Shown here in pieces: positions 1 to 64,000 of a DNA stretch of 64,000 nucleotides. The notes under the pieces are model-generated. The model was not told the origin of the DNA. It was given only the letters and a program-made list of their open reading frames with translations, and ran no database searches. A program made the translations under genes and the position numbers. The stretch's first letter is position 1. Every line of letters starts with the position of its first letter. Origin of the DNA: an uncultured Actinomycetes bacterium (GTDB lineage Bacteria; Actinomycetota; UBA4738; HRBIN12); assembly GCA_963704725.1 (NCBI GenBank), contig OY969934.1, positions 352,001-416,000 on the forward strand, given 5' to 3'.

Positions 1-546
1 GGGGGTGGTACGCGATGATCCGACCAGCTCGAGCGCCCCGTCCCGGCCGGTGTCGGGGAACAGCCGCGTGCCCTGGCCGACGACCACGGGGAAGGTGAAC
101 AGGGTCATCTCGTCGACGAGGTCGTTGTCGAACAGCCACCGGAACAGGGCGCCGCAGCCGTGCACCTGCAGCTCGCGGCCCGGCCTGGCTTTCAGCTCGC
201 CGACTGCGGCCGCGAGATCACCGGAGAGGACGGTCGTGTTCGCCCACCGCGGGTCGGTGAGTGTCGTCGATGCCACGTACTTGGGCTTCGTGTGCAACGC
301 GGTCCAGATCGGACTGTCGCCCGGATCGTCCCACGATCCCCAGGAGCCGGCGAAGACCTCGTAGGTCCGGCGGCCGAACAGGAACGCGTCGGCGCGCTGG
401 TAGATCTCGTCCATGACCGTCGAGGCTTCGTCGTCGAAGTGGGCCCATCCGCCGCGCTCGAATACGCCGCGCTCGTCCTCCTCCGGCCCGCCGGGCCCCT
501 GCATCACTCCGTCGACGGAGACCTGCGTGGTGGTCGTCAGCTTCAT
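1..546 (-). CDS. Dihydrofolate reductase-like (RibD C-terminal domain) protein, runs off the window edge
   Basis: Manual translation MKLTTTTQVSVDGVMQGPGGPEED...FLFGRRTYE...LQVHGCGAL...FPVVVGQGTRLF; no stop before position 1. Confidence 0.9.
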   Translation of the reverse strand, partial: MKLTTTTQVSVDGVMQGPGGPEEDERGVFERGGWAHFDDEASTVMDEIYQRADAFLFGRRTYEVFAGSWGSWDDPGDSPIWTALHTKPKYVASTTLTDPRWANTTVLSGDLAAAVGELKARPGRELQVHGCGALFRWLFDNDLVDEMTLFTFPVVVGQGTRLFPDTGRDGALELVGSSRTTP

Positions 547-584
547 GGTCGCCCCCCTTTCTCGCCGGGTTCGTCCCTCGTTCG

Positions 585-615
585 ATTCGACCGGACCGCG
601 GCGCCGATCTCATCG
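585..615 (-). promoter_or_regulatory. SigG/ECF56-type promoter CGATGA-N18-GTC
   Basis: Minus strand CGATGA gatcggcgccgcggtccg GTCGAAT upstream of the DHFR-like gene; same motif at 9561-9591. Confidence 0.65.
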
Positions 616-874
616 GTCGCAGCAGATCCCGTCCGGCCGATCTTCCAGCACCCTTCCCGAACACGCGCCCCAGGTCGGCGAGGTCGTACTCCTGAACGGA
701 CACGAACGGGACGGGCTGCATCGTTCCCGGTCCCCTCGCCGGGGGCAACTCGCCGCTCCGGGGTTCTCGAGGCCCGCCGGCGCACCGGCTGCCGTGTCCT
801 CCGACACGCTGTGCTCGCCCGGTGCAAGGCGGCTCGATCTGTGGAAGGCTGACTCGGCTCGAAGGGGGCACGCG

Positions 875-1402
875 ATGCTGGCGGCGGATGTCTACATGGT
901 CGTCTTCCGGATCGTGCACATCGTGTCCGGGGTCGTCTGGGTCGGCTCGCTGTTCGTGGTGGTGGTCTACATCCAACCGATCGCCGCGGCGATCGGGCCG
1001 GCGGGCACACCGTTCATGTCGGAGCTCCGCAGGCGCCGGCTCGTCGACGCCATCCTCGCCATCGCCGTGGTCACCGTGGCCGGCGGACTGTTCGTCTATT
1101 GGCACGACTGGCACACGTACCCGAGCTTCGGCGACTGGATCAGCTCGACCTTCGGCGCCACGTTGACCGTGGGCGCGCTCCTCGCGATCTCGGTGATCGG
1201 CATCGGTACGCTCGTCTCCCGCCCCAGCATCGGTCGGCTCGTGGCCCTCGGGCGGCAGGTCGCCGAGGCGGGCGGACCACCCTCGCCCGAGGTCTCGGCG
1301 CAGATCGCCGCGACCCAGCGCCGGCTGATGCTCGCCGAACGGGTGAGCCTCGCCCTCACCTTGCTCGCCGCCGTGGCGATGGCGTCGGCGCGATACCTGT
1401 AG
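875..1402 (+). CDS. Integral membrane protein with about 4 TM helices, function unknown
   Basis: MLAADVYMVVFRIVHIVSGVVWVGS...AMASARYL; hydrophobic segments; purine-rich RBS before the ATG. Confidence 0.8.
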   Translation: MLAADVYMVVFRIVHIVSGVVWVGSLFVVVVYIQPIAAAIGPAGTPFMSELRRRRLVDAILAIAVVTVAGGLFVYWHDWHTYPSFGDWISSTFGATLTVGALLAISVIGIGTLVSRPSIGRLVALGRQVAEAGGPPSPEVSAQIAATQRRLMLAERVSLALTLLAAVAMASARYL

Positions 1403-1512
1403 CGGTCGTCCTGCGCCGCCGCGTCTCCGAGCGGGTCGTCCCTCCGGTGAGCGTGGTGCTCGAGGCCGAGGCCCGCGCCTACGTCGACGGTCTCACGGCG
1501 TTCCGGCGCTGG
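1403..1512 (+). pseudogene. Short remnant of a Fic-family gene
   Basis: VVLRRRVSERVVPPVSVVLEAEARAYVDGLTAFR resembles the segment that follows the Fic motif in actinobacterial Fic proteins; no start codon or catalytic motif. Confidence 0.45.
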
Positions 1513-1566
1513 GAGCGTCGGGAGCGTCGGGCCGCTCCCTACCCTTCGAGCCCGGATCCTCGCTCC

Positions 1567-1782
1567 TTACACGTGATGGATGCGCGTGCGGACAAGGTGG
1601 TAGAGCCCGATCAGCAGCGGGATCAGGGCGATCAGCGGAAGGAGCTCGGCGTCGTGCGTCCCTTCCTTGTTGGTCGTCGCGACGAGCCACCAACCTGCGA
1701 ACCCGGCGGCGAGAACGAAGGCTCCGGCGACGAGCCATCGGATGCCCGAGCGCCTCTCTTCTTGTGCGGTTCGAGGCTTCAT
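1567..1782 (-). CDS. Small two-TM membrane protein (71 aa)
   Basis: MKPRTAQEERRSGIRWLVAGAFVLAAGFAGWWLV...LLIGLYHLV; GGGGAG RBS. Confidence 0.7.
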   Translation of the reverse strand: MKPRTAQEERRSGIRWLVAGAFVLAAGFAGWWLVATTNKEGTHDAELLPLIALIPLLIGLYHLVRTRIHHV

Positions 1783-2064
1783 CTCCCCTCCCCTGGACCG
1801 GTTGCACGCCAACCGTCGATTCCCGCCGGCCATCGGGGGAGAGGCTTCGGTCCCCACCGGCGTGGGACCCTCTCTCTCCTGCGACCTGCTCGTCGACTGG
1901 AGGCGCCGGGCCCCGGGGCGCACATCTGAACAATCCCTTACAACTTGCGCTCTCGAGCCGGCCGTCCGTAACGCCCCCGCCGCGCGATCACACGTCCTCC
2001 CCGCATGCACATCCATCGACGGATGCCCGGGTCCCCGTCATCGACCCGAAGGGGGATCGACGCA

Positions 2065-3156
2065 ATGTCAGGCAGAACTCGATTCGCACGCGCGATCGTG
2101 GCCGGGGTGGTCCTCACCCTCGCCTCGATCGTCGCGGTCCCCGTCGCAGTCGCGGCGGAGCCCGCAGCAGGGCACGTGTACGTCCAGACGAACGACCCGA
2201 GCGGCAACGCGGTCGTCGCATTCGATCGCGCGGCCGACGGCACGCTCACGTACGCCGAGACCGTCTCGACGGGCGGCCTCGGGCTCGGGGCGAGCCTCGG
2301 CAGCCAGGGCGCGCTGACGGTCACCGACGACGAGCGGCACCTGCTCGTCGTCAACGGTGGGAGCGACGACGTCTCGCTGTTCGCGATCAGGGACGGCGGG
2401 CTCGCGCTCACCGACGTCGAGCCGGTCGGCGACCTGCCGGTCAGCGTGGACGCGTCGGGCAGCGTGGCGTACGTGCTGAACCAGGGCGCGAGCACGATCC
2501 AGGCGGTCCGGATCGCCAAGGACCGTCTCGTGGCGATCCCGAAATCGACCCGGCCGCTCTCCGGCCCGGCGGCGAACGCGGCGCAGGTCGCGTTCAGCCC
2601 GAACGGCCGGATCCTGGCCGTGACCGAGAAGGGAACCGCGACGATCGACACGTTCGCGGTGCGCCGGGACGGTCGCGCCACGGGCCCGAGGGTCCAGGCC
2701 TCGAACGGCCTCACCCCGTTCGGCTTCGCGTTCGGCCCGGACGGACGGCTGTACGTCTCGGAGGCCCCGACCAGCTCGGCGTCGAGCTACGACGTCGCGT
2801 CCGACGGAACGATCGGCCTGATCAGCGGGTCCGTGCCGAACGGCCAGGGCGCCGCTTGCTGGCTCGTGGTCACCGGCGACGGCCGCTTCGCGTACACGGC
2901 CAACGCCTCGACGGACGACGTCAGCTCGTATGCGATCGGCGCCGACGGCTCGCTCACGCTGGCGAGCGGCGTGGCCGGGACGACCGGCGACGGTCCGGTC
3001 GACATGGACCTGAGCGACGGCGACGGGTTCCTGTACGTGTTCGACCGCGCGGGCGGGTCGATCTCCGCCTTCGCGGTGAACGCCGATGGCTCGCTGACGG
3101 CGCTCGCCGGCGCCGGCGGCGTCCCGACGACGGGCAACGGGATCGCCGCGATCTGA
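2065..3156 (+). CDS. Secreted lactonase-family (6-phosphogluconolactonase-like) beta-propeller protein
   Basis: Signal peptide; VYVQTND..GNAVVAF, GSQGAL, FSPNG, PFGFAF, AACW and YTAN propeller motifs. Confidence 0.85.
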   Translation: MSGRTRFARAIVAGVVLTLASIVAVPVAVAAEPAAGHVYVQTNDPSGNAVVAFDRAADGTLTYAETVSTGGLGLGASLGSQGALTVTDDERHLLVVNGGSDDVSLFAIRDGGLALTDVEPVGDLPVSVDASGSVAYVLNQGASTIQAVRIAKDRLVAIPKSTRPLSGPAANAAQVAFSPNGRILAVTEKGTATIDTFAVRRDGRATGPRVQASNGLTPFGFAFGPDGRLYVSEAPTSSASSYDVASDGTIGLISGSVPNGQGAACWLVVTGDGRFAYTANASTDDVSSYAIGADGSLTLASGVAGTTGDGPVDMDLSDGDGFLYVFDRAGGSISAFAVNADGSLTALAGAGGVPTTGNGIAAI

Positions 3157-3180
3157 CGGCGGTCGAGCGTCACCGGTGGC

Positions 3181-3210
3181 GGGACGGGCGGGGAAGGCCT
3201 CGCCCGTCCC
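3181..3210 (+). terminator. GC-rich hairpin, probable terminator
   Basis: GGGACGGGCGGGG-aagg-CCTCGCCCGTCCC just after the stop codon. Confidence 0.55.
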
Positions 3211-3301
3211 GCGCCGCGGCAAGCCCGGGTGAGGCTCGTCTAGAGTCCGGCCGATGGCGCCCGGCATGCCCGAGACCGTGGGCTCGAGGAAGCGGATCCC
3301 G

Positions 3302-4261
3302 ATGAGGGCGGCGGTCCGGACCCGGTACGGCCCGCCGGAGGTCGTCCGGGTCCGCGAGGTGCGCTCGCCGGCGATCGGCCCTCAGGACCTCCTGGTCCGG
3401 GTCCACGTCACGACGGTGACCCGGACCGACTGCGGCGTCCGCGCGGCCAAGCCGTTCTTCATCCGCGGGTTCACGGGGGTGACGAGGCCGAAGCGGTCGA
3501 TCCTCGGCGGCGAGTTCGCAGGCGTCGTCGAGGCCGTCGGGCCGGATGTCACGTCCTTCGAGGTCGGCGCGAGGGTCTTCGGCTTCAGCGAGGACCTCGG
3601 GGCGCACGCCGAGTACCTGCGGATGGCGCAGGATGGGCCGGTCGCGACGATCCCGGGCGATCTGACCTTCGAGGAGGTGGCCCCGAGCACGGAGGCCTCG
3701 TACTACGCGCTCACGATCGTCCGGGCCGCGGACGTTCGGAGCGGGCAGCGCGTCCTCGTGAACGGGGCGACCGGCGCGATCGGGTCGGCCGCGGTCCAGC
3801 TGTTGAAGGAGCGCGGGGCCGTCGTCACGGCCGTGTGCGACACGCCGAACATCGAGCTCGTCCGGGGTCTCGGCGCGGACCGCATCATCGACCGGAACGT
3901 GACCGACTTCACGCGGGACGAGGAGCGATACGCGGCCGTGGTGGACGCCGTGGGGAAGAGCTCGTTCGGGCGGTGCCGGCGGCTGCTGGAGCCGCACGGG
4001 CAGTACCTCTCGAGCGATCTCGGGCCGTACTGGACGACCCCGCTCCTCGCCCTCGTCACCCGCTTCGTCGGCGACAAGCGGGCGAGGCTGCCGGTCGGGC
4101 CGAACCGCGACCGCGCGGTCGTCGAGTACCTCCGCGGACTGCTCGAGTCCGGGGCGTTCCGGCCGCTCATCGACCGGCGGTATCCGCTGGAGGAGATCGT
4201 CGAGGCGTACCGATACGTCGAGACGGGTCGCAAGGTCGGCAACGTCCTGATCACCGTGTAG
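3302..4261 (+). CDS. NAD(P)-dependent MDR-family oxidoreductase (alcohol dehydrogenase/quinone reductase-like)
   Basis: RYGPPEV, GGEFAGVVEAVG, VLVNGATGAIG Rossmann motif, IDRRYPLEEIVEAYRYVE. Confidence 0.9.
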   Translation: MRAAVRTRYGPPEVVRVREVRSPAIGPQDLLVRVHVTTVTRTDCGVRAAKPFFIRGFTGVTRPKRSILGGEFAGVVEAVGPDVTSFEVGARVFGFSEDLGAHAEYLRMAQDGPVATIPGDLTFEEVAPSTEASYYALTIVRAADVRSGQRVLVNGATGAIGSAAVQLLKERGAVVTAVCDTPNIELVRGLGADRIIDRNVTDFTRDEERYAAVVDAVGKSSFGRCRRLLEPHGQYLSSDLGPYWTTPLLALVTRFVGDKRARLPVGPNRDRAVVEYLRGLLESGAFRPLIDRRYPLEEIVEAYRYVETGRKVGNVLITV

Positions 4262-4304
4262 GGCGGCGCTGGTTGGTCGCGCGTTCGAGGCGCAGGATGG
4301 AGCC

Positions 4305-5277
4305 ATGGAGCCGGATCGTGGTCGTGTCCGGCGGATCGCCCCCGGGGTCGTGGCGTTCGCGGTCCTCGTCGGGGCGATCTGGCTCGTGGCGACCGGCGGG
4401 CCGATCGGCACCGCCCCCACGCCCACCCCGACCGGGTCGCCGGCTCCGACGCCGCCGCCCGCCCTGTCCCGAATCGCCGAGGTCGGCGGTTCCGCGCGCG
4501 TCGGCTTCGTCGGCCTACCTCCCGAGGGGGCGACGCCGAGCCAGCCGAGCGAGCGGGGAGCTCGTCCTCAGCTACTTCGGGCGGCAGTTCACCCACTGGT
4601 ACCAGGTCTGGGTGTACGAGGACGGGCGGCTGATCTGGCAGGGGGAGGGCGACGTCCGGGAGGGGGCGAACGAGTACGCGACGGGCTTCCTCGAACAGCG
4701 CCTCACGCCCGGGGGCATCCGGCTGCTGCGGCGTCGAGGATCGCCGGAAGCCGCGCTGTTCGGCTTCCCGTGGCGGCCCCCGTACCCGGCGTCCTGGCTG
4801 CCGCCGCGTGCCTGGGAGGATCCCTCGATCCGGGCGTACGTGCCGTCCCGATACGCGGTCTGCTACCAGGGGTTGCTGCGACCGATCGAGCCGTCTCGCC
4901 TCGTGAGCTGGCTTCCGGCGCCGGTCGCGAGGATCCTCCGCGGCGGGGACTTCGACACGACCTCCGTCGACCACTGGCTCCGCGGGTTCGGCGGCGGCTG
5001 CTCCAGCGTCACGACCGAGGATGCTCGCGCGATCGCCGGAGCGCTCGAGGACGCCGGGTTCCGGCAGAACGAGGAGTTCCAGAAGGCGTTCGGGCTCACG
5101 TACTACTTCACGCCCGGAAGGTCGCTCCGGAACGAGATGGTGATCAGGTTCGAACCGATCCTTCCGCACGGCGAGGTGGGCTGCTCGAGCTGCGGAGTTG
5201 TGACCCCCGGTCCGCCACGGGACGGTGTCGAGCGGCGTGCCGGACCGGCGACGCCCCGGGGGCACCTCGTCGCCTGA
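4305..5277 (+). CDS. Membrane-anchored hypothetical protein, frameshifted near 4550
   Basis: N-terminal TM, Pro/Thr linker and GFVGLPPEGATPS in one frame; continues as GELVLSYFG...VWVYEDGRLIW...GCSSCG in another frame. Confidence 0.6.
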
Positions 5278-5284
5278 TCACCCC

Positions 5285-6472
5285 TCACGTCTCGGCGCCG
5301 CGCCAGGCCTCGCGCACGGGCACCCGGCCGCCGAAGCGGAGCACCCCGCCCGCGTAGACCCGGGCCGCCGCGCGCACCAGGCCGTAGACCGCGGCCGCCA
5401 TCAGCCCCGCAGCCAGGACGGTCTGCCACAGCGGGACGCCGCCGTGGGCGATGCGCACGATCATCACGAACGGCGCCGTGGGCGGGAACAACGACCCGAG
5501 GACGGCCGCGCCGCTGTCTGGGGACTCGGTCGCCAGGAACGCGAGGAGGTACGCGGCGAGCTGCACCGCCGTCATCGGGAGGACGAGGCTCTGGGTTTCC
5601 TCCTGGCGCGAGACCAGCGATCCCGCCGCCGCGTAGACCACCGAGTAGAACCCGTAGCCCAGGACGAACCAGAACACGATCCACCCGAGCGTGCCGGCCG
5701 TGGTCTCGGGGATCACCGCGTTGTCCGAGACCGACAGGGCGACGAGCCCGGCGGCGACGACGAGCGCGAACTGCGCCAGCCCGACGAGGCCGATCCCGAG
5801 GACCTTGCCACCGAGCAGCTCGGTGGCCCGGACGCGCGAGAGCAGCACCTCGACCACGCGGCTCGACTTCTCTTCCACCACGCCCACCAGCACGAAGCCA
5901 CCGTACGTGGCGATCATGATGAACAGCAGCACGACGCCGATCCGGCCGAGATCGGCTCGGGCCGTCTCCTCCTCGGTCGTCGGGTCGAGGCTCGTGGACC
6001 GGAGGTCCGGAGACGAAATCAGCCGCTCGGCCTCGTCCGCGGTGAGGCCGAGCTCGCCGATCGTCTCCTGCCGGTCGAGGGTCGTCACCGCCGCCGTCAC
6101 CGCGGTCCGGAGCTGCTCGTCGACCTCCGCCTTCCACACGAGCGCCTGCTGATCCACGAGGAGGACCGACACCTCGTCGGCGCGCAGGGCGGCCCGGCCC
6201 GCGGCCGCGCCGGCGAGCTCCCGGGTCTTCACGGTCATGTCGAGCTGCTCCCCGGTGGCCTCGAGGACGGCCGGGAGCTGCGGCGAGCTCGCGCCGACCA
6301 GGCCGACCGTCCGGGTGGGCTTCTCGCCCCCGCCGTAGATCTCGGGGACCATGATGAGGGCGACGACGACCCCGACCGCGACCAGGGTGGAGACCCGGAA
6401 CGCCGTCGTGCGCACCCGCTGGTTCCACTCGCGACGGGCGACGAGCCACAGGCGCCGCATCCCGCCGCTCAT
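5285..6472 (-). CDS. ABC-2 type transporter permease (NatB-like)
   Basis: LVARREW, GVVEEKSSRVVEVLL, GKVLG, multiple TM segments; overlaps the ATPase stop. Confidence 0.9.
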   Translation of the reverse strand: MSGGMRRLWLVARREWNQRVRTTAFRVSTLVAVGVVVALIMVPEIYGGGEKPTRTVGLVGASSPQLPAVLEATGEQLDMTVKTRELAGAAAGRAALRADEVSVLLVDQQALVWKAEVDEQLRTAVTAAVTTLDRQETIGELGLTADEAERLISSPDLRSTSLDPTTEEETARADLGRIGVVLLFIMIATYGGFVLVGVVEEKSSRVVEVLLSRVRATELLGGKVLGIGLVGLAQFALVVAAGLVALSVSDNAVIPETTAGTLGWIVFWFVLGYGFYSVVYAAAGSLVSRQEETQSLVLPMTAVQLAAYLLAFLATESPDSGAAVLGSLFPPTAPFVMIVRIAHGGVPLWQTVLAAGLMAAAVYGLVRAAARVYAGGVLRFGGRVPVREAWRGAET

Positions 6473-7365
6473 GCGCCCCGCCCTTCCGAGACCGCCTCCA
6501 GGAACAGGTCCGTCAGCGACGGCGGCTCGAAGCTGAACGACGTGACCTCGCCGACCCGGCGAGCTCCCGCCAGGATCTCCTCCAGCTCGACCGCGGCGTC
6601 CACGAGCACGTGCACTCGGCCGTCCTGCTTGCTCGTGATGGTGCCGGTGGGAAGCGCGGGCACCCACGGCTGGCCGTCGACGGTGATCTCCAGCGATCGG
6701 TGGGACGAGGCCGCCTTGAGCTCCTCCACCACGCCGGCGAGCACGATCCTGCCGTGGTCGACGATCACGACGTCCTGGCACACGTCCTCGACGAGGTCCA
6801 GCTGGTGGCTCGAGAAGACCACGGCCACTCCCATCGCCGCCGTCTGCACCAGCAGCTCGGCCAGGGACTGGACGCCGAGGGGGTCGAGCCCGCTGAACGG
6901 CTCGTCGAGCACCGCGAGCTCGGGATCGTGCACGAGCGCCGCGGCCAGCTGCACGCGCTGCTGGTTTCCGTGGGACAGCTCCTGCAGGCGCGCGTCGGCG
7001 CGGTCCGCGAGACCCAGGCGCTCGAGCCATCCGGCGGCGGCGTGGCGGGCCTGCGCTCCCTCCAGCCCGGACAGCTCGGCCATGTAGGTGAGCTGCTCGG
7101 CCACCTTCATCTTCGGATAGAGGCCTCGCTCCTCCGGCATGTAGCCGAACCGGAGCCGCTGGGCGGGGCCAACCGGGGTGCCCTTCCACAGCACCTCGCC
7201 CCGGTCCGGGCGCACCAGGCCGAAGATCGCCCGCATCGTGGTGGTCTTGCCGGCGCCGTTCGGACCGAGGAACCCGACGATGCGACCCGGGGCCACGGTG
7301 AAGGACGCTCCGTTGAGGGCCACGACGTCGCCGAACCGCTTCGACAGGTCGACGATCTCGAGCAT
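6469..7365 (-). CDS. ABC transporter ATP-binding protein
   Basis: Walker A GPNGAGKTT, signature LSHGNQQR, Walker B LDEPFSGLDP, SSH. Confidence 0.95.
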   Translation of the reverse strand: MLEIVDLSKRFGDVVALNGASFTVAPGRIVGFLGPNGAGKTTTMRAIFGLVRPDRGEVLWKGTPVGPAQRLRFGYMPEERGLYPKMKVAEQLTYMAELSGLEGAQARHAAAGWLERLGLADRADARLQELSHGNQQRVQLAAALVHDPELAVLDEPFSGLDPLGVQSLAELLVQTAAMGVAVVFSSHQLDLVEDVCQDVVIVDHGRIVLAGVVEELKAASSHRSLEITVDGQPWVPALPTGTITSKQDGRVHVLVDAAVELEEILAGARRVGEVTSFSFEPPSLTDLFLEAVSEGRGA

Positions 7366-7435
7366 CCGTGGCCTCCGGAGCCCAGCCTCGCCGGGGAGCC
7401 GGACGCACCGCAAGGTGCGGGGTCCCGATGGCCGA

Positions 7436-7449
7436 GGGACCAAGGTCCC
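7436..7449. promoter_or_regulatory. DosR/DevR-like palindromic operator GGGAC-N4-GTCCC
   Basis: GGGACCAAGGTCCC about 70 bp upstream of the ABC operon start. Confidence 0.45.
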
Positions 7450-7699
7450 GCCGCGCCCGCGGGCCCGACGCGCAACCCGAGCGGCCGAGGACCGGCCGGG
7501 TGCCGAGCCAGGGGTGTATCGTGTCGGAGCAACCAACGCTGGTGCGTTGTCTGACGCTCTCGGACCCCTCGCCTCCCGCGAAGCGGTCGCCTACCCCCAC
7601 CCCTGAGCCTGGGCCGCGTTCCCCCGCTGGGGATGCTCCGTCGACGGGAGGAGGGGCAGACCGTCCGTTGTCTCGACTTCGACAGGGGAAGGAGTTCCG

Positions 7700-8431
7700 A
7701 TGGATCAGACCAGGAAGATCTCGCTGATCGCGGGATGGCTCTTCATCATCACGTTCGTCACGTCGATCCCGGCAGCGCTGTTCCTGTACACGCCGGTTCT
7801 CGACGACGCCCGGTACATCGTCGGTGCCGGAGCCGACGGCCGCATCGCCTTCGGAGCGCTGCTCGAGATGATCCTCATCATCGCGAACATCGGGAGCGCG
7901 GTCGTCCTGTTCCCGATCCTCAAGCGACAGAACGAGGGACTCGCCCTCGGCTACGTGACCGCCCGCATCGTCGAGAGCGGATTCATCGCCGTCGGCATCC
8001 TCAGCCTCCTCGCGATCGTGACGTTGCGCCAGGACGTCGGAGGTTCCGCGGGCGCGGCCTCGCTCGTGCCGGTCGGCAGGTCGCTCGTCGCGGTCCACGA
8101 CTGGACGTTCCTGCTCGGACCCGGCTTCATCGTCGGGGTCGGGAACGGGTTGCTGCTGGGCTACCTGATGTACCGATCCGGCCTGGTGCCACGGCGCATG
8201 ACCATGCTGGGGCTCGTCGGAGGTCCGCTGATCGTCGCGTCGGGGATCGGCGTGCTGTTCAACGCCTTCGAGCCGGGCTCGGCGCCGCAGGTCGTCGCGA
8301 CGATCCCCGAGTTCTTCTGGGAGTTGTCGCTCGGCATCTACCTCATCGTCAAGGGGTTCAAGCCGGCGTCTCCGATCCTCGCGAGCGACACCACACGGGT
8401 CGTCTCGGTGAACGTTCCCGACCTCGTCTAG
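7700..8431 (+). CDS. DUF4386-family membrane protein
   Basis: IAGWLFIITFVTSIPA, LFPILKR, YRSGLVPR, WELSLGIYLIVKGF; AGGAG RBS. Confidence 0.85.
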   Translation: MDQTRKISLIAGWLFIITFVTSIPAALFLYTPVLDDARYIVGAGADGRIAFGALLEMILIIANIGSAVVLFPILKRQNEGLALGYVTARIVESGFIAVGILSLLAIVTLRQDVGGSAGAASLVPVGRSLVAVHDWTFLLGPGFIVGVGNGLLLGYLMYRSGLVPRRMTMLGLVGGPLIVASGIGVLFNAFEPGSAPQVVATIPEFFWELSLGIYLIVKGFKPASPILASDTTRVVSVNVPDLV

Positions 8432-8437
8432 CGGATC

Positions 8438-8475
8438 CGTTCGAGGGCGGGGCACCACGGCTCCGCCCTCGAACG
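8438..8475. terminator. Bidirectional hairpin between convergent genes
   Basis: CGTTCGAGGGCGGGGC...GCTCCGCCCTCGAACG inverted repeat. Confidence 0.6.
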
Positions 8476-8524
8476 CGCCGTCGCCGGGTCGGCTCGGCGG
8501 TGCGCGCTCCCCGTCGTCGGCTCG

Positions 8525-8887
8525 TCAGGCCCGCTTCGCACTCATCTGCGCGAGTCGCGTCTTTACGACCTTCTTCACGAGTGCCACGGGGAGTCGCTTG
8601 CCGTACGAGAAGCTGATCGTCCCCTTCCCGGTGACGAGGTCGCCGAGCTCCTCGCGGTGAGCCTCGACTGCCGCCCCGCTCATCGGGAAGAAGCTGTAGT
8701 GATCCTTGAACGCCGCGTATGCCACGAACCCGCGGCCGCCCAGGAGGAACCCGGGCATGCTGTAGGTGATCCCCTCCTTGGCCTCGGGCGCCGCCGCCGA
8801 AATCGTCTGGCGGAGCTTCTGGAGCGCGGCGCGCACCTCGGGGCTCAGGCTCTTGAAGTACGCTTCGACGCTCTTCGGCTTCTCCAC
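8525..8887 (-). CDS. YdhG/DUF1801 family protein
   Basis: SVEAYF..L.PEVRAALQKLR, ITYSMPGF, YAAFKDHYSFFP, KGTISF. Confidence 0.9.
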   Translation of the reverse strand: MEKPKSVEAYFKSLSPEVRAALQKLRQTISAAAPEAKEGITYSMPGFLLGGRGFVAYAAFKDHYSFFPMSGAAVEAHREELGDLVTGKGTISFSYGKRLPVALVKKVVKTRLAQMSAKRA

Positions 8888-8906
8888 GTGCGCTCCTCCG
8901 CCTCTG

Positions 8907-9509
8907 TCAGAACGACCCCGTGACGATCTCGCCGGCCGGCTCGTACGTCCCGATCACGACGCCCGTGGTGGAGACCTTGGTGTCGACGAGTCGCAGCGCG
9001 GCGGGGACGGTGCCCTCCGCGAACAGGCGCTTGCCCGACCCGATCACGACCGGGAAGACCCACAGGCGGAACTCGTCGACGAGGCCTTGGCGCAGGAGCG
9101 TCTGGATCAGGTTCGCGCTGCCGTGCACCTGGAGCTCCGGCCCGTCCTGCTCCTTGAGCCTCGCCAGGCCCTCGGCCGCGTCTCCCTCGATCAGGACGGA
9201 GTTGCTCCACGTCAGCGCCGGGCGACCCCGCGACGAGACGTACTTGGTGGCCTGGTTGAACACCGTGGCGCCGGCTTCGTCCGGAGCGGTCGGCCAGAAC
9301 GCGGCCATGATCTCGTAGGTGCGGCGTCCGAGCACCATGGCGAACGGCGTGCTCGTCGCCTCGCCCATGACCTCGCCCATCAGCTCATCCCAGTAGTTCA
9401 CGGACCAGCCGCCGAGGGTGAAGCCGCCGCTGTCGTCCTCCCCGGGCCCGCCCGGCCCCTGCATGACCCCGTCGAGGCTCAGGAACGTGCTCACGACCAG
9501 CTTCCTCAT
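8907..9509 (-). CDS. Dihydrofolate reductase-like (RibD C-terminal) protein
   Basis: [42 protein letters not shown]. Confidence 0.92.
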   Translation of the reverse strand: MRKLVVSTFLSLDGVMQGPGGPGEDDSGGFTLGGWSVNYWDELMGEVMGEATSTPFAMVLGRRTYEIMAAFWPTAPDEAGATVFNQATKYVSSRGRPALTWSNSVLIEGDAAEGLARLKEQDGPELQVHGSANLIQTLLRQGLVDEFRLWVFPVVIGSGKRLFAEGTVPAALRLVDTKVSTTGVVIGTYEPAGEIVTGSF

Positions 9510-9560
9510 GGCGCGTGTCCTTTCGCTCGGATCCCGGCTCCGATTCGAGCCGGCCGAGAC

Positions 9561-9591
9561 TGAAGACCGTCCGGCCGAGCGCAACTCATCG
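9561..9591 (-). promoter_or_regulatory. SigG/ECF56-type promoter CGATGA-N18-GTC
   Basis: Minus strand CGATGA gttgcgctcggccggacg GTCTTCA. Confidence 0.65.
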
Positions 9592-9635
9592 CCGTCCCGG
9601 AGCGCCCGGATCGCTGCTGCCGGGCTGAGATCCCT

Positions 9636-10112
9636 TCAGACCTTCCTGGGCACGTTCCCGGTCGCCGAGAACACGAAGCGCATGATCTTGTGGCCGACGT
9701 CCGCGGTCGGACCGAACATCAGCGGGCACCCCCCGTCGATCACCGTCGCGCCGTGCCGGCGTCCGTACTCCGTCGCCTCGGCGGACACGCTGCCGGGGCC
9801 GGGGCCGCGGTGCATCCACACGTTCGTGATCCCGAGCTCGATGCACTCGCGCATCGTGTTCTCGGTGATCTCGGGGCTGGTCCCGATCACGACGGCCTCG
9901 ACGCCGCCCGGGATCGACTTCAGATCGTGGAAACACGGGTCGCCCTCGACCTCGTCGGCGTTCGGGTTCACCGCGAAGACCTCGTACCCCCGGTCCCGCA
10001 AGCGTCGGTACACGCCGTTGCTCGCGTGCATCTTGGGGGCTCTCGAGACGCCGGTGACCGCGATGCGCCGGTGCTCGAGGAATCCGCACGCCGCGTCCTT
10101 GATGCCCTGCAT
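9636..10112 (-). CDS. CoA-binding domain protein
   Basis: IAVTGVSR, GYEVFAVNP, GITNVWMHRG.G.GSVS, VIDGGCPLMF; GAGGAG RBS. Confidence 0.9.
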   Translation of the reverse strand: MQGIKDAACGFLEHRRIAVTGVSRAPKMHASNGVYRRLRDRGYEVFAVNPNADEVEGDPCFHDLKSIPGGVEAVVIGTSPEITENTMRECIELGITNVWMHRGPGPGSVSAEATEYGRRHGATVIDGGCPLMFGPTADVGHKIMRFVFSATGNVPRKV

Positions 10113-10199
10113 GTCGCTCCTCCTCGGCGGGGTTGACGGGTTCAGCCTCCCGCGATGCCCGGCCGGCATCCCGGGGCGTTCGACCCTCCTCGCCTGGGC

Positions 10200-10511
10200 T
10201 CAGGCTCTCGAAGGACGCTTCGACGCTCTTCGGCCCCGCGTCGCCCGTTCGCCGTCGCCGGAGGGCGACGGTCCCTGATCCTCGCGCACGACGCGGATCA
10301 GGACCTCGGTCGGGGGCGTGCGGTCGTTGCCTCTCGACAGGAGCCTCCGGAGCACGATCGCGCCGCCCATCGTCCCGGCGAGCATCCCGACGATCGCCTT
10401 GCCGGAGCGCAGCGGCGCCGGCATCCGCTCCTCGAGCTCCCGCAGGTCCGTCTCCAGGCGTTGGCGCGTCTGTTCGATCTCGGTCACCTTGCGAGCTGCC
10501 GCTTCGCCCAT
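10200..10511 (-). CDS. DUF3618-like small protein
   Basis: EIEQTRQRLETDLRELEER coiled coil plus a TM segment; follows the holin-like gene, the usual arrangement. Confidence 0.65.
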   Translation of the reverse strand: MGEAAARKVTEIEQTRQRLETDLRELEERMPAPLRSGKAIVGMLAGTMGGAIVLRRLLSRGNDRTPPTEVLIRVVREDQGPSPSGDGERATRGRRASKRPSRA

Positions 10512-10885
10512 CGGGCGTCCTCCTTCAGGGATTCCATCGTCCGCTCGGGCTTCGGGGCGGTTCGGATCGCGCGACGGCCGATGAGGACCAGCGCTGCGGC
10601 GGCCACGCCGAACACCGCCGCCACGATGAGGTGCGCGGTCCACGTCGGCATCACGAGGTCGAGCGCGGCCGAACCCGAGAACCCCACGAACACGAGCGCG
10701 AACAGCCCCACCACGCCTGCCGCGCCCATCATGCCGGCGCCCATCCCGCGGGCGCCCACGGCCTCACCCGCCTCGATCTTGGCGAGCTCGACCTGCTGGC
10801 GGATCAACGTCCGCACGCCGTCGACGATCGACGACACGACGACGCCGATCGGCCGTCTCCCGTCGCCTCCGATCACTTCGCTCAT
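10484..10885 (-). CDS. Actinobacterial holin-X (phage holin 3_6 family) membrane protein
   Basis: TLIRQQVELAKIE, two TM segments, PERTMESLKEDARW. Confidence 0.85.
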   Translation of the reverse strand: MSEVIGGDGRRPIGVVVSSIVDGVRTLIRQQVELAKIEAGEAVGARGMGAGMMGAAGVVGLFALVFVGFSGSAALDLVMPTWTAHLIVAAVFGVAAAALVLIGRRAIRTAPKPERTMESLKEDARWAKRQLAR

Positions 10886-10921
10886 CCGATCCTCCTCTGT
10901 GCTGACGACCACATGATGCTC

Positions 10922-10958
10922 TGTCAGACCCGAGGAGTAGCATCCGAACATGTGTTCG
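10922..10958 (+). promoter_or_regulatory. PafBC (RecA-NDp)-type promoter plus LexA SOS box
   Basis: TGTCAG-N10-TAGCAT (10922-10943) followed by CGAAC-ATGT-GTTCG (10945-10958), which overlaps the ATG. Confidence 0.75.
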
Positions 10959-12120
10959 CCGGGTTTGGACGTGCGCTCGCTGTCCGATACCGAGCTCAGG
11001 CTGCACCTGGATCGGGTCGAGCGCTCGGCTCGCGCGATCGAGGCGGATCGCGCGCAGTGTCTCGCCGAGATCGAGCGCCGAGGCGTCCACGCGGCGGATG
11101 GCCAGCTCTCGGCCGCGGCGTGGGTCGCGCGACGGCACGGTCTGTCGCAGGGCGCGGCCGAGGCGCAGGTGCGCACGGCCCGGGCGCTGGGGGACATGCC
11201 GCTCGTGGCCGAGGCCCGTCGCGAGGTGAGATCTCGACCGCCGCCACGGACGCGTTGGTCCGCGCGCGAGATGCGGCGCCGGAGGCGTTCGCTCGCGTGG
11301 AAGGGAGCTTGGTCGAGTCCGCTCGGTCGCTTCCGCACCGGGACCTTCGAGCCGAGCTCGAACGGTGGCGGCTGGAGGTCGACGCCGATCGGGCGGCCCG
11401 GGACGAGCAGGAGCGGTTCGCACGCCGGCGGTTCACGGCCGTCGTGGCCTCAGGCGGCATGGTCCGCACGGACGGAGAGCTCGACCCGAGAACGGTCAGT
11501 ACCTCATCACCGCCCTTCGCGCCAAGGTCGACGCCTGGGCTCGCGGGCGGACCGAGGACCTGCGGACCCCGGCTCAGCGTCGCGCCGACGCGCTCGGCGA
11601 GATCTGCCGCGAGTGGCTCGACCTGGCCGAACGCCCCGGCCTCGGTGGCGAGCGCCCCCACGTGGTGGTGACGATGGATCTGGGGGCGCTCCAGGCTCGC
11701 GCGGGCGGCCGGGCGTCGCTCGAAGACGTCGGCCCGGTCACCGCCGAGGCGGCCCGACGCCTGGCGTGCGACGCCTCGGTCACTCGAGTGGTCACCGACA
11801 CGCGCTCGGTGCCGCTCGAGGTCGGACGAACCACCAAGGTCGTCTCCCCGTCCCTTCGTCGGGCGCTGGCGGTCCGCGACGGTGGGTGCGCGTTCCCCGG
11901 GTGCGAACGACCACCTGGGTGGTGTGACGCCCACCTTGCGAACCACTGGGCCGACGGGGGCGAGACCGGCCTGTCGAACCTCGTGCTCCTGTGCCGGCCG
12001 CACCACCGGGTGATCCATCGAGGGTTCGGCGTGGCGATGGTCGACGGCCTGCCGGTGTTCCGGCGACCCGACGGCACCCCGCTCGAGGGCCGCAGCCCGC
12101 CGCGGGCGGTGGTCGCCTGA
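10950..12120 (+). CDS. DUF222 + HNH endonuclease (REP13E12-like), two frameshifts near 11240 and 11490
   Basis: RTPAQRRADAL, RRLACDA, RRALAVRDGGCAFPGC...CDAH...HWADGGETGLSNLVLLCRPHHRVIH spread over three frames. Confidence 0.85.
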
Positions 12121-12152
12121 CCCGCGTGGCGGTACGAGCTGAGGGGCCGGGA

Positions 12153-12592
12153 TCAGTCCTTCTCGAGCAACGCCTTGAGGCGGGCCAGGTCGCCACGGTT
12201 CGCCCGTCGTATCGCGGCCTCGAGCACGGGACCGGCCACCCGCATCACGCCGCCGGGCTCGCCCCGGTTGCGGAGCGTCATGAGGGTGCCGCCGCCGGGG
12301 GCGTCGGCCCACGTGACGTGGTCTCCATCGCGAACGGACCGGACGTCGTGCCCTGGACGAGAAGCTCCAGCGGCTCGAGCTCGAGGATCTCGTACGTGTA
12401 CTCGAGGGTCCGGCCCAGGAACCGGGCGCGGAACCGGACCCTCGATCCGACGGCCAGCGGCGGCGGGGTCTCCCACGTCACCGCCGTGATGTTGCGCTAC
12501 CACGTCGTCGCGTTCGACGGGTCGGCCGCGAACCCCGCCACCTCGGCGCGCGGCCGGGCGATCTCGATCCGCGTGACGACGTCGACGCCCAT
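12153..12592 (-). pseudogene. SRPBCC/polyketide cyclase-like protein with an in-frame TAG and a frameshift
   Basis: MGVDVVTRIEIARPRAEVAGFAADPSNATTW*RNITAVTWETPPPL...GPFAMETT / TLMTLRNRGEP...DLARLKALLE; TAG at 12497-12499 where Tyr is expected. Confidence 0.75.
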
Positions 12593-12744
12593 TACGCCTC
12601 GTACGGCTTGAGCTGCGCCACGACCTGCTCGGGCGTGACGTCCATCCCGTGCTTCGCCTTGCCGTGAGCCTGCACCACCGGCACGAGGTCCTCCTCGGTG
12701 CCGCGGGCGTAGAACCCGCACTCGCACTGCACTTCCTTGATCAT
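12592..12744 (-). CDS. DUF1059-family small metal-binding protein (50 aa), absent from the ORF track
   Basis: MIKEVQCECGFYARGTEEDLVPVVQAHGKAKHGMDVTPEQVVAQLKPYEA*; CxC...HxxxxH; AAGGAGGT RBS. Confidence 0.85.
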   Translation of the reverse strand: MIKEVQCECGFYARGTEEDLVPVVQAHGKAKHGMDVTPEQVVAQLKPYEA

Positions 12745-12807
12745 CGGACCACCTCCTTCGGCTGCCGGATACTACGGGCGGTCGGTTGGCCGAACGTTGG
12801 AGGACGC

Positions 12808-13569
12808 TTGACGCTCCGGGTGTACCTCGCCGGCAACGTCGCCGTCGAGCACGGGGACGCGCTCGTGCCCGAGAGGCGCCTTCCCGGACGGCAGGGCCGG
12901 CTCACCCTGGCCGTGCTGACGTGGGAGCGGGCCCGGGCGGTCTCGGTCGACGAGCTCGCCGACGTCGTGTGGGACGGCGCTCCGCCGGCCGCGTGGCAGA
13001 CGGCGCTGCGTGCCCTGGTCAGCAAGCTCCGCGCCGCGCTCGACGAGGCCGGGGCCGGCGCGAGCATCGAGCACGCGTTCGGCTGCTATCAGCTCCGGCT
13101 GCCGGCGGACGCCTGGGTCGACGTCGAGGCCGCGACTGCCGCCGTCCACGAGGCGGAGGCCGCCCTCCACCAAGGCGACCTCCAGGCCGCGAACGGGGCC
13201 GCGCTCGTCGCCAACGCCATAGCCCGCCGGCCGTTCCTGCCCGGGGACGCCGGGGAGTGGGTGGAGCGGCGGCGAGAGCACCTCCGGCAGGTGCGCATCC
13301 GCGCCCTCGAGGTGCGGGGCCGGGTCGCCCTGGCCAACCACGATCCGGCCGGCGCGGCCACCGACGCGGGGCTCGTGGTCGAGCTCGAGCCCTACCGCGA
13401 GACCGGCCACGTCCTGCTCATGCGCGCCCACGCGGCTGCCGGGAACCCGGCGCAGGCCCTCGCGGCGTTCGAGCGGCTGCGGACCACCCTGGCGGACGAG
13501 CTCGGCGCGTCCCCATCACCGGAGACCGAGGCGGCGTTCCTGGAGATCCTCGGTCGGGGACCCCGCTGA
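12808..13569 (+). CDS. SARP/AfsR-type regulator (wHTH + BTAD only)
   Basis: [51 protein letters not shown]; TTG start with GGAGG RBS. Confidence 0.88.
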
Positions 13570-13614
13570 GTCGCGCGATTCAAGGCGCGGGCCGAGGCTC
13601 CCGACCTCTCTGAT

Positions 13615-14343
13615 ATGTGGTTCACGCTCGCCCTCATCGTCGTGGTGCTGGTCGTCGGCGGGTGGCGGCTTCGCCGAAGCCTGTCGCGCCAGCGCAAGCT
13701 CATGCTCCTGTGCCGGCGGGCGGGCCTGGACTTCACGCCCCTCGACCTGTTCGAGACCACGGCGTGGCTCCCGTTCCCGATGTTCGGCCGGCCGAGCCAC
13801 GGGACCGAGAACGTGGTCTGGGAGCGGCAGCGGGGTCTCGACATCCGGGCGTTCGACTTCTGGTACGAGGACCCCTCGGAGGATCGCCCGGTCGGGCCGC
13901 GGCACCGGCTGACCTGCGCCGTGGTGCCCCTCGGGACCTCGGGCCGGCGGCTCCGGGTCGAGCCGCGGGACCTCGACGACGAGGTGCGGGACCTCCTCGG
14001 TCTGCACGAGATCGAGCTCGAGCTCGAGACGTTCAACCGCCGGTTCGCCGTCAACGCCGAGGACGAGCGGTTCGCCGTCGCCTTCCTCGAGCAGCGGATG
14101 ATGGAGGGGATCCTGGCCCTCCCCGACGGCGTCGGCCTCGAGGTGAACGAGGACGTCATCCTGCTCTCGGCTCCCGAGCTCCCCGCGGCGCAGGTCCTCC
14201 GCCTGTACGACGCCGCCGTGGCCATCCACGAGCGGATCCCGCACTCGCTCCCGAGCCTGTTCCCGCCGAGGCCGGTCGAGGGGCCGCACGAGGATCGCTG
14301 GCTCCAGGGCCACTGGAGCCCCGAGCCGATCGACGGCGTCTGA
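13615..14343 (+). CDS. Membrane-anchored hypothetical protein (DUF3137-like)
   Basis: N-terminal TM; [21 protein letters not shown]. Confidence 0.75.
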
Positions 14344-14408
14344 GCCCTGAAGGAGACCGGCCACACGCGGGGAAGCTCGTCATCGCGATGTGAGAGGGTT
14401 GGAACCTC

Positions 14409-14897
14409 ATGGACCGCACCGCGATCGAGGAGCTGTTCACGTTCACCGACCACGCCTGGCGACAGTACGAGGAGCTGCTTCGTCCGCTCGGCGACGAGGT
14501 GCTCACGCGCCCGGCGCCCGGCTCCGGCTGGCCGGCGCTCCGTGACGCCCTGTCCCACATGACGTGGGCGTACGTCCGCTGGCTGGGCGATCCGACCGGA
14601 ACGAGCGGCCGGCCCGAGGTGCGCCTGTCCTCGTGGGACGAGCTCGAGGACTACCGGCGCCGCGTCCGCGGCAACATGCGCGAGTACCTCGACTCGCTCG
14701 GTGAGGACGAGCTCATGACGCCGCGCGAGATGAACGTCGACGGCGACCCGCTGGTCTACAGCCCGGCCGAGATCTTCGCGCACGTCATGCTCCACGAGCG
14801 CCAGCACCACGGGGACGTGAACACGCTCATGTACCAGCTCGGCCTGGAGGTCCCGGTCGTGGAGTTCCGGTTCTCGCTGCGGGGACGCGGGCTGTAG
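14409..14897 (+). CDS. DinB-family protein
   Basis: [19 protein letters not shown] metal-binding His motif. Confidence 0.85.
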
Positions 14898-14900
14898 CCG

Positions 14901-15458
14901 GTGGAGACGTACGTCGCGCTGCTCCGCGGGATCAACGTGGGCGGCAAGAACCTCATCAAGATGCCCGCCCTGAAGGCCTGCTTCGAGACCGGCGGGTTCG
15001 AGGACGTGACCACCTACATCCAGAGCGGCAACGTGATCTTCCGCTCCGCCCGCTCGGCGTCCGCGGCGATGACCCGCCGGATCGAGGAGATGCTCACCGC
15101 GACCTTCGGCCACTACACGGCGAGCGTGGTGCTCCGCACCCGCGCCCAGATGCGCGCCGTCGTGAACGGGGCGCCGAAGGGGTTCGGCTCGGAGCCGGCC
15201 GAGTACCGATACAACGTCATCTTCTTGAAGGAGCCCGTCACGGCCCGCGCCGCCCTGAAGGCCGTCCCGACGAGGGAGGGCGTCGATGCGGCGCACGCGG
15301 GAACGGGCGTCCTCTACTTCTCGAACCTCATGAGCCGGGCCTCCCAGAGTCGGCTCAGCAAGCTCGTCTCGCTCCCGATCTACCAGAGCATGACGATCCG
15401 CAACTGGAACACCACGACGAAGCTGCTCGCGATGATGGACGGGCGCGTCGCGGTCTAG
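14901..15458 (+). CDS. DUF1697 family protein
   Basis: [29 protein letters not shown]. Confidence 0.92.
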
Positions 15459-16646
15459 GTGGCCGCGCGCTCGAGGAAGGCGCGCTCGGCCGCGTTCCCC
15501 GCTCTCGCGCTCGCCGCCTCGTACGCGGCCCTCGCCTCCTCGTGGCGGCCGAGACGCCGGAGCAGGTCTGCCCGCACCGCGTGGAACACGTGGGAGCGGT
15601 CGAGATCGAGCCCGTCCACGATCCCGAGCGCGGCCTCCGGCCCCTCGACCTCGGCGAGCGCGACCGCGCGGTTCAGCGCGACGACCGGGCTCGGCGCGAC
15701 GGCCGTGAGCCGGTCGTAGAGCGCGAGGACCTGGCGCCAGTCGGTCTCGGCCACGCTCGGCGCCTCCGAATGCACGGCCTGGATCGCCGCCTGGATCTGG
15801 TACGGCCCGGGTCGGTTCCGCCGCAGGCACGCCCGGACGATCGCCTGCCCCTCGGCGATGAGCTCCCGGTCCCACCGGCCGCGGTCCTGATCGCGCAGGA
15901 GCACGAGTTCGCCCTCGGCCGTAACCCGGCTCTCGCGGCGCGACTCGGTGAGGAGCATGAGGGCCAGCAGGCCCATGACCTCGGGCTCGTCGGGCATGAG
16001 CTCGGCCAGGAGGCGGCCCAGGCGGATCGCCTCGGCGCACAGGTCCTCGCGCACCAGCTCGCCGGCCCGAGCTCGCCGCGTACCCCTCGTTGAAGATCAG
16101 GTAGACCACGGCGAGCACGGCCGTCAGCCGGTCGGGGAGATCGCTCTCGTACGGGACCCGGTAGGGGATCCCGGCGTCCCGGATCTTCGCCTTCGCGCGC
16201 ACGAGACGCTGGGCCATCGTGGCCTCGGGCACCAGGAACGCCCGGGCGATCTCGGCCGTGGTCAGCCCGCCGAGGAGCCGGAGCGTGAGCGCGACCCGGG
16301 CCGGCAGCCCGAGCGCGGGGTGGCAGCAGGTGAAGATCAATCGCAGCCGGTCGTCCTGCACGGCGCCCTCCTCCAGCGGCTCGTCCCGCGCGTGGAGCAG
16401 CGCGGCCTGGGCGTGGCGGTCCTCGCGCGAGGACTCGCGGCGCAGGCGGTCGATCGCACGGCGCTTGGCCGTCGTGACGATCCAGCCCTGCGGGCTCGGC
16501 GGGAAGCCGTCGCGGGGCCACCGCTCGGCCGCCACGGCGAACGCCTCCTGCACGGCCTCCTCGGCCACGTCGATGTCGCCGAACGCCCGGATGAGGATCG
16601 CCACCGCCCGCCCGTGCTCGGCGCGGAAGACGCGCTCGATGTTCAC
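15455..16646 (-). CDS. ECF42-type RNA polymerase sigma factor with C-terminal TPR extension, frameshift near 16060
   Basis: [40 protein letters not shown] / [36 protein letters not shown]. Confidence 0.9.
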
Positions 16647-16987
16647 CCGTGCATGAACGGGCGGACCTCGATCGGCAGCCCGATCACCCGCGCCGTCTTG
16701 CGACCCCACTCGAGCGCCGCGTCGAGGTCCGGCGCGTCGATGACGAGGAACCCGCCGACGTGCTCCTTGCCCTCGAGGTACGGGCCGTCGGTGACGAGCA
16801 CCTCCTCGCCATCGGCACGGAGCACGGTCGCCGTGTCCGCCGGGTGGAGGCCGCCGTTGAACACCCAGGCGCCCGCGGCCTTCGCCTCGTCGATCAGGGC
16901 GTCGATGCCGGCCATGACGGCTCCGAGGTCGAGGTCCTCCGGCGGCGGGCCGTCGGGCTGCCAGATCGTGAGCAGGTAGCGCTTCAT
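16643..16987 (-). CDS. YCII/DGPF-family protein
   Basis: [20 protein letters not shown]; coupled to the ECF42 gene. Confidence 0.92.
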
Positions 16988-17001
16988 CGGCTGCTCCGAG
17001 G

Positions 17002-17586
17002 CTACTCGCCGGCCCGCTCGTACGTCGCGATGATCACGCCGGTCGTCGTGACCGTGGAGCCGACGAGCTCGAGCTCGGCCGGCGCGCCGCCGTCGGGGAA
17101 CAGCCGCAGTCCCGTTCCCAGCACGAGCGGGTGGATCAGCAGGACGAGCCGGTCCACGAGGCTCCGGCGCATCAGCGACTGGATCAGCTCGCCGCTCCCG
17201 ATCACGACGAGGTCGGTCGTGCGCTTCAGGTCGGCGGCGGCGTCGGCCGCGTCGCCCTTCAGCAGCGTCGAGTTCTCCCAGGGGAGCGGCTCGGCGAGCG
17301 TCCTCGAGGCGACGTACTTCTGGGCGCGGTTCAGGTAGTCGGTGAACGGGTTCGGCTGGGGCGCGTTCGGCCAGACCCGGAAGAACTGCTCGTACGTTCG
17401 GCGGCCGAACAGCATCGCGCCCTCCCGCGCCATGCCCTCGGCCGCGACGCTCCCCATCACCTCGTCGCCGTACCGGCCCTCCCACCCGCCCATCGTGAAC
17501 CCGCCCCGCGTGTCCTCGTCCGGCCGGCCCGGCGCTTGCATGACCCCGTCGAGCGTCAGGTAGGTGAACGTGCTGATCGTCGCCAT
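17002..17586 (-). CDS. Dihydrofolate reductase-like (RibD C-terminal) protein
   Basis: [34 protein letters not shown]. Confidence 0.92.
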
Positions 17587-17612
17587 CGCCTTCTCCTCTC
17601 TTTCACCTCCTA

Positions 17613-17639
17613 CACGAACGCGCTCGCTCCGGATCGACA
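17613..17639 (-). promoter_or_regulatory. ECF42-type promoter (TGTCGA -35)
   Basis: Minus strand TGTCGA-N17-CGTG upstream of the DHFR-YCII-ECF42 operon. Confidence 0.6.
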
Positions 17640-17644
17640 GCCGC

Positions 17645-17674
17645 TTGACACATACCGATATCGGTATATATCCT
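17645..17674 (+). promoter_or_regulatory. Housekeeping-sigma promoter with a 16-bp palindromic operator; probably leaderless
   Basis: TTGACA-N18-TATCCT; perfect palindrome ATACCGATATCGGTAT at 17652-17667; ATG 8 nt after the -10. Confidence 0.8.
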
Positions 17675-17682
17675 CCCGACCG

Positions 17683-18042
17683 ATGGCACGGGCGGCGACC
17701 ACGACGGACGCGTTCAACGCAGTGGCCGAGCCCCGGCGGCGGCAGCTCCTGGACGTCCTCGCCGGCGGGGAGCGGTCGGTGGGTGGGCTGGTCGAGGCGC
17801 TCGGCCTGGGGCAGCCGCAGGTCTCCAAGCACCTGCGGGTCCTGCGAGAGGTGGGACTGGTGGAGGTCCGGGATGAAGGGAGGCGGCGCATCTACCGACT
17901 CAACGGCGTTCCCCTGCGGCCCATCCACGACTGGCTGAAGGGCTACGAGGACACGTGGAACGAGCGGTTCGACCGGCTTGACACGGTGTTGGAGGACCTG
18001 AAGAAGGAGGAAGGACATGGCGGCGGTGACGCACAGCGGTAA
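17683..18042 (+). CDS. ArsR/SmtB-family transcriptional regulator
   Basis: DAFNAVAEPRRRQLL, QPQVSKHLRVLREVGLV, GRRRIYRL. Confidence 0.93.
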   Translation: MARAATTTDAFNAVAEPRRRQLLDVLAGGERSVGGLVEALGLGQPQVSKHLRVLREVGLVEVRDEGRRRIYRLNGVPLRPIHDWLKGYEDTWNERFDRLDTVLEDLKKEEGHGGGDAQR

Positions 18043-18517
18043 GGCCACGGTCGCGCTCCCGGCGGATACGCAGATCCTGATCACGCGGGAGTTCGACGCG
18101 CGCAAGCACCTCGTCTACCGGGCCACCACGGAGCCCGAGCTCGTCAAGCGGTGGTGGAGCGGTCTGCGCGGCGAGGTCACGAGCGCCGAGATCGACCTGC
18201 GCGTCGGCGGCCGGTGGCGGTACGTGATGGTGGCGAAGGAGGGGTTCGAGGTCGCGTTCCACGGCACGTACCGCGAGATCGTCCCGAACGAGCGCATCGT
18301 CTCGACCGAGCTCTACGAGGGCGTTCCCGGCGCGACCGAGGACGACGCCACGGTCAACACCGTCACCTTCACCGAGGTCGACGGCCGCACCACGCTCACG
18401 ACCCTCGTCGAGTGCCGAACGAAGGAGATCCGCGACCTGATCATCGAGTCCGGCATGGAGGGCGGCATGCAGGAGGCCTTCGACAAGCTCGAGGAGCTCG
18501 CCCGCTCGCTGGCCTGA
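18017..18517 (+). CDS. SRPBCC (AHSA1-like) protein
   Basis: ILITREFDA, DLRVGGRWRY, FHGTYREIVPNERIV, SGMEGGM. Confidence 0.92.
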   Translation: MAAVTHSGKATVALPADTQILITREFDARKHLVYRATTEPELVKRWWSGLRGEVTSAEIDLRVGGRWRYVMVAKEGFEVAFHGTYREIVPNERIVSTELYEGVPGATEDDATVNTVTFTEVDGRTTLTTLVECRTKEIRDLIIESGMEGGMQEAFDKLEELARSLA

Positions 18518-18534
18518 GCACCGCTCCGAACGCG

Positions 18535-18570
18535 CACGGGCCACCGGGGACGCGCTCCCGGTGGCCCGTG
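18535..18570. terminator. Bidirectional hairpin terminator
   Basis: CACGGGCCACCGGG...CCCGGTGGCCCGTG between convergent genes. Confidence 0.65.
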
Positions 18571-18577
18571 GCGTGGC

Positions 18578-18985
18578 TCAGAAGCTCGGCTGCACGATCC
18601 GGATCTGGTTGCCGAACGGGTCGCGGATCGCGAAGTCGGTCCCGTACTCCTGCTCGACGGGCTCCTGCATCACCTCGACGCCCTTGGCCTTGAGGTCCTC
18701 GTACGTCGCGCGGCAGTCGTCCGTGTAGAACCCCACCCAGCCGGCGGCGCCCTTCGTGATCAGCTCGCGGAGCTTCTCGCCGGAGGCCTCGTCCATCGAC
18801 GGCGGCGCCGGACGCTCCAACAGGATGGCGTGGCCCGGCTGGCCGGGCACGACCACGGTCAGCCACCGCATGGGGCCGAAGTTCTGGTCGTCGCGGACCT
18901 CCAGGCCGAGCTTGCCGACGTAGAAGTCGAGCGCCTCGTCCTGGTCGAGCACGTAGATGTTCGAGATCGAGATCGAGGTGAGCAT
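18578..18985 (-). CDS. VOC/glyoxalase-family protein
   Basis: VLDQDEALDFYVGKLG, RWLTV, YEDLKAKGVE, RDPFGN. Confidence 0.92.
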   Translation of the reverse strand: MLTSISISNIYVLDQDEALDFYVGKLGLEVRDDQNFGPMRWLTVVVPGQPGHAILLERPAPPSMDEASGEKLRELITKGAAGWVGFYTDDCRATYEDLKAKGVEVMQEPVEQEYGTDFAIRDPFGNQIRIVQPSF

Positions 18986-19032
18986 GGGGGCTCCTCCTTC
19001 CGTCCGTTCGGTTCCCGTCGATGCCCGGGACC

Positions 19033-19464
19033 TTAGTGGTCGCCGCGGTCGCGGGCTTCTCCGAAACTGCTCGGTCTGGTCCAGGCCATGGCGAAGCACG
19101 TCGGCGCCGCGGGGACCCGTCCCCGAAGCCGGTACGCGCTCGGCGTCTCGCCGACGATCCGGTGGAACGTCCGGCTGAACGTGCCGAGGCTCGCGAACCC
19201 GACCTCCATGCAGATCTCGGTCACGGTGCGCTCGGTGGAGCGCAGGAGGAACATCGCCCGCTCGATCCGACGCCGCTGGAGGTACGTGTGCGGCGTCTCG
19301 CCGAACGTCGCGCGGAAGGTCCGGATGAAGTGCGCCTCCGAGACGTGGGCGATGCGGGCCAGGCTCGGGATGTCGAGGGGGCCGGCGTACGTCCGGTCCA
19401 TCGCGTCCCGAGCGCGGAGCATCCGGCGGTTCGTGTCCTCGACGGCCCTGCCCCACCCGGCCAC
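19033..19464 (-). CDS. Short AraC-family HTH regulator (start uncertain)
   Basis: RRMLRARDAMDR, HFIRTFRATFGETPH, VGFASLGTFSRTF. Confidence 0.9.
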   Translation of the reverse strand: MAGWGRAVEDTNRRMLRARDAMDRTYAGPLDIPSLARIAHVSEAHFIRTFRATFGETPHTYLQRRRIERAMFLLRSTERTVTEICMEVGFASLGTFSRTFHRIVGETPSAYRLRGRVPAAPTCFAMAWTRPSSFGEARDRGDH

Positions 19465-19576
19465 CGAAGGAGGTTCCCATACCGGTCCCCCGCGCGTAGG
19501 GCCGTCCGGCCGGCCCCGCCGCCGGCGCCCGCGCCTAGCGTCGAGGGTGGATGGGGGCGTCCGGAAGGGGGACGCG

Positions 19577-20077
19577 ATGACCAACCCGAAAGATTCGCTC
19601 TGCGAGCGCCACCGCGAGTTCGTCCCGCTGATCGCCGCCGTCGAGAGGGTCGAGGACTCGACGGAGGAGGGTCCGGTGCTCCGCGCCGAGGCGGTCGGCC
19701 TGCACGAGGCCTTCGCCCACGGTCTGATCCCGCACGCGGTCGGCGAGGGCCGAACGATCTTCCCGGTGCTGCGCGAGATCACGGGCTCCAACCGCGAGTC
19801 CACCGACATGACGAACGAGCACCGCGAGATCGCCCGGCTGACCGACGAGCTCGAGCGGATCACCGACGAGCTCGAGCGATCCGGCGCCGTGGGCGTCAAC
19901 GACCGGGCCCTGCGCTCGACCCTGCACCAGCTCCGAACCGCGGTGCAGGAGCACTTCGAGCAGGAGGAGGCGCTCTGCTTCCGGATCCTCAGCAGCGAGC
20001 TCGACCCGGAGGAGGGGCGGAGCCTCTACGAGGCGATGGAGCAGGCCGCCTCCGACCTCCGGAACGCGTACGAGTAG
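19577..20077 (+). CDS. Hemerythrin/HHE cation-binding domain protein
   Basis: ERHREF, PHAVGEGRTIFP, NEHREI, EHFEQEEALCF. Confidence 0.8.
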   Translation: MTNPKDSLCERHREFVPLIAAVERVEDSTEEGPVLRAEAVGLHEAFAHGLIPHAVGEGRTIFPVLREITGSNRESTDMTNEHREIARLTDELERITDELERSGAVGVNDRALRSTLHQLRTAVQEHFEQEEALCFRILSSELDPEEGRSLYEAMEQAASDLRNAYE

Positions 20078-20080
20078 CGG

Positions 20081-20683
20081 CTACGAGTAGAACTCGATGA
20101 TCAGCCGCTCGTCGACCTGGACGGGCAGGGGGATCTCGGTCCGCTCCGGGTAGCGCGAGAGCGTCCCCTGGAACTCGTCCTTGTTCCGGTACAGGTACGG
20201 GGGCGGGTCCGGGGTGAGCGCCAGCGCCTCGTGCACGTAGACGAAGTTCTTCGCCTTGTCCGAGAGCTCGATCGTGGCCCCCGGCTTGACCTGCGCGCTC
20301 GGCACGTCGAGGCGCCGGCCGTTCACGCGCACGTGCCCGTGGCTCACGAGCTGGCGCGCCTGGCGCTGCGTCAGGGCGAAGCCCAAGCGCAACACCACGG
20401 CGTCCAGTCGCGTCTCGAGCTGGCGGATCAACTCCTCGCCGGTGACGCCCGTCTTGCGGCTGGCGTGGTCGTAGTAGACGCGCATCTGGCGCTCGCCGAC
20501 CCCGTAGATCGCGCGGAGCTTCTGCTTCTCGACCAGCCGCACGTTGTACTCGGAGATGCGCTTGCGCCCCCGGCCGTGCTGGCCCGGCGGGTAGGGTCGC
20601 TTGCCAGACGGGCAGTTGGGGCGGCCACACAGTGGCTGCCCGACCCGACGGCACATCCGATGACGAGGCCCGAACTTGTTCAT
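20081..20683 (-). CDS. rpsD: 30S ribosomal protein S4, stand-alone copy
   Basis: PYPPGQHG, SEYNVRLVEKQKLRAIYG, LETRLDAVV, ARQLVSHGHV.VNG, LIIEFYS. Confidence 0.96.
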   Translation of the reverse strand: MNKFGPRHRMCRRVGQPLCGRPNCPSGKRPYPPGQHGRGRKRISEYNVRLVEKQKLRAIYGVGERQMRVYYDHASRKTGVTGEELIRQLETRLDAVVLRLGFALTQRQARQLVSHGHVRVNGRRLDVPSAQVKPGATIELSDKAKNFVYVHEALALTPDPPPYLYRNKDEFQGTLSRYPERTEIPLPVQVDERLIIEFYS

Positions 20684-20755
20684 GGGAGCACCTCAGGGTA
20701 CCAACGCGGACTGCATCCCGACATCGGGCCGCGCACCCCGTAGCATCCCGCGCCG

Positions 20756-21676
20756 ATGGATCTCGCGGATCGGGTGGTGGGCGGGTGCCTCGGGCTCGCG
20801 CTCGGGGACGCGCTCGGGGCCCCCTTCGAGTTCCTGAGGGCCCGCAACGTCCCGAGCCCGGTCCCGGCGCTCGAGCGGCCGTGGCTCGACCGCCCGCCGG
20901 GCTCGACCACCGACGACACGGCCCTGGCCAGGAACCTCATGCGGAGCCTGGCCGAGCGCGGCGGGTTCGATCCCGGCGACCTCGTGGAGCGCCATCTGGC
21001 CTGGTACCGGAGCGATCCCCCCGACGTCGGCACGATCACCGGCCGGGTCCTGCGCCGGGTCGACCGGGGTGAGGACGCGTCCGCCGTGGCCCGCGACGTC
21101 TGGGAGCAGCGCGGCCCCGAGGTCTCGGCCGGCAACGGGTCGGTGATGTACTGCGCCCCGCTCGGGTTCGCCTACGCCCACCGTCCCGAGGAGCTGTTCG
21201 AGCTCGCGCCCGCACTCTCGGCCCTCACGCACTACGACGGCCGGTGCCGGACCGCGGTCCTCGCGGTGACGCTGGCCGCCGCGGCGCTCGTCCGAGGCGA
21301 ACGAGCCGAGGCCGCCGCCCGCTCGGCGCTCGACGCCGTGCTGCCGCTCGAGGGTGGAGAGGAGCTCGAGTACCTCGTCGACGCCGCCGGGAGCCCCCGC
21401 CCGATCGACGGTCCGGACCAGGGGTTCTGCCTGTTCACGGCGGGGCTCGCGTTCCAGGCCCTGACCCGCGACACGGGCTTCGAGGCCGAGCTCCGGCGGG
21501 TGGTCTCGCTCGGCGGCGACACGGACACCAACGCCGCGGTGGCCGGCGCCCTGCTCGGCGCCCGCGACGGGATCGGCGCCCTGCCGAGGGCGTGGCTCGC
21601 GCGCCTCCTCGACGCCGACACCATCCGAGCCGAAGCCGAGGTCCTCGTTCCGCTCGCTCGAGCCGCTACCGCGTGA
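20756..21676 (+). CDS. ADP-ribosylglycohydrolase (DraG/ARH family)
   Basis: GLALGDALGAPFEF, TDDT, GNGSVM, THYD, GGDTDTNAAVAGALLGA. Confidence 0.93.
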   Translation: MDLADRVVGGCLGLALGDALGAPFEFLRARNVPSPVPALERPWLDRPPGSTTDDTALARNLMRSLAERGGFDPGDLVERHLAWYRSDPPDVGTITGRVLRRVDRGEDASAVARDVWEQRGPEVSAGNGSVMYCAPLGFAYAHRPEELFELAPALSALTHYDGRCRTAVLAVTLAAAALVRGERAEAAARSALDAVLPLEGGEELEYLVDAAGSPRPIDGPDQGFCLFTAGLAFQALTRDTGFEAELRRVVSLGGDTDTNAAVAGALLGARDGIGALPRAWLARLLDADTIRAEAEVLVPLARAATA

Positions 21677-23798
21677 CCGGTTCCGGCGCGTACACGCGCT
21701 CGAGGTACTCGCGGAGCATCCGGTCGGAGCCGAACATCGGCGGGATCGTGCGGAGCGAACGCTTCACCATGGCCACCCAGGCGCGCGGGATCCCGGCGCC
21801 GTCGCGGTCGTGGAACGTCGGCAGCAGCTCACGCTCGATCAGGTCGAACAGCGTTGCGGTGTCCCGGTCGTCCTGGGCCTCGGGATCGGGGGCGGGCGAC
21901 CCGTCGCCGATCACCCAGCCGTTGGTCCCGTCGTGGGCCTCGGCCCACCACCCGTCGGGGACCGAGAGGTTCAGGCCGCCGTTCAGCGCGGACTTCATCC
22001 CGCTCGTGCCGCTCGCCTCCATCGGGGGGCGGGGAAGGTTCACCCAGACGTCGCACCCGGCGACGAGGTTCAGGGCGACGCCTAGGTCGTAGTCCTCGAT
22101 GAAGGCGATCCTCGGGGCGACGGTCGGCGCCCACGGGCTTCGGATCAGCCCCGACAGGGCGGCCTTGGCCTCGTCGTCGCGGGGATGCGCCTTGCCGGCG
22201 ATGACGAACTGCACGGAATCGGGCTTGCCGAGCAGCGCCTCCAGGCGCTCGGGGTGCCGGAACAGCAGATGGAGCCGCTTGTACGTGGCCACGCGCCGGG
22301 CGAAGCCGAGCGTCAGCCGATCGGGGTCGAACGCCTGGGCGCCGACCTCGACGTTGGTGGGGTCCTCGTTGCGGCCCAGCCGTCCCGCCGCGTCCGCCTC
22401 GCGGACGTACTCGACGAGGCGGGCGCGGAGCATCGTCCGCGTCTCCCACAGCTCCTCGTCCGAGATGCCCTCGACGGCCCGCCACGTCTCGGGCTCATCG
22501 GCCCGATGCCGCCATCCCGGGCGGAGGTGGTGGTCGAGCAGCTCCCGCACCGGCTCGGCCATCCACGTGGGCAGGTGCACGCCGTTGGTCACGTGGCCGA
22601 TCGGGACCTGGTCGTCCGACTCGACGTCGAACAGCGGACGCCACATCGTCCGCGCGACCTTGCCGTGGAGCCGGCTCACCGCGTTCGAGCTCCTCGAGAG
22701 CCGAAGCGCTAGCGACGTCATCCCCACCGAGTCCTCGCCGAGGATGGCCCCGAGGCGCCGCAGCCGCTCGGGCTCGATGAGCCCGTCGAGCACCTCGAGG
22801 ACCACGTCCGGGTCGTGGCTCTCGTTCCCGGCCGCCACCGGGGTGTGCGTCGTGAAGACCGTCTTCGCTCTCGCGCGGGCCAGGGCCTCGTCCTCCGACG
22901 CGCCGGTCTCGCGCTCGCTCGCCGCGAGCTCGAGCGGGGCGAACGCGCCGTGGCCCTCGTTCACGTGGATCACCGAGGGCTCGATGCCCATGGCCCGGAG
23001 CGCCTTCATGCCGCCGACCCCGAGCATCGCGTACTGCTCCAGCCGCACCGTGCGATCGCCCACGTACAGGCGGGCGGTGATCCAGCGCTCCGCGATGCCG
23101 TTGTCGGCGCGGTTCGCGTCCAGCAGGTACAGCGGCACGCGCCCCACCTGGACCCGCCAGATCTGCGTGCGGACGATGCGGCCGCGGATCGGGACGTCCA
23201 CGACGAGCGGCGACCCGTCCTGCCCGCTCACGAGCACGAGCGGCAGGCGGTCCGGCTCGGTCTCGATCCAGTAGTCGTGTTGCCATCCCGTCGCGTCGAG
23301 CCGCTGGTGGTAGCCCCCCTTCGAGTACAGGATCCCCACGCCCACCATGGGGATCCGCAGGTCCGACGCGCCCTTCAGGATGTCGCCGGCCAGGACCCCC
23401 AGGCCGCCGCTGTAGATCGGGAGTGACCGATGGACCCCGAACTCGGCGCAGACGAAGGCGACCGGGCGCTCTCGCGAGACCTCGCCCCGGGAGACGTACG
23501 CGGCGGCGAAGTCCGCCTCCATGACCTCCATGAGCGCGGCGGCAGCGGCGTGGACGTCGTGGTCGCGGGCGATCTCCTCGAGCTGGCGCGGCGGGAGCTG
23601 GCCGAGCAGCCGGATCGGGTTGCCGCGGCAGCGCTCGTGGCGGAGGGGGTCCAGGCTCCGGAACAGCTCCTCGCCCCCCGGCGTCCACGACCAGCGGTAG
23701 TTGTAGGCGACCCGCGCCAGCGGCCACAGGCGCTCGGGCAATCGGTCCGCGAGATCGTCGACCGCGCGCTCGAGATCCTCCGTCCCGTCACGGTTCAT
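21666..23798 (-). CDS. glgP: Alpha-glucan (glycogen/maltodextrin) phosphorylase
   Basis: YSGGLGVLAGD, NEGH, FTTHTP, FARRVATYKR, AGKAHP, EASGTSGMK PLP-lysine motif. Confidence 0.95.
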   Translation of the reverse strand: MNRDGTEDLERAVDDLADRLPERLWPLARVAYNYRWSWTPGGEELFRSLDPLRHERCRGNPIRLLGQLPPRQLEEIARDHDVHAAAAALMEVMEADFAAAYVSRGEVSRERPVAFVCAEFGVHRSLPIYSGGLGVLAGDILKGASDLRIPMVGVGILYSKGGYHQRLDATGWQHDYWIETEPDRLPLVLVSGQDGSPLVVDVPIRGRIVRTQIWRVQVGRVPLYLLDANRADNGIAERWITARLYVGDRTVRLEQYAMLGVGGMKALRAMGIEPSVIHVNEGHGAFAPLELAASERETGASEDEALARARAKTVFTTHTPVAAGNESHDPDVVLEVLDGLIEPERLRRLGAILGEDSVGMTSLALRLSRSSNAVSRLHGKVARTMWRPLFDVESDDQVPIGHVTNGVHLPTWMAEPVRELLDHHLRPGWRHRADEPETWRAVEGISDEELWETRTMLRARLVEYVREADAAGRLGRNEDPTNVEVGAQAFDPDRLTLGFARRVATYKRLHLLFRHPERLEALLGKPDSVQFVIAGKAHPRDDEAKAALSGLIRSPWAPTVAPRIAFIEDYDLGVALNLVAGCDVWVNLPRPPMEASGTSGMKSALNGGLNLSVPDGWWAEAHDGTNGWVIGDGSPAPDPEAQDDRDTATLFDLIERELLPTFHDRDGAGIPRAWVAMVKRSLRTIPPMFGSDRMLREYLERVYAPEPVTR

Positions 23799-23853
23799 GA
23801 GGCCACATCCTACGGCGCTGCCCATTCGCCGCCGTAGCAGGCAGAATGGCCCG

Positions 23854-26800
23854 GTGAGCGAGCGGGAGCCGTCGGCGATGCGCGAGGAGCGCAAGGTGGT
23901 GACGGCGATGTTCGCCGACCTCGTCGGGTCGACCGCGCTGGCCGAGCGCCTCGATCCCGAGGACCTCAAGCTCGTCGTGAACGACGCCATCACCCGCGTG
24001 ATCGGCGCCGTCGAGGCCTTCGGGGGAACGGTCAAGGATCTCGCCGGCGACGGGGTCCTGGCCCTGTTCGGGGCTCCGCAGTCCCACGAGGACGACCCCG
24101 AGCGCGCCACCCGCGCCGCCCTGCAGGCGACCCAGGAGATCGTCGCCTACGCCAGGGACGTCGAGCAGGCCTTCGGCGTCCAGGGCTTCGGCGTCCGGGT
24201 GGGGGTCGCCACCGGCCCCGTCGTCGTGGGGGCCGTCGGCGCCGGCAGCCGCGTCGAGTACGGGGCGCTCGGGGACGCCGTGAACCTCGCGGCCCGGCTG
24301 CAGTCCGCGGCGGATCCCGGGACCGTCCTCGTCGGCTCGCACACCCGCCGCCGGATCGCGCTCCTGTTCGACTGGAGCGAGCCGATGGAGCTCGCGCTCA
24401 AGGGCAGGGCCGAGCCCGTCACCGCGTACCGGCTCGAGGGCGTTCGCGCCGGGCCGGGCGGCCCCCGCGCGGCCGGCCCGGCGCAGACGCGACTCGTCGG
24501 TCGCGAGCGCGAGCTGGCCGAGGCGCGGACGGCGGTCGACGCGGCGCTCGCGGGCTCGGGCCGGATCCTGTTCGTGACGGGCGAGCCGGGGATCGGCAAG
24601 AGCCGGCTGCTGGCCGAGCTCCGCCAGCTCGTGGAGGGCGCCAGCCCGGCGCACGGCCGGGCCCTGTGGGTCGAGGGCCGGTGCGTCTCCTACGGCGAGT
24701 CGATGCCGTACTGGCCGTTCCGGGATCTCCTTCGGTCCTGGCTCGGCGTCCTGGCGGACGAGCCGGAGCTCCGGGTGCGCGTGGCGCTTCGCCGGAGCGT
24801 CTCGCGGCTGTTCGGCGACCGCGTCCTCGAGGTCTACCCCTACCTCGGCGCGATGCTCGGCCTGTCGCTCGAGCCCGACGCGAACGACCGACTCGAGGAG
24901 CTTTCGCCGGAGGCGCTGCAGTACCGGACGTTCGAGGTGCTCCGGGCCCTGGTCGTGCGCCTGGCCCAGGACGGACCCGTCACGGTCGCCCTCGAGGACC
25001 TGCACTGGGCCGACGCCACCTCGCTCCAGCTCCTTGAGCGGCTCCTCGTCGACACGGAGGTGTCGGCCCTGCTCCTCGTGCTGACCAGCCGCCCCGAGCG
25101 CGACCATCACTCCTGGCGGGTCAAGGAGGCGGCCGCACGCGAGCTTCCCCACCGCACCCGCGAGATCGCGCTCGACGCGCTCTCGGGCGACGCCGGACGG
25201 GAGCTCCTGCGCGCCCTCGTCGGCGGGGCCGCCCTGCCCGCGGAGATGGAGCGCCGCATCCTCGAGCCGGCCGAGGGCAACCCGTTCTTCCTCGAGGAGA
25301 TCGTCCGGTCCCTCGTCGACGTCGGCGCGCTCGTCCGCGAGCCGCAGGTCTGGCGATTCGACCACGCGGTCGACGTCCAGATCCCACCGACCGTCGAGAA
25401 GGTCATCCTCACCCGCATCGACCGCCTCGCCCCGGGCCCCCACGAGGCGCTCATGGCGGCGTCGGTGCTGGGGCGGCAGTTCGGGCTGCCGCTGCTCGAG
25501 GCCGTCACCGGGGGGAACGGGTCGGTCGAGCGCTCGCTGAGCGAGCTGCAGCGGCTCGACCTCCTCCGCGAGAGCCGCAGGTGGCCGGAGCCGGAGTTCC
25601 GCTTCAAGCACGCGCTGATCCAGGAGGCGGCGTATCGCACCCTCGTGGTGCGCGGAGCGGACGAGGCTGCACCGCAAGGCCGCGGAGTGGCTCGAGGCGT
25701 CGTACGCCGGTCGCGACCACGAGGTGGCGGGGCTCCTGGCCCACCACTGGCTGGCCGCCGAGGACGAGGACAAGGCCGTCACCTACCTGACGAGGGCGGG
25801 CGACCGCGCCCGGCTGGACTACGCCCTCGACGAGGCGATCGGCCACTACCGGGAGCTGCTGCCGATCCTGGAGCGCCGCGGCGAACGCGGGGAGGTCGCG
25901 CTGGTGCTGTTCAAGCTCGCGCTGGCCCTGCACGTGTCCCTGCGGTTCGAGGAGGCGAACGAGACCTACCAGCGGGCCTTCGAGTTCTGGACGCCGCCGG
26001 AGTCCTCACCCGCCCCGCCGACGGCGACCCTGCGCGTGGCCACCAGCTTCCTGCCCAACGACCCCGACCCCCGGTCGGCGATCGCCTGGCCGAACATCCA
26101 GCTCTGCATGCAGCTCTTCGACCGCCTCGTCGAGGCGTGGCCCGAGCGGACCATCGTCCCCTTGCTGGCCGAGCGGTGGGAGATCTCGCCCGACGGGCTG
26201 CGATACGTCTTCCATCTGCGGGAGGGCGTCCGATGGTCGGACGGGACGCCGCTCACGGCGCGCGACGTCGAGTTCGGCATCAAGCGCGTGCTGGATCCCG
26301 ACGTGCCCGGGTCCTCCGTCGCGATCTACTTCGTCCTGGAGAACGGTCAGGACTACTACCTGCGTCGCAACGACGATGCGGACGCGATCGGCGTCCGGGC
26401 GCTCGACGACCGGACCGTGGAGTTCCGGCTCGCTGCGCCCGCCCCGTACTTCATGAGCGTCATGAACCGCCCCGACGGCGGTCCCCAGCCCCGCCACGCC
26501 ATCGAGCGCCACGGCGACGCGTGGGTCGACCCGGCCGTGCAGGTCGTGAGCGGGCCCTTCCGGGTGGCCGCGAAGGGGGACGACGTCTTGGTCCTCGAGC
26601 GGCGCGCGGACTACGGTCGCGCGCGGCCGGGCAACGCGGCGCGGATCGAGCTTGTCCGGACCGGGATCGCGGACGCGGTCGAGCCGTACGGGCGCGACGA
26701 GCTCGACCTCGTCACCGTCCGCTACACGCCCAGACTGGCGGATCTCGTCCCGGAGGTCGCCCGCGACGCGTCGCCGGGGCCGGCGGCGTGGTCGGCGTAC

Positions 26801-27520
26801 CTCGCGTTCGACCACTCCGATCCCGTGCTCGCCAACGTCGAATTCCGGCGTGCGCTGGCCCACGCCGTCGATCGGGAGGAATTCGAGCGGACGGCGCCGG
26901 AGAACCTCGTCGTCGCGCGGGGCGGGATCGTCCCGCCGGCGCTCCAGGGACACACGCCGGACATCGCCCTGTCGTTCGATCCCGACGAGGCGCGTGCGTG
27001 CCTCGAGCGGTCCGGCGTGGGCTCGGCGCGGATCACGGTGGGCGCGTACGCCCCGTGGGCCCACCCCTTCCTCGAGCCGCTCGTCCGCATGTGGCACGAC
27101 GTGCTCGGTCTCGACGTCGGCATCCGGCGCTGGACCGTCGAGCAGGGGTACGCGGTCCCCAAGCTCACCGATATCTCCGGCACCTACGTGACGGGGTGGC
27201 TTCCGGGCTACGCCGATCCCGAGTACTTCCTCCGCCTGCTGTTCCAGTCGGACAGCCGGACGAACGAGGGCGGGTTCTCGCACCCGCCGTTCGACGAGCT
27301 CATCGAGCGAGCCCGCCAGGAGCGCAGCGATCGCGCCCGCCTGGAGCTGTTCCACGAGGCCGACCGGATGGCCGTGACCGAGCGGGTCGCCGTCATCCCC
27401 CTCGCGTACGGGCGCAGCATGGCCTTCGTCAAGCCGTGGGTTCAGGGATGGTGGGAGTTCGGCAAGTCCTCCGCGAGCTTCGCCGACCTGCGGATCGACC
27501 CGTCGTCGCCTCGCGCCTAG
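23854..27520 (+). CDS. Class III nucleotidyl cyclase + AAA/STAND-type ATPase + TPR-like region + family-5 solute-binding domain fusion; frameshift near 25655
   Basis: FADLVGST, GDGVLALFG, GDAVNLAARL; GEPGIGKS, EDLHWAD, GNPFF, FKHALIQEAAY / ERTRLHRKAAEWLE; then LAERWEISPDG..Y.FHLREGVRWSDG.PLTA.DV, SGPF, FRRALAHAVDR, W.PGYADP. Confidence 0.85.
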
Positions 27521-28533
27521 CCCGGCTTCTCGGCATGACCGCCGAACTGCCGCCGGAGCGCCGACAGGACCTTGTTGGCGAACTCCGACTCGCTCCGCGA
27601 CTCGAACCGGTCGTACAGCGCCGCCGAGAGCACGTGGACGGGGACGCCCTCGTCGACCGCGGCCAGGACCGTCCACCGCCCCTCGCCCGAGTCCGACACG
27701 CGGCCGCCGAAGCCCTCGAGCTCCGGGTCCTCGAGCATCGCCGCCGCGGTGAGGTCGAGCAGCCAGGAGGCGATCACGCTCCCGCGCCGCCACACCTCCG
27801 CGATCTCGGGCAGGTCGAGGTCGTAGCGGTAGTACCGGGGGTCCCGCAGCGGCGTCGTCTCCGCGTCGGCCTCGCGCTCGGTGGCGCCGGCGCCGGCGTG
27901 CCGGAGCACGTTCAGGCCCTCGGCGTACGCCGCCATGAGCCCGTACTCGATGCCGTTGTGGACCATCTTCACGAAATGGCCGGCGCCGGCGGGGCCGCAG
28001 TGAAGGTATCCCGCCTCGGCCGTCGAGGCGTTGGCGTCGGTCCGGCCGAGCGTCCTCGAGGCGGCGTCGACGCCCGGCGCGAGGGCCGCGAAGATCGGGT
28101 CGAGGCGGGCCACGACGTCGTCCTCGCCGCCGATCATCATGCAGAACCCGCGCTCCAGCCCGAAGACGCCGCCGCTCACCCCGACGTCCACGAAGCGCAC
28201 GCCTCGCTTCCCGTACCGCTCGGCCCGGTCGACGTCGTCCCGGTAGTACGAGTTGCCCCCGTCGATCACCACATCGCCCGGCTCCATGAGCTCGGCGAGG
28301 CGGTCCGTCGTGGTCTCGGCGAAGGCGGCCGGCACCATGACCCAGGCCGCCCTGGGCGGTGAGAGCTTCTGGACCAACTCCTCGATCGAGCCCGCCCCGG
28401 TGGCCCCCTCGCGCTCGAGCAGCCGGACCGCGTCCTCGTTCACGTCGTACGCCACGACCTCGTGACCGTGGCGTACCAGACGGCGCGTCAGATTGGCGCC
28501 CATCCGGCCGAGGCCGACCATCCCGAGCTGCAT
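27517..28533 (-). CDS. gnd: Decarboxylating 6-phosphogluconate dehydrogenase (short NAD-type)
   Basis: GMVGLGRMG, IDGGNS, DVGVSGG, GHFVKMVHNGIEYG, DSGEGRW, RRQFGGH. Confidence 0.95.
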   Translation of the reverse strand: MQLGMVGLGRMGANLTRRLVRHGHEVVAYDVNEDAVRLLEREGATGAGSIEELVQKLSPPRAAWVMVPAAFAETTTDRLAELMEPGDVVIDGGNSYYRDDVDRAERYGKRGVRFVDVGVSGGVFGLERGFCMMIGGEDDVVARLDPIFAALAPGVDAASRTLGRTDANASTAEAGYLHCGPAGAGHFVKMVHNGIEYGLMAAYAEGLNVLRHAGAGATEREADAETTPLRDPRYYRYDLDLPEIAEVWRRGSVIASWLLDLTAAAMLEDPELEGFGGRVSDSGEGRWTVLAAVDEGVPVHVLSAALYDRFESRSESEFANKVLSALRRQFGGHAEKPG

Positions 28534-30071
28534 CAGACCACCTCCATCAGAGAGTCGAGCGTGACGCGCGCCACCCGCCGGCCGCGCGCCCGCAGCGAGC
28601 GCAGGTCGCCCGCGGCCTGCGCGTCGATCAGCGTGCCGAACGAGTAGGGCTGTCCCGGGATCGCCACGTCCGTTTCACGGTCCGCGTCGACGACCTGCAC
28701 GAACACGCCGTCGTTCGCGCCACCCTTGTGGAGCTGGCCGGTCGAGTGCAGGAACCGCGGCCCGAACCCCACGGTGGTGGCCACGCGGTGCCGGTCGCGG
28801 ATCGCCGTTCGCGCCCGCTGCAGCGCGTCCTCGGTCTCGGACGTGCGGTCGAGGTACGCCATGATCGCCACGTAGTCGCCGGCGCCGGCCTGCTCCAGGA
28901 GCGCGCGCGGGTCGTCGAACCCCGGGTCCTCGGGCCGCCCTGCCAACAGGATCTGCCGCGTGGCGTCCTTGGCCTCCTGGACGTTCGGCTGGTCGAACGG
29001 GTTGATCTCGAGCACGTGGCCGGCCACCGCCGTCGCCAGCTCCCACCGGAAGAGCTCGCCGCCGAGCTTCCCGACGTCGTCGAGCTCGAGTCGGACGACC
29101 GGATGGCCCGCGCCCTCCAGGGCGTCGAGGCCGTCGTGCGCTCCCACGGCCACGAACACGCGGTCGTCTCCGTACGCGTCGGGGTCCGCGAGCGGCTCGC
29201 CCACGACCGGCACCACGCCGCGGTCCTGCTTGCCGGTGGACTCGGCCACGAGCTGCTCGACCCAGTCCCCCAGCGCGGCGACGTCCTCCGGCAGCACGAG
29301 CGTGAGCTTGTCCCGCCCCGCCCGCGCCGTCTCGCCGATCGCGGCGCCCAGCACCGCGCCGGGGTTCTCCGCCGACGGGGCGACGAGCTCGCAGGCCCGG
29401 CGCATCTCGGCGGCCCCGTCGAGCAGCTCGTGCAGCGGGGCCCCGATGAGGGCGCCCGGCACGAGCCCGAAGTAGGACAGCGCCGAGTACCGGCCGCCGA
29501 TGTCCGGGGGGTTGGCGAACACGGGCCGGAAGCCCCGCTCCGTCGCCAGGTCCTCGAGCGGCGTCCCCGGGTCCGTGATGGCGACGAAGCGACCGCCGTC
29601 CGGCACCAGCTCCCAGAAGTGCGCCAGGTGGGACCGGGTCTCCGTGGTCGTGCCCGACTTGCTCGCGACGACGAACAGCGTCGCGTCGAGGTCCAGCTCC
29701 GCGGTGACGCGCCGCACGGTCTCCGGATGCGTCGTGTCGAGGACCACGAGCTCGAGGGCGCCGTCGGCCGCCCCGAACGTCGACCTCAGCATCTCGGGGG
29801 CGAGCGAGGACCCGCCCATCCCGAGCAAGACCGCCGTCCGGAGCCCGTCCTCGGCCGCGCGGCCGGAGAAGGCCTCCAGCTCGTCGATCCGCTCCCGCAT
29901 CGGGTCGAGGACGCTCAACCACCCCAGGCGGTCGGCGATCTCGGTGGGATCGTCCTTCCACACGGTGTGATCCCGGGCCCAGATCCGCTCGACGATCCGG
30001 CCACGGTCCATCGCGGCGAGGCGCTCGGAGACCGAGCCCGGCATGGCCGCGAGCCGCGGCATCAGGTCCAC
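28533..30071 (-). CDS. pgi: Glucose-6-phosphate isomerase (Tal-Pgi type, without the transaldolase half)
   Basis: RLGWL, LGMGGSSLAP, ASKSGTTTE, IGGRYSALS, EQLVAESTGK, NPFDQPNVQEAK, GPRFLHSTGQLHKGG. Confidence 0.9.
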   Translation of the reverse strand: MDLMPRLAAMPGSVSERLAAMDRGRIVERIWARDHTVWKDDPTEIADRLGWLSVLDPMRERIDELEAFSGRAAEDGLRTAVLLGMGGSSLAPEMLRSTFGAADGALELVVLDTTHPETVRRVTAELDLDATLFVVASKSGTTTETRSHLAHFWELVPDGGRFVAITDPGTPLEDLATERGFRPVFANPPDIGGRYSALSYFGLVPGALIGAPLHELLDGAAEMRRACELVAPSAENPGAVLGAAIGETARAGRDKLTLVLPEDVAALGDWVEQLVAESTGKQDRGVVPVVGEPLADPDAYGDDRVFVAVGAHDGLDALEGAGHPVVRLELDDVGKLGGELFRWELATAVAGHVLEINPFDQPNVQEAKDATRQILLAGRPEDPGFDDPRALLEQAGAGDYVAIMAYLDRTSETEDALQRARTAIRDRHRVATTVGFGPRFLHSTGQLHKGGANDGVFVQVVDADRETDVAIPGQPYSFGTLIDAQAAGDLRSLRARGRRVARVTLDSLMEVV

Positions 30072-30184
30072 GGGGTTCGCCTCCTTCCTCGTCGGGCCGC
30101 CCGGTGGCGAGTCGCCTCGAGCCGTGTAACGCTGCCGTCCGCCAAGCGTACTCATCGCCGGGACGACCACGAGGGAGCCACGCC

Positions 30185-31402
30185 ATGCCGGAGCTGATCA
30201 GGGTCTACGGGGCCAGCTGGTGCCCCGACTGTCGTCGAGCCAAACGGTTCCTCGGCGACCAGCGCGTCCCGTTCGAGTGGCACGACATCGAGGTCGATCC
30301 CGACGGCGTTCGGGTCGTCCAGGAGCGCAACAACGGGAACAACATCATCCCGACGATCGTCTTCCCAGACGGCACGCACCTCGCCGAGCCCACGAACGAG
30401 CAGCTCGCCGAGAAGATCGGCCTCGAGCGCGCCGCGATGATGCACGTCTACGACCTCATCGTCATCGGGGGCGGCCCGGCCGGTCTCACCACCTCGATCT
30501 ACGCGGCGCGCGAGAACCTCCGGACGCTCGTGATCGACAGCAAGGGCCTCGGCGGCCAGGCCGGTGTCACCGAGCGCCTGGACAACTACCCAGGCTTCCC
30601 CGAGGGCATCGGCGGCGCCGAGCTGGCCGACCGCATCGTCAAGCAGGCGCGCCGCTACGGGGTGGAGATGCTCCAGGCGGTCTCGGTCACGCAGGTCTCG
30701 AGCGACGGCGAGCAGGTCGACGTCGAGACCGCGACCGGCGACCACTACCACGCCCGCGCCGCGCTCCTGGCCACCGGCTCCTCCTACCGACGCACGGGTG
30801 CGCCCGGCGAGGCGGACCTGATCGGCGCCGGCGTCCACTTCTGCGCCACGTGCGACGGCCCCTTCTACAAGGGGGCGGAGCAGCTCGTCGTCCTGGGCGG
30901 CGGCAACAGCGGGCTCGAGGAGGGACTGTTCCTCACCCAGTTCGCGGATCGGGTGACGATCGTCCAGCGCGGGGATCGCCTGACGGCCGGCAAGCTGCTC
31001 CAGGACAAGGTGAGCCGGCATCCCAAGATGGAGGTGCTGCTGAACCGCGAGGTCGTGGAGTTCCGGCCGAAAGGGGACGGGAGCGGCAAGCTCGGCGCCA
31101 TGGTGCTGCGGCGCTCCGAGACCGGGGAGACCGAGGAGCTCCACCCGGCGGCCGCCTTCGTCTTCATCGGTCTGGACGCGAACACCGGGTTCGTGAAGGG
31201 CGTCGTCGACCTGGACGAGCGGGGGCTCATCGTCACCGGCATGGGGTGCTCGACCAGCATGCCGGGCGTCTTCGCCGCGGGGGACGTCCGGGCCGGCTCG
31301 ACGAAGCAGCTGGCCTCGGCCGTCGGCGAGGGGGCCGCCGCCGCCATCGCCATCCGTCAGTACCTCGAGGCCCAGGAGGCCAAGCCCGTCCACACGATGT
31401 GA
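30185..31402 (+). CDS. Glutaredoxin/mycoredoxin-like domain fused to thioredoxin reductase
   Basis: N-terminal WCPDC and IPT cis-Pro motif; GGGPAG, NYPGF, CATCDG, GGGNSG, FAAGDVR. Confidence 0.92.
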   Translation: MPELIRVYGASWCPDCRRAKRFLGDQRVPFEWHDIEVDPDGVRVVQERNNGNNIIPTIVFPDGTHLAEPTNEQLAEKIGLERAAMMHVYDLIVIGGGPAGLTTSIYAARENLRTLVIDSKGLGGQAGVTERLDNYPGFPEGIGGAELADRIVKQARRYGVEMLQAVSVTQVSSDGEQVDVETATGDHYHARAALLATGSSYRRTGAPGEADLIGAGVHFCATCDGPFYKGAEQLVVLGGGNSGLEEGLFLTQFADRVTIVQRGDRLTAGKLLQDKVSRHPKMEVLLNREVVEFRPKGDGSGKLGAMVLRRSETGETEELHPAAAFVFIGLDANTGFVKGVVDLDERGLIVTGMGCSTSMPGVFAAGDVRAGSTKQLASAVGEGAAAAIAIRQYLEAQEAKPVHTM

Positions 31403-31418
31403 ACCCAAGGAGCGCGTC

Positions 31419-31622
31419 GTGAACCCCAAGGAGATCTTCGAGCTGATCGTGAAGGCCGACGAGAAGCTGAAGTACGCGACCGCCGGCAAGCAGGACGTCC
31501 GGCGGCAGCAGGCGATCGACCTGCTGAAGCAGGCGCGGGCCTCGGCCGTGGAGATCGGGAACGACCCGCTGGTGCAGCAGGCCGACACGCGGCTGGCCGA
31601 CCTGGGTGAGTCGTCGTCGTGA
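31419..31622 (+). CDS. Small helical hypothetical protein (67 aa)
   Basis: AAGGAG RBS, GTG start, strong GC3 codon bias, GTGA overlap with the next gene. Confidence 0.75.
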   Translation: MNPKEIFELIVKADEKLKYATAGKQDVRRQQAIDLLKQARASAVEIGNDPLVQQADTRLADLGESSS

Positions 31623-33809
31623 CCGAACGCCGTCCCACCCCGCTCGACCCCACTCCCGAGCCGCGTCCTGAGGAAGCCTCCGGCGACGAGAAGGCCTACC
31701 CGCCCGAGCTCGGCACCGACGCGATCGCGATCCTCGAGGGTCGGACGTTCATGTTCTCGAACTCGGCGGGCGACATCCCGCCGGGCTCGACCGGCGGCCT
31801 GCTCCACGACGACACCCGCTTCGTCTCGTGCTGGGAGCTGACGCTGAACGGCCGTCCGCTCTCGGTCCTGAAGTCGAGCGTCGTCGACTACTACTCGGCC
31901 GCGTTCTTCCTCACGAACCCCGAGCTCCCCGGCCTGCGCCCGAACAGCCTGACGATCCGCCGCTTCCGGTTCGTCGGCGGCGGCGTCCACGAGCAGATCG
32001 CGGTCTACAACCCCTCCGCCGAGCCGGTGCGCTTCGAGCTCCGGCTCTCGGTCGGCGCGGACTTCGCCGACCTGTTCGAGGTCAAGAGCGCGGTGCGCGA
32101 CCGCAGCGCGAGCATCGACGTCGAGCACGACCCGGACGAGCGAACGCTGCACTTCCACTACGAGGTGCCCGGCTTCCTCGCCGAGACCAACGTGCGCGTG
32201 GCCCGCAGCCGGGTCGCCGAGGGGATCGACGGCACGGGGCCGAGCGTTCCCGCGCTTCCCGAGGTCGACGGCGACGGGTTCGTCTGGCGGATCGAGCTGG
32301 GGCCGCGGAAGCTCCTCGACGCGCTCGTGCGCGCCACCGTCCGCGTGAACGAGACCGTGCTCGAGCCGATGCACCAGGACTTCGGCGACCAGCAGCAGCT
32401 CTCCGAGGGCGCGCTCACGAGCTGGCTCTCCGAGGTCCCGCGGTTCGAGTCCGACAGCGCGCTGCTGAAGGGCGTGCTCGACAAGTCGGTGGTCGACCTC
32501 GCCGCCCTGCGGATCGAGGGCGAGCTCGGCGGGGAGCGGTACGTGCTCCCGGCCGCCGGTCTGCCGTGGTTCATGACGCTGTTCGGTCGCGACACGCTCA
32601 TCACGGCGTTGCAGACCGTCGGCATCGGACCCGACCTCGCGCGCGGGGCGCTCCACCTGCTCGGCGCGCTCCAGGGGACGAAGGTCGACGACTTCCGCGA
32701 CGAGGAGCCCGGCAAGATCCTGCACGAGATCCGGCAGGGCGAGCTCACCGTGCTCGGCGAGAAGCCGCACAGCCCGTACTACGGGACCGCCGACGCGACG
32801 CCGTTGTACGTGATCCTGATGTCGGCGTACTGGCGGTGGACCGGCGACGACACGTTCGTCCGGGCCCGCTGGCCGGTGGTGCTCGCGGCGCTCGAGTGGA
32901 TCGACCGCTTCGGCGACCGCGACGGCGACGGCTTCATCGAGTACCAGACGCGCTCGTCGCAGGGTCTCGGCAACCAGTGCTGGAAGGACTCGTGGGACGG
33001 CGTGCAGTTCGCCGACGGGCGGATCCCCTACCTGCCGATCGCGACGTGCGAGCTGCAAGGCTATGCGTACGACGCCAAGCTCCGGGCGGCCGAGCTCGCC
33101 GAGCGGCTCATGGGCGACCCGGCACTCGCCGACCGGCTCCGCAAGGAGGCCGAGGTCCTTCGCGACCGGTTCAACGACGTGTTCTGGAGCGAGGCGCGGG
33201 GCGGCTACTTCGTGCTCGGCCTCGACGGCGACAAGCGCCCGATCGACTCGATGACCTCGAACATGGGTCACCTGCTGTGGTCGGGGATCGTGCCCGAGGA
33301 CCGCGCCGAGCGGGTGGCCTCACACCTGATGTCGGAAGCGATGTTCTCGGGCTGGGGCGTGCGAACGCTGTCGAGCGACGACGCCGGCTACAACCCGATC
33401 GGCTACCACGTCGGGACGATCTGGCCCCACGACAACGCGATCGTCGCGATGGGCCTCGAGCGCCACGGCTTCCGCGACGAGGCGAACCGCATCTGCCTCG
33501 CCCAGCTCGAGGCCGCGGGTTTCTCGAGCTTCCGCCTGCCCGAGGCCTTCGCCGGCCTCCACCGCGCGTTCGGCCGGTTCCCTGTGCCCTATCCGACCGC
33601 GTGCAGCCCACAGGCGTGGGCGACCGGCGCGCCGTTCCTGTTCCTCAAGGTGATGCTCGGCCTCGACGCGAGCGACGGAGAGGTGACGATCGACCCCCGC
33701 GTGCCCGAAGGAGATCGGCCGCGTGTTCGTGCACGGCCTCCACGCCTTCGGCACCCACTGGGACGTGGAGGCTCACGGCTCCAACGGCCACGTCCGTCTG
33801 ACTCACTAA
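31619..33809 (+). CDS. Amylo-alpha-1,6-glucosidase / glycogen debranching family protein; frameshift near 33710
   Basis: DTRFVS, DFADLFEVK, AAGLPWFMTLFGRD, EPGKILHE, YYGTADAT, NQCWKDS, YH.G.IWPHD, RLPEAF, ACSPQAWA; alternative frame ends HGLHAFGTHWDV...LTH* at 33809. Confidence 0.92.
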
Positions 33810-33865
33810 GCGCGGGCGTTCAAAGGCGGCATAGCACGCCTCGTCACGCGGCCTCAGCCCTCCGC

Positions 33866-34546
33866 TCAGTCCTCGACAATCCACAGCATGGAACCAGGGA
33901 GCATGCCCGATAGCATCGATTCAAGGTCATGAAGACCTCGACTCAGGGTATAGCTCAACTCGGCATCGGATAGTCCGGTGGTGTCCCGCTGCTCCTGAAT
34001 GACCTGGCCAATCACGTCGCGGATAGCTGCCGCGTCGTTTGTGAGTCTCGCCAAGAGCCCCTGAGCAACTTCGGTGCTCAGCCATCCACCCTGCAGCCAG
34101 TGCTTGCACTGGTCGGCGACGGGAGCTACCCACGTGGCGTGCTTTGCGAAGAACGTCTCGAGTGGAGCCCCTCGGAGTGTCATCTCTACTGTGCCGCGCT
34201 CCCAGCCTGCGACTCGGAGTAGCTCCGCGAGTAGGAAGGAGCGAGCCCGTATGCCACCCGCAGGTACACAATGGCTCACCAGGACAACCAGCAGGCGTGC
34301 TGCCGCCGCACGCTCCGAACCGAAGTCGATGGAGGGTGGGTGCACTATCAGGTCCCACAGTTCTGTGTCTGCGGGGTCGAGGCGCGTGAGTGTGAGCTGA
34401 TCGCGCCTCCTGGGATCCGACCTCACTGTTCCGACGAATTTGGCGACGTCTCCCGTGAGAAGATCGTCGAGACGCCGCACTCCGGCAAGAGCACCCTCTA
34501 CCTCGGCGACGTCAAGGCGCCAACACCTGTGCTCAATGGCCATCAT
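33866..34546 (-). CDS. Hypothetical protein, probable immunity protein of the RHS toxin
   Basis: Lower GC; ATGA overlap with the toxin stop codon; no recognisable family. Confidence 0.65.
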   Translation of the reverse strand: MMAIEHRCWRLDVAEVEGALAGVRRLDDLLTGDVAKFVGTVRSDPRRRDQLTLTRLDPADTELWDLIVHPPSIDFGSERAAAARLLVVLVSHCVPAGGIRARSFLLAELLRVAGWERGTVEMTLRGAPLETFFAKHATWVAPVADQCKHWLQGGWLSTEVAQGLLARLTNDAAAIRDVIGQVIQEQRDTTGLSDAELSYTLSRGLHDLESMLSGMLPGSMLWIVED

Positions 34547-35118
34547 GGCTTCCCGCACAGCTCGTTGACTTCGATCCCACGTAGATCGCGTTGCGTCCTT
34601 CCGTACTTGGAGAGGATTGTACTTGTGTCCCCAACGCAGTTGATCGACCAGTGCCCTGGGCCGAACTCCGGTGTGAACGTTGCGGCGCAGCTCGGCGGCA
34701 ACCCAGAGACTGGCGCCGTGGTCCCGGGGAATCGAAGAGCGACGCTGAGCCTGAAAGGAACCAGGCACGGTTTGCTGGTGCCCTGAAAGGGTCGCTCCAT
34801 GGTTGAGACGCCATCGGGACCGGGCCGGAAGGACGCAGGAGACAATGCAAGTCCAGACTGACATCCGGGGTTTCCATCGACTCCGCGGTAGGTAACTATC
34901 AGCTCGCCACCCTCATCAACGTCAACAGGTCCCGGGAGCTCAACCGTCGGAGTGGGCTCAGGTTGTGGAGGGGTCTGTGGACAGGCGCCTGCAGCCGCGG
35001 ATGGGTTGCCACCCGCACTACACTCCGCCTGCGTCGCCGCACCAGATGAGCCGCCGATATGGATGCGCTCTGAGAGTTGATTCACCAGCGCCCTGCAATC
35101 CGCGTCGATCCAGCAATC
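34543..35118 (-). pseudogene. C-terminal toxin region of the RHS protein, separated from the core by an IS
   Basis: DCWIDADCRAL...PQPEPTP linker...IVTYRG...DGVST...GPGHWSI...CGKP*; rejoins the core in frame if the IS is removed. Confidence 0.75.
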
Positions 35119-36130
35119 GGGTCTGCCAGGTTTGGTTGACTCGCGGGGTTGACGGCTTTCAGGCCGCATAGGCGACCTCGTGCACGGCTTCGAACTCGAT
35201 CGGGGTGAGCTTGCCGAGGGCCCGCTGACGGCGCCGGCGGTGGTAGGTGCGTTCGATCCAAGTGACGATCGCCAGGCGGAGCTCGTCTCTGGTCTGCCAG
35301 CGCCCCGGTCCAGGACGTTCCTCTGCAGCAGGGCGAAGAACGACTCCATGGCGGCGTTGTCGGCGCAGGTCCCGGTGCGACCCATCGACCCGATGAGGCC
35401 GTGGTTCCTCAGCAGACGCACGAACTTCCCGGAGCGGAACTGACTGCCGCGGTCCGAGTGGACCAGCGTGCCGGCAGGGCTCCGCAGGCCGATCGCGCCT
35501 CGGAGCGCGGCCACGGCCAGAGAAGCCTTCATCCGGTGGTCCATCGAGTAGCCGACGATGCGACCGGAGAAGGCGTCCTTGATCGCACAGAGGTAGAGCT
35601 TGCCCTCCGCCGTCGGGTGCTCGGTGATGTCGGTGAACCACAGCTCGTTCGGCCTGCGGGCACCGAACGCACGGCGGACCAGGTCGTCGTGCACCGGCTC
35701 TCCGGGCCTGGGCCTTCGTCCCTTCTTGCGGGCGAGCACCGAGAAGATGCCGTGCGCGCTGCACAGACGGTGCACCCGGTTCTCGCTGGCGGTGATGCCG
35801 CGCTCGGCGACGAGCTCGTCGGTGATGAACCGGTAGCCGAAGGCCGGATCATCGGCGTGGATCTGCAGGGCGGCGTCGACCAGGTGGGCGTCGGACCAGT
35901 CCCTGGTGCTGACCGGGTTCGCCTTCCACTTGTGATAGGCCTGCGGCGAGAAGCCGAGCACCCGGCAGGTCACCGTGACGGGGATCCCGTCTGCGGCAAG
36001 CTCGCGGACCAGCGGGTACATCATTTTGGGTTGACGCCCTGCCCGAGGTAGACGGCGGCCCGGCGGAGCACCTCGTTCTCCTGCTCGAGCAGCCGGTTGC
36101 GCTTTCGCAGCTCGCGGATCTCCGCATCCT
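35119..36130 (-). mobile_element. IS3-family element, left part deleted (orfA C-terminal remnant plus orfB DDE domain), flanked by GAT direct repeats
   Basis: AEIRELRKRNRLLEQENEVLRRAA; WFTDITEH, HSDRGSQF, DNAAMESFF; ends GCAGACCC; GAT at both junctions. Confidence 0.9.
35159..36024 (-). CDS. IS3 OrfB transposase (frameshift near 35305)
   Basis: MMYPLVRELAADG...PNELWFTDITE...HSDRGSQF...ESFF / WIERTYHRRRRQRALGKLTPIEFE. Confidence 0.9.
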
Positions 36131-36953
36131 ATCCATGAGAAAGACGAGAATCCAGATTCCCGCCAAGACGAGGGCAAGTACAGGAACAAACCACGGAGAG
36201 GTCCCGGTCACAACGCCGAGGACCAACAACATCGATTCCACTGCTGACTCGACACCCGCCGTGAAGAGTGTCGCCACGATCCAGGGTCCGAGAAATGGAC
36301 TGCCCGCGAGGTGGCCCGTTGGATCCGTCCAGGTCGTCGGATCGTTGGCAACGTACGCGTAGACGCTATAGCCCTGCGTGCCAGGGGCATTCGGAATCAG
36401 GGTGTCGGCCGAGAGCATCCGGCCAGTAGCCGGATCGTACGTTCGCGCCCGAAGGTCGACGAGGCCCGTGGCATCCGTCGGCTCACCAGTGAACCCGAAC
36501 AGGCCGTCCAGGCCGGACACCGCCCGCGGGGCGCCGAACGCGTCGTATGAGGTCGACCCGACCAGGGTGCCGGAGTCGTCGGTCATGCCGCGCACCGAGT
36601 CCAACCGATCCCCGAGCGGGAAGCTCGGCTGAGAGCCCGAGACGCCCTCAAGGACGCCGTGCGCGTGGAGGTATCGGCTCGTCCCGTCGCCGACCACTGA
36701 GGGCAGGCCGCCCTCGCGGTCGAGCAAGAACGAAGCGTCCACGCCGTCGACGGTCGCGCCGACGCGGATTCCGTCGCCGTCGTACGTGTATGTGGCGGAG
36801 TGATCGCCGATCTCGGCCGAGGTGAGCCGAGAGGCGTCATCCCATGCAAACGAATCCGAGCCCGCGACGATGAGGTTCCCCGCCTGGTCGTAGGAGTACG
36901 AGGCGCCGCCGACGGATGTGAGCTCGCCGGCCACGTCGTAGGCGTAGCTCGTT
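36131..36953 (-). pseudogene. RHS/YD-repeat protein core, 5'-truncated by an IS
   Basis: YAYDVAGEL, YSYDQAGNL, YTYDGDG, YDAFG, FGFTGE, LRARTYDPATGR, YAYVANDPTTWTDPTG followed by two hydrophobic segments. Confidence 0.93.
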
Positions 36954-37024
36954 TGTGGTGCGTCATGATTTCTTGGACACACGGAAGTGTGATGAGATGA
37001 ATCCTCCGAGAAGGGAATGGCGCC

Positions 37025-37357
37025 GTGGGACGCAAGCCGTTCAAGACCCCCGAGGAGAAGCTCGCGATCGTCCTCAGCGTGCTGCGCGGCGAGATGACAC
37101 AGGTCGAGGCCGGTCGGCGCCTGCAGATGAGCCAAACGACGATCGCCAAGTGGCAGAAGCAGTTCCTCCAAGGCGGCCACGAGGCCCTCGCCCGGGGCGA
37201 CAACGCCACCGGCCCCGCGTCCAGGCGTGAGGACGAGCTGCAGTCTCAGGTCGACGAGCTGCAACAAGCACTCGGTGAGGCCTACGTCGAGCTTCGGGTC
37301 TGGCGCAAAGGGGGGGATCTCTACCCGGCTTCGAGGACCTCGAGGCGATCCGGATAG
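37025..37357 (+). CDS. IS3 OrfA (HTH + leucine zipper)
   Basis: EEKLAIVLSVLRGE...TIAKWQKQFL...LQSQVDELQQALGE. Confidence 0.88.
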   Translation: MGRKPFKTPEEKLAIVLSVLRGEMTQVEAGRRLQMSQTTIAKWQKQFLQGGHEALARGDNATGPASRREDELQSQVDELQQALGEAYVELRVWRKGGDLYPASRTSRRSG

Positions 37358-37371
37358 CCGCCCAGATCCCC

Positions 37372-38271
37372 GTGCGGCGCTTCTGTGCCCGACTCGGGTT
37401 GCCACACTCGACCTGGTACTACTGGCGCCGGCGCCACCGAGAAGGCGGGGTTGTTCGCCGCTGGCCCGCCCCGGTGGTCGATCGGATCGAGGCTGCTGCC
37501 GCCGAAAAGGCCGAGGCACACTCAGCATGGGGTCACCGCAAGATCGCCGCGATGCTGAAGGCCGACGGGGTGGCGGTGTCCCCCTCATCGGTGGAACGAG
37601 CGCTCAGACGCCGCGGTCTGCTGCTTCCGGCCCGCTACCTGCAGGACCGAAGGGAAAACGCCAAGCGACGCAAGGAGCGGTTCCTCGTGCCTCCCACGAG
37701 GCGCAACCGTGTGTGGCAGATGGACTTCTCGCGCTTCGAGACCACCGCCGGCGGGACCTGGAACATCTCCGCGGTCGTGGACTACGCCACCAAGTGCTGC
37801 TTGGCCGCTCCCATCACGGGAACCCAGGGGGCGCGCGATGCGGTGAGCGCCTTGCAGGCCGCGATCGATGCGGCCGAGGAGCTGCTCGGACACCCTCTGC
37901 TCCAGGACTGCGTCGATCCCGAGACCGGTGAGATCGAGCATCTGACGATCGTGACCGACAACGGACCCGCCTACAAGTCCGATGCCTTCATGCGCTTCTT
38001 CATGGCCCGCCCCGAGCTCGAGCACGTGCGAACGCGCCACTACACCCCGGGACAGAACGGCGTCGTGGAGCGGTTCTACCGCACGCTCAAGTACGAGCAT
38101 CTCTACCGCCTGGAGATCCGCGACGCGATCGAGCTGGACGAGCAGGTGCAGTTCCATCGCCGCGTCTACAACCAGATCCGGCCCCACGAAAGCCTCGGGC
38201 AGGTCACGCCGATGTCCGTGCACCTCGCCGAGCCCAACCTATCTGAGGCAGGAGGTGTCCAGGAAAGTTGA
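37372..38271 (+). CDS. IS3 OrfB integrase-core transposase
   Basis: WGHRKI, NRVWQMDF, TDNGPAY, NGVVERF..TLKYE, YNQIRPHESL. Confidence 0.92.
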   Translation: MRRFCARLGLPHSTWYYWRRRHREGGVVRRWPAPVVDRIEAAAAEKAEAHSAWGHRKIAAMLKADGVAVSPSSVERALRRRGLLLPARYLQDRRENAKRRKERFLVPPTRRNRVWQMDFSRFETTAGGTWNISAVVDYATKCCLAAPITGTQGARDAVSALQAAIDAAEELLGHPLLQDCVDPETGEIEHLTIVTDNGPAYKSDAFMRFFMARPELEHVRTRHYTPGQNGVVERFYRTLKYEHLYRLEIRDAIELDEQVQFHRRVYNQIRPHESLGQVTPMSVHLAEPNLSEAGGVQES

Positions 38272-38483
38272 CGCGGAACACTCCTCCCTAGGAGCCGCTG
38301 AGCCCCGCTGGTTGTCTCCCAGAAGACGGCCAACTCAGCCGACCACGGAACGGCCCCGCACATCCACGGACGAGGGTCCCGGATGGAGTGGGACCTCCGA
38401 GGCAGGAGCGGAGTCGTTTCTGGGACCCGGCCCATCGAGGAGGACATTGGGCGACCGCGGCATTCGGTGCGGTCCGCGTTCAC

Positions 38484-38735
38484 CTATCGATCCGAGCGCC
38501 AGCTTCGGAACGCCTCGAGCAGCGCATCCCGGAGCTCGGGCGGGATCTGGTCCTCGGCCAGCATCCCCGTCAGCCGGATCGTCGTCCGCACCTGCTCGAG
38601 ATACGCGGTGCAACCTGCGCACGAAGCGAGGTGCGCCTCGACCGAGGCGCGCTCGTCGTCCTTGAGCGCCCCCTCGAGGTAGTCCGTGACGAGCTCGACG
38701 AGGTCCTGGCAGTCCATCTCGGCGGGCGAGCTCAT
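38484..38735 (-). CDS. Cytoplasmic zf-HC2 (ZAS) anti-sigma factor
   Basis: CQDLVELVTDYLEG...HLASCAGC; overlaps the sigma stop. Confidence 0.92.
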   Translation of the reverse strand: MSSPAEMDCQDLVELVTDYLEGALKDDERASVEAHLASCAGCTAYLEQVRTTIRLTGMLAEDQIPPELRDALLEAFRSWRSDR

Positions 38736-39394
38736 GCCGCCCCCTCCTCGAGGTAGCCCTCGATCGCGCGACGCACCTTGGAGCGCGCGCGATGCAGGAG
38801 CACCCGTTGATTCGTCTCGGACAGGTCGAGGGCGTTACACACCTCCTGCGACGTCCAGCCGAGCACGTCGCGGAGCCGGATGACCTCACGCTGGCTCGGC
38901 GGGAGGCCGTCGATCGCCGCGGCCACCTGCGCGAGGGTCTCGTTCGACAGGAGCCGCGACTCGGGCACCGTCTCCCACGAGGCCGGCTCGGACGCCCAGT
39001 GCCTCGGCCAAGGCTCGCGGTCGGAGGAGAGGAACCGGTCGGGGTCGACCGCCGGCTCGCTCTCGGCGTCGGGGGCCCAGACGGAGGAGAACGGGACGCT
39101 CCGCGCCTCGCGCTGTCCCCGGGTCTTCGCCGTATTCACGAGGATGCGGAAGATCCACGTCCGCAGCGACGAGCGGCCCTCGAACCCGCCGAGCCCACGC
39201 AGGACGCCGACCCAGGCGTCCTGGACGACCTCCTCGGCGGTCGCACGCGTCGAGACGTACATCCGGGCGATCCGCAACATGGCGGGCTGGTAGCGCTCGA
39301 CGAGCATCATGAACGCGGTCTCGTCCCCGGCGCGGAGCGCGGCGACGAGCTCGAGGTCTTCGTGGGAGGCGGGTCGCGTGGCGGGCGTGGTCAC
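38732..39394 (-). CDS. ECF RNA polymerase sigma factor
   Basis: GDETAF, AEEVVQDAW, FEGRSSLRTWIFRI, NQRVLLHRAR. Confidence 0.93.
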   Translation of the reverse strand: MTTPATRPASHEDLELVAALRAGDETAFMMLVERYQPAMLRIARMYVSTRATAEEVVQDAWVGVLRGLGGFEGRSSLRTWIFRILVNTAKTRGQREARSVPFSSVWAPDAESEPAVDPDRFLSSDREPWPRHWASEPASWETVPESRLLSNETLAQVAAAIDGLPPSQREVIRLRDVLGWTSQEVCNALDLSETNQRVLLHRARSKVRRAIEGYLEEGAA

Positions 39395-39445
39395 GGGCGA
39401 GGCATAGCACGGGCCCGAGGGTTCTGCATCGGCGACGGGGAAGGC

Positions 39446-40495
39446 TCAGCCCGGACGGGCCGCGCCGACGAAGCTGTCCCAGTAGACGGAGACGACGCCG
39501 ACCGTCGTACCCGGATGCGAGGAGTGGATCATCCGTCCCCCGCCCACGTACATCGCGACGTGCGAGATGGGCGAGTAGAAGAACAGGAGGTCGCCCGGCT
39601 GCAGGTCCTCTCGCGCCACGTGGGGGAGCGCGGCGTACTGCGCGGCCGAGGAGTGGGGCAGGTAGACGCCGGCGTGCGCCCACGACCACATCGTGAACCC
39701 CGAGCAGTCGAACCCGGTCTCGGGGCTGGCGCCGCCGAACTGGTAGGGCGTTCCGATGACCGAGTAGGCCGCGGCGAGCACCGTCGCGACGTTCGCGTTC
39801 GGCGCCGGCGGTGGCGGGATCGGTGAGCTGCCGATCGTGGTCGTGCTCTGCTGCTGGGCGGCGGCCGCTGCGGCCGCGGCGCGGGCAGCCGCGGCCAGCG
39901 CCTCGTGGTACTTCTTGTCGAGCTCCGCGTACAGGCTCCGCGCCTCGGCCACGCGCGACTCGATCTGGTCGCGGTGGCTCGCGATGTCCTCGAGCACCGA
40001 TCGGCGCTCGTCCACCGTGTTCCGCAGCTCGTCGGCGGTCCACTGAGCCTCCTGCTTGGCTCTCGCCGCGAGCGTCGCGAGATCGGCGTCGGCCTGGGCC
40101 ATGCTGCCGATGAACTCGAGCCGGTCGGAGAAGTCGGCGATCGAGGTGGCGTCGAACAGGACGGAGATCTGCGACCCCAGTCCCGTGTAGGCGCGCGCCG
40201 CGCTCTGGTTCAGGCTGTCGGTCGCCCGGTCGGCCTCCGCCTGCGCCCGGCGGGCCGCGTCCTGCACCTCATCCAGCCTGGCCTGCACCTCTTCCAGGCG
40301 GATCCGAGCCTGGTCGTACTGCTCGACCAGGAGCGACATGTCGCGGTTCAGCGCGTCGAGGCGCGCTTGGGCGCGCTCTACCTCCTGCTTGCTGGGGGCG
40401 GCGGAGGAGAGGGAGGCGAAGCCGAGGGATGACATCGTCGTGATGAGCGCGACCACCATGAGTCGCGCCGCGATACCCCGCCTCGCTCGGATCAT
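39446..40495 (-). CDS. Secreted coiled-coil NlpC/P60 peptidoglycan endopeptidase (RipC/CwlO-like)
   Basis: Signal peptide, coiled coil, GTPYQFGG..P..GFDCSG, PGDLLFF, SHVAMY. Confidence 0.93.
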   Translation of the reverse strand: MIRARRGIAARLMVVALITTMSSLGFASLSSAAPSKQEVERAQARLDALNRDMSLLVEQYDQARIRLEEVQARLDEVQDAARRAQAEADRATDSLNQSAARAYTGLGSQISVLFDATSIADFSDRLEFIGSMAQADADLATLAARAKQEAQWTADELRNTVDERRSVLEDIASHRDQIESRVAEARSLYAELDKKYHEALAAAARAAAAAAAAQQQSTTTIGSSPIPPPPAPNANVATVLAAAYSVIGTPYQFGGASPETGFDCSGFTMWSWAHAGVYLPHSSAAQYAALPHVAREDLQPGDLLFFYSPISHVAMYVGGGRMIHSSHPGTTVGVVSVYWDSFVGAARPG

Positions 40496-40537
40496 CTGCC
40501 TCCGGATGCACAACGGGCCGTCTCCCCGACAGCCCGG

Positions 40538-40578
40538 CAGGAGGCTAACGACCCCCTGGGGGGTCGTCAAACCTCCTG
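40538..40578 (-). promoter_or_regulatory. TTGACG-N17-TAGCCT promoter embedded in a 41-bp inverted repeat
   Basis: Minus strand CAGGAGG-TTTGACGACCCCC-CA-GGGGGTCGTTAG-CCTCCTG. Confidence 0.65.
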
Positions 40579-40649
40579 TTTCACCGTCATGGAACCCTTG
40601 TCACGCCTCGGCGGGGAGGGCCTTCGGACGGTACTTCGCAAGGACCTTC

Positions 40650-40726
40650 TGGTCGGGACGGCGGGACTTGAACCCGCGACCTCAGCGTCCCGAACGCTGC
40701 GCGCTACCAAACTGCGCCACGTCCCG
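40650..40726 (-). tRNA. tRNA-Pro (CGG)
   Basis: CGGGACG acceptor stem, TGGCGCAGTTTGGTAGCGC D arm, CAGCG-TTCGGGA-CGCTG anticodon arm, GGTTCAAGTCC T arm, encoded CCA. Confidence 0.97.
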
Positions 40727-40810
40727 AGGCTGGTCAGTGTACCGGCTCACCGCTCCGGCCGGACCCGGGCCTTCGCCGGGTACCGCGAACCCGATACGCT
40801 CGCGGATGGC

Positions 40811-41845
40811 ATGAGGATCGCGCAGGTCTGCCCGCCGTGGCTCGCCGTTCCCCCGAAGGGATACGGCGGCATCGAGTGGGTGGTCGCGCTCATCGCCGAC
40901 GGCCTGGTCGAGGCGGGGCACGACGTGACGCTCTTCGCCACGGGGGACTCCCGGACCAAGGCGCGCCTGGAATACGTCTTCGACGAGGCGCCGGGTTCGC
41001 GCGAGATCAACGATCCCACGCTCGACACGACGCACACGCTGTTCGCGCTGCGAGACGCGCGGGAGCGGTTCGACGTCCTGCACGTGCACACGCCGTTCTC
41101 GGCGCTCGCCGCGGCCATCGAGACCGGCGTGCCGACCGTCCACACGCTGCACGGCTCGTTCACGCCGGAGATGAAGCGCCTGTACTCCTACGTCGGGGAT
41201 CGCGCGTGGTACGTCGCGATCAGCGAGGCCCAGCGGGGCTTCCACCCCGACCTCAACTACGGCGGCGTCGTCTACAACGGGATCGACATGGACTTCTATC
41301 CGCTCAACGAGCGCAAGGACGACTTCGTCCTGTTCCTCGGCCGGGCCGCCCCCGAGAAGGGCTGGCGCCGCGCCATCGACGCCGCGAAGGCCGCCGGCGA
41401 GCGCCTGGTCTCGGCGGTGAAGATCGCCCACCCCACCGAGGAGGAGGAGTGGGAGACCAACGTCAAGCCCGTCCTCCCCTCCGACTTCGAGGTGATGGGA
41501 GAGATCAGCCAGCCGGACAAGGTCGACCTGCTCCGCCGGGCCAAGGCGGTCCTGTTCCCGATCGACTGGCAGGAGCCTTTCGGGCTCGTCATGACCGAGG
41601 CCATGGCGTGCGGGACGCCGGTCATCGCCACCCCCCGCGGCTCGGTCCCCGAGGTGATCGAGGACGGCGTGACCGGCTGGATCGTCGACGTCGAGGACTA
41701 CCCGGCGCAGGCGGCCGAGCGGCTCCGGCATCTCGGCGAGATCGACCCGCAGGCATGCCGCGAGCGCGTCCGGCGCCTCTTCTCCAAGGAGGCCATGGTC
41801 GCCGGGTACGAGCGCGTGTTCGAGGCGGTCGCCGGGACTCGCTGA
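40811..41845 (+). CDS. GT4-family glycosyltransferase
   Basis: VPPKGYGGIE, GHDVTLFA, LFLGR..PEKG, WQEPFGLVMTEAMACGTPV. Confidence 0.93.
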   Translation: MRIAQVCPPWLAVPPKGYGGIEWVVALIADGLVEAGHDVTLFATGDSRTKARLEYVFDEAPGSREINDPTLDTTHTLFALRDARERFDVLHVHTPFSALAAAIETGVPTVHTLHGSFTPEMKRLYSYVGDRAWYVAISEAQRGFHPDLNYGGVVYNGIDMDFYPLNERKDDFVLFLGRAAPEKGWRRAIDAAKAAGERLVSAVKIAHPTEEEEWETNVKPVLPSDFEVMGEISQPDKVDLLRRAKAVLFPIDWQEPFGLVMTEAMACGTPVIATPRGSVPEVIEDGVTGWIVDVEDYPAQAAERLRHLGEIDPQACRERVRRLFSKEAMVAGYERVFEAVAGTR

Positions 41846-41872
41846 AGCCTGCCCGACACCGATCGACGGCGG

Positions 41873-42766
41873 CTACCGCGGCGGCGGGACCGGCCGAACC
41901 GAACGCCGAAGCTCGAGGAGCGTCGCCTCGGGCCGGCACAGGAATCGGAACGGCGCGTACTTGCTCGTCCCGAGCCCGGGTGAGACGTGCACGAGGCCGT
42001 CCCCGAGACGGAACAGCCCCGAGACCACCCGGCGCGGAAGGTTCGAGTTCGTGACGATCGCGCCGACGAGCGGCAGGCGGATCTGCCCGCCGTGCGTGTG
42101 GCCGGCCACGACGAAGCCGTAGCCGCACGCGACGGCCTCCGGCGCCGAGTCGGGGGAGTGCATCACCGCGAACCCGAACCGTTCCGGGGCCCGGCGCGGA
42201 ACCACCCGCAGGTCCTGCCGGGCCACGTGTGAGTCGTCGAGCCCGAGCAGCTCGACGGCGAGGCCGTCGACGTCGATCTCGGCGCGGACGTTCGTGAGGT
42301 CGGTCCACCCATCCGCCTCGAGCGCGCGGACGAGGTCTCGGGACCGGCCGCGGTGGCCTCGGCGAGGCCTTCGGCGGGTCCGGGGAACGAGGTACCGGAA
42401 CGGGTTCACCGGCCGGGGGGCGTAGTAATCGTTCGAGCCGAGCACGAACCAGGAGGCGAGCCGGCCGCGGTTGGGGCGGACCGCATCCACGACGGCTTCC
42501 ACGGCCGCCGGCTCGGCCAGGAAGTCGCCGGTCACGATCGTGACGTCCGCCGCGGGGAGCGAGGCCAGGAACCGGGCCTTGCGTGCGTCGCGCCGCACGA
42601 AGTGCAGGTCCGACAGGTGCAGCACGTGGATCGTCTCGGGACCGCCCGTCGGTAGGATGGCGACGTCGTGCCGCACCAGTCGGTACGAGCGGCGCTCGAT
42701 GAGCACGCCGTAGGCGACGCAGGCGACGCCGGCGACGAGGACGGCGAGCACGATGGCGATGAGCAC
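41873..42766 (-). CDS. Membrane-anchored metallophosphoesterase (YkuE/Rv3683-like)
   Basis: LSDLH, TGDF, GSNDY, HSPD, AGHTHGGQ, GLG, R..C.PE. Confidence 0.92.
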   Translation of the reverse strand: MLIAIVLAVLVAGVACVAYGVLIERRSYRLVRHDVAILPTGGPETIHVLHLSDLHFVRRDARKARFLASLPAADVTIVTGDFLAEPAAVEAVVDAVRPNRGRLASWFVLGSNDYYAPRPVNPFRYLVPRTRRRPRRGHRGRSRDLVRALEADGWTDLTNVRAEIDVDGLAVELLGLDDSHVARQDLRVVPRRAPERFGFAVMHSPDSAPEAVACGYGFVVAGHTHGGQIRLPLVGAIVTNSNLPRRVVSGLFRLGDGLVHVSPGLGTSKYAPFRFLCRPEATLLELRRSVRPVPPPR

Positions 42767-42782
42767 GGAAGGGGAGTCTACG

Positions 42783-43238
42783 GTGGGCGAGGCCTCGCTC
42801 AGGACGAGGGTCCACGACGAGATGACCGCGGCGATGAAGGACCGCGACAAGGTCCGGCTCGGGGCGCTGCGGATGCTCGCCGCATCGATCACCAACCGCG
42901 AGAAGGAGATCCTGCACGAGCTCTCGGACGACGAGGTCCGCGAGGTCGCCGGCCGCGAGGTGAAGAAGCGCTCGGAGTCGATCGAGGCGTTCGAGGCCGG
43001 CGGGCGGATGGACCTCGTCGAGCGGGAGCGTGCCGAGCGCGAGGTCCTGCGAGCCTACGCGCCCGAGCCGCTCGAGGACTCGGCCGTCGAGGCGCTGATC
43101 GACGAGGCCATCGCCTCGACCGGAGCGACCTCGGCCCGTGAGATGGGCAAGGTCATGGGCGTCGTGATGGGCCGGGTCAAGGGCAGGGTCGACGGCGCCC
43201 TGGTGCAGCGCAAGGTCCGGGAGCGCCTCGGGGACTAG
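42783..43238 (+). CDS. GatB/YqeY domain protein
   Basis: AAMKDRD, EVKKRSESIEAF..GGR, MGKVMG. Confidence 0.92.
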   Translation: MGEASLRTRVHDEMTAAMKDRDKVRLGALRMLAASITNREKEILHELSDDEVREVAGREVKKRSESIEAFEAGGRMDLVERERAEREVLRAYAPEPLEDSAVEALIDEAIASTGATSAREMGKVMGVVMGRVKGRVDGALVQRKVRERLGD

Positions 43239-45712
43239 GGCTTGGTGGGGCCCGTCGGCCCGGTGGCTCCGCCGTCGCCGCCGATGCGGCCCACCTGGAT
43301 CGTGATGGTCGCGCCCGCGTCGACGACCTTCGTGCCGTCGCCGATGGGGACCTGCGAGAGCACGATGCCCTCCTGGGAGTGGTCCTCGACGCTCACATAC
43401 TCGACGGCGGCGACGAGCCCCAGGTCCTGGATCTGCCTGACGGCCTGGCGTTCGGTGAGCCCGGTGAGGCGGGGCACGATGACCGGCTCGCCGCGTCCGT
43501 TGCTCACCTGGATCGTCACCGCGCTTCCGAGGACCGCGCTCGAGCCACCGCCGGGTGACTGGGCCAGCACCATGTTGACGGTCTCGAACGAGAGCACCTT
43601 CTCGACGATGGGGGTGAAGTTGGCCTCGGCCAGCGCCTGCTGCGCCTCCTCGGACCGCATGCCGACGACGTCGGGGATGTGACCCCGCGCGGGAGCCGGC
43701 GGCGCCTCGAACCCCTCGACGGGGTAGTCCTGCATCGCCTTGACCATGAAGGCGTGCCAGATCGGCGCGGCCACCGTTCCCCCGAACACCGAACTGCCGA
43801 AGTAGTCGTCCATCGGGATCTGCCCGCTGGGGAACCCGACCCAGACGGCGGTGGCCACCTGCGGCGTGTAGCCGGCGAAGTACACGTTCGTGTAGTCCTG
43901 CGCCGTCCCGGTCTTGCCGGCGACGGGGCGCCCGATCCCGCCCGCCGCCGTGCCGGTCCCGCAACAGACCACGCGCTCCAGCATGGCCGTGACGAGATGC
44001 GCGATCTCGGGGTCGATCACCTGCTCGCACTGCGCGCGGTGTTTGTACAGCGTCTCGAACCCGCCGTTCTCCCTCGGCTGCTCGACGCGGGCCACGGCGA
44101 ACGGCTTGCAGTGGATCCCGTCGTTGGCGAGCGTCCCGTAGGCGGAGGCCATGTCGAGCGTCGAGACCTCCTCGACCCCGAGCGTGATGGAGGGAACGGC
44201 GTCGAGGGGCGACGTGATGCCCATGTCGTGCGCCGTCTCCACGATGTGCTCCGGACCGACGTCGAGCGCGAGCTGCGCGAACACCACGTTGACCGAGTTC
44301 TCCGTGGCCGACCACAGGTCCATGTAGCCGGCGTCGCCGACGGGCTCGGCGTTGCTCACGCAGCCGCTCGCGCTGATCCATCCCTCGAGGCCGCACTGGG
44401 GCGACTTCGACGAGTAGACCTTGCCCGGCGGGAACCCTTCCCGGAACGCCGTGACGAGGGTGAACGGCTTGAAGGCGGACCCGACCTGCCGCGTGCCGTG
44501 CCAGACCAGGTCGAGCTGGTCCCGCCGGTAGTTCTTCCCCGAGAGCATGGCCCTGATCGCCCCGCTCCGCGTGTCGACGGAGACGAGCGACGTGTCGGGC
44601 CCCGCGTCGGGCTGGATGTACGTGCTCGCGTCCACGGCCTCCTGGGCGTAGTCCTGCCACTCGGGTTGGAGCGTCGTGTAGATCCTGAGGCCCCCCTGGT
44701 ACAGCGTTCGCACACGCTGCTCGTACGTCTTGCCGAAGGCGTCGAACTCCCCGTTCACGTCGTCGAGGACGAGCTGACGGATGTAGGAGACGAAGAAGGG
44801 CTCGACCTTCTGCTCCGGCGGGCCCGCGTCGGGCGCGAGCCCCAGGCCGCTCGCCTTGGCCCGCTCGGCCTTCCGCTCGCCGATCAGGCCGAGCTGGAGC
44901 ATCCGGTCGATCACCACGTCGCGGCGCCGCAGGGCCGAGTCCGCGTTCGTGACCGGGTCGTACAGGCCCGGCGCCCGGATCACCCCGGCCAGCAGGGCTG
45001 CCTCCGGAAGCGTCAGCTTCGACGGCGGTTTGCGGAAGTAGGTTTGCGACGCCGTGCCGATCCCGTAGGCGCCGTTCCCGAAGTACACCTCGTTCAGGTA
45101 CATCTCGAGGATCTCGTCCTTCGTGTACCTGCGCTCGACGCGGATCGCCAGGGCCGCCTCCTGGAACTTGCGGGCGAACGTCTGGCTCGGCACGTCGATC
45201 AGCACGTTCTTCACGAGCTGCTGGGTGATCGTGGACGCCCCCTGCTCGATCTCGCCGGAGGCGAGGTCCTTGAGCGCCGCCCGCATCAGGCCAGGGAAGT
45301 CCAGGGCACCGTGCTCGTAGAAGCCGTCGTCCTCGATCGCGAGCACCGCGCTCTGGGCGACCTGCGCGACGTTCTCGAGCTGCACGATCCGCCGGTTCTC
45401 GTCCAGATAGACCGTCGCCAGGACCGATCCGTCCGCCGCGTAGATCACCGAGCGCTCGGGGAACCGGGGGATGCGGACCCGGCCCACGCCCGCCTCGTCC
45501 AGACGATCGTGGAAGGCGTTCACCCCCATGGTCGCCCCCGCGAACAGCGGCAGCAGGACGAGCGCGACGAGCAGCGCCCCGAACGCCAGGACGACGGCGA
45601 GCAGCACGGGGACCAGTGCGGGGATGACGCGCTTGGGGCGGAGCTGGTTCGGCGGTTTGGGGCGGGCCCGTCGCTGGGCGGGCCGGCGGCGGTGGCTGGG
45701 GGGCGCCTGCAC
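43235..45712 (-). CDS. ponA: Class A penicillin-binding protein with PASTA domains (PonA2-like)
   Basis: EDDGFYEH, GASTITQQLVKN, RKFQE, GSAFK (SxxK), SVN, KTGT, two PASTA repeats. Confidence 0.95.
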   Translation of the reverse strand: MQAPPSHRRRPAQRRARPKPPNQLRPKRVIPALVPVLLAVVLAFGALLVALVLLPLFAGATMGVNAFHDRLDEAGVGRVRIPRFPERSVIYAADGSVLATVYLDENRRIVQLENVAQVAQSAVLAIEDDGFYEHGALDFPGLMRAALKDLASGEIEQGASTITQQLVKNVLIDVPSQTFARKFQEAALAIRVERRYTKDEILEMYLNEVYFGNGAYGIGTASQTYFRKPPSKLTLPEAALLAGVIRAPGLYDPVTNADSALRRRDVVIDRMLQLGLIGERKAERAKASGLGLAPDAGPPEQKVEPFFVSYIRQLVLDDVNGEFDAFGKTYEQRVRTLYQGGLRIYTTLQPEWQDYAQEAVDASTYIQPDAGPDTSLVSVDTRSGAIRAMLSGKNYRRDQLDLVWHGTRQVGSAFKPFTLVTAFREGFPPGKVYSSKSPQCGLEGWISASGCVSNAEPVGDAGYMDLWSATENSVNVVFAQLALDVGPEHIVETAHDMGITSPLDAVPSITLGVEEVSTLDMASAYGTLANDGIHCKPFAVARVEQPRENGGFETLYKHRAQCEQVIDPEIAHLVTAMLERVVCCGTGTAAGGIGRPVAGKTGTAQDYTNVYFAGYTPQVATAVWVGFPSGQIPMDDYFGSSVFGGTVAAPIWHAFMVKAMQDYPVEGFEAPPAPARGHIPDVVGMRSEEAQQALAEANFTPIVEKVLSFETVNMVLAQSPGGGSSAVLGSAVTIQVSNGRGEPVIVPRLTGLTERQAVRQIQDLGLVAAVEYVSVEDHSQEGIVLSQVPIGDGTKVVDAGATITIQVGRIGGDGGATGPTGPTKP

Positions 45713-45771
45713 GGTCGCGGCCAGGATACCGGCGCGGGGGGGTCGGTTCGCGTGGGTACCATGAGAAGTCC

Positions 45772-47136
45772 ATGCGCCGCGTCGCCTCGGTCCTTTCGCT
45801 CATCTGGGCGCTCGTCTGGACGGTGTGCGCGTGGCCCCCGCCCGCCACGGCCGCGGATGCGGCCTCGGTCGTCGTGGTGAAGGTCGACGGGTCGATCGAC
45901 CGGACGGTCGCGGGATACCTGCGGGATGCGCTCGGCGACGCCGAGGCGTCGGGCTCGACCGTGGTGATGCAGCTCGACAGCGCGGGCACGATCGACCAGG
46001 ACGCCGTGTCGCTCGCCACGCGCATCCACGACGCCACCGTCCCCGTGGTCGTGTGGGTGGGGCCGTCGCCGGCCAAGGCTCAGGGCGCCGGTCTCCTCTT
46101 CCTGTACGCGGCGAGCGTGGCCGCGGTGGCGCCGGGCGTCGGCGTGGGGCCGCTCGAGCCGCTCGACCTCGGGGGCGCGCCGGAGCCCGCCCCGGCCGAG
46201 GTCCGCCGCCTGGCCACGTCCTGGATCCTCGAGCGCGATCGCCCGATGCCGGTCTCGTTCCCCGCCGAACCGGTGCCGGCCCAGGCGGCGATCGACGGGC
46301 ACATCGCCGCATACGCCGCCGTGACCGTGCCGGGGCTGCTGGACCGTCTGGACGGCGTCGTGGTGCGGACCGCCGGCGGGGAGGTCACGCTCCACACGAA
46401 GATCGCCCGGGCCGAGGGGGAGGTCCCGGTCGACGTCGAGTTCGTCGACCTCGGGCCGATCGCGCGCGTGCTGCACGCCGCGTCCTCACCGACCTGGATC
46501 TTCGTGCTGCTCGTGCTCGGCCTGGCCGGGCTCGCCTTCGAGCTCACCCAGCCGGGGTTCGGGTTCGCCGGGTTCGCCGGCGTGGGGATGCTGGCGCTCG
46601 CCGTCTACGGGCTCACCGTCGTTCCGTTCTCGTGGCCGGGTCTGGTGGGGTTGGTGGGGGGGCTCGGCCTCATGACGCTCGACGTGCGGGTCCGCAAGCT
46701 CGGGCCGCTGAGCGCGATCGGCCTCGTCGCGTTCGTGGGCGGGTCGGTCGTGACGTTCGGGGGCGTCGCGGACCAGATCGACGTCTCGCCGTGGCTGATC
46801 GGATCGTCCGGCGTGGCGGCACTCCTGTATTGGGGGTTCGGGCTCACGGTGGCGGTCCAGTCGCGGGACCGGATCACCTCGACGCAGAGGGGCCTCGTCG
46901 GGTTGGTGGGGGAGGCGCGCGGCGAGCTGAAGCCGGAGGGGCCGGTCTACGTGAAGGGCACCCTGTGGCGGGGCCGCAGCACGAACGGCCCCATCGCCGC
47001 GGGGACCCGGATCCGCGTTCGGGCCGTGGACGGGCTGATCCTGCGGGTCCAGGCGGAGCCCGATCCGGCCGCCGGGACCGAGACCGAGCCCCCGCTCCCG
47101 GGGCCCCGGCCCGAGACGGGGCCGGCCGAGACCTGA
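45772..47136 (+). CDS. NfeD-family membrane protein (long form)
   Basis: N-terminal ClpP-like domain (LDSAG, VPVVVWVGP), TM block with ELTQPGFG, C-terminal OB fold (GPVYVKGTLW). Confidence 0.88.
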   Translation: MRRVASVLSLIWALVWTVCAWPPPATAADAASVVVVKVDGSIDRTVAGYLRDALGDAEASGSTVVMQLDSAGTIDQDAVSLATRIHDATVPVVVWVGPSPAKAQGAGLLFLYAASVAAVAPGVGVGPLEPLDLGGAPEPAPAEVRRLATSWILERDRPMPVSFPAEPVPAQAAIDGHIAAYAAVTVPGLLDRLDGVVVRTAGGEVTLHTKIARAEGEVPVDVEFVDLGPIARVLHAASSPTWIFVLLVLGLAGLAFELTQPGFGFAGFAGVGMLALAVYGLTVVPFSWPGLVGLVGGLGLMTLDVRVRKLGPLSAIGLVAFVGGSVVTFGGVADQIDVSPWLIGSSGVAALLYWGFGLTVAVQSRDRITSTQRGLVGLVGEARGELKPEGPVYVKGTLWRGRSTNGPIAAGTRIRVRAVDGLILRVQAEPDPAAGTETEPPLPGPRPETGPAET

Positions 47137-47269
47137 GCCCGGGCCCTGCCCCCGGTTACGAACTTGTGCGTTTTTCCCCAACGCCGAGGTAAAGCCCCCA
47201 CCGGGCGGAATCCCCTCGCGATCGAGATACGAAAGACCAAGCAAGAGCTCGACCCGAGGAGTGGCCTGC

Positions 47270-47551
47270 GTGGCGGAGCGGATGTTCGCCGACTGGACGT
47301 ACGGCTGGCAGTTCGAGGCGGCGTGCCGGGGCGAGGAGTCCTCGCTCTTCTTCGCGCCGAACTACTTCGAGCGGCGCGAGGAGAAGGACCGGCGCGAGGC
47401 CCGGGCGAAGGGGATCTGCGCCCGATGCGGGGTCCGCACCACCTGCCTCGAGTACGCGCTCAAGATCCGCGAGTCCCACGGCATCTGGGGTGGCATGAAC
47501 GAGCTCGAGCGGCGCCAGCTCCTGCGCCGTCAGGCCCTCCAGGCCGGCTGA
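47270..47551 (+). CDS. WhiB-family Fe-S transcriptional regulator
   Basis: WQFEAAC...AKGICARC.VRTTCLEYAL...GIWGG; GAGGAG RBS. Confidence 0.95.
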   Translation: MAERMFADWTYGWQFEAACRGEESSLFFAPNYFERREEKDRREARAKGICARCGVRTTCLEYALKIRESHGIWGGMNELERRQLLRRQALQAG

Positions 47552-47641
47552 GCTCCACCTCGCCCGCCGCTTCCCGTTCTGCGAGGATGCTCCACGCCCC
47601 TGTCCCGGTCCCCGCGCCGGGCGGACGAGGAAGGGACCGCC

Positions 47642-48097
47642 GTGATCGAGGAGCGTCTCGCAGAGCTGGGGATCGAGCTGCCGCCGGCCGCCGCGCCGCT
47701 CGCGTCCTACGTGCCGGTTCGGATCTCGGGCACGCATGCGTACGTCTCCGGCCAGGTGCCGCTCGAGGAGGGTCGCCTGCTGTCCTCCGGGCGGCTCGGA
47801 GCGGAGCGCTCGGTCGAAGAGGGGCAGGGGGCCGCGCGGCGCTGCGCGCTGCAGGCGCTCGCGGCGCTCCGCGACGCGCTCGGCAGGCTCGATCGGGTGC
47901 GGGGGGTGGTGAAGCTCGACGTCTTCGTCGCCTCCGCTCCGGGGTTCACCGATCAGCCGAAGGTGGCCAACGGCGCGAGCGATGTCCTGGTCGAGATCTT
48001 CGGAGAACCGGGCCGTCACGCCCGGACGGCGGTCGGGGTGTCGGAGCTGCCGCTCGGCGCCTCCGTCGAGGTCGCCGTGACCGTGCAGATCGACTGA
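47642..48097 (+). CDS. RidA/YjgF-family protein
   Basis: YVP, VSGQVP, FTDQPKVANGASD, HARTAVGV.ELPLGASVE. Confidence 0.93.
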   Translation: MIEERLAELGIELPPAAAPLASYVPVRISGTHAYVSGQVPLEEGRLLSSGRLGAERSVEEGQGAARRCALQALAALRDALGRLDRVRGVVKLDVFVASAPGFTDQPKVANGASDVLVEIFGEPGRHARTAVGVSELPLGASVEVAVTVQID

Positions 48098-48098
48098 C

Positions 48099-49979
48099 CT
48101 AGGACCCGCGCGCGAACCGCAGGTCGCCGCTGCGGCGCGTCACCCCGGTCCGGTCGAGATGCTCCATCAGCGGGACCGCGTACCGCCGCGACGTGCCCAG
48201 GGCCTGACGTATCGCGCTCACCGTGATGCCCGCGGATCCGGCCCGACGGACGGCGTCGACCGCCCGGGCCACGAGCGCCGGCGTCAGGACCAGGTCCGGG
48301 CCGATGCGGACGAGGGCGCCGGTGCGGATCGCGGCGTCGATCGTGGGGCGCGGCACGCCCGAGCGCACCAGCTCGCCGATCGAGGGGGGCGTCGGTTCGC
48401 CGTTCGCGACCGCCGCCACCACGCCGGCGAGCTCCGCGTCCTCCACGCCGGGCCGGTGCGAGGGGACGCGCAGGGTTCGCCCGCTCCTTCTGACGTCGCC
48501 GGTCCGGACGAGATCCTCGAGCAGCGCGTCGGCCAGGTCTTTAGCCGCGGGCGCGCCGGCCTCACGAAGGGCGTGGATCACGATCGCCTGCACGTCGGCC
48601 GCCTCCGCACCCTCGGCCGCGGGGTTCGCCTCGTGGAAGGCTCCGAGCCGGCCGTTGACCTCGAACCTCACGCGATCGCGCACGGTCGCGGCGACCCACC
48701 ATCGCCCGACGAGGTCCGCGCCCTCGATCGCGTCGGCGGCGGTGAGCGCCCGAAGGTCGGTGTCTCGGACCGCTCGCCGCTCGGCCAGCAGGAGCGCCGG
48801 GAGCTCCTCGGGCCGGCCGCGCGCCCGGCGGGCCAGGCGCTCCTGCGCATCCGAGCCGGGCCGGCGGGGCGGCGACGGGTCCAGGACCACGCCGCCCGCC
48901 ACGGTCTCGCTCCGTCCCGATTCGCGCAGGACGAACCGGTCGCGGACGTCCAGGACCGCCGGCGCGGAGAGCCGGATCCGCGCGAACGCTCCCTCGGGCG
49001 GCAGCGCACCCCCGCCGTACAGCCGGAGGGTGGCGACCCGTTCGGCCGCCCCCGCGTGGAACGTGAAGGCGCCCCTCGACGTGACCGGATGGGCCAGGCC
49101 GCGGACCGGCCTGAGGTGGGCCTCGATCGTGACGGTCGGGCGCCACTCCCCCGGGTGTGCGAGCACGTCGCCTCGCTCGATCCGTCCGCGATCGAGGCCT
49201 GCGAGGTTCACGGCGACCCGGGACACCGGGCGCGCCAGGTCGATGCGCCGCTTGTGCGTCTGCAGCCCCCGGATCCGGGCCCGGCTCCCCGAGGGCAGCG
49301 CCTCCACTTCGTCGCCGACCGCGAGGGCTCCTCCCGCCAGCGTCCCGGTGACGACCGTGCCGGCGCCGGCGATCGTGAACACGCGATCGACGAAGTGGCG
49401 GGCCCGACCGCTCGCGGCCACCGGCGGCGCGGCGGCCACCGCCCGGTCGAGCGCGCCGGCGAGCTCTGCGACCCCGGCGCCGGTGGTGGACGAGCAGGCG
49501 ACGACCGACACGCCGTCCAGCGCGGTGCCCCGGATCCGGTCGCGCACCTCCGCCTCCACCTCGGCCAGCCGCTCGGGCCCGACGAGGTCGGACTTCGTCA
49601 GGGCCACCACGGCGCCGTCGACCCCCAGGACGTCGACGATGGCCAGATGCTCCTCGGACTGCCGCCGCCACCCCTCGTCCGCGGCGACGACGAACAGGAC
49701 GAGTCGCACGGGACCGACGCCGGCGAGCATCGTGCGGACGAACCGCTCGTGGCCGGGGACGTCGACGAACCCGATCTCTCGCCCCGACGGGAGCCGGCAC
49801 CACGCGTAGCCGAGCTCGATCGTGAGCCCGCGCCGCTTCTCCTCCTCCAGTCGGTCGGGGTCGATCCCCGTCAGCCGATGGATCAGGCTCGACTTGCCGT
49901 GGTCGACGTGGCCGGCCGTGGCCACGACGTGGAGCGGGAGGTCCTGGTCGTCGCCGGGTGCCGACGGTGGCGCGGTCAC
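48099..49979 (-). CDS. selB: Selenocysteine-specific elongation factor
   Basis: TAGHVDHGKS, DRLEEEKRRGLTIELG, DVPGHERF, TKSD, C-terminal winged helix SRRYAVPLMEHLD. Confidence 0.96.
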   Translation of the reverse strand: MTAPPSAPGDDQDLPLHVVATAGHVDHGKSSLIHRLTGIDPDRLEEEKRRGLTIELGYAWCRLPSGREIGFVDVPGHERFVRTMLAGVGPVRLVLFVVAADEGWRRQSEEHLAIVDVLGVDGAVVALTKSDLVGPERLAEVEAEVRDRIRGTALDGVSVVACSSTTGAGVAELAGALDRAVAAAPPVAASGRARHFVDRVFTIAGAGTVVTGTLAGGALAVGDEVEALPSGSRARIRGLQTHKRRIDLARPVSRVAVNLAGLDRGRIERGDVLAHPGEWRPTVTIEAHLRPVRGLAHPVTSRGAFTFHAGAAERVATLRLYGGGALPPEGAFARIRLSAPAVLDVRDRFVLRESGRSETVAGGVVLDPSPPRRPGSDAQERLARRARGRPEELPALLLAERRAVRDTDLRALTAADAIEGADLVGRWWVAATVRDRVRFEVNGRLGAFHEANPAAEGAEAADVQAIVIHALREAGAPAAKDLADALLEDLVRTGDVRRSGRTLRVPSHRPGVEDAELAGVVAAVANGEPTPPSIGELVRSGVPRPTIDAAIRTGALVRIGPDLVLTPALVARAVDAVRRAGSAGITVSAIRQALGTSRRYAVPLMEHLDRTGVTRRSGDLRFARGS

Positions 49980-51364
49980 TCGTCGTCGAGGTCGTCGCTC
50001 TCGCGCGCGTACTGGATCGCTCGCGAGAGGTCGGCGATCTCGTCCCCGCGCACGGTTCGCAGATCGAAGAGCACGCCGCGTTCGGTCACGCGGCAGAAGA
50101 CCGGGGGCGATCCGGTCCGCAGGCGGACCGCCGTGGCATCGGGGTCGGGGGTGCGGACCTCCACCCCGAACGACGACAGCGTGTATCCGGGCAGGGACCC
50201 GCCGCCGACGGCCGAGGAGCAGGCCACCACCCGGGCGCCCTCGAGCTCGCCGTCGAGCGCGATCGCCAGGGTCTCGGCGCGCAACCGGACCTCCTCGGCC
50301 GGCTCGCGCAGCATCCGCCACACGGGGATCTCGTCTCGCCGATCCGCGGCGTAGGCGGCGAGCACGCGCTCGAGCGCGGCCACCTGCATCTTGTCCACGC
50401 GCACGGCCCGCGCGATCGGATGCCGGCGCAGGCGCGCGACGAGGTCCGACCTCCCCAGCACGATCCCCGCCTGCGGTCCGCCGAGCAGCTTGTCGCCCGA
50501 GAACACCACGAGGTCGGCGCCGTCGGAGAGCGCGCCTACGGCCGTGGGTTCGTCCGGCGGGATCCCCGGCACCCGATCGATCAGGCCGGACCCGAGGTCG
50601 TACAGGAACGGGACCTGGGCCTTCGCGGCGACGGCGGCGAGCTCGGCCGCGGAGGGGGCCGCGGTGAAGCCGACGACCCGGTAGTTGCTGGGGTGGACCT
50701 TGAGGATGAGGGCGGTCCGGTCGGTCAGGGCGGACCGGAAGTCCGCCACCCGGGTCCGGTTGGTGGTCCCGACCTCGACGAGGTGCGCTCCGGAGGCCCC
50801 CAGGATGTCGGGGATGCGGAACTCGCCGCCGATCTCGATCAGCTCGCCGCGCGAGACGAGCACCTGCTTGCCCCGCGCGAGGCAGGCCAGCGCGAGCAGC
50901 AGCCCGGCCGCTCCGTTGTTCACGATCAGGCCGTCCTCGGCACCGGTGAGCGCCGCCGCGAGCACCTCGGCCCTCGCGCTGCGGCGGCCGCGGGCGCCGC
51001 TGCTGCGCTCGACCTCGAGGTCCGTGTACCCCTCGGCCGCGCGGGCCGCCGCCTCGACCGCCGCCGGCGGCAGCGGCGCCCGTCCGAGCCCCGTGTGCAG
51101 GACGACGCCGGTCGCGTTGATGACCCGGCCGAGCCCATTCGCCGCCGCGGCGGCGAGTCCGATCGCCCGAGCCAGGATCTCGTCCCGCGAGGGGGGCTCG
51201 CCGCCTCGCGCGGCGGAGGCTCGAACCTCCTCTAGCGTGCTGGTGATCGTGCGCTTGAGCAGGGTGCGCCCGAAGGTCGCGCCGGCGCGCCGGCCCGGCT
51301 CGGACCGCAGTAGCGTGTCGACCGACGGGATCCGGCGCCGCGGTTCGGTTGCGGTCCGCGCCAT
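49976..51364 (-). CDS. selA: L-seryl-tRNA(Sec) selenium transferase
   Basis: INATGVVLHTGLGRAPL, VNNGAA, SRGELIEIGGEFR, GTTNRT, FSGDKLLGGPQAG. Confidence 0.96.
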   Translation of the reverse strand: MARTATEPRRRIPSVDTLLRSEPGRRAGATFGRTLLKRTITSTLEEVRASAARGGEPPSRDEILARAIGLAAAAANGLGRVINATGVVLHTGLGRAPLPPAAVEAAARAAEGYTDLEVERSSGARGRRSARAEVLAAALTGAEDGLIVNNGAAGLLLALACLARGKQVLVSRGELIEIGGEFRIPDILGASGAHLVEVGTTNRTRVADFRSALTDRTALILKVHPSNYRVVGFTAAPSAAELAAVAAKAQVPFLYDLGSGLIDRVPGIPPDEPTAVGALSDGADLVVFSGDKLLGGPQAGIVLGRSDLVARLRRHPIARAVRVDKMQVAALERVLAAYAADRRDEIPVWRMLREPAEEVRLRAETLAIALDGELEGARVVACSSAVGGGSLPGYTLSSFGVEVRTPDPDATAVRLRTGSPPVFCRVTERGVLFDLRTVRGDEIADLSRAIQYARESDDLDDE

Positions 51365-51438
51365 GGCCAGAGCGTATCCGCTCGGCCCGGGGTCGGCCCC
51401 GACGACGTTCGCGCCCCACTCGGTAGGATGGGCCTCCG

Positions 51439-52629
51439 GTGGACACCCAAGAACGCGCTCAGTTCACCGCCGCGGGGGAGCACTGGATGGTGCGAGGCGG
51501 CGGCGTCGACATCGAGGTCGTCTCCCCGCGGGGTCTGCGGACCGAGGAGATGATCCTCAACATCGGGCCGCAGCATCCCTCGACGCACGGCGTGCTGCGG
51601 ATCGTGCTCGAGCTCGACGGCGAGGTGATCACCCGCGCGGAGCCGGTGATCGGGTACATGCACCGGGCCGCCGAGAAGCTCGCCGAGCACCGCGACGCCC
51701 GGCAGGCCATGGTCCTGATGAACCGGCACGACTGGCTGTCGGCGTTCAACAACGAGCTGGGCTTCATCCTGGCGGTGGAGCGGCTCGCCGGCATCGAGGT
51801 CCCGGAGCGCGCCCGATGGATCCGCACGATGCTCGCCGAGTGGAACCGGGTCCTCAGCCACCTGATGTTCCTGGGGTCCTATCCGCTCGAGCTCGGCGCG
51901 ATGACGCCGATCTTCTACGCGTTCATCGAGCGCGAGATGATCCAGGCCCTCATGGAGTCCGCCACCGGCGCGCGGATGCACTTCTCCTACATCCGTCCGG
52001 GCGGGTTGAAGGACGACCTGCCCCGTGGGTGGCTGCGGCAATCGGCCGAGGTCCTCACGCACGTCCGCAAGAAGCTCAGGGACTTCGAGAACCTGGTGAT
52101 GGGCAACGAGATCGTGTACGGGCGCACCAAGAACGTCGGGGTCCTGCCCGCCGAGACCGCGATCGCGTTCGGGTGCTCTGGTCCGGTGCTGCAGGCGTCG
52201 GGCGTCCCGATGGATCCGCGCAAGGACGAGCCGTACGAGAAGTACGACGAGGTGGAGTTCGACGTCCCCGTCGGCTCCCGCGGCGATTCCTACGACCGCC
52301 TGTGGGTGCTGGCCCAGCGGATGCAGCAGTCGTGCAACATCGTCGAGCAGTGCATGGACAAGCTCCCGCCCGGCGACTACGTCGCGCCGAAGCTCCCCAA
52401 GACCATCAAGCTCGACGGCGAGGTCTACGTCCGCACCGAGAACCCGCTCGGGCTCATGGCGTACTACCTCGTCGGCGACGGCAAGCCCGAGCCCTACCGG
52501 CTCAAGATGCGGACCGCGTCGTTCTCCAACGTGTCCGTACTGCCCGCCATGCTCCCGGGGACGCTCGTCCCGGATCTCATCGCGATCCTCGGCTCGGTCT
52601 TCTTCGTCGTCGGCGACGTGGACCGGTAG
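51439..52629 (+). CDS. nuoD: NADH-quinone oxidoreductase subunit D, stand-alone paralog
   Basis: NIGPQHPSTHGVLR, GYMHRAAEKL, RHDW, ELGA, ENPLG, VGDVDR. Confidence 0.93.
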   Translation: MDTQERAQFTAAGEHWMVRGGGVDIEVVSPRGLRTEEMILNIGPQHPSTHGVLRIVLELDGEVITRAEPVIGYMHRAAEKLAEHRDARQAMVLMNRHDWLSAFNNELGFILAVERLAGIEVPERARWIRTMLAEWNRVLSHLMFLGSYPLELGAMTPIFYAFIEREMIQALMESATGARMHFSYIRPGGLKDDLPRGWLRQSAEVLTHVRKKLRDFENLVMGNEIVYGRTKNVGVLPAETAIAFGCSGPVLQASGVPMDPRKDEPYEKYDEVEFDVPVGSRGDSYDRLWVLAQRMQQSCNIVEQCMDKLPPGDYVAPKLPKTIKLDGEVYVRTENPLGLMAYYLVGDGKPEPYRLKMRTASFSNVSVLPAMLPGTLVPDLIAILGSVFFVVGDVDR

Positions 52630-52707
52630 CGCCGCGAGCTTGCGGCCGCATCCCGGCGAGCACCCCGACCAGGCGCGCGAAGGCGGCGACGCGCGCCAAA
52701 CGTAGGC

Positions 52708-54165
52708 CTACCGCTGGCGGTTGAACCAGACGCCGCCGGGGCCGTAGTAGCTGGTGCCCTCGCCCCAGACCCCGATCGTCTTGCCGGTGCTCGTGATCGC
52801 GATCTCGCCGTAGTCGCCGTAGAACTCCGTGAACCCACGGCGGTCGATGTAGTCGGTGCCGGAGGTCGCGTCGGAGATCTTGACGGGCGTGCTCCACGTG
52901 GCGCCGAGATCGTCGGTGGTCGTGTACCAGACGTTCCACCGGCCGGTGCGCTGGTCCGCGAACCACAGGCGCGCCTCGTCGTCGCCGAGCCCCACGGCCG
53001 CCGGGAACGCCGCGTTCACGCCGGGCCGCGAGATCGCCACGCGCTCGCTCCACGTGAGGCCGCCGTCGACCGACGACCGCGCGTACACGGTCTGCGGCCC
53101 GAACGGCTCGGACGCGCCGTTGTAGACGAAGACGAGGTCGCCGCCCTCGTCCGCCGCGAGCACAGGGCCGCTGTCGTAGAAGTCGCCGTAGCACGATCGG
53201 GACGTGCACCGCGATCCGAGCTCGAGCTCGTCCACGACGAGGTCGGTCCAGGTCGCGCCGGCGTCGTCGGAGGCGATCAGGTGGACGTCCATCACGCCCT
53301 CGGCCGAGTCGCCCGGCCCCGTGTACGTGAAGCTGATGTGCGAGAAGACGACGCGGCCGCTCGGGAGGACGACGCCGCCGTAGTCGTAGTAGTAGCGGCC
53401 GCCGGTCGTCACGACCGAGGTGGACCACGTGACGCCCCCGTCGTGCGAAACGGCGGCGTGCACGTCCCCGTGGGTCGGGCCGTTGAACAGGACGTACACG
53501 CTCGATCCGTCGGGGCTGAGGGCCAGGTTCGGCTTGTCGCCCCAGTTCACGTCGGGATGGATCGGGACCGGGTCCGACCACGTCCGCCCGTGGTCCGACG
53601 AGGTGGAGAAGACGATCTGGAAGTTGTTCATCCACACGGCGTCGACCGCGCCGGTGTCGGGGACGACCTCGATCAGCGGATCGAACTGCCCCTTCACACC
53701 CCGGCAGGTGCACAGGAAGCGCTCGAGGCCCCACCTCCGACCGCCGTCCGAGGAGACGTGCAGGATCATCGCCGGGTCGGGGCAGTGGCGGCAGGCGGAC
53801 TCGCCGTACCGGTTGTGCAGGATGTAGACGTAGGGAGCGTTCGGGTCTGCGGCGACCGCGGGCTCCCAGTCGTCCGCCGTCTCGTTCACGATGCGCTCGC
53901 CGGCCCACCCCGGCGCCGGCGTACGTCGGACCCGTTCGGTCACGCCCAGCGTCCCCGCCGCGCGGGCCGACTCGAGCGCCTCCAGGCGTTGCTCCGTCCC
54001 CTCCTGCTGCTCCGCGATCTCGGCCGCGAGCCCCTCGTCGACCTCCTCCGGAGCCCGGGCCCGGGGGTGGGCGGCTCCCCCGTCGCCGCCGGTGCACGCC
54101 GCGGCCAGCAACGAAATCGCGGCGAAGACGACGAGGACCAGGAACGGCGTTCGGCGGTTGTGCAT
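52708..54165 (-). CDS. BNR/Asp-box (sialidase-like) beta-propeller lipoprotein
   Basis: Lipobox LAAAC; six Asp boxes (SSDGGRRW, SSDHGRTW, SHDGGVTW, SDDAGATW, SVDGGLTW, TDDLGATW); GDY. Confidence 0.88.
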   Translation of the reverse strand: MHNRRTPFLVLVVFAAISLLAAACTGGDGGAAHPRARAPEEVDEGLAAEIAEQQEGTEQRLEALESARAAGTLGVTERVRRTPAPGWAGERIVNETADDWEPAVAADPNAPYVYILHNRYGESACRHCPDPAMILHVSSDGGRRWGLERFLCTCRGVKGQFDPLIEVVPDTGAVDAVWMNNFQIVFSTSSDHGRTWSDPVPIHPDVNWGDKPNLALSPDGSSVYVLFNGPTHGDVHAAVSHDGGVTWSTSVVTTGGRYYYDYGGVVLPSGRVVFSHISFTYTGPGDSAEGVMDVHLIASDDAGATWTDLVVDELELGSRCTSRSCYGDFYDSGPVLAADEGGDLVFVYNGASEPFGPQTVYARSSVDGGLTWSERVAISRPGVNAAFPAAVGLGDDEARLWFADQRTGRWNVWYTTTDDLGATWSTPVKISDATSGTDYIDRRGFTEFYGDYGEIAITSTGKTIGVWGEGTSYYGPGGVWFNRQR

Positions 54166-54219
54166 CGAGAACCCTCCGATCGGGCGGCGCCCGACCCTAT
54201 CCCGGCCCTGAACGAGGGG

Positions 54220-55302
54220 TCAATCGAGCGTCCGGGCGCGCGTCAGCCACCCCGGCTCGGGGAGGCCGGGCGTGGCGAGGACCATCCATCGCAGTCGCCC
54301 CAGGGCGGCGGGGTCGACGAGCAGTCTCGCGCGGTTCCGTCCGTCCCAGGCCCGGACGGCGTCGGCGCCCCGACCGCCGCCCAGCAGTTCCGCCTGACGG
54401 TCCCGTTCCCCGCGCAGCCACGCCTCGAGCCCGAGCGCGCGAAGGGCGGAGGACTGCGGCACCGGGCCGAAGGGCACGAGACCGTGCCCGCGCGCACGCG
54501 CCGCCACGGCCCGCAGGTCGACGCCGGCCGTGATGTCGGCCGAGCCGGGATCGGACAGGACGTCCTCGACCAGCCGGTGCTCTCGGTAGCCGTGCACCTC
54601 GCCGGGCGGGAGCGTGTCCGAGCCGTAGTCGATCAGGAGGGCGTACCCGGTCCGGATCAAGGAGGCCAGCTCGTCCACGAAGGCGATCGCGCCGGTGGGC
54701 ACGGCGGCGTCGGCACCGGGCTCGAGCGGCGGCGCGATCGAGCGGAGCTCCTCATCGCACGGCGCGGCGACCTCCACGAGCCGGCCGTCCTCGACCCCCA
54801 CCCGCACCTCCCACAGCCCGCTCTCGGCGGCCCGGACCCGCCGGAACGGGAGGTTGTCGAGCAGCTCGTTCGCGACGAGCAGGCCGGGGTCGAGCGGCTC
54901 GAGGTCCGAGATGCCCTCGACGGCCCGCAGGCCGAGCTCCCCGAGCGCCGCCCTTGCCCCTGGGCTCGACTCCACGGCGGTGTACTCGAGCTCGATCCCG
55001 GCTCGCGCGAACCCTTCCACGAGCTCGCGGGCCATGGTGCCGTCGCCGGCCCCGGGCTCCACGAGCCGCAGAGGGACGGGTCGCTCCAGGCCATTCCACA
55101 GCTCCTCGAGCGCCGCCCCGACCAGTCCGGAGAAGACGGGATGGACGTGCGGGCTCGTGACGAAGTGTCCCCGTTCTCCGACGGGGGTGCCCTCGTAGAA
55201 GCCCCCGACGCCGTAGAGGGCTTCGCGCATGAATTCGGCGAACGTGATGGGGCCGCGGTCGCGGACGAGCCGTCGGATCCGCTCGGCGACCTCCTCGCTC
55301 AT
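54220..55302 (-). CDS. MidA/NDUFAF7-family SAM-dependent methyltransferase
   Basis: GPITFAEFMREALY, HFVTSP, VEPGAGDG, ANELLDNLP, IDYG, PGSADITAGVD. Confidence 0.9.
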   Translation of the reverse strand: MSEEVAERIRRLVRDRGPITFAEFMREALYGVGGFYEGTPVGERGHFVTSPHVHPVFSGLVGAALEELWNGLERPVPLRLVEPGAGDGTMARELVEGFARAGIELEYTAVESSPGARAALGELGLRAVEGISDLEPLDPGLLVANELLDNLPFRRVRAAESGLWEVRVGVEDGRLVEVAAPCDEELRSIAPPLEPGADAAVPTGAIAFVDELASLIRTGYALLIDYGSDTLPPGEVHGYREHRLVEDVLSDPGSADITAGVDLRAVAARARGHGLVPFGPVPQSSALRALGLEAWLRGERDRQAELLGGGRGADAVRAWDGRNRARLLVDPAALGRLRWMVLATPGLPEPGWLTRARTLD

Positions 55303-55364
55303 GCCGGACAGCGTAGAGCGGGGGCGCGTGTCGCTCGCCACGGCGGCCTGCGAGGATGCGCCGC

Positions 55365-56006
55365 ATGAGCGAGGAGATCCGCCGTGCGGCATCCGTGATC
55401 GTGGGCCGCGACGGCGAGCGGGGCCTCGAGGTGCTGGTGCTCGAGCGCGGCGGGGGGAGCCGGTTCCTCCCCGGGTACGTCGCGTTCCCCGGCGGCTCGA
55501 CGGACGAGGGCGACACCGGGCTCGCGGAGCTGTGGTTCGGCGACCCGGGGGAGGCGTCCCGGGCCTGCGCCGTCCGCGAGCTCCTGGAGGAGGTGGGAGT
55601 GGCGCTCACCGCCGACGGGCTCGCCGAGGCGGCCGGCCGGTCCCTCGAGGCGCTCGCCTCCTCGCCGCCTCGGGTGGAGCAGCTTCCGGAGATCGTCCAC
55701 TGGGTGGCTCCGCCCCGGGTCCCCGTGCGCTTCGACGCGCGGTACTTCGCGACGCGGGCGGTCGACGGGCTCCGCCTCGTCCCCGACGGAGGGGAGACGG
55801 CCGACGCGTGGTGGGCCTCCCCGGGCGAGCTCCTCGAGGACTGGAGCGCCAAGCGGCGGAACCTCTACTGGCCGACCTACTTCACGATGCGTGCCCTCGC
55901 GCCCTGCGGCGACGTGGCCGAGCTGCTCGCGCTCCGCGTCGATCCGCGTGAGCCCGACGAGGCCGAGCTCGAGCGGCTCCCGCGCGCGACCTTCTGGCAG
56001 GACTGA
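55365..56006 (+). CDS. NUDIX hydrolase
   Basis: FPGGSTD, AVRELLEEVG, HWVAP...RFDARYF. Confidence 0.9.
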   Translation: MSEEIRRAASVIVGRDGERGLEVLVLERGGGSRFLPGYVAFPGGSTDEGDTGLAELWFGDPGEASRACAVRELLEEVGVALTADGLAEAAGRSLEALASSPPRVEQLPEIVHWVAPPRVPVRFDARYFATRAVDGLRLVPDGGETADAWWASPGELLEDWSAKRRNLYWPTYFTMRALAPCGDVAELLALRVDPREPDEAELERLPRATFWQD

Positions 56007-56008
56007 GC

Positions 56009-56872
56009 GTGCGCATCGTCCGCGTCCTCGCTCCCAACCCGGGGATCCGCGAGCTCGAGGGCACGAACACGTACGTCGTCGGCGAGGCGCCCGCGATCGT
56101 GATCGATCCCGGCCCCGAGGACGAGGGGCATCTGCGGGAGGTGGCCTCGACCGCCGGGCGGGTGGGCGTGATCCTGCTCACCCACGACCACTCCGACCAC
56201 GCGCCCGGCGCCGTCCGGCTGGCCGAGACGACCGGCGCCCCCGTCCGGGCGCTCCGGCCACCGCGGGGCGGCGAGCGGCTCCGAGACGGTGAGCTCGTCT
56301 CCTCGGGCGGCGCGACGCTGCAGACGGTCGCCACGCCCGGACACGCCCCCGACCATGCCGCGTTCTGGGCGGCGACGGACCGAGCCCTGTTCACCGGGGA
56401 CGCGGTGCTCGGGCGGGGCACGAGCGTGATCGATCCGCCCGAGGGCGACCTGGTCGTCTACCTGCGGTCGCTCCGCCGGATGCGTGATCTCGCGCCGGCG
56501 ACGATCTACCCGGGGCACGGCCCGGTGGCGGTGCGCGGGACGGCCAAGCTCGACGAGTACCTCGAGCATCGAGCGATGCGCGAGCGGCAGGTCCTCGAGG
56601 CTCTCGGCAAGCAGGCGCGGACGACCGAGGAGCTCGTCGCGACGATCTACGCGGAGTACCCGCAGGAGGTCCACGCCCTCGCCGCGCGCTCCGTCCTGGC
56701 CCATCTCCTCAAGCTCGACGCCGAGGGCGCGGTCGAGCGGACGACGAAGCAGGGCGTGACCCGATACCGGCGGAGCGAGCCGCGGACGTGCGCCCGGTGC
56801 GGCCGGCCGGTCCGGGGGAAGGCGCGGCTGTGCGGCTCGTGCAGCCTGGCAACGCTGCAGGAATCTGGCTAA
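56009..56872 (+). CDS. MBL-fold hydrolase (LACTB2-like) with a C-terminal CxxC-x10-CxxC motif
   Basis: APNPG, GTNTY, THDHSDH, TPGH, TGD, PGHG; CARC...CGSC. Confidence 0.92.
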   Translation: MRIVRVLAPNPGIRELEGTNTYVVGEAPAIVIDPGPEDEGHLREVASTAGRVGVILLTHDHSDHAPGAVRLAETTGAPVRALRPPRGGERLRDGELVSSGGATLQTVATPGHAPDHAAFWAATDRALFTGDAVLGRGTSVIDPPEGDLVVYLRSLRRMRDLAPATIYPGHGPVAVRGTAKLDEYLEHRAMRERQVLEALGKQARTTEELVATIYAEYPQEVHALAARSVLAHLLKLDAEGAVERTTKQGVTRYRRSEPRTCARCGRPVRGKARLCGSCSLATLQESG

Positions 56873-57615
56873 GACGCGCGTTCCCAGACGGAGATGTGCT
56901 TGGAGCCGGCGCTCGTGAACGGCGAGCGGTCCCAGTCGGCCCACCGCTCGCGCAGGCGGAGGCCGGCGATCCGCGCCATCAGGTCGAGCTCGGAGACGTA
57001 CGCGTACCGGATCCTGACCGGATACAGATGGACGCCGTCCTCGCGGATCAGGATCTGCTGGCTGTCGGTGCGCTGCGTGATCGCTTCGCTGGTCGTGACC
57101 TCGAGGCGGACGGCGTCGGGCCGGACCTCCAGCGCCCCGACCCGCTGGCCGCGATCGAAGCGCGTGGGGTCGGGAACGAACGCCTCCATCACGAAGACGC
57201 CGTCCGGGGTGAGGTGCCGCGCCACGGTCTCGAAGCACCCGACCTGGTCGTCCTGGGTGAGCAGCGCGAAGAACGTGTTGAACGCCACGTAGACGAGCCG
57301 GTATCGCGTCTCGAGCTCGAACGAGCGGAAGTCCGCGACCGTGACCGGGAGGCGCTCGCCTCCCTGCTTGGCACGGAGCCGGCCGACCATGGCCTCGGAC
57401 GCGTCGATGCCGTGGACCTCGACGCCGGCCGCCTGCAGCGGGAGCGCGATCCTGCCCGTGCCGATACCGAGCTCCAGCGCCGGTCCCAACCCCGCCAGCT
57501 CGCGCAGGAACGCCGCAACCACCGAGGGGTCGCCGAGCGCGGACGATTCCCCGTACCACTCGTCGTACACGTCCGCGATCCGGTCGCCGTACGTCGACGG
57601 CTCGAAATCGTCCAC
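56869..57615 (-). CDS. Class I SAM-dependent methyltransferase
   Basis: ALELGIGTGR, GIDASEAM, FNTFF, ELDLMARIAGL. Confidence 0.92.
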   Translation of the reverse strand: MDDFEPSTYGDRIADVYDEWYGESSALGDPSVVAAFLRELAGLGPALELGIGTGRIALPLQAAGVEVHGIDASEAMVGRLRAKQGGERLPVTVADFRSFELETRYRLVYVAFNTFFALLTQDDQVGCFETVARHLTPDGVFVMEAFVPDPTRFDRGQRVGALEVRPDAVRLEVTTSEAITQRTDSQQILIREDGVHLYPVRIRYAYVSELDLMARIAGLRLRERWADWDRSPFTSAGSKHISVWERAS

Positions 57616-57647
57616 CCCGGCAGCGTGACGGGACGGCGCGCGAGGTG

Positions 57648-58277
57648 TCAACGCGGCGTGGCGGCCTCCAGGGCGGCCGGATCGGGGATGGTCACGACTC
57701 GGGCCTCCGTGCGGACCAGGCCGCGCGCGGCGAGGCGGCCCAGCGTGCGGCTGACCGCTTCGCGCGAGGCGCCCACCATCCGCGCGATCTCGTCCTGCGT
57801 GAGTGGGACCCGGATGCGCACCCCGCCGGGCTCGCGGGAGCCGTGCGTCTCGGCGAGGTCCCGCAGGCGGCTCGACACTCGGGCGGGGAGCGTGCCGACG
57901 AGAGCCTCCTCGAGCGCGCGCGACGTCCGGTGGAGCCGGGCCGCAACCAGGCGCAGAAGCTCCTCGCCGGTGCTCGGGCTGTGCCGCAGGACCTCCCGGA
58001 GGTTCGGGAGCGGCAGCGCCACGAGATCGGTGGGGCCGACGGCCCGCGCCTCGACCGGCGACGGCCGTCCGAGCAGCGAGCTCTCGCCGAACAGATCGCC
58101 GGCGCCCAGCAGGCCCACGACCACGGACCGCCCTTCCGGAGTGACCGACGACAGGCGCACGGCACCCTTCGCGATCAGGAACAGACCGTCGAGCGGATCA
58201 CCCTGCCGGACGACGACGTCGCCGTGGGGGAGCCGGCGGGGCGTTCCCGCGGCCCACACCGCGACCGGAACCCCCAC
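57648..58277 (-). CDS. Crp/Fnr-family transcriptional regulator (start uncertain)
   Basis: RQGDP, GAVRLS, GDLFGE, LTQDEIARMVGASREAVSR HTH. Confidence 0.88.
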   Translation of the reverse strand: MGVPVAVWAAGTPRRLPHGDVVVRQGDPLDGLFLIAKGAVRLSSVTPEGRSVVVGLLGAGDLFGESSLLGRPSPVEARAVGPTDLVALPLPNLREVLRHSPSTGEELLRLVAARLHRTSRALEEALVGTLPARVSSRLRDLAETHGSREPGGVRIRVPLTQDEIARMVGASREAVSRTLGRLAARGLVRTEARVVTIPDPAALEAATPR

Positions 58278-58366
58278 GGGGCGGAACCCTAGCGCCCGCC
58301 TCTGACAGCCCGTGCGGCGGCGGGGTAGGCTCGCCGTGCCGACGGCACCAGGAGAAGGGAGCAGAC

Positions 58367-58789
58367 GTGGCCAAGCGAGAGCGGGACGCGCTGGCACAGG
58401 TGCCGCTGTTCTCAGGCCTGGCGCCCCGGTACGTGAAACGTATCGCCGATCTGACGGAGGAGCAGCGCTTCATGGAGGGCGCTCGCGTCGTCCGCGAGGG
58501 CGACATCGGCGACACGTTCTACGTCATCCTTCAGGGCGAGGCGAAGGTCGTGGGCCCGTCCGGACGGACCCTGAACCGCCTCCGGCCGGGGGACTTCTTC
58601 GGCGAGATCTCGCTGATGGACGGGGGGCCGAGGACCGCGAACGTGGTCGCCGACACGCCGCTCACGATGCTCGCCCTGCCCCGCAAGGCGTTCCTCCAGA
58701 TGATCGAGCTCGAGCCGGCGGTGGGCGTCAAGCTCCTGAGCTACGCCGCGGGGATGCTCCGCCGCGTAGAGCGCTCGGCCGCGCGGTGA
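58367..58789 (+). CDS. Stand-alone cyclic nucleotide-binding domain protein
   Basis: LAQVPLFSGL, REGDIGDTFYVI..G, GDFFGEISLMDGGPRTANV. Confidence 0.92.
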   Translation: MAKRERDALAQVPLFSGLAPRYVKRIADLTEEQRFMEGARVVREGDIGDTFYVILQGEAKVVGPSGRTLNRLRPGDFFGEISLMDGGPRTANVVADTPLTMLALPRKAFLQMIELEPAVGVKLLSYAAGMLRRVERSAAR

Positions 58790-59142
58790 TCCGCGCCGAG
58801 CTCCACCGGCGCGACGATCCCGACACCGTGGTGGCGATCGCCACGTGGAACGACGGGGACCCCCGGGTCGAACCCACGGGCGACGAGGTCGAGGGCCTCG
58901 ACACGATCCTGCGTGCGACGCCGGTGGTGGTCGACGACGCGTCGCTGCGTCCGCTCGGCGCTCACGGGGACGTCGTGCTCGAGCCCGGCTCGCTCGAGTG
59001 GTTCCGCGCGGCGCTGATCCAGCGGGCCGAGCGCTTGGGCCTGGGCGTACGGTTCGTCGCGGACGAGATCCGCAACGGATGGGACCCGGCGGCCAACTAC
59101 CGGACGTTCGGGGAGCAGGCCCGCAGGCTCGCCTCGTCCTGA
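58786..59142 (+). CDS. Hypothetical protein coupled to the cNMP-binding gene
   Basis: GTGA overlap; VIRAELHRRDD...PGSLEWFRAAL...GWDPAANYRTF. Confidence 0.72.
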   Translation: MIRAELHRRDDPDTVVAIATWNDGDPRVEPTGDEVEGLDTILRATPVVVDDASLRPLGAHGDVVLEPGSLEWFRAALIQRAERLGLGVRFVADEIRNGWDPAANYRTFGEQARRLASS

Positions 59143-59146
59143 GCCG

Positions 59147-62100
59147 TCAGTCCCCGTTCGCCTCCACCCACGCCTTCCCGGCGTCGCAGAACGGGCGGAA
59201 GTCGCACCACCGACAAGGCTCGCCCGGCGCCGGCTCGAACGCCCCCGCCGCGATTGACCGGATCCACGTCGCCACGCGGGCGCGGACGGCGTCGGCGTCG
59301 TCGACCGCGTACGAGCGCTCGGCGCCGTTCGACAGGTAGAGGTACGTGAGTCGCAGGTCCTCGGGCCGCTTGCGCCACACATCGATGCAGGCCAGCGCGT
59401 ACACGTCGAGCTGGGTGCGGACGAGCGGGTCGTCGTCGTCGGGGACCCGACCCGTCTTGTAGTCCACGATCTCCCACGGCCCGTCCTCGTCGGCGCCGAA
59501 GATCGCGTCGATCCGACCGGCCACGACGACGCCCTCGATCGGCAGGAGGAACGAGCGTTCCACGAAGCGCGGGACGGCCCCGGCCAGGCGGCTCCGCAGG
59601 AAGGTGGCGCGGAGCTCCTCGATGCGGCCGGGCCGGCCGGCGAGCTCCTCCACGGTGAGGTCCGGCTCCTCCTCGGTCTCGAGCAGCGTGCCCTGGCCGT
59701 GCGAATGGAGCTCGATCCATCGGTGGATCTCGGTGCCGATCCTGGCGGCCGGTCCCGCGAACCTCGGGAGGGGGCGCACCGTGCTCCAGTAGAAGCGCTT
59801 CGGACACCGGCCGTAGTCGACGAGGCCCCCGACGGAGACGGTCGAGGGGACGAAGCCGCGGTCGTCGGCTGTGGCCTCGATCGCCACGAGGTGCGCGGCG
59901 AGCGTGTGGCGCTCCGTGGCGATCGCGGTGAAGCGCTCGCGCTCGGCCGGCGCCAGCTTCTCGACGAGCGAGACCGGCACGGCGCCGAGCTCGACGGCGC
60001 GAGCCGCCTCGCGCCGCCAGCCGTCGACGAACAACGGGTCGGACTCGTCGGGCCGGGCGGGGCCGGGCCAGTCGCGAACGAAGGCCTCGCGGTAGCCGGC
60101 GAGCGGGTTGGTCTCATCGACCTCCGGGCCGCGCTCGACCGTGGCCAGGCCGCTCTCCTCGCCCCACGCCGTGAGCTCCTCGAGGAACGGGCCCGCGGCC
60201 CGGGGCTTCTGCGTGTCGCCGTACCAGTGCGCGCCGGAGACGAACAGGTTGCAACGCGCGCGGGTCAGGGCGACGTAGCAGGTCCGCCGCTCCTCGATCA
60301 CCTCCTGCCTGCGCAGAGCGTCCTTGAACGCCGAGAGGTTGCCGTCGTACGACGGCAGGATCGCGGCGTCGCCTCGGAGCTCGAAGTCGAGGGACCGGGC
60401 GCGCTCCGCGGGGTTGTGCTGGATCCGGTCGTTCGGCAGCAGGCCCTTGGCCAGCCCCGGCACGAACACGGTGTCGAACTCCAGGCCCTTGGCCACGTGG
60501 ATCGTCATCACCTTGACCGAGTCCGCGTCCGAGGGCTGCACCGGCGCCCACTCCTCGCGCTCGCCGGCCTCGACCGTGTCCACGTAGTCGAGGAAGCGCG
60601 GCAGCGTGAGCTCGCCCTCGAGCGGCGAGAACGCGTGGACCTCGTCGAGGAACGCGGCGAGGTTCCGCCGCCGCGACCGGGCGACGTCGCGCTCCGGCGA
60701 TCCCTCGAGCTCGGCGAGCAGGCCGATGCGCCGGATCACCTCGGCCAGGAAGCTCGGCACCGGCCGCCGAGCCTCCTCCCGCAGCTCGGCGAGCTCCAGC
60801 CGGAACTCCTCGAGCCGGGCCAGGCCTTCGTCCGAGAGGCCGACGACCTCGTCGAGGTGCTCGAGCGCCTCGGCCACGAGGAACGGGATCTCCTCGGACA
60901 GGTCCTCGTCCTCGTCGCGCATCTCGTAGGTCTTGCCCTTGGCCCACGCCGCGACGCGGGCGAGGTCCGTGTACCCGACCCGGTATCGGGGGCCGAGCAG
61001 GATCCGGCCGAGCGCGACGCTCTCCAGCGGGCTCGAGACCGCGCGGGCGTACGAGAGCACCTCGACCACCTCGGGCGTCTTGAGGAGCCCGGCCAGGCCG
61101 ACGATCTCCGCCGGCACGTGCCGCTCGGCGAACGCCCGTTGCAGCGAGGGGAAGAGCCTCGACGTGCGGCACAGCACCGCGACCTCGCGCCACGGATGCC
61201 CGCCGTCGTGCAACGCCTGGATCCGGTCGCAGATCGCCTCGGCCTCGGTCACCTCGTCGCGGAGCCGGACCACCTCGACGCGCCCGTCGCCGTTGTCCGG
61301 CCACGGGTCGAGCCTCTTGTGCGGATCGGGGCGCTGGTTGGCGGGCAGCGGCGAGATGAGGGCGTCGGCCGCGGCCAGGATCCGAGAGCCCGAGCGGAAG
61401 TTGGTGTACAGGGGGAGCTTGGGCGCCGGCGACCCGTCCGAGCGGGGGAACCGGCGCGGGAACTCGAGCAGGTTGTACAGGCTCGCGCCACGCCACGCGT
61501 AGATGTTCTGGTCGGGGTCGCCCACCGCGGTGACGGGATGTCCGCCGCCGAACACGTCCTCGAGCAGCCGCGCCTGGGCCACGTTGGTGTCCTGGTACTC
61601 GTCCAGGAGCACGGCCGAGAACCGCTGCCGGTGCTCGGCGCCGATCTCCGGACGGTTGCGGACGATGCGGGCCGCGAGCCCGATCTGGTCGCCGAAGTCG
61701 ATCACCCCGAGCTCGCGCTTCAGCTCGCGGAACAGGGCGACCGCCTTCGCCAGCTCGATCCGCTCCGTCGCGGCCTGGTAGGCGCGGTCCGATCGGTGCG
61801 CCTTGAGCTTGTCGAGGCGGTCCCGGCAGAACTCGACGATCTCCTCGGGCTCGACCAGGTGGTTCTGGGCCTGGTCGGCCAGGTCGAGGATGTTCGCGAC
61901 GATCGAGGGCTGCCACGACGTCGACAGGTGCTCGAACGGCATGCGGTCGAGCACGCGGGAGCAGAGCTCGACGCGCTGGGCCGGTGTGAGCACGCGCTGA
62001 CCCGGCTCGATCCCCTCGAGCATGCCGTGCCGGTCCACGATCTGCTGGGCGAACCCGTGGTAGTTGGTGATCTCCGGCTCCTCGCCCTCCTCGAGCTCGA

Positions 62101-62383
62101 GCACGGCGAGCGCTCGGCGGATGCGCTGCACCAGGTTCTCGGTGGCCTTGTTGGTGAACGTCAGGCAAAGCACGTTTCCGGGGAGCGCGCCGTCCTGCCC
62201 GCCCGTCTCGCGGTGACGCAGCGCGAGCCAGATCACGCGCGCCGCCATCACCGACGTCTTGCCCGAGCCGGCGCCGGCGACGAGGACGCACGGCTCGAGC
62301 GGCCACGAGATGGCCCGCCACTGGTCCTGCGTGGGCTCGGCGCCGAGGAACTCGACGATCTCGCGGGGTGCTCGCTCGGTCAC
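59147..62383 (-). CDS. adnB: AdnB-like UvrD helicase + PD-(D/E)XK nuclease
   Basis: AGAGSGKT, LTFTNKA, DEYQD, VGDPDQNIYAWRGA, NFRS, TIHVAKGLEF, YVALTRA, GRIDA...VDYKTG, CRWCDFRPFC. Confidence 0.9.
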   Translation of the reverse strand: MTERAPREIVEFLGAEPTQDQWRAISWPLEPCVLVAGAGSGKTSVMAARVIWLALRHRETGGQDGALPGNVLCLTFTNKATENLVQRIRRALAVLELEEGEEPEITNYHGFAQQIVDRHGMLEGIEPGQRVLTPAQRVELCSRVLDRMPFEHLSTSWQPSIVANILDLADQAQNHLVEPEEIVEFCRDRLDKLKAHRSDRAYQAATERIELAKAVALFRELKRELGVIDFGDQIGLAARIVRNRPEIGAEHRQRFSAVLLDEYQDTNVAQARLLEDVFGGGHPVTAVGDPDQNIYAWRGASLYNLLEFPRRFPRSDGSPAPKLPLYTNFRSGSRILAAADALISPLPANQRPDPHKRLDPWPDNGDGRVEVVRLRDEVTEAEAICDRIQALHDGGHPWREVAVLCRTSRLFPSLQRAFAERHVPAEIVGLAGLLKTPEVVEVLSYARAVSSPLESVALGRILLGPRYRVGYTDLARVAAWAKGKTYEMRDEDEDLSEEIPFLVAEALEHLDEVVGLSDEGLARLEEFRLELAELREEARRPVPSFLAEVIRRIGLLAELEGSPERDVARSRRRNLAAFLDEVHAFSPLEGELTLPRFLDYVDTVEAGEREEWAPVQPSDADSVKVMTIHVAKGLEFDTVFVPGLAKGLLPNDRIQHNPAERARSLDFELRGDAAILPSYDGNLSAFKDALRRQEVIEERRTCYVALTRARCNLFVSGAHWYGDTQKPRAAGPFLEELTAWGEESGLATVERGPEVDETNPLAGYREAFVRDWPGPARPDESDPLFVDGWRREAARAVELGAVPVSLVEKLAPAERERFTAIATERHTLAAHLVAIEATADDRGFVPSTVSVGGLVDYGRCPKRFYWSTVRPLPRFAGPAARIGTEIHRWIELHSHGQGTLLETEEEPDLTVEELAGRPGRIEELRATFLRSRLAGAVPRFVERSFLLPIEGVVVAGRIDAIFGADEDGPWEIVDYKTGRVPDDDDPLVRTQLDVYALACIDVWRKRPEDLRLTYLYLSNGAERSYAVDDADAVRARVATWIRSIAAGAFEPAPGEPCRWCDFRPFCDAGKAWVEANGD

Positions 62384-64000
62384 GTCGTCGCCTCCTCGGC
62401 GATCGGGAACAGCGGCTGCCCCTCGGGGAACAGCGGGCACAGCGGCTTGAAGTCGCAGAAGTAGCAGTCGGCGGCCGGGTTGGGGCGATAGGCCCCCCGC
62501 TCGTCGAGCTCGCGGATCCGCTCGATCAGCCCCGAGAGCCGCTCGCGGATCCGCGTCTGGTACTCCTCCTCGCCCGCCGGGGAGACGGGCCAGGCCTGCG
62601 TGACGATCTCGCCGGTCTTCCAGTGGCCCCGCAGGAACGACAGGTCGACGGCCCGGACCGGGCGGAACGCCTCGAGCTCGGGGGCGAGCGTGACGCCCAG
62701 GTAGTAGATCCCGAGCTGCAGGCTCTCGGCCGCCTTCGGCGCCTTGTCCGGGTTGCCGGTCTTGAAATCGGTGATCCGGAAGCCGGGCTGGTGCGGCCCG
62801 ATGCGATCGATCTTGCCGCTGATCGTGGCTCCGTCGAACTCGAAGGTGAACCCCGTCTCGGTGCCGACGGCCGGCAGCTCGCCGAACGCCTCGAACCAGT
62901 TGGGCAGGAGGTGGTCGACCGCGAGCCGCTTGAACGCCGCGCTCACGGCCTTGGACGGGAACGGCGCGTCCTGCCACTCGTCCTCCAGAGCGGCGACGAG
63001 CGCGGGGAGGCTCCGACCGATCTCCCCCCGCTCGCAGCGCTCGATCAGCTCGTGGACGAGCTTGCCCACCCACGCCTGGTAGCCGCCTCGCCGGGACAGC
63101 CCGAGCTCCTCGCCGAGGACGAACTGCAGCTCGCAGTTCTCGAGCTTGTCCAGGCGCGAGAACGACAGGCGCAGCGTCTCGTGCAGCGGCCGGCCGGTCG
63201 AGGTCCAGTCGCGCTGGAACCACCACGTGCCGGGCGTCGCCCCGAGCGCCGCGAGTCCCTCGAGCGCCGCGAGCCGCTCCGGCGCCGGCGCCGCCGGGGA
63301 CGCCAGCGCGCGGCGCCACACCGCGGTCGCCTCCGGGACGGAGACGGGCTCGCCCGGCGTGAACGGCATCGGCGACCACGCGATCCCTCGCTCCTGCACG
63401 AAGCGTGAGCGCGCCCCCTCCTCGCCGGCGTGGGGATCGCTCGCCGTGACCACGAGGCGACGACGCGCGCGTCCCAGCACGGATGCGAACAGACGACGCT
63501 CGTCGGCCAGGCGTGCGCGCATCCGCTCGGAGCGGGTGGTCTCACCCTCGAGCACGGCGAGGTCGAACATCGGCTCGGGGCGCGTCAGGCTCGGGAAGTC
63601 CCCCTCGAGGGCGCCGACCACGACGACCGTGTCGAACTCCCGGCCGGTGGCGCCGTGAGCGGTGAGGACCTCGACCGCGTCGGCCCCGGCCTCTCCGAGC
63701 CCGCCGACGCCCGGGCCCCCCTCGCCCGCCTCGAGCAGGTCGACGAACGCCGCCACCGAGGGGTCGGCCGAGCCGCCGCTCCGCTCGACCGCCCGGGCGA
63801 ACGCCAGGACCGCGTCGAGGTCGCGCCGGACGACGTCCGACGTCTCGGCCGCGGCGACGAGCTGCGCCGAGTACGGCAGCTCATTCCACAGCGTCCGGAA
63901 GGCGTCGATGACCGAGGCCGAGGCACGCTCGGCTCGCCGCAGCGTCGCCGCCAGTACGGCGAGCCGCTGCTCGTCGGGCTCCTCCGAGGTCGCGCCGAGG
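62380..64000 (-). CDS. adnA: AdnA-like helicase-nuclease, 5' part outside the window
   Basis: Degenerate motifs LTAHGATGREFD, DERRLF..VLGRAR; nuclease GKIDRI...DFKTG, QLGIY, CYFCDFKPLC. Confidence 0.88.
   Translation of the reverse strand, partial: LGATSEEPDEQRLAVLAATLRRAERASASVIDAFRTLWNELPYSAQLVAAAETSDVVRRDLDAVLAFARAVERSGGSADPSVAAFVDLLEAGEGGPGVGGLGEAGADAVEVLTAHGATGREFDTVVVVGALEGDFPSLTRPEPMFDLAVLEGETTRSERMRARLADERRLFASVLGRARRRLVVTASDPHAGEEGARSRFVQERGIAWSPMPFTPGEPVSVPEATAVWRRALASPAAPAPERLAALEGLAALGATPGTWWFQRDWTSTGRPLHETLRLSFSRLDKLENCELQFVLGEELGLSRRGGYQAWVGKLVHELIERCERGEIGRSLPALVAALEDEWQDAPFPSKAVSAAFKRLAVDHLLPNWFEAFGELPAVGTETGFTFEFDGATISGKIDRIGPHQPGFRITDFKTGNPDKAPKAAESLQLGIYYLGVTLAPELEAFRPVRAVDLSFLRGHWKTGEIVTQAWPVSPAGEEEYQTRIRERLSGLIERIRELDERGAYRPNPAADCYFCDFKPLCPLFPEGQPLFPIAEEATT

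Follow-up and report, generated by a model that had tools for sequence, protein, structure and literature searches.

A putative cytoplasmic STAND-type receptor cyclase with a terminal OppA-like binding fold in uncultured Actinomycetota

The locus described here lies in a window (the whole stretch of DNA analysed) of 64,000 nucleotides from contig OY969934.1 of an uncultured Actinomycetes bacterium, and is read with moderate confidence as one gene encoding a cytoplasmic STAND-type receptor cyclase of about 1220 residues. In this protein, a binding-protein fold would be the terminal sensor and a class III cyclase the output; the product would be a cyclic nucleotide, and the neighbouring genes are regarded as inherited context. 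The features of the locus, in window coordinates, are the following.

20756..21676, forward strand: ADP-ribosylglycohydrolase gene, context
21666..23798, reverse strand: alpha-glucan family phosphorylase gene glgP, context, divergent from the fusion gene (TIGR02094, 705 bits, cut-off 191.7)
23854..27520, forward strand: cyclase-STAND-TPR-binding-protein fusion, whole gene, in two frames with one extra base
23887..24435, forward strand: class III nucleotidyl cyclase catalytic domain (Guanylate_cyc, 70.7 bits, cut-off 21.9, residues 31-213)
24490..25080, forward strand: AAA_16 NTPase core of the STAND module (AAA_16, 98.6 bits, cut-off 32.6, residues 232-428)
25081..25647, forward strand: remaining helical part of the STAND core as far as the frameshift, with a conserved 'AEGNPFFLEE' motif and spanned by the TIGR03903 alignment
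25648..25657, forward strand: frameshift site, 10 nt in the window as against 9 nt in the 13 orthologues compared
25655..25987, forward strand: six helices in the AlphaFold2 model, forming about three TPR-like pairs
25988..26023, forward strand: Pro-rich linker from the TPR-like region to the binding-protein fold
26024..27496, forward strand: complete OppA-like family-5 solute-binding fold (SBP_bac_5 core at 26150-27256)
27517..28533, reverse strand: short-form 6-phosphogluconate dehydrogenase gene gnd, context, convergent, its stop overlapping the end of the fusion gene by 4 nt
28533..30170, reverse strand: gene pgi for a phosphoglucose-isomerase-type protein, context, convergent, true start uncertain
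31619..33913, forward strand: GDE-type amylo-alpha-1,6-glucosidase gene, context

A first, sequence-only reading had proposed that a cyclase, an AAA/STAND-type ATPase and a solute-binding domain are joined here, and all three were recovered in a Pfam scan run on both reading frames (70.7, 98.6 and 198.8 bits, respectively). The Guanylate_cyc and AAA_16 matches, with the residue numbers listed above, are in the frame opening at 23797. The SBP_bac_5 match (cut-off 32.4) lies in the frame opening at 25724 and covers profile positions 1-365 of 368, and the Guanylate_cyc domain scored 70.4 bits in an intact orthologue. The AAA_16 core includes the Walker A motif GEPGIGKS and a Walker B motif in the stretch ...LEDLHWAD. 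Since the PDB profile search gave no solved STAND core (the best 60 of its 74 matches were cyclase-domain matches), the STAND assignment is based on the Pfam AAA_16 match, these motifs and a below-cut-off match to TIGR03903, which together suggest that the fusion is an AAA_16/STAND-type NTPase switch protein. The orthologue matched NACHT weakly (E 0.0016), and no HTH family occurred among its Pfam matches up to E = 1. As regards the short TPR-like region that had also been proposed, the AlphaFold2 model does show six helices arranged in pairs (2-17, 22-35, 39-55, 59-76, 79-95, and 99-112), while TPR_12 stayed below its cut-off of 30.1 bits both in the window (19.9 bits) and in the orthologue (12.1 bits).

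The conservation of the residues was analysed in an alignment of 53 orthologues, the cyclase columns being set by alignment to solved cyclases. The first metal-binding Asp of the cyclase was present in 52 of the 53 sequences (the other has a gap), and the second metal-binding Asp, the catalytic (transition-state) Asn and Arg, the Walker A Lys (GxPGIGK[ST]) and the Walker B Asp (ED..HWAD) were present in all of them, which suggests that the working parts of both the cyclase and the NTPase are under selection. Canonical class III cyclases combine Lys with Asp/Thr in the case of ATP and Glu with Cys/Gly in that of GTP. The cyclase of the fusion carries neither of these substrate-specifying pairs: the Lys/Glu column is occupied by Asp in 53/53 orthologues, and the second column by Ala (25), Gly (22), Ser (5), or Thr (1). 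Given that an invariant Asp takes the place of the purine-specifying Lys, the protein is predicted to make a cyclic nucleotide whose identity is uncertain, and the pair of an Asp and a small residue could also mean that the cyclase activity is low or unusual. Rv0386 of Mycobacterium tuberculosis, as Castro and colleagues reportedly described in 2005, also has non-canonical specificity residues (Gln/Asn). The source genome as a whole shows 22 cyclase-domain matches and 13 cNMP-binding-domain matches. Among 21 of its cyclase domains, the specificity column contains Lys in 12, Asp in 4 and other residues in 5, and in the other three Asp-bearing domains, the catalytic Asn is replaced by His. A motif search for the specificity residues caught 10 of 75 wide relatives, and the 'KDLAGDG' form occurred only in the clade of the window and its sister clusters.

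The fusion gene may start at the GTG at 23854 or at the ATG at 23878, the latter having a GGGAG 9 nt upstream. Since all the orthologues compared (13/13) have one base fewer at the same site, the gene is broken by a single +1 frameshift, with one extra base within positions 25648-25657. The frame opening at 23797 turns into Arg/Gly/Pro-rich nonsense once past '...AAYRTLVV' and has its first stop at 28362, and the second frame, which is open from 25619, reads '...AERTRLHRKAAEWLE' onward. The fact that intact in-frame orthologues, of about 1220 aa in general and 1221 aa in the case of the intact orthologue mentioned above, were found in many uncultured Actinomycetota MAGs suggests that the cyclase-NTPase half and the binding-protein half are parts of one gene. 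In 16 of 40 relatives, a tally that takes in the unpublished genomes G011 and G029, the orthologue forms part of an uninterrupted frame of 1210-2133 aa; in 12 of the 13 fetched loci, the halves adjoin each other in the same frame, and all three Pfam domains were present in each of the five full-length ORFs scanned. The proposal of a single gene with a single frameshift therefore stands.

The extra base stems either from an error in the assembly or from a recent mutation that inactivated the gene, which, being out of frame, may be dead in the present genome. It is quite possible that it is a true pseudogene here, formed by a recent 1-nt insertion, instead of an intact gene affected by an assembly error: the extra base stands in the assembly as given, and the site is not a long homopolymer. 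However, both halves are still 74-81% identical to the orthologues, further stops or shifts being absent, and nine tested genes of the window, from rpsD to the GDE gene, align end to end with those of relatives. In addition, a near-identical 151-bp contig from run X2 (a single contig at depth 2, from another sample) has one base fewer at 25650, which hints that the population is in frame and says nothing sure about the present assembly. Four runs were examined at the frameshift and gave only short contigs of relatives, this one alone bridging the site; none of the public sequencing runs searched contained reads of the source strain, the best share of sampled words amounting to 0.25 and the others to 0.11 at most.

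The genes surrounding the fusion are arranged largely as the sequence-only reading had it. The start of glgP (23798, reverse strand) is 55 bp from the GTG and 79 bp from the ATG, in keeping with the gap of about 55 bp previously given in the case of the former start; gnd and pgi are both convergent with the fusion gene; and the GDE-type gene is indeed nearby, its end being at 33913 and not at 33809. The tie to carbon-store mobilisation that had been proposed was not upheld by the survey of the homologous loci. In the latter, glgP adjoins the fusion gene in 6 of the 58 loci with enough flank, all of which belong to a single, poorly resolved subclade; gnd is found at up to 500 bp in 7/62 loci and at up to 5 kb in 15/46, in two clades and never co-directionally; pgi lies within 5 kb in 8/45 loci and a GDE gene within 10 kb in 1/41. 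Of the 34 loci flanked by 8 kb or more on each side, 20 have none of the four genes. In relatives without glgP, the ADP-ribosylglycohydrolase gene is directly upstream of the fusion gene on the same strand.

When the 837 genes called in the neighbourhood of 78 loci were clustered, no family was found in more than 22 loci, and thus no conserved partner gene emerged. The commonest families were rpsD (22), gnd (17), and ADP-ribosylglycohydrolase (15), the others including NlpC/P60, a sigma factor and a Grx-TrxR fusion. An alpha/beta-hydrolase-cyclase was considered as a partner and rejected: it was seen in three distant loci and lies within 3 kb in three loci overall (2/49 downstream, 1/52 upstream). 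Since two changes suffice to explain the gnd label on the tree of the 53 orthologues, gnd looks as if it had been passed on together with rpsD and further housekeeping genes, as one block. Neither promoters nor terminators were found when the region between glgP and the cyclase gene was scanned, and no CRP-like palindrome was seen there by eye. The neighbouring glycogen and pentose-phosphate genes are thus probably an inherited chromosomal context and not a conserved functional partner.

It is unlikely, given these counts, that the binding domain senses a sugar phosphate or a maltodextrin and that the cyclic nucleotide regulates flux through glycogen or pentose-phosphate metabolism via glgP, gnd, pgi and the GDE gene. 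This idea draws on the divergent glgP (gap 47-152 bp) seen in the window and its closest relatives, in which gnd then lies within 10-32 bp, on a deep clade in which gnd, zwf, and pgi lie downstream at a distance of a few kb, and on regulators of the SgrR/DsvR type, whose example shows that a cytoplasmic SBP_bac_5 domain is able to take part in carbon sensing (bioRxiv 10.64898/2026.04.01.715812). In the loci surveyed, however, each of the carbohydrate genes is either encoded on the opposite strand or separated by several kb, and they travel with rpsD, the sigma factor, NlpC/P60 and a PBP gene, as a housekeeping synteny block does; the nearest solved relatives of the binding domain are, moreover, peptide binders. 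The proximity of gnd in 15/46 loci and the zwf and pgi genes of the deep clade leave some room for a pentose-phosphate connection.

The AlphaFold2 model of the TPR-like and binding part had a pLDDT of 80.4 and a pTM of 0.81. The top Foldseek matches of the modelled fold were OppA, OppAIV, MppA, and DppE (E 3e-30 to about 1e-26), OppA 1ola coming first (E 3.3e-30), and the target-normalised TM-scores among the top ten ranged from 0.63 to 0.81, the lowest being that of the open form of MppA. In sequence comparisons, the best matches were likewise the peptide binders OppA, MppA, DppE, and DppA (E 1e-40 to 1e-46, full-length coverage), and the opine and sialic-acid binders ranked below them. The N-lobe of the fold is the most conserved part of the protein (mean top-residue frequency 0.86-0.93), and the confidence of the model is lowest at the most conserved stretch of the fold (residues 142-169, pLDDT < 50). 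The OppA column of the Asp which anchors the N-terminus of the peptide, Asp419, a residue that binds the alpha-amino group of the ligand, is occupied by Gly in the motif 'GWLPGYADP', as it is in 52/53 orthologues, and that of Arg413, another ligand anchor, is occupied by a hydrophobic residue. The fold therefore seems to descend from peptide binders and to have lost the OppA-type anchors in the present clade. A sugar or maltodextrin ligand is not supported by the features of the binding domain itself, and the canonical peptide anchors are missing as well.

The same losses could be taken to mean that the fold is not a small-molecule sensor at all, and that it is a protein-interaction or purely autoinhibitory module or, like the sensor domains of immune STANDs, binds a macromolecular cue. 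That one lobe is unusually well conserved would be in keeping with a protein interface too, and in PADLOC the cyclase domain matched the Pycsar PycC models with up to 73.3 bits, which is about equal to the score of the generic class III profile; no neighbour gene recurs throughout the 78 loci. This interpretation is nevertheless improbable. The fold is complete and two-lobed, as in its ligand-binding relatives, and since 58 of 75 representatives from the wider module family retain the anchoring Asp, ligand binding is likely to be ancestral in that family. The gene is single-copy in this genome, shows 64-82% identity across the loci kept and lies amid housekeeping genes, unlike those of defence islands, and the STAND and Avs models of PADLOC gave no match.

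The location of the binding domain is predicted to be cytoplasmic. The cyclase domain begins about 8 residues from the N-terminus, and neither a signal peptide, an N-terminal hydrophobic segment nor a convincing membrane helix was detected in the fusion in a Kyte-Doolittle scan, as had been stated in the sequence-only reading. The binding domain has no export signal of its own, being internal and preceded by about 740 cytoplasmic residues. The absence of an ABC permease from the vicinity was confirmed too: the 43 ORFs that were scanned, from 10996 to 46076, gave no match to an ABC permease or ABC ATPase family, and no permease family recurred among the neighbour clusters of the 78 loci. The top two 19-residue Kyte-Doolittle windows reached 1.98 and 1.77 and were located in the binding-protein core and in a TPR-like helix, respectively. 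The second of these, 'VALVLFKLALALHVSL', is the basis for supposing that a hydrophobic helix between the TPR region and the binding fold anchors the protein in the membrane and exposes the binding domain outward, as in a receptor cyclase. This is very unlikely, as the segment 'VALVLFKLALALHVSL' bears an invariant Lys and an invariant His, matches the TPR sequence pattern and forms, in the model, one of the two helices of a TPR-like pair (pLDDT 83-91); a rough hand-computed sum, using values of the Hessa scale, amounts to about +4 kcal/mol, which is unfavourable to insertion. Lastly, the existence of two genes, one for a cyclase-NTPase and one for a free, possibly secreted binding protein, is hardly credible, even if the halves occupy different frames in this assembly and in the relative G022 a 659-aa TPR-binding-protein gene lacks the N-terminal half, since the first frame runs on as nonsense without a stop until 28362, the second has no signal peptide and carries on the STAND helix of the orthologues, and the halves are in frame in 12/13 fetched relatives.

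Orthologues 64-82% identical to the window protein were found in many uncultured Actinomycetota MAGs. In species-representative genomes, 395 stretches encode a relative, and the best 78 of these loci all belong to MAGs labelled Actinomycetota, Actinomycetes, Gaiellaceae, Solirubrobacterales, or bacterium. Most of the best 120 of 1045 protein clusters contain SBP_bac_5, Guanylate_cyc and AAA_16 together, the shorter entries among them being devoid of the cyclase domain or of both the cyclase domain and AAA_16. The architecture is common in uncultured soil Actinomycetota, and the fusion is conserved in frame across orders. Among the best 150 representatives, 75 were long and 37 of these were scanned. 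They all share the C-terminal TPR/SBP match, and their N-terminal parts consist of a cyclase (17), BTAD/SARP (12), BTAD plus a kinase (2), a kinase (1), HTH_3 (1), or the NTPase only (2), the remaining two having two SBP domains. The NTPase-TPR-binding-protein module is thus portable among outputs, and since the same module carries SARP, kinase, or HTH outputs, a ligand-gated STAND switch would fit these data. About 1,570 clusters at 50% identity match the TPR/SBP part at E <= 1e-30, including fragments and proteins of which the other domains were not checked. A full-text search, with subscription-only papers outside its scope, found no paper on a cyclase-STAND-binding-protein fusion.

The fusion shares some of its features with several known systems. 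The fusions of SARP, kinase, or HTH domains with STAND and binding-protein domains in uncultured Actinomycetota have the same AAA_16-TPR-SBP_bac_5 module (30-50% identity), but their output domains differ and most of them keep the OppA-type anchoring Asp that is lost in the present clade. The cyclase-NTPase-helical part aligns to positions 282-926 of the TOMM kinase/cyclase fusion model TIGR03903, but at 284.2 bits as against a cut-off of 705.75; the fusion has no kinase domain and its C-terminus is different. The periplasmic peptide-binding proteins OppA, MppA, DppE, and DppA have the same fold, whereas the domain of the fusion is not exported and has no transporter genes nearby. The Mclx proteins of Mycobacterium tuberculosis (Rv0386, Rv1358, and Rv2488c) resemble the fusion in that a class III cyclase homology domain at the N-terminus precedes an AAA/NB-ARC-type ATPase within a single cytoplasmic protein of actinobacteria (PMC4452763), but they end in a LuxR-type HTH, whereas the C-terminal part of the fusion is a complete family-5 binding-protein fold, and no HTH was matched in it. 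In SgrR/DsvR, a cytoplasmic SBP_bac_5 domain is likewise the presumed sensing part of a signalling protein (bioRxiv 10.64898/2026.04.01.715812); these are two-domain proteins composed of an HTH and a binding protein, with neither an NTPase switch nor a cyclase, whereas the fusion has an N-terminal cyclase and no HTH was found in it. No SgrR-named model occurred among the NCBIfam matches at E <= 1e-5. MalT and PH0952, like the fusion, combine an NTPase switch with a helical-repeat sensor, and an inducer frees them from autoinhibition and drives their multimerisation (PMC6468293, PMC4381067, PMC10427625). MalT has a DNA-binding output and its inducer binds to the helical sensor itself, whereas the output of the fusion would be a cyclase and its putative sensor is a separate clamp-type domain located behind a short stretch of TPR-like helices.

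On the pattern of MalT and PH0952, the following activation path can be proposed. From the N- to the C-terminus, the protein would be composed of the class III cyclase (output), the AAA_16 NTPase switch, about three TPR-like pairs and the OppA-like fold (terminal sensor). An intracellular small molecule would close the binding-protein clamp, and this closure would release autoinhibitory contacts between the sensor and the NTPase; ADP would then be exchanged for ATP and the protein would multimerise, bringing the cyclase domains together as catalytic dimers. Class III cyclases need dimers for catalysis. The intracellular receptor-cyclase of the sequence-only reading is thus retained as to the single cytoplasmic gene and the binding fold at the STAND sensor position, the latter's sensing role being the presumed one, and is not supported as to the sugar or maltodextrin ligand and the carbon-store tie. 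A broader proposal, which is put forward tentatively and is open to considerable doubt, is that cytoplasmic OppA-like clamps might sense the ligands in a large class of bacterial STAND switches, undescribed so far, whose cyclase, SARP, kinase, or HTH outputs are interchangeable, that the clamp of the present clade might have been retuned from ordinary peptides to a highly conserved intracellular metabolite, and that the product of the cyclase might not be cAMP but, for instance, cGMP or another cNMP.

As a rule, STAND switches are gated via repeat domains (TPR, LRR, or WD40). If the proposed role is confirmed, a complete transporter-type binding protein acting as an intracellular gate would be a different kind of sensor, and an experimentally tractable one, since ligand screens are easily run on isolated binding proteins. 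The label given to the family in public databases, 'ABC transporter substrate-binding protein', misleads metabolic reconstructions. The family is abundant in uncultured soil Actinomycetota, a group without any cultured model organisms, and identifying the ligand and the nucleotide product would open up a signalling pathway in an almost unstudied lineage.

The cyclase, NTPase and binding-protein parts belong to a single gene, as the sequence-only reading had held: in 12 of the 13 loci fetched from relatives, the two halves adjoin each other without a change of frame, and all five full-length ORFs scanned carry the three Pfam domains in a single polypeptide. In 16 of the 40 relatives searched, a tally which is the sole result to draw on the unpublished genomes G011 and G029, the orthologue of the TPR/binding-protein half (67-79% identity) lies within an open frame of 1210-2133 aa. 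A word-indexed search with an intact 1221-aa orthologue as the query yielded 1045 clusters at E <= 1e-10. The best 120 of these all share 70% identity or more in the binding-protein part; most of them combine SBP_bac_5, Guanylate_cyc and AAA_16, the shorter entries lacking the cyclase domain or both the cyclase and AAA_16. Those with a database name are listed as 'ABC transporter substrate-binding protein' or 'oligopeptide transport system substrate-binding subunit/class 3 adenylate cyclase' and come from metagenome-assembled genomes labelled Actinomycetota, Gaiellaceae or Thermoleophilaceae. Relatives are encoded by 395 stretches in species-representative genomes; the 78 best of these loci, which show 64-100% identity with the query orthologue, all belong to metagenome-assembled genomes. 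The exception among the 13 loci fetched, that of genome G022, carries the TPR/binding-protein part only, in the form of a 659-aa gene (locus L022, 8017-9996, minus strand; 67% identical) without the cyclase and NTPase. Three genes whose products end in a cyclase domain flank it, and one of these also matches the alpha/beta-hydrolase families Abhydrolase_1 and Hydrolase_4; the arrangement may represent a split or rearranged version of the fusion system.

In the window, the domains are distributed over two overlapping reading frames. That opening at 23797 carries Guanylate_cyc (70.7 bits, residues 31-213) and AAA_16 (98.6 bits, residues 232-428), and that opening at 25724 carries SBP_bac_5 (198.8 bits, profile positions 1-365 of 368) along with a match to TPR_12 that is only weak. 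Long open frames are common at the G+C content of this region (about 72%), and the first frame is open as far as 28362; directly past '...FKHALIQEAAYRTLVV' its translation is Arg/Gly/Pro-rich nonsense, and the second frame, open from 25619, continues as '...AERTRLHRKAAEWLE...'. Ten bases separate the Leu-Val/Leu-Leu codons from the Arg codon in the window (25648-25657), against nine in 13 orthologues, and since the latter are in frame, the single frameshift claimed previously is correct. The candidate starts of the cyclase gene are GTG 23854 and ATG 23878, the second of which has the better GGGAG spacing; since glgP starts at ATG 23798 on the minus strand, the divergent gap amounts to 55-79 bp, in line with the 55 bp or so proposed previously. 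None of the public sequencing runs searched contained this strain. In run X2, a 151-bp contig of a near relative (depth 2, four mismatches) spans the frameshift site with one base fewer at 25650. This contig, the end-to-end alignment of the surrounding genes with the copies in relatives, and the fact that both halves of the broken gene are still 74-81% identical to the closest orthologues, no further defects being seen, speak more for an assembly error than for a real pseudogene created by a very recent mutation, although the latter, the less likely of the two, keeps a fair probability.

The residues of the cyclase domain were read from alignments with solved class III cyclases and 53 full-length orthologues. 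The first metal-binding Asp is present in 52 of these (with one gap), and the second, like the catalytic Asn and the Arg, in all 53. At the Lys/Glu specificity column, which holds Lys in CyaC, CyaB and the engineered chimera 6fht and Glu in 2w01 (which we take to be the guanylyl cyclase Cya2), Asp was found in 53/53 orthologues, the motif being 'KDLAGD' versus 'DKFVGD'. The second specificity column is occupied by Ala (25), Gly (22), Ser (5) or Thr (1). Among 21 of the 22 cyclase-domain matches in the same genome, a short partial match having been left out, the specificity column shows Lys in 12, Asp in four and other residues in five. In the other three Asp-bearing domains the catalytic Asn is replaced by His, so the fusion cyclase is the only one of the 21 to combine an intact catalytic set with Asp in this column. 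The enzyme is probably active, but the sequence does not tell which nucleotide it prefers.

The assignment of the NTPase part to the STAND switches rests on profile and motifs, since TIGR03903, whose alignment extends across cyclase, NTPase and helical parts, reaches 284 bits, far under its cut-off of 705.75, and a PDB profile search gave cyclase-domain matches only in the best 60 of 74. Both the Walker A Lys, within GxPGIGK[ST], and the Walker B Asp, within 'ED..HWAD', are conserved in 53/53 orthologues, and a conserved 'GNPFFLEE' motif occurs downstream of them.

The solved chains closest in sequence to the C-terminal family-5 binding-protein domain (the clamp) are OppA, OppAIV, DppE, MppA and DppA (E from 1e-46 to 1e-26), and the closest NCBIfam models (PRK09755, OppA, SapA and DppA) each score below their cut-off. 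In fold, the structure model (pLDDT 80.4, pTM 0.81) is closest to OppA (1ola, 3.3e-30); OppAIV, MppA and DppE come next, the target-normalised TM-scores of the top ten span 0.63-0.81, and binders of opines and sialic acid appear further down. The clamp thus shares sequence and fold with these peptide binders, but the anchors of OppA are absent from it: in the HMMER alignment, 'RAGWCADY' of Salmonella OppA pairs with 'VTGWLPGY', so that the Asp which in OppA holds the peptide amino group is replaced by Gly, and Arg413, the other anchor recognized in the OppA literature, by a hydrophobic residue. Gly occupies the Asp column in 52 of the 53 orthologues. In the wider family, the Asp is kept in 58 of 75 long representatives, the exceptions including the window's clade and sister clusters. 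The N-lobe is the best-conserved part of the whole protein (mean top-residue frequency 0.86-0.93). We read the clamp as a derivative of peptide binders that has been retuned in this clade to a different, conserved ligand.

In an exhaustive profile-free search with the window's TPR/binding-protein part, 1572 representatives of 50% clusters were detected at E <= 1e-30 and 13614 at E <= 1e-10. The majority of the best 150 are proteins of 1050-1630 aa matching the whole query at their C-terminus, and 37 of the 75 long representatives among them were scanned for their architecture.

Architectures of the long relatives scanned (n = 37)
Cyclase, AAA_16, SBP: 17
BTAD (SARP), AAA_16, SBP: 12
BTAD, kinase, AAA_16, SBP: 2
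Kinase, AAA_16, SBP: 1
HTH_3, AAA_16, SBP: 1
AAA_16, SBP only: 2
Double SBP without NTPase: 2

Such a pattern, in which the output varies and the NTPase-TPR-clamp module stays constant, is to be expected if the clamp serves as the input. Two very long relatives, P0124 (2843 aa) and P0164 (2704 aa), each show four separate matches to the query and may be tandem multi-clamp proteins. The window itself contains a BTAD (SARP-type activator) ORF about 10 kb upstream of the fusion gene (12649-13569), the same output domain that many relatives elsewhere carry in fusion with the NTPase-TPR-binding-protein module.

The protein is best read, by a wide margin, as cytoplasmic. Only about eight residues precede the cyclase domain at the N-terminus, and of all 19-residue windows the two most hydrophobic lie in the core of the binding protein and in the helix 'VALVLFKLALALHVSL'. 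This helix has an invariant Lys and His and is modelled, at pLDDT 83-91, as one of six that form TPR-like pairs. No ABC permease or ATPase was detected among the 43 ORFs scanned between 10996 and 46076. The lack of a signal peptide, a TM segment and a nearby permease noted previously is therefore borne out.

The tie to carbon-store mobilisation suggested by the neighbouring genes is not supported. In the window, these encode an alpha-glucan phosphorylase (glgP, passing TIGR02094) and, on the other side, a short-form 6-phosphogluconate dehydrogenase (gnd, passing TIGR00872), then a PGI-type protein, a mycoredoxin-thioredoxin-reductase-like fusion and a GDE-type glucosidase. The survey of homologues covered 78 loci, each taken with flanks of at most 10 kb, the denominators being the loci with enough flank: glgP lies within 500 bp upstream in 6/58, gnd within 500 bp downstream in 7/62 and within 5 kb in 15/46, pgi within 5 kb in 8/45, and GDE within 10 kb in 1/41. 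Of the 34 loci with at least 8 kb on both sides, at least one of the four genes is present in 14, and all four are missing from 20. The carbohydrate genes never run in the same direction as the cyclase gene, and after clustering of the 837 neighbour genes no family occurred in more than 22 of the 78 loci; the most frequent were rpsD (22), gnd (17) and ADP-ribosylglycohydrolase (15). A quick maximum-likelihood tree was made from 53 orthologues and rooted at its midpoint. On it, gnd (13 of 36 scorable rows) requires two changes, glgP (4/42 rows) is confined to a single poorly resolved subclade, and rpsD and ADP-ribosylglycohydrolase occur on both sides of the root; about 25 rows have none of these neighbours, and their clades have kept the protein at 64-71% identity with the query orthologue. 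These patterns are most simply explained by an ancestral location next to rpsD, ADP-ribosylglycohydrolase and gnd, followed by the arrival of glgP in the window's subclade and by relocation of the fusion gene in other lineages. Since zwf, gnd and pgi lie a few kb from the fusion gene in a deep clade, a pentose-phosphate link is conceivable, though not as the conserved feature of the family.

Several other neighbours were recorded. An ADP-ribosylglycohydrolase (DraG-like) gene is present at 20756-21676, as well as in loci L027, L033, L045 and others; it lies within 500 bp upstream of the fusion gene on the same strand in 14/64 relatives, mostly with a gap of 20-110 bp, and the two may be co-transcribed where they are adjacent. 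In the window's subclade, glgP lies between them. The gene at 30104-31402, in which a mycoredoxin/glutaredoxin-like domain is fused to a thioredoxin-reductase-type flavoprotein, is conserved downstream in 11/42 relatives. The fusion gene of a few distant relatives is adjoined by a gene for a protein of about 440 aa that ends in a cyclase domain (L016, 5827-7152; L019, 5483-6796; also L040, L062 and L044); overall, this gene lies within 3 kb in three loci. The L016 copy also has an alpha/beta-hydrolase domain, the combination seen in the LipJ type (Rv1900c). Directly past the GDE gene, a patch of lower G+C content (33866-38271; 0.63-0.68 versus about 0.72) with integrase-core (rve) transposase ORFs at 34543-36189 (minus strand) and 37372-38271 (plus strand) is probably an insertion-sequence cluster interrupting the synteny block of the relatives.

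Class III cyclases need dimers for catalysis. An activation scheme can be inferred from this requirement and by transfer from the STAND ATPases MalT and PH0952, as outlined in PMC6468293 and PMC4381067. The resting protein would be an ADP-bound monomer held closed by contacts between sensor and NTPase; the ligand would close the clamp, and nucleotide exchange would follow and then multimerisation, which would bring the cyclase domains together as catalytic dimers making the cyclic nucleotide. The genome has 22 cyclase-domain matches and 13 cNMP-binding domains, some of which might sense this product. Two of the 13 lie in the window, some 30 kb away from the cyclase gene, in two divergent ORFs at 57981-58708 (cNMP_binding, 80 and 87 bits).

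Among characterised architectures, that of the mycobacterial Mclx group, consisting of cyclase, AAA/NB-ARC and LuxR HTH (PMC4452763), comes closest, and SgrR and DsvR share with the fusion a cytoplasmic SBP_bac_5 domain within a regulator (bioRxiv 10.64898/2026.04.01.715812), but neither pairs a STAND switch with a clamp sensor. A full-text literature search, the coverage of which excludes subscription-only literature, returned no paper on a cyclase-STAND-SBP fusion. We class the protein, from its predicted domains, as a putative STAND-gated cyclase with an unusual sensor. The receptor-cyclase part of the sequence-only reading is plausible and now better grounded, but its carbon-store part is not supported. 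The interest lies not in the glycogen context but in a widespread, unstudied and putatively clamp-gated STAND module, which in this clade has lost the peptide anchors and carries an odd cyclase specificity residue.
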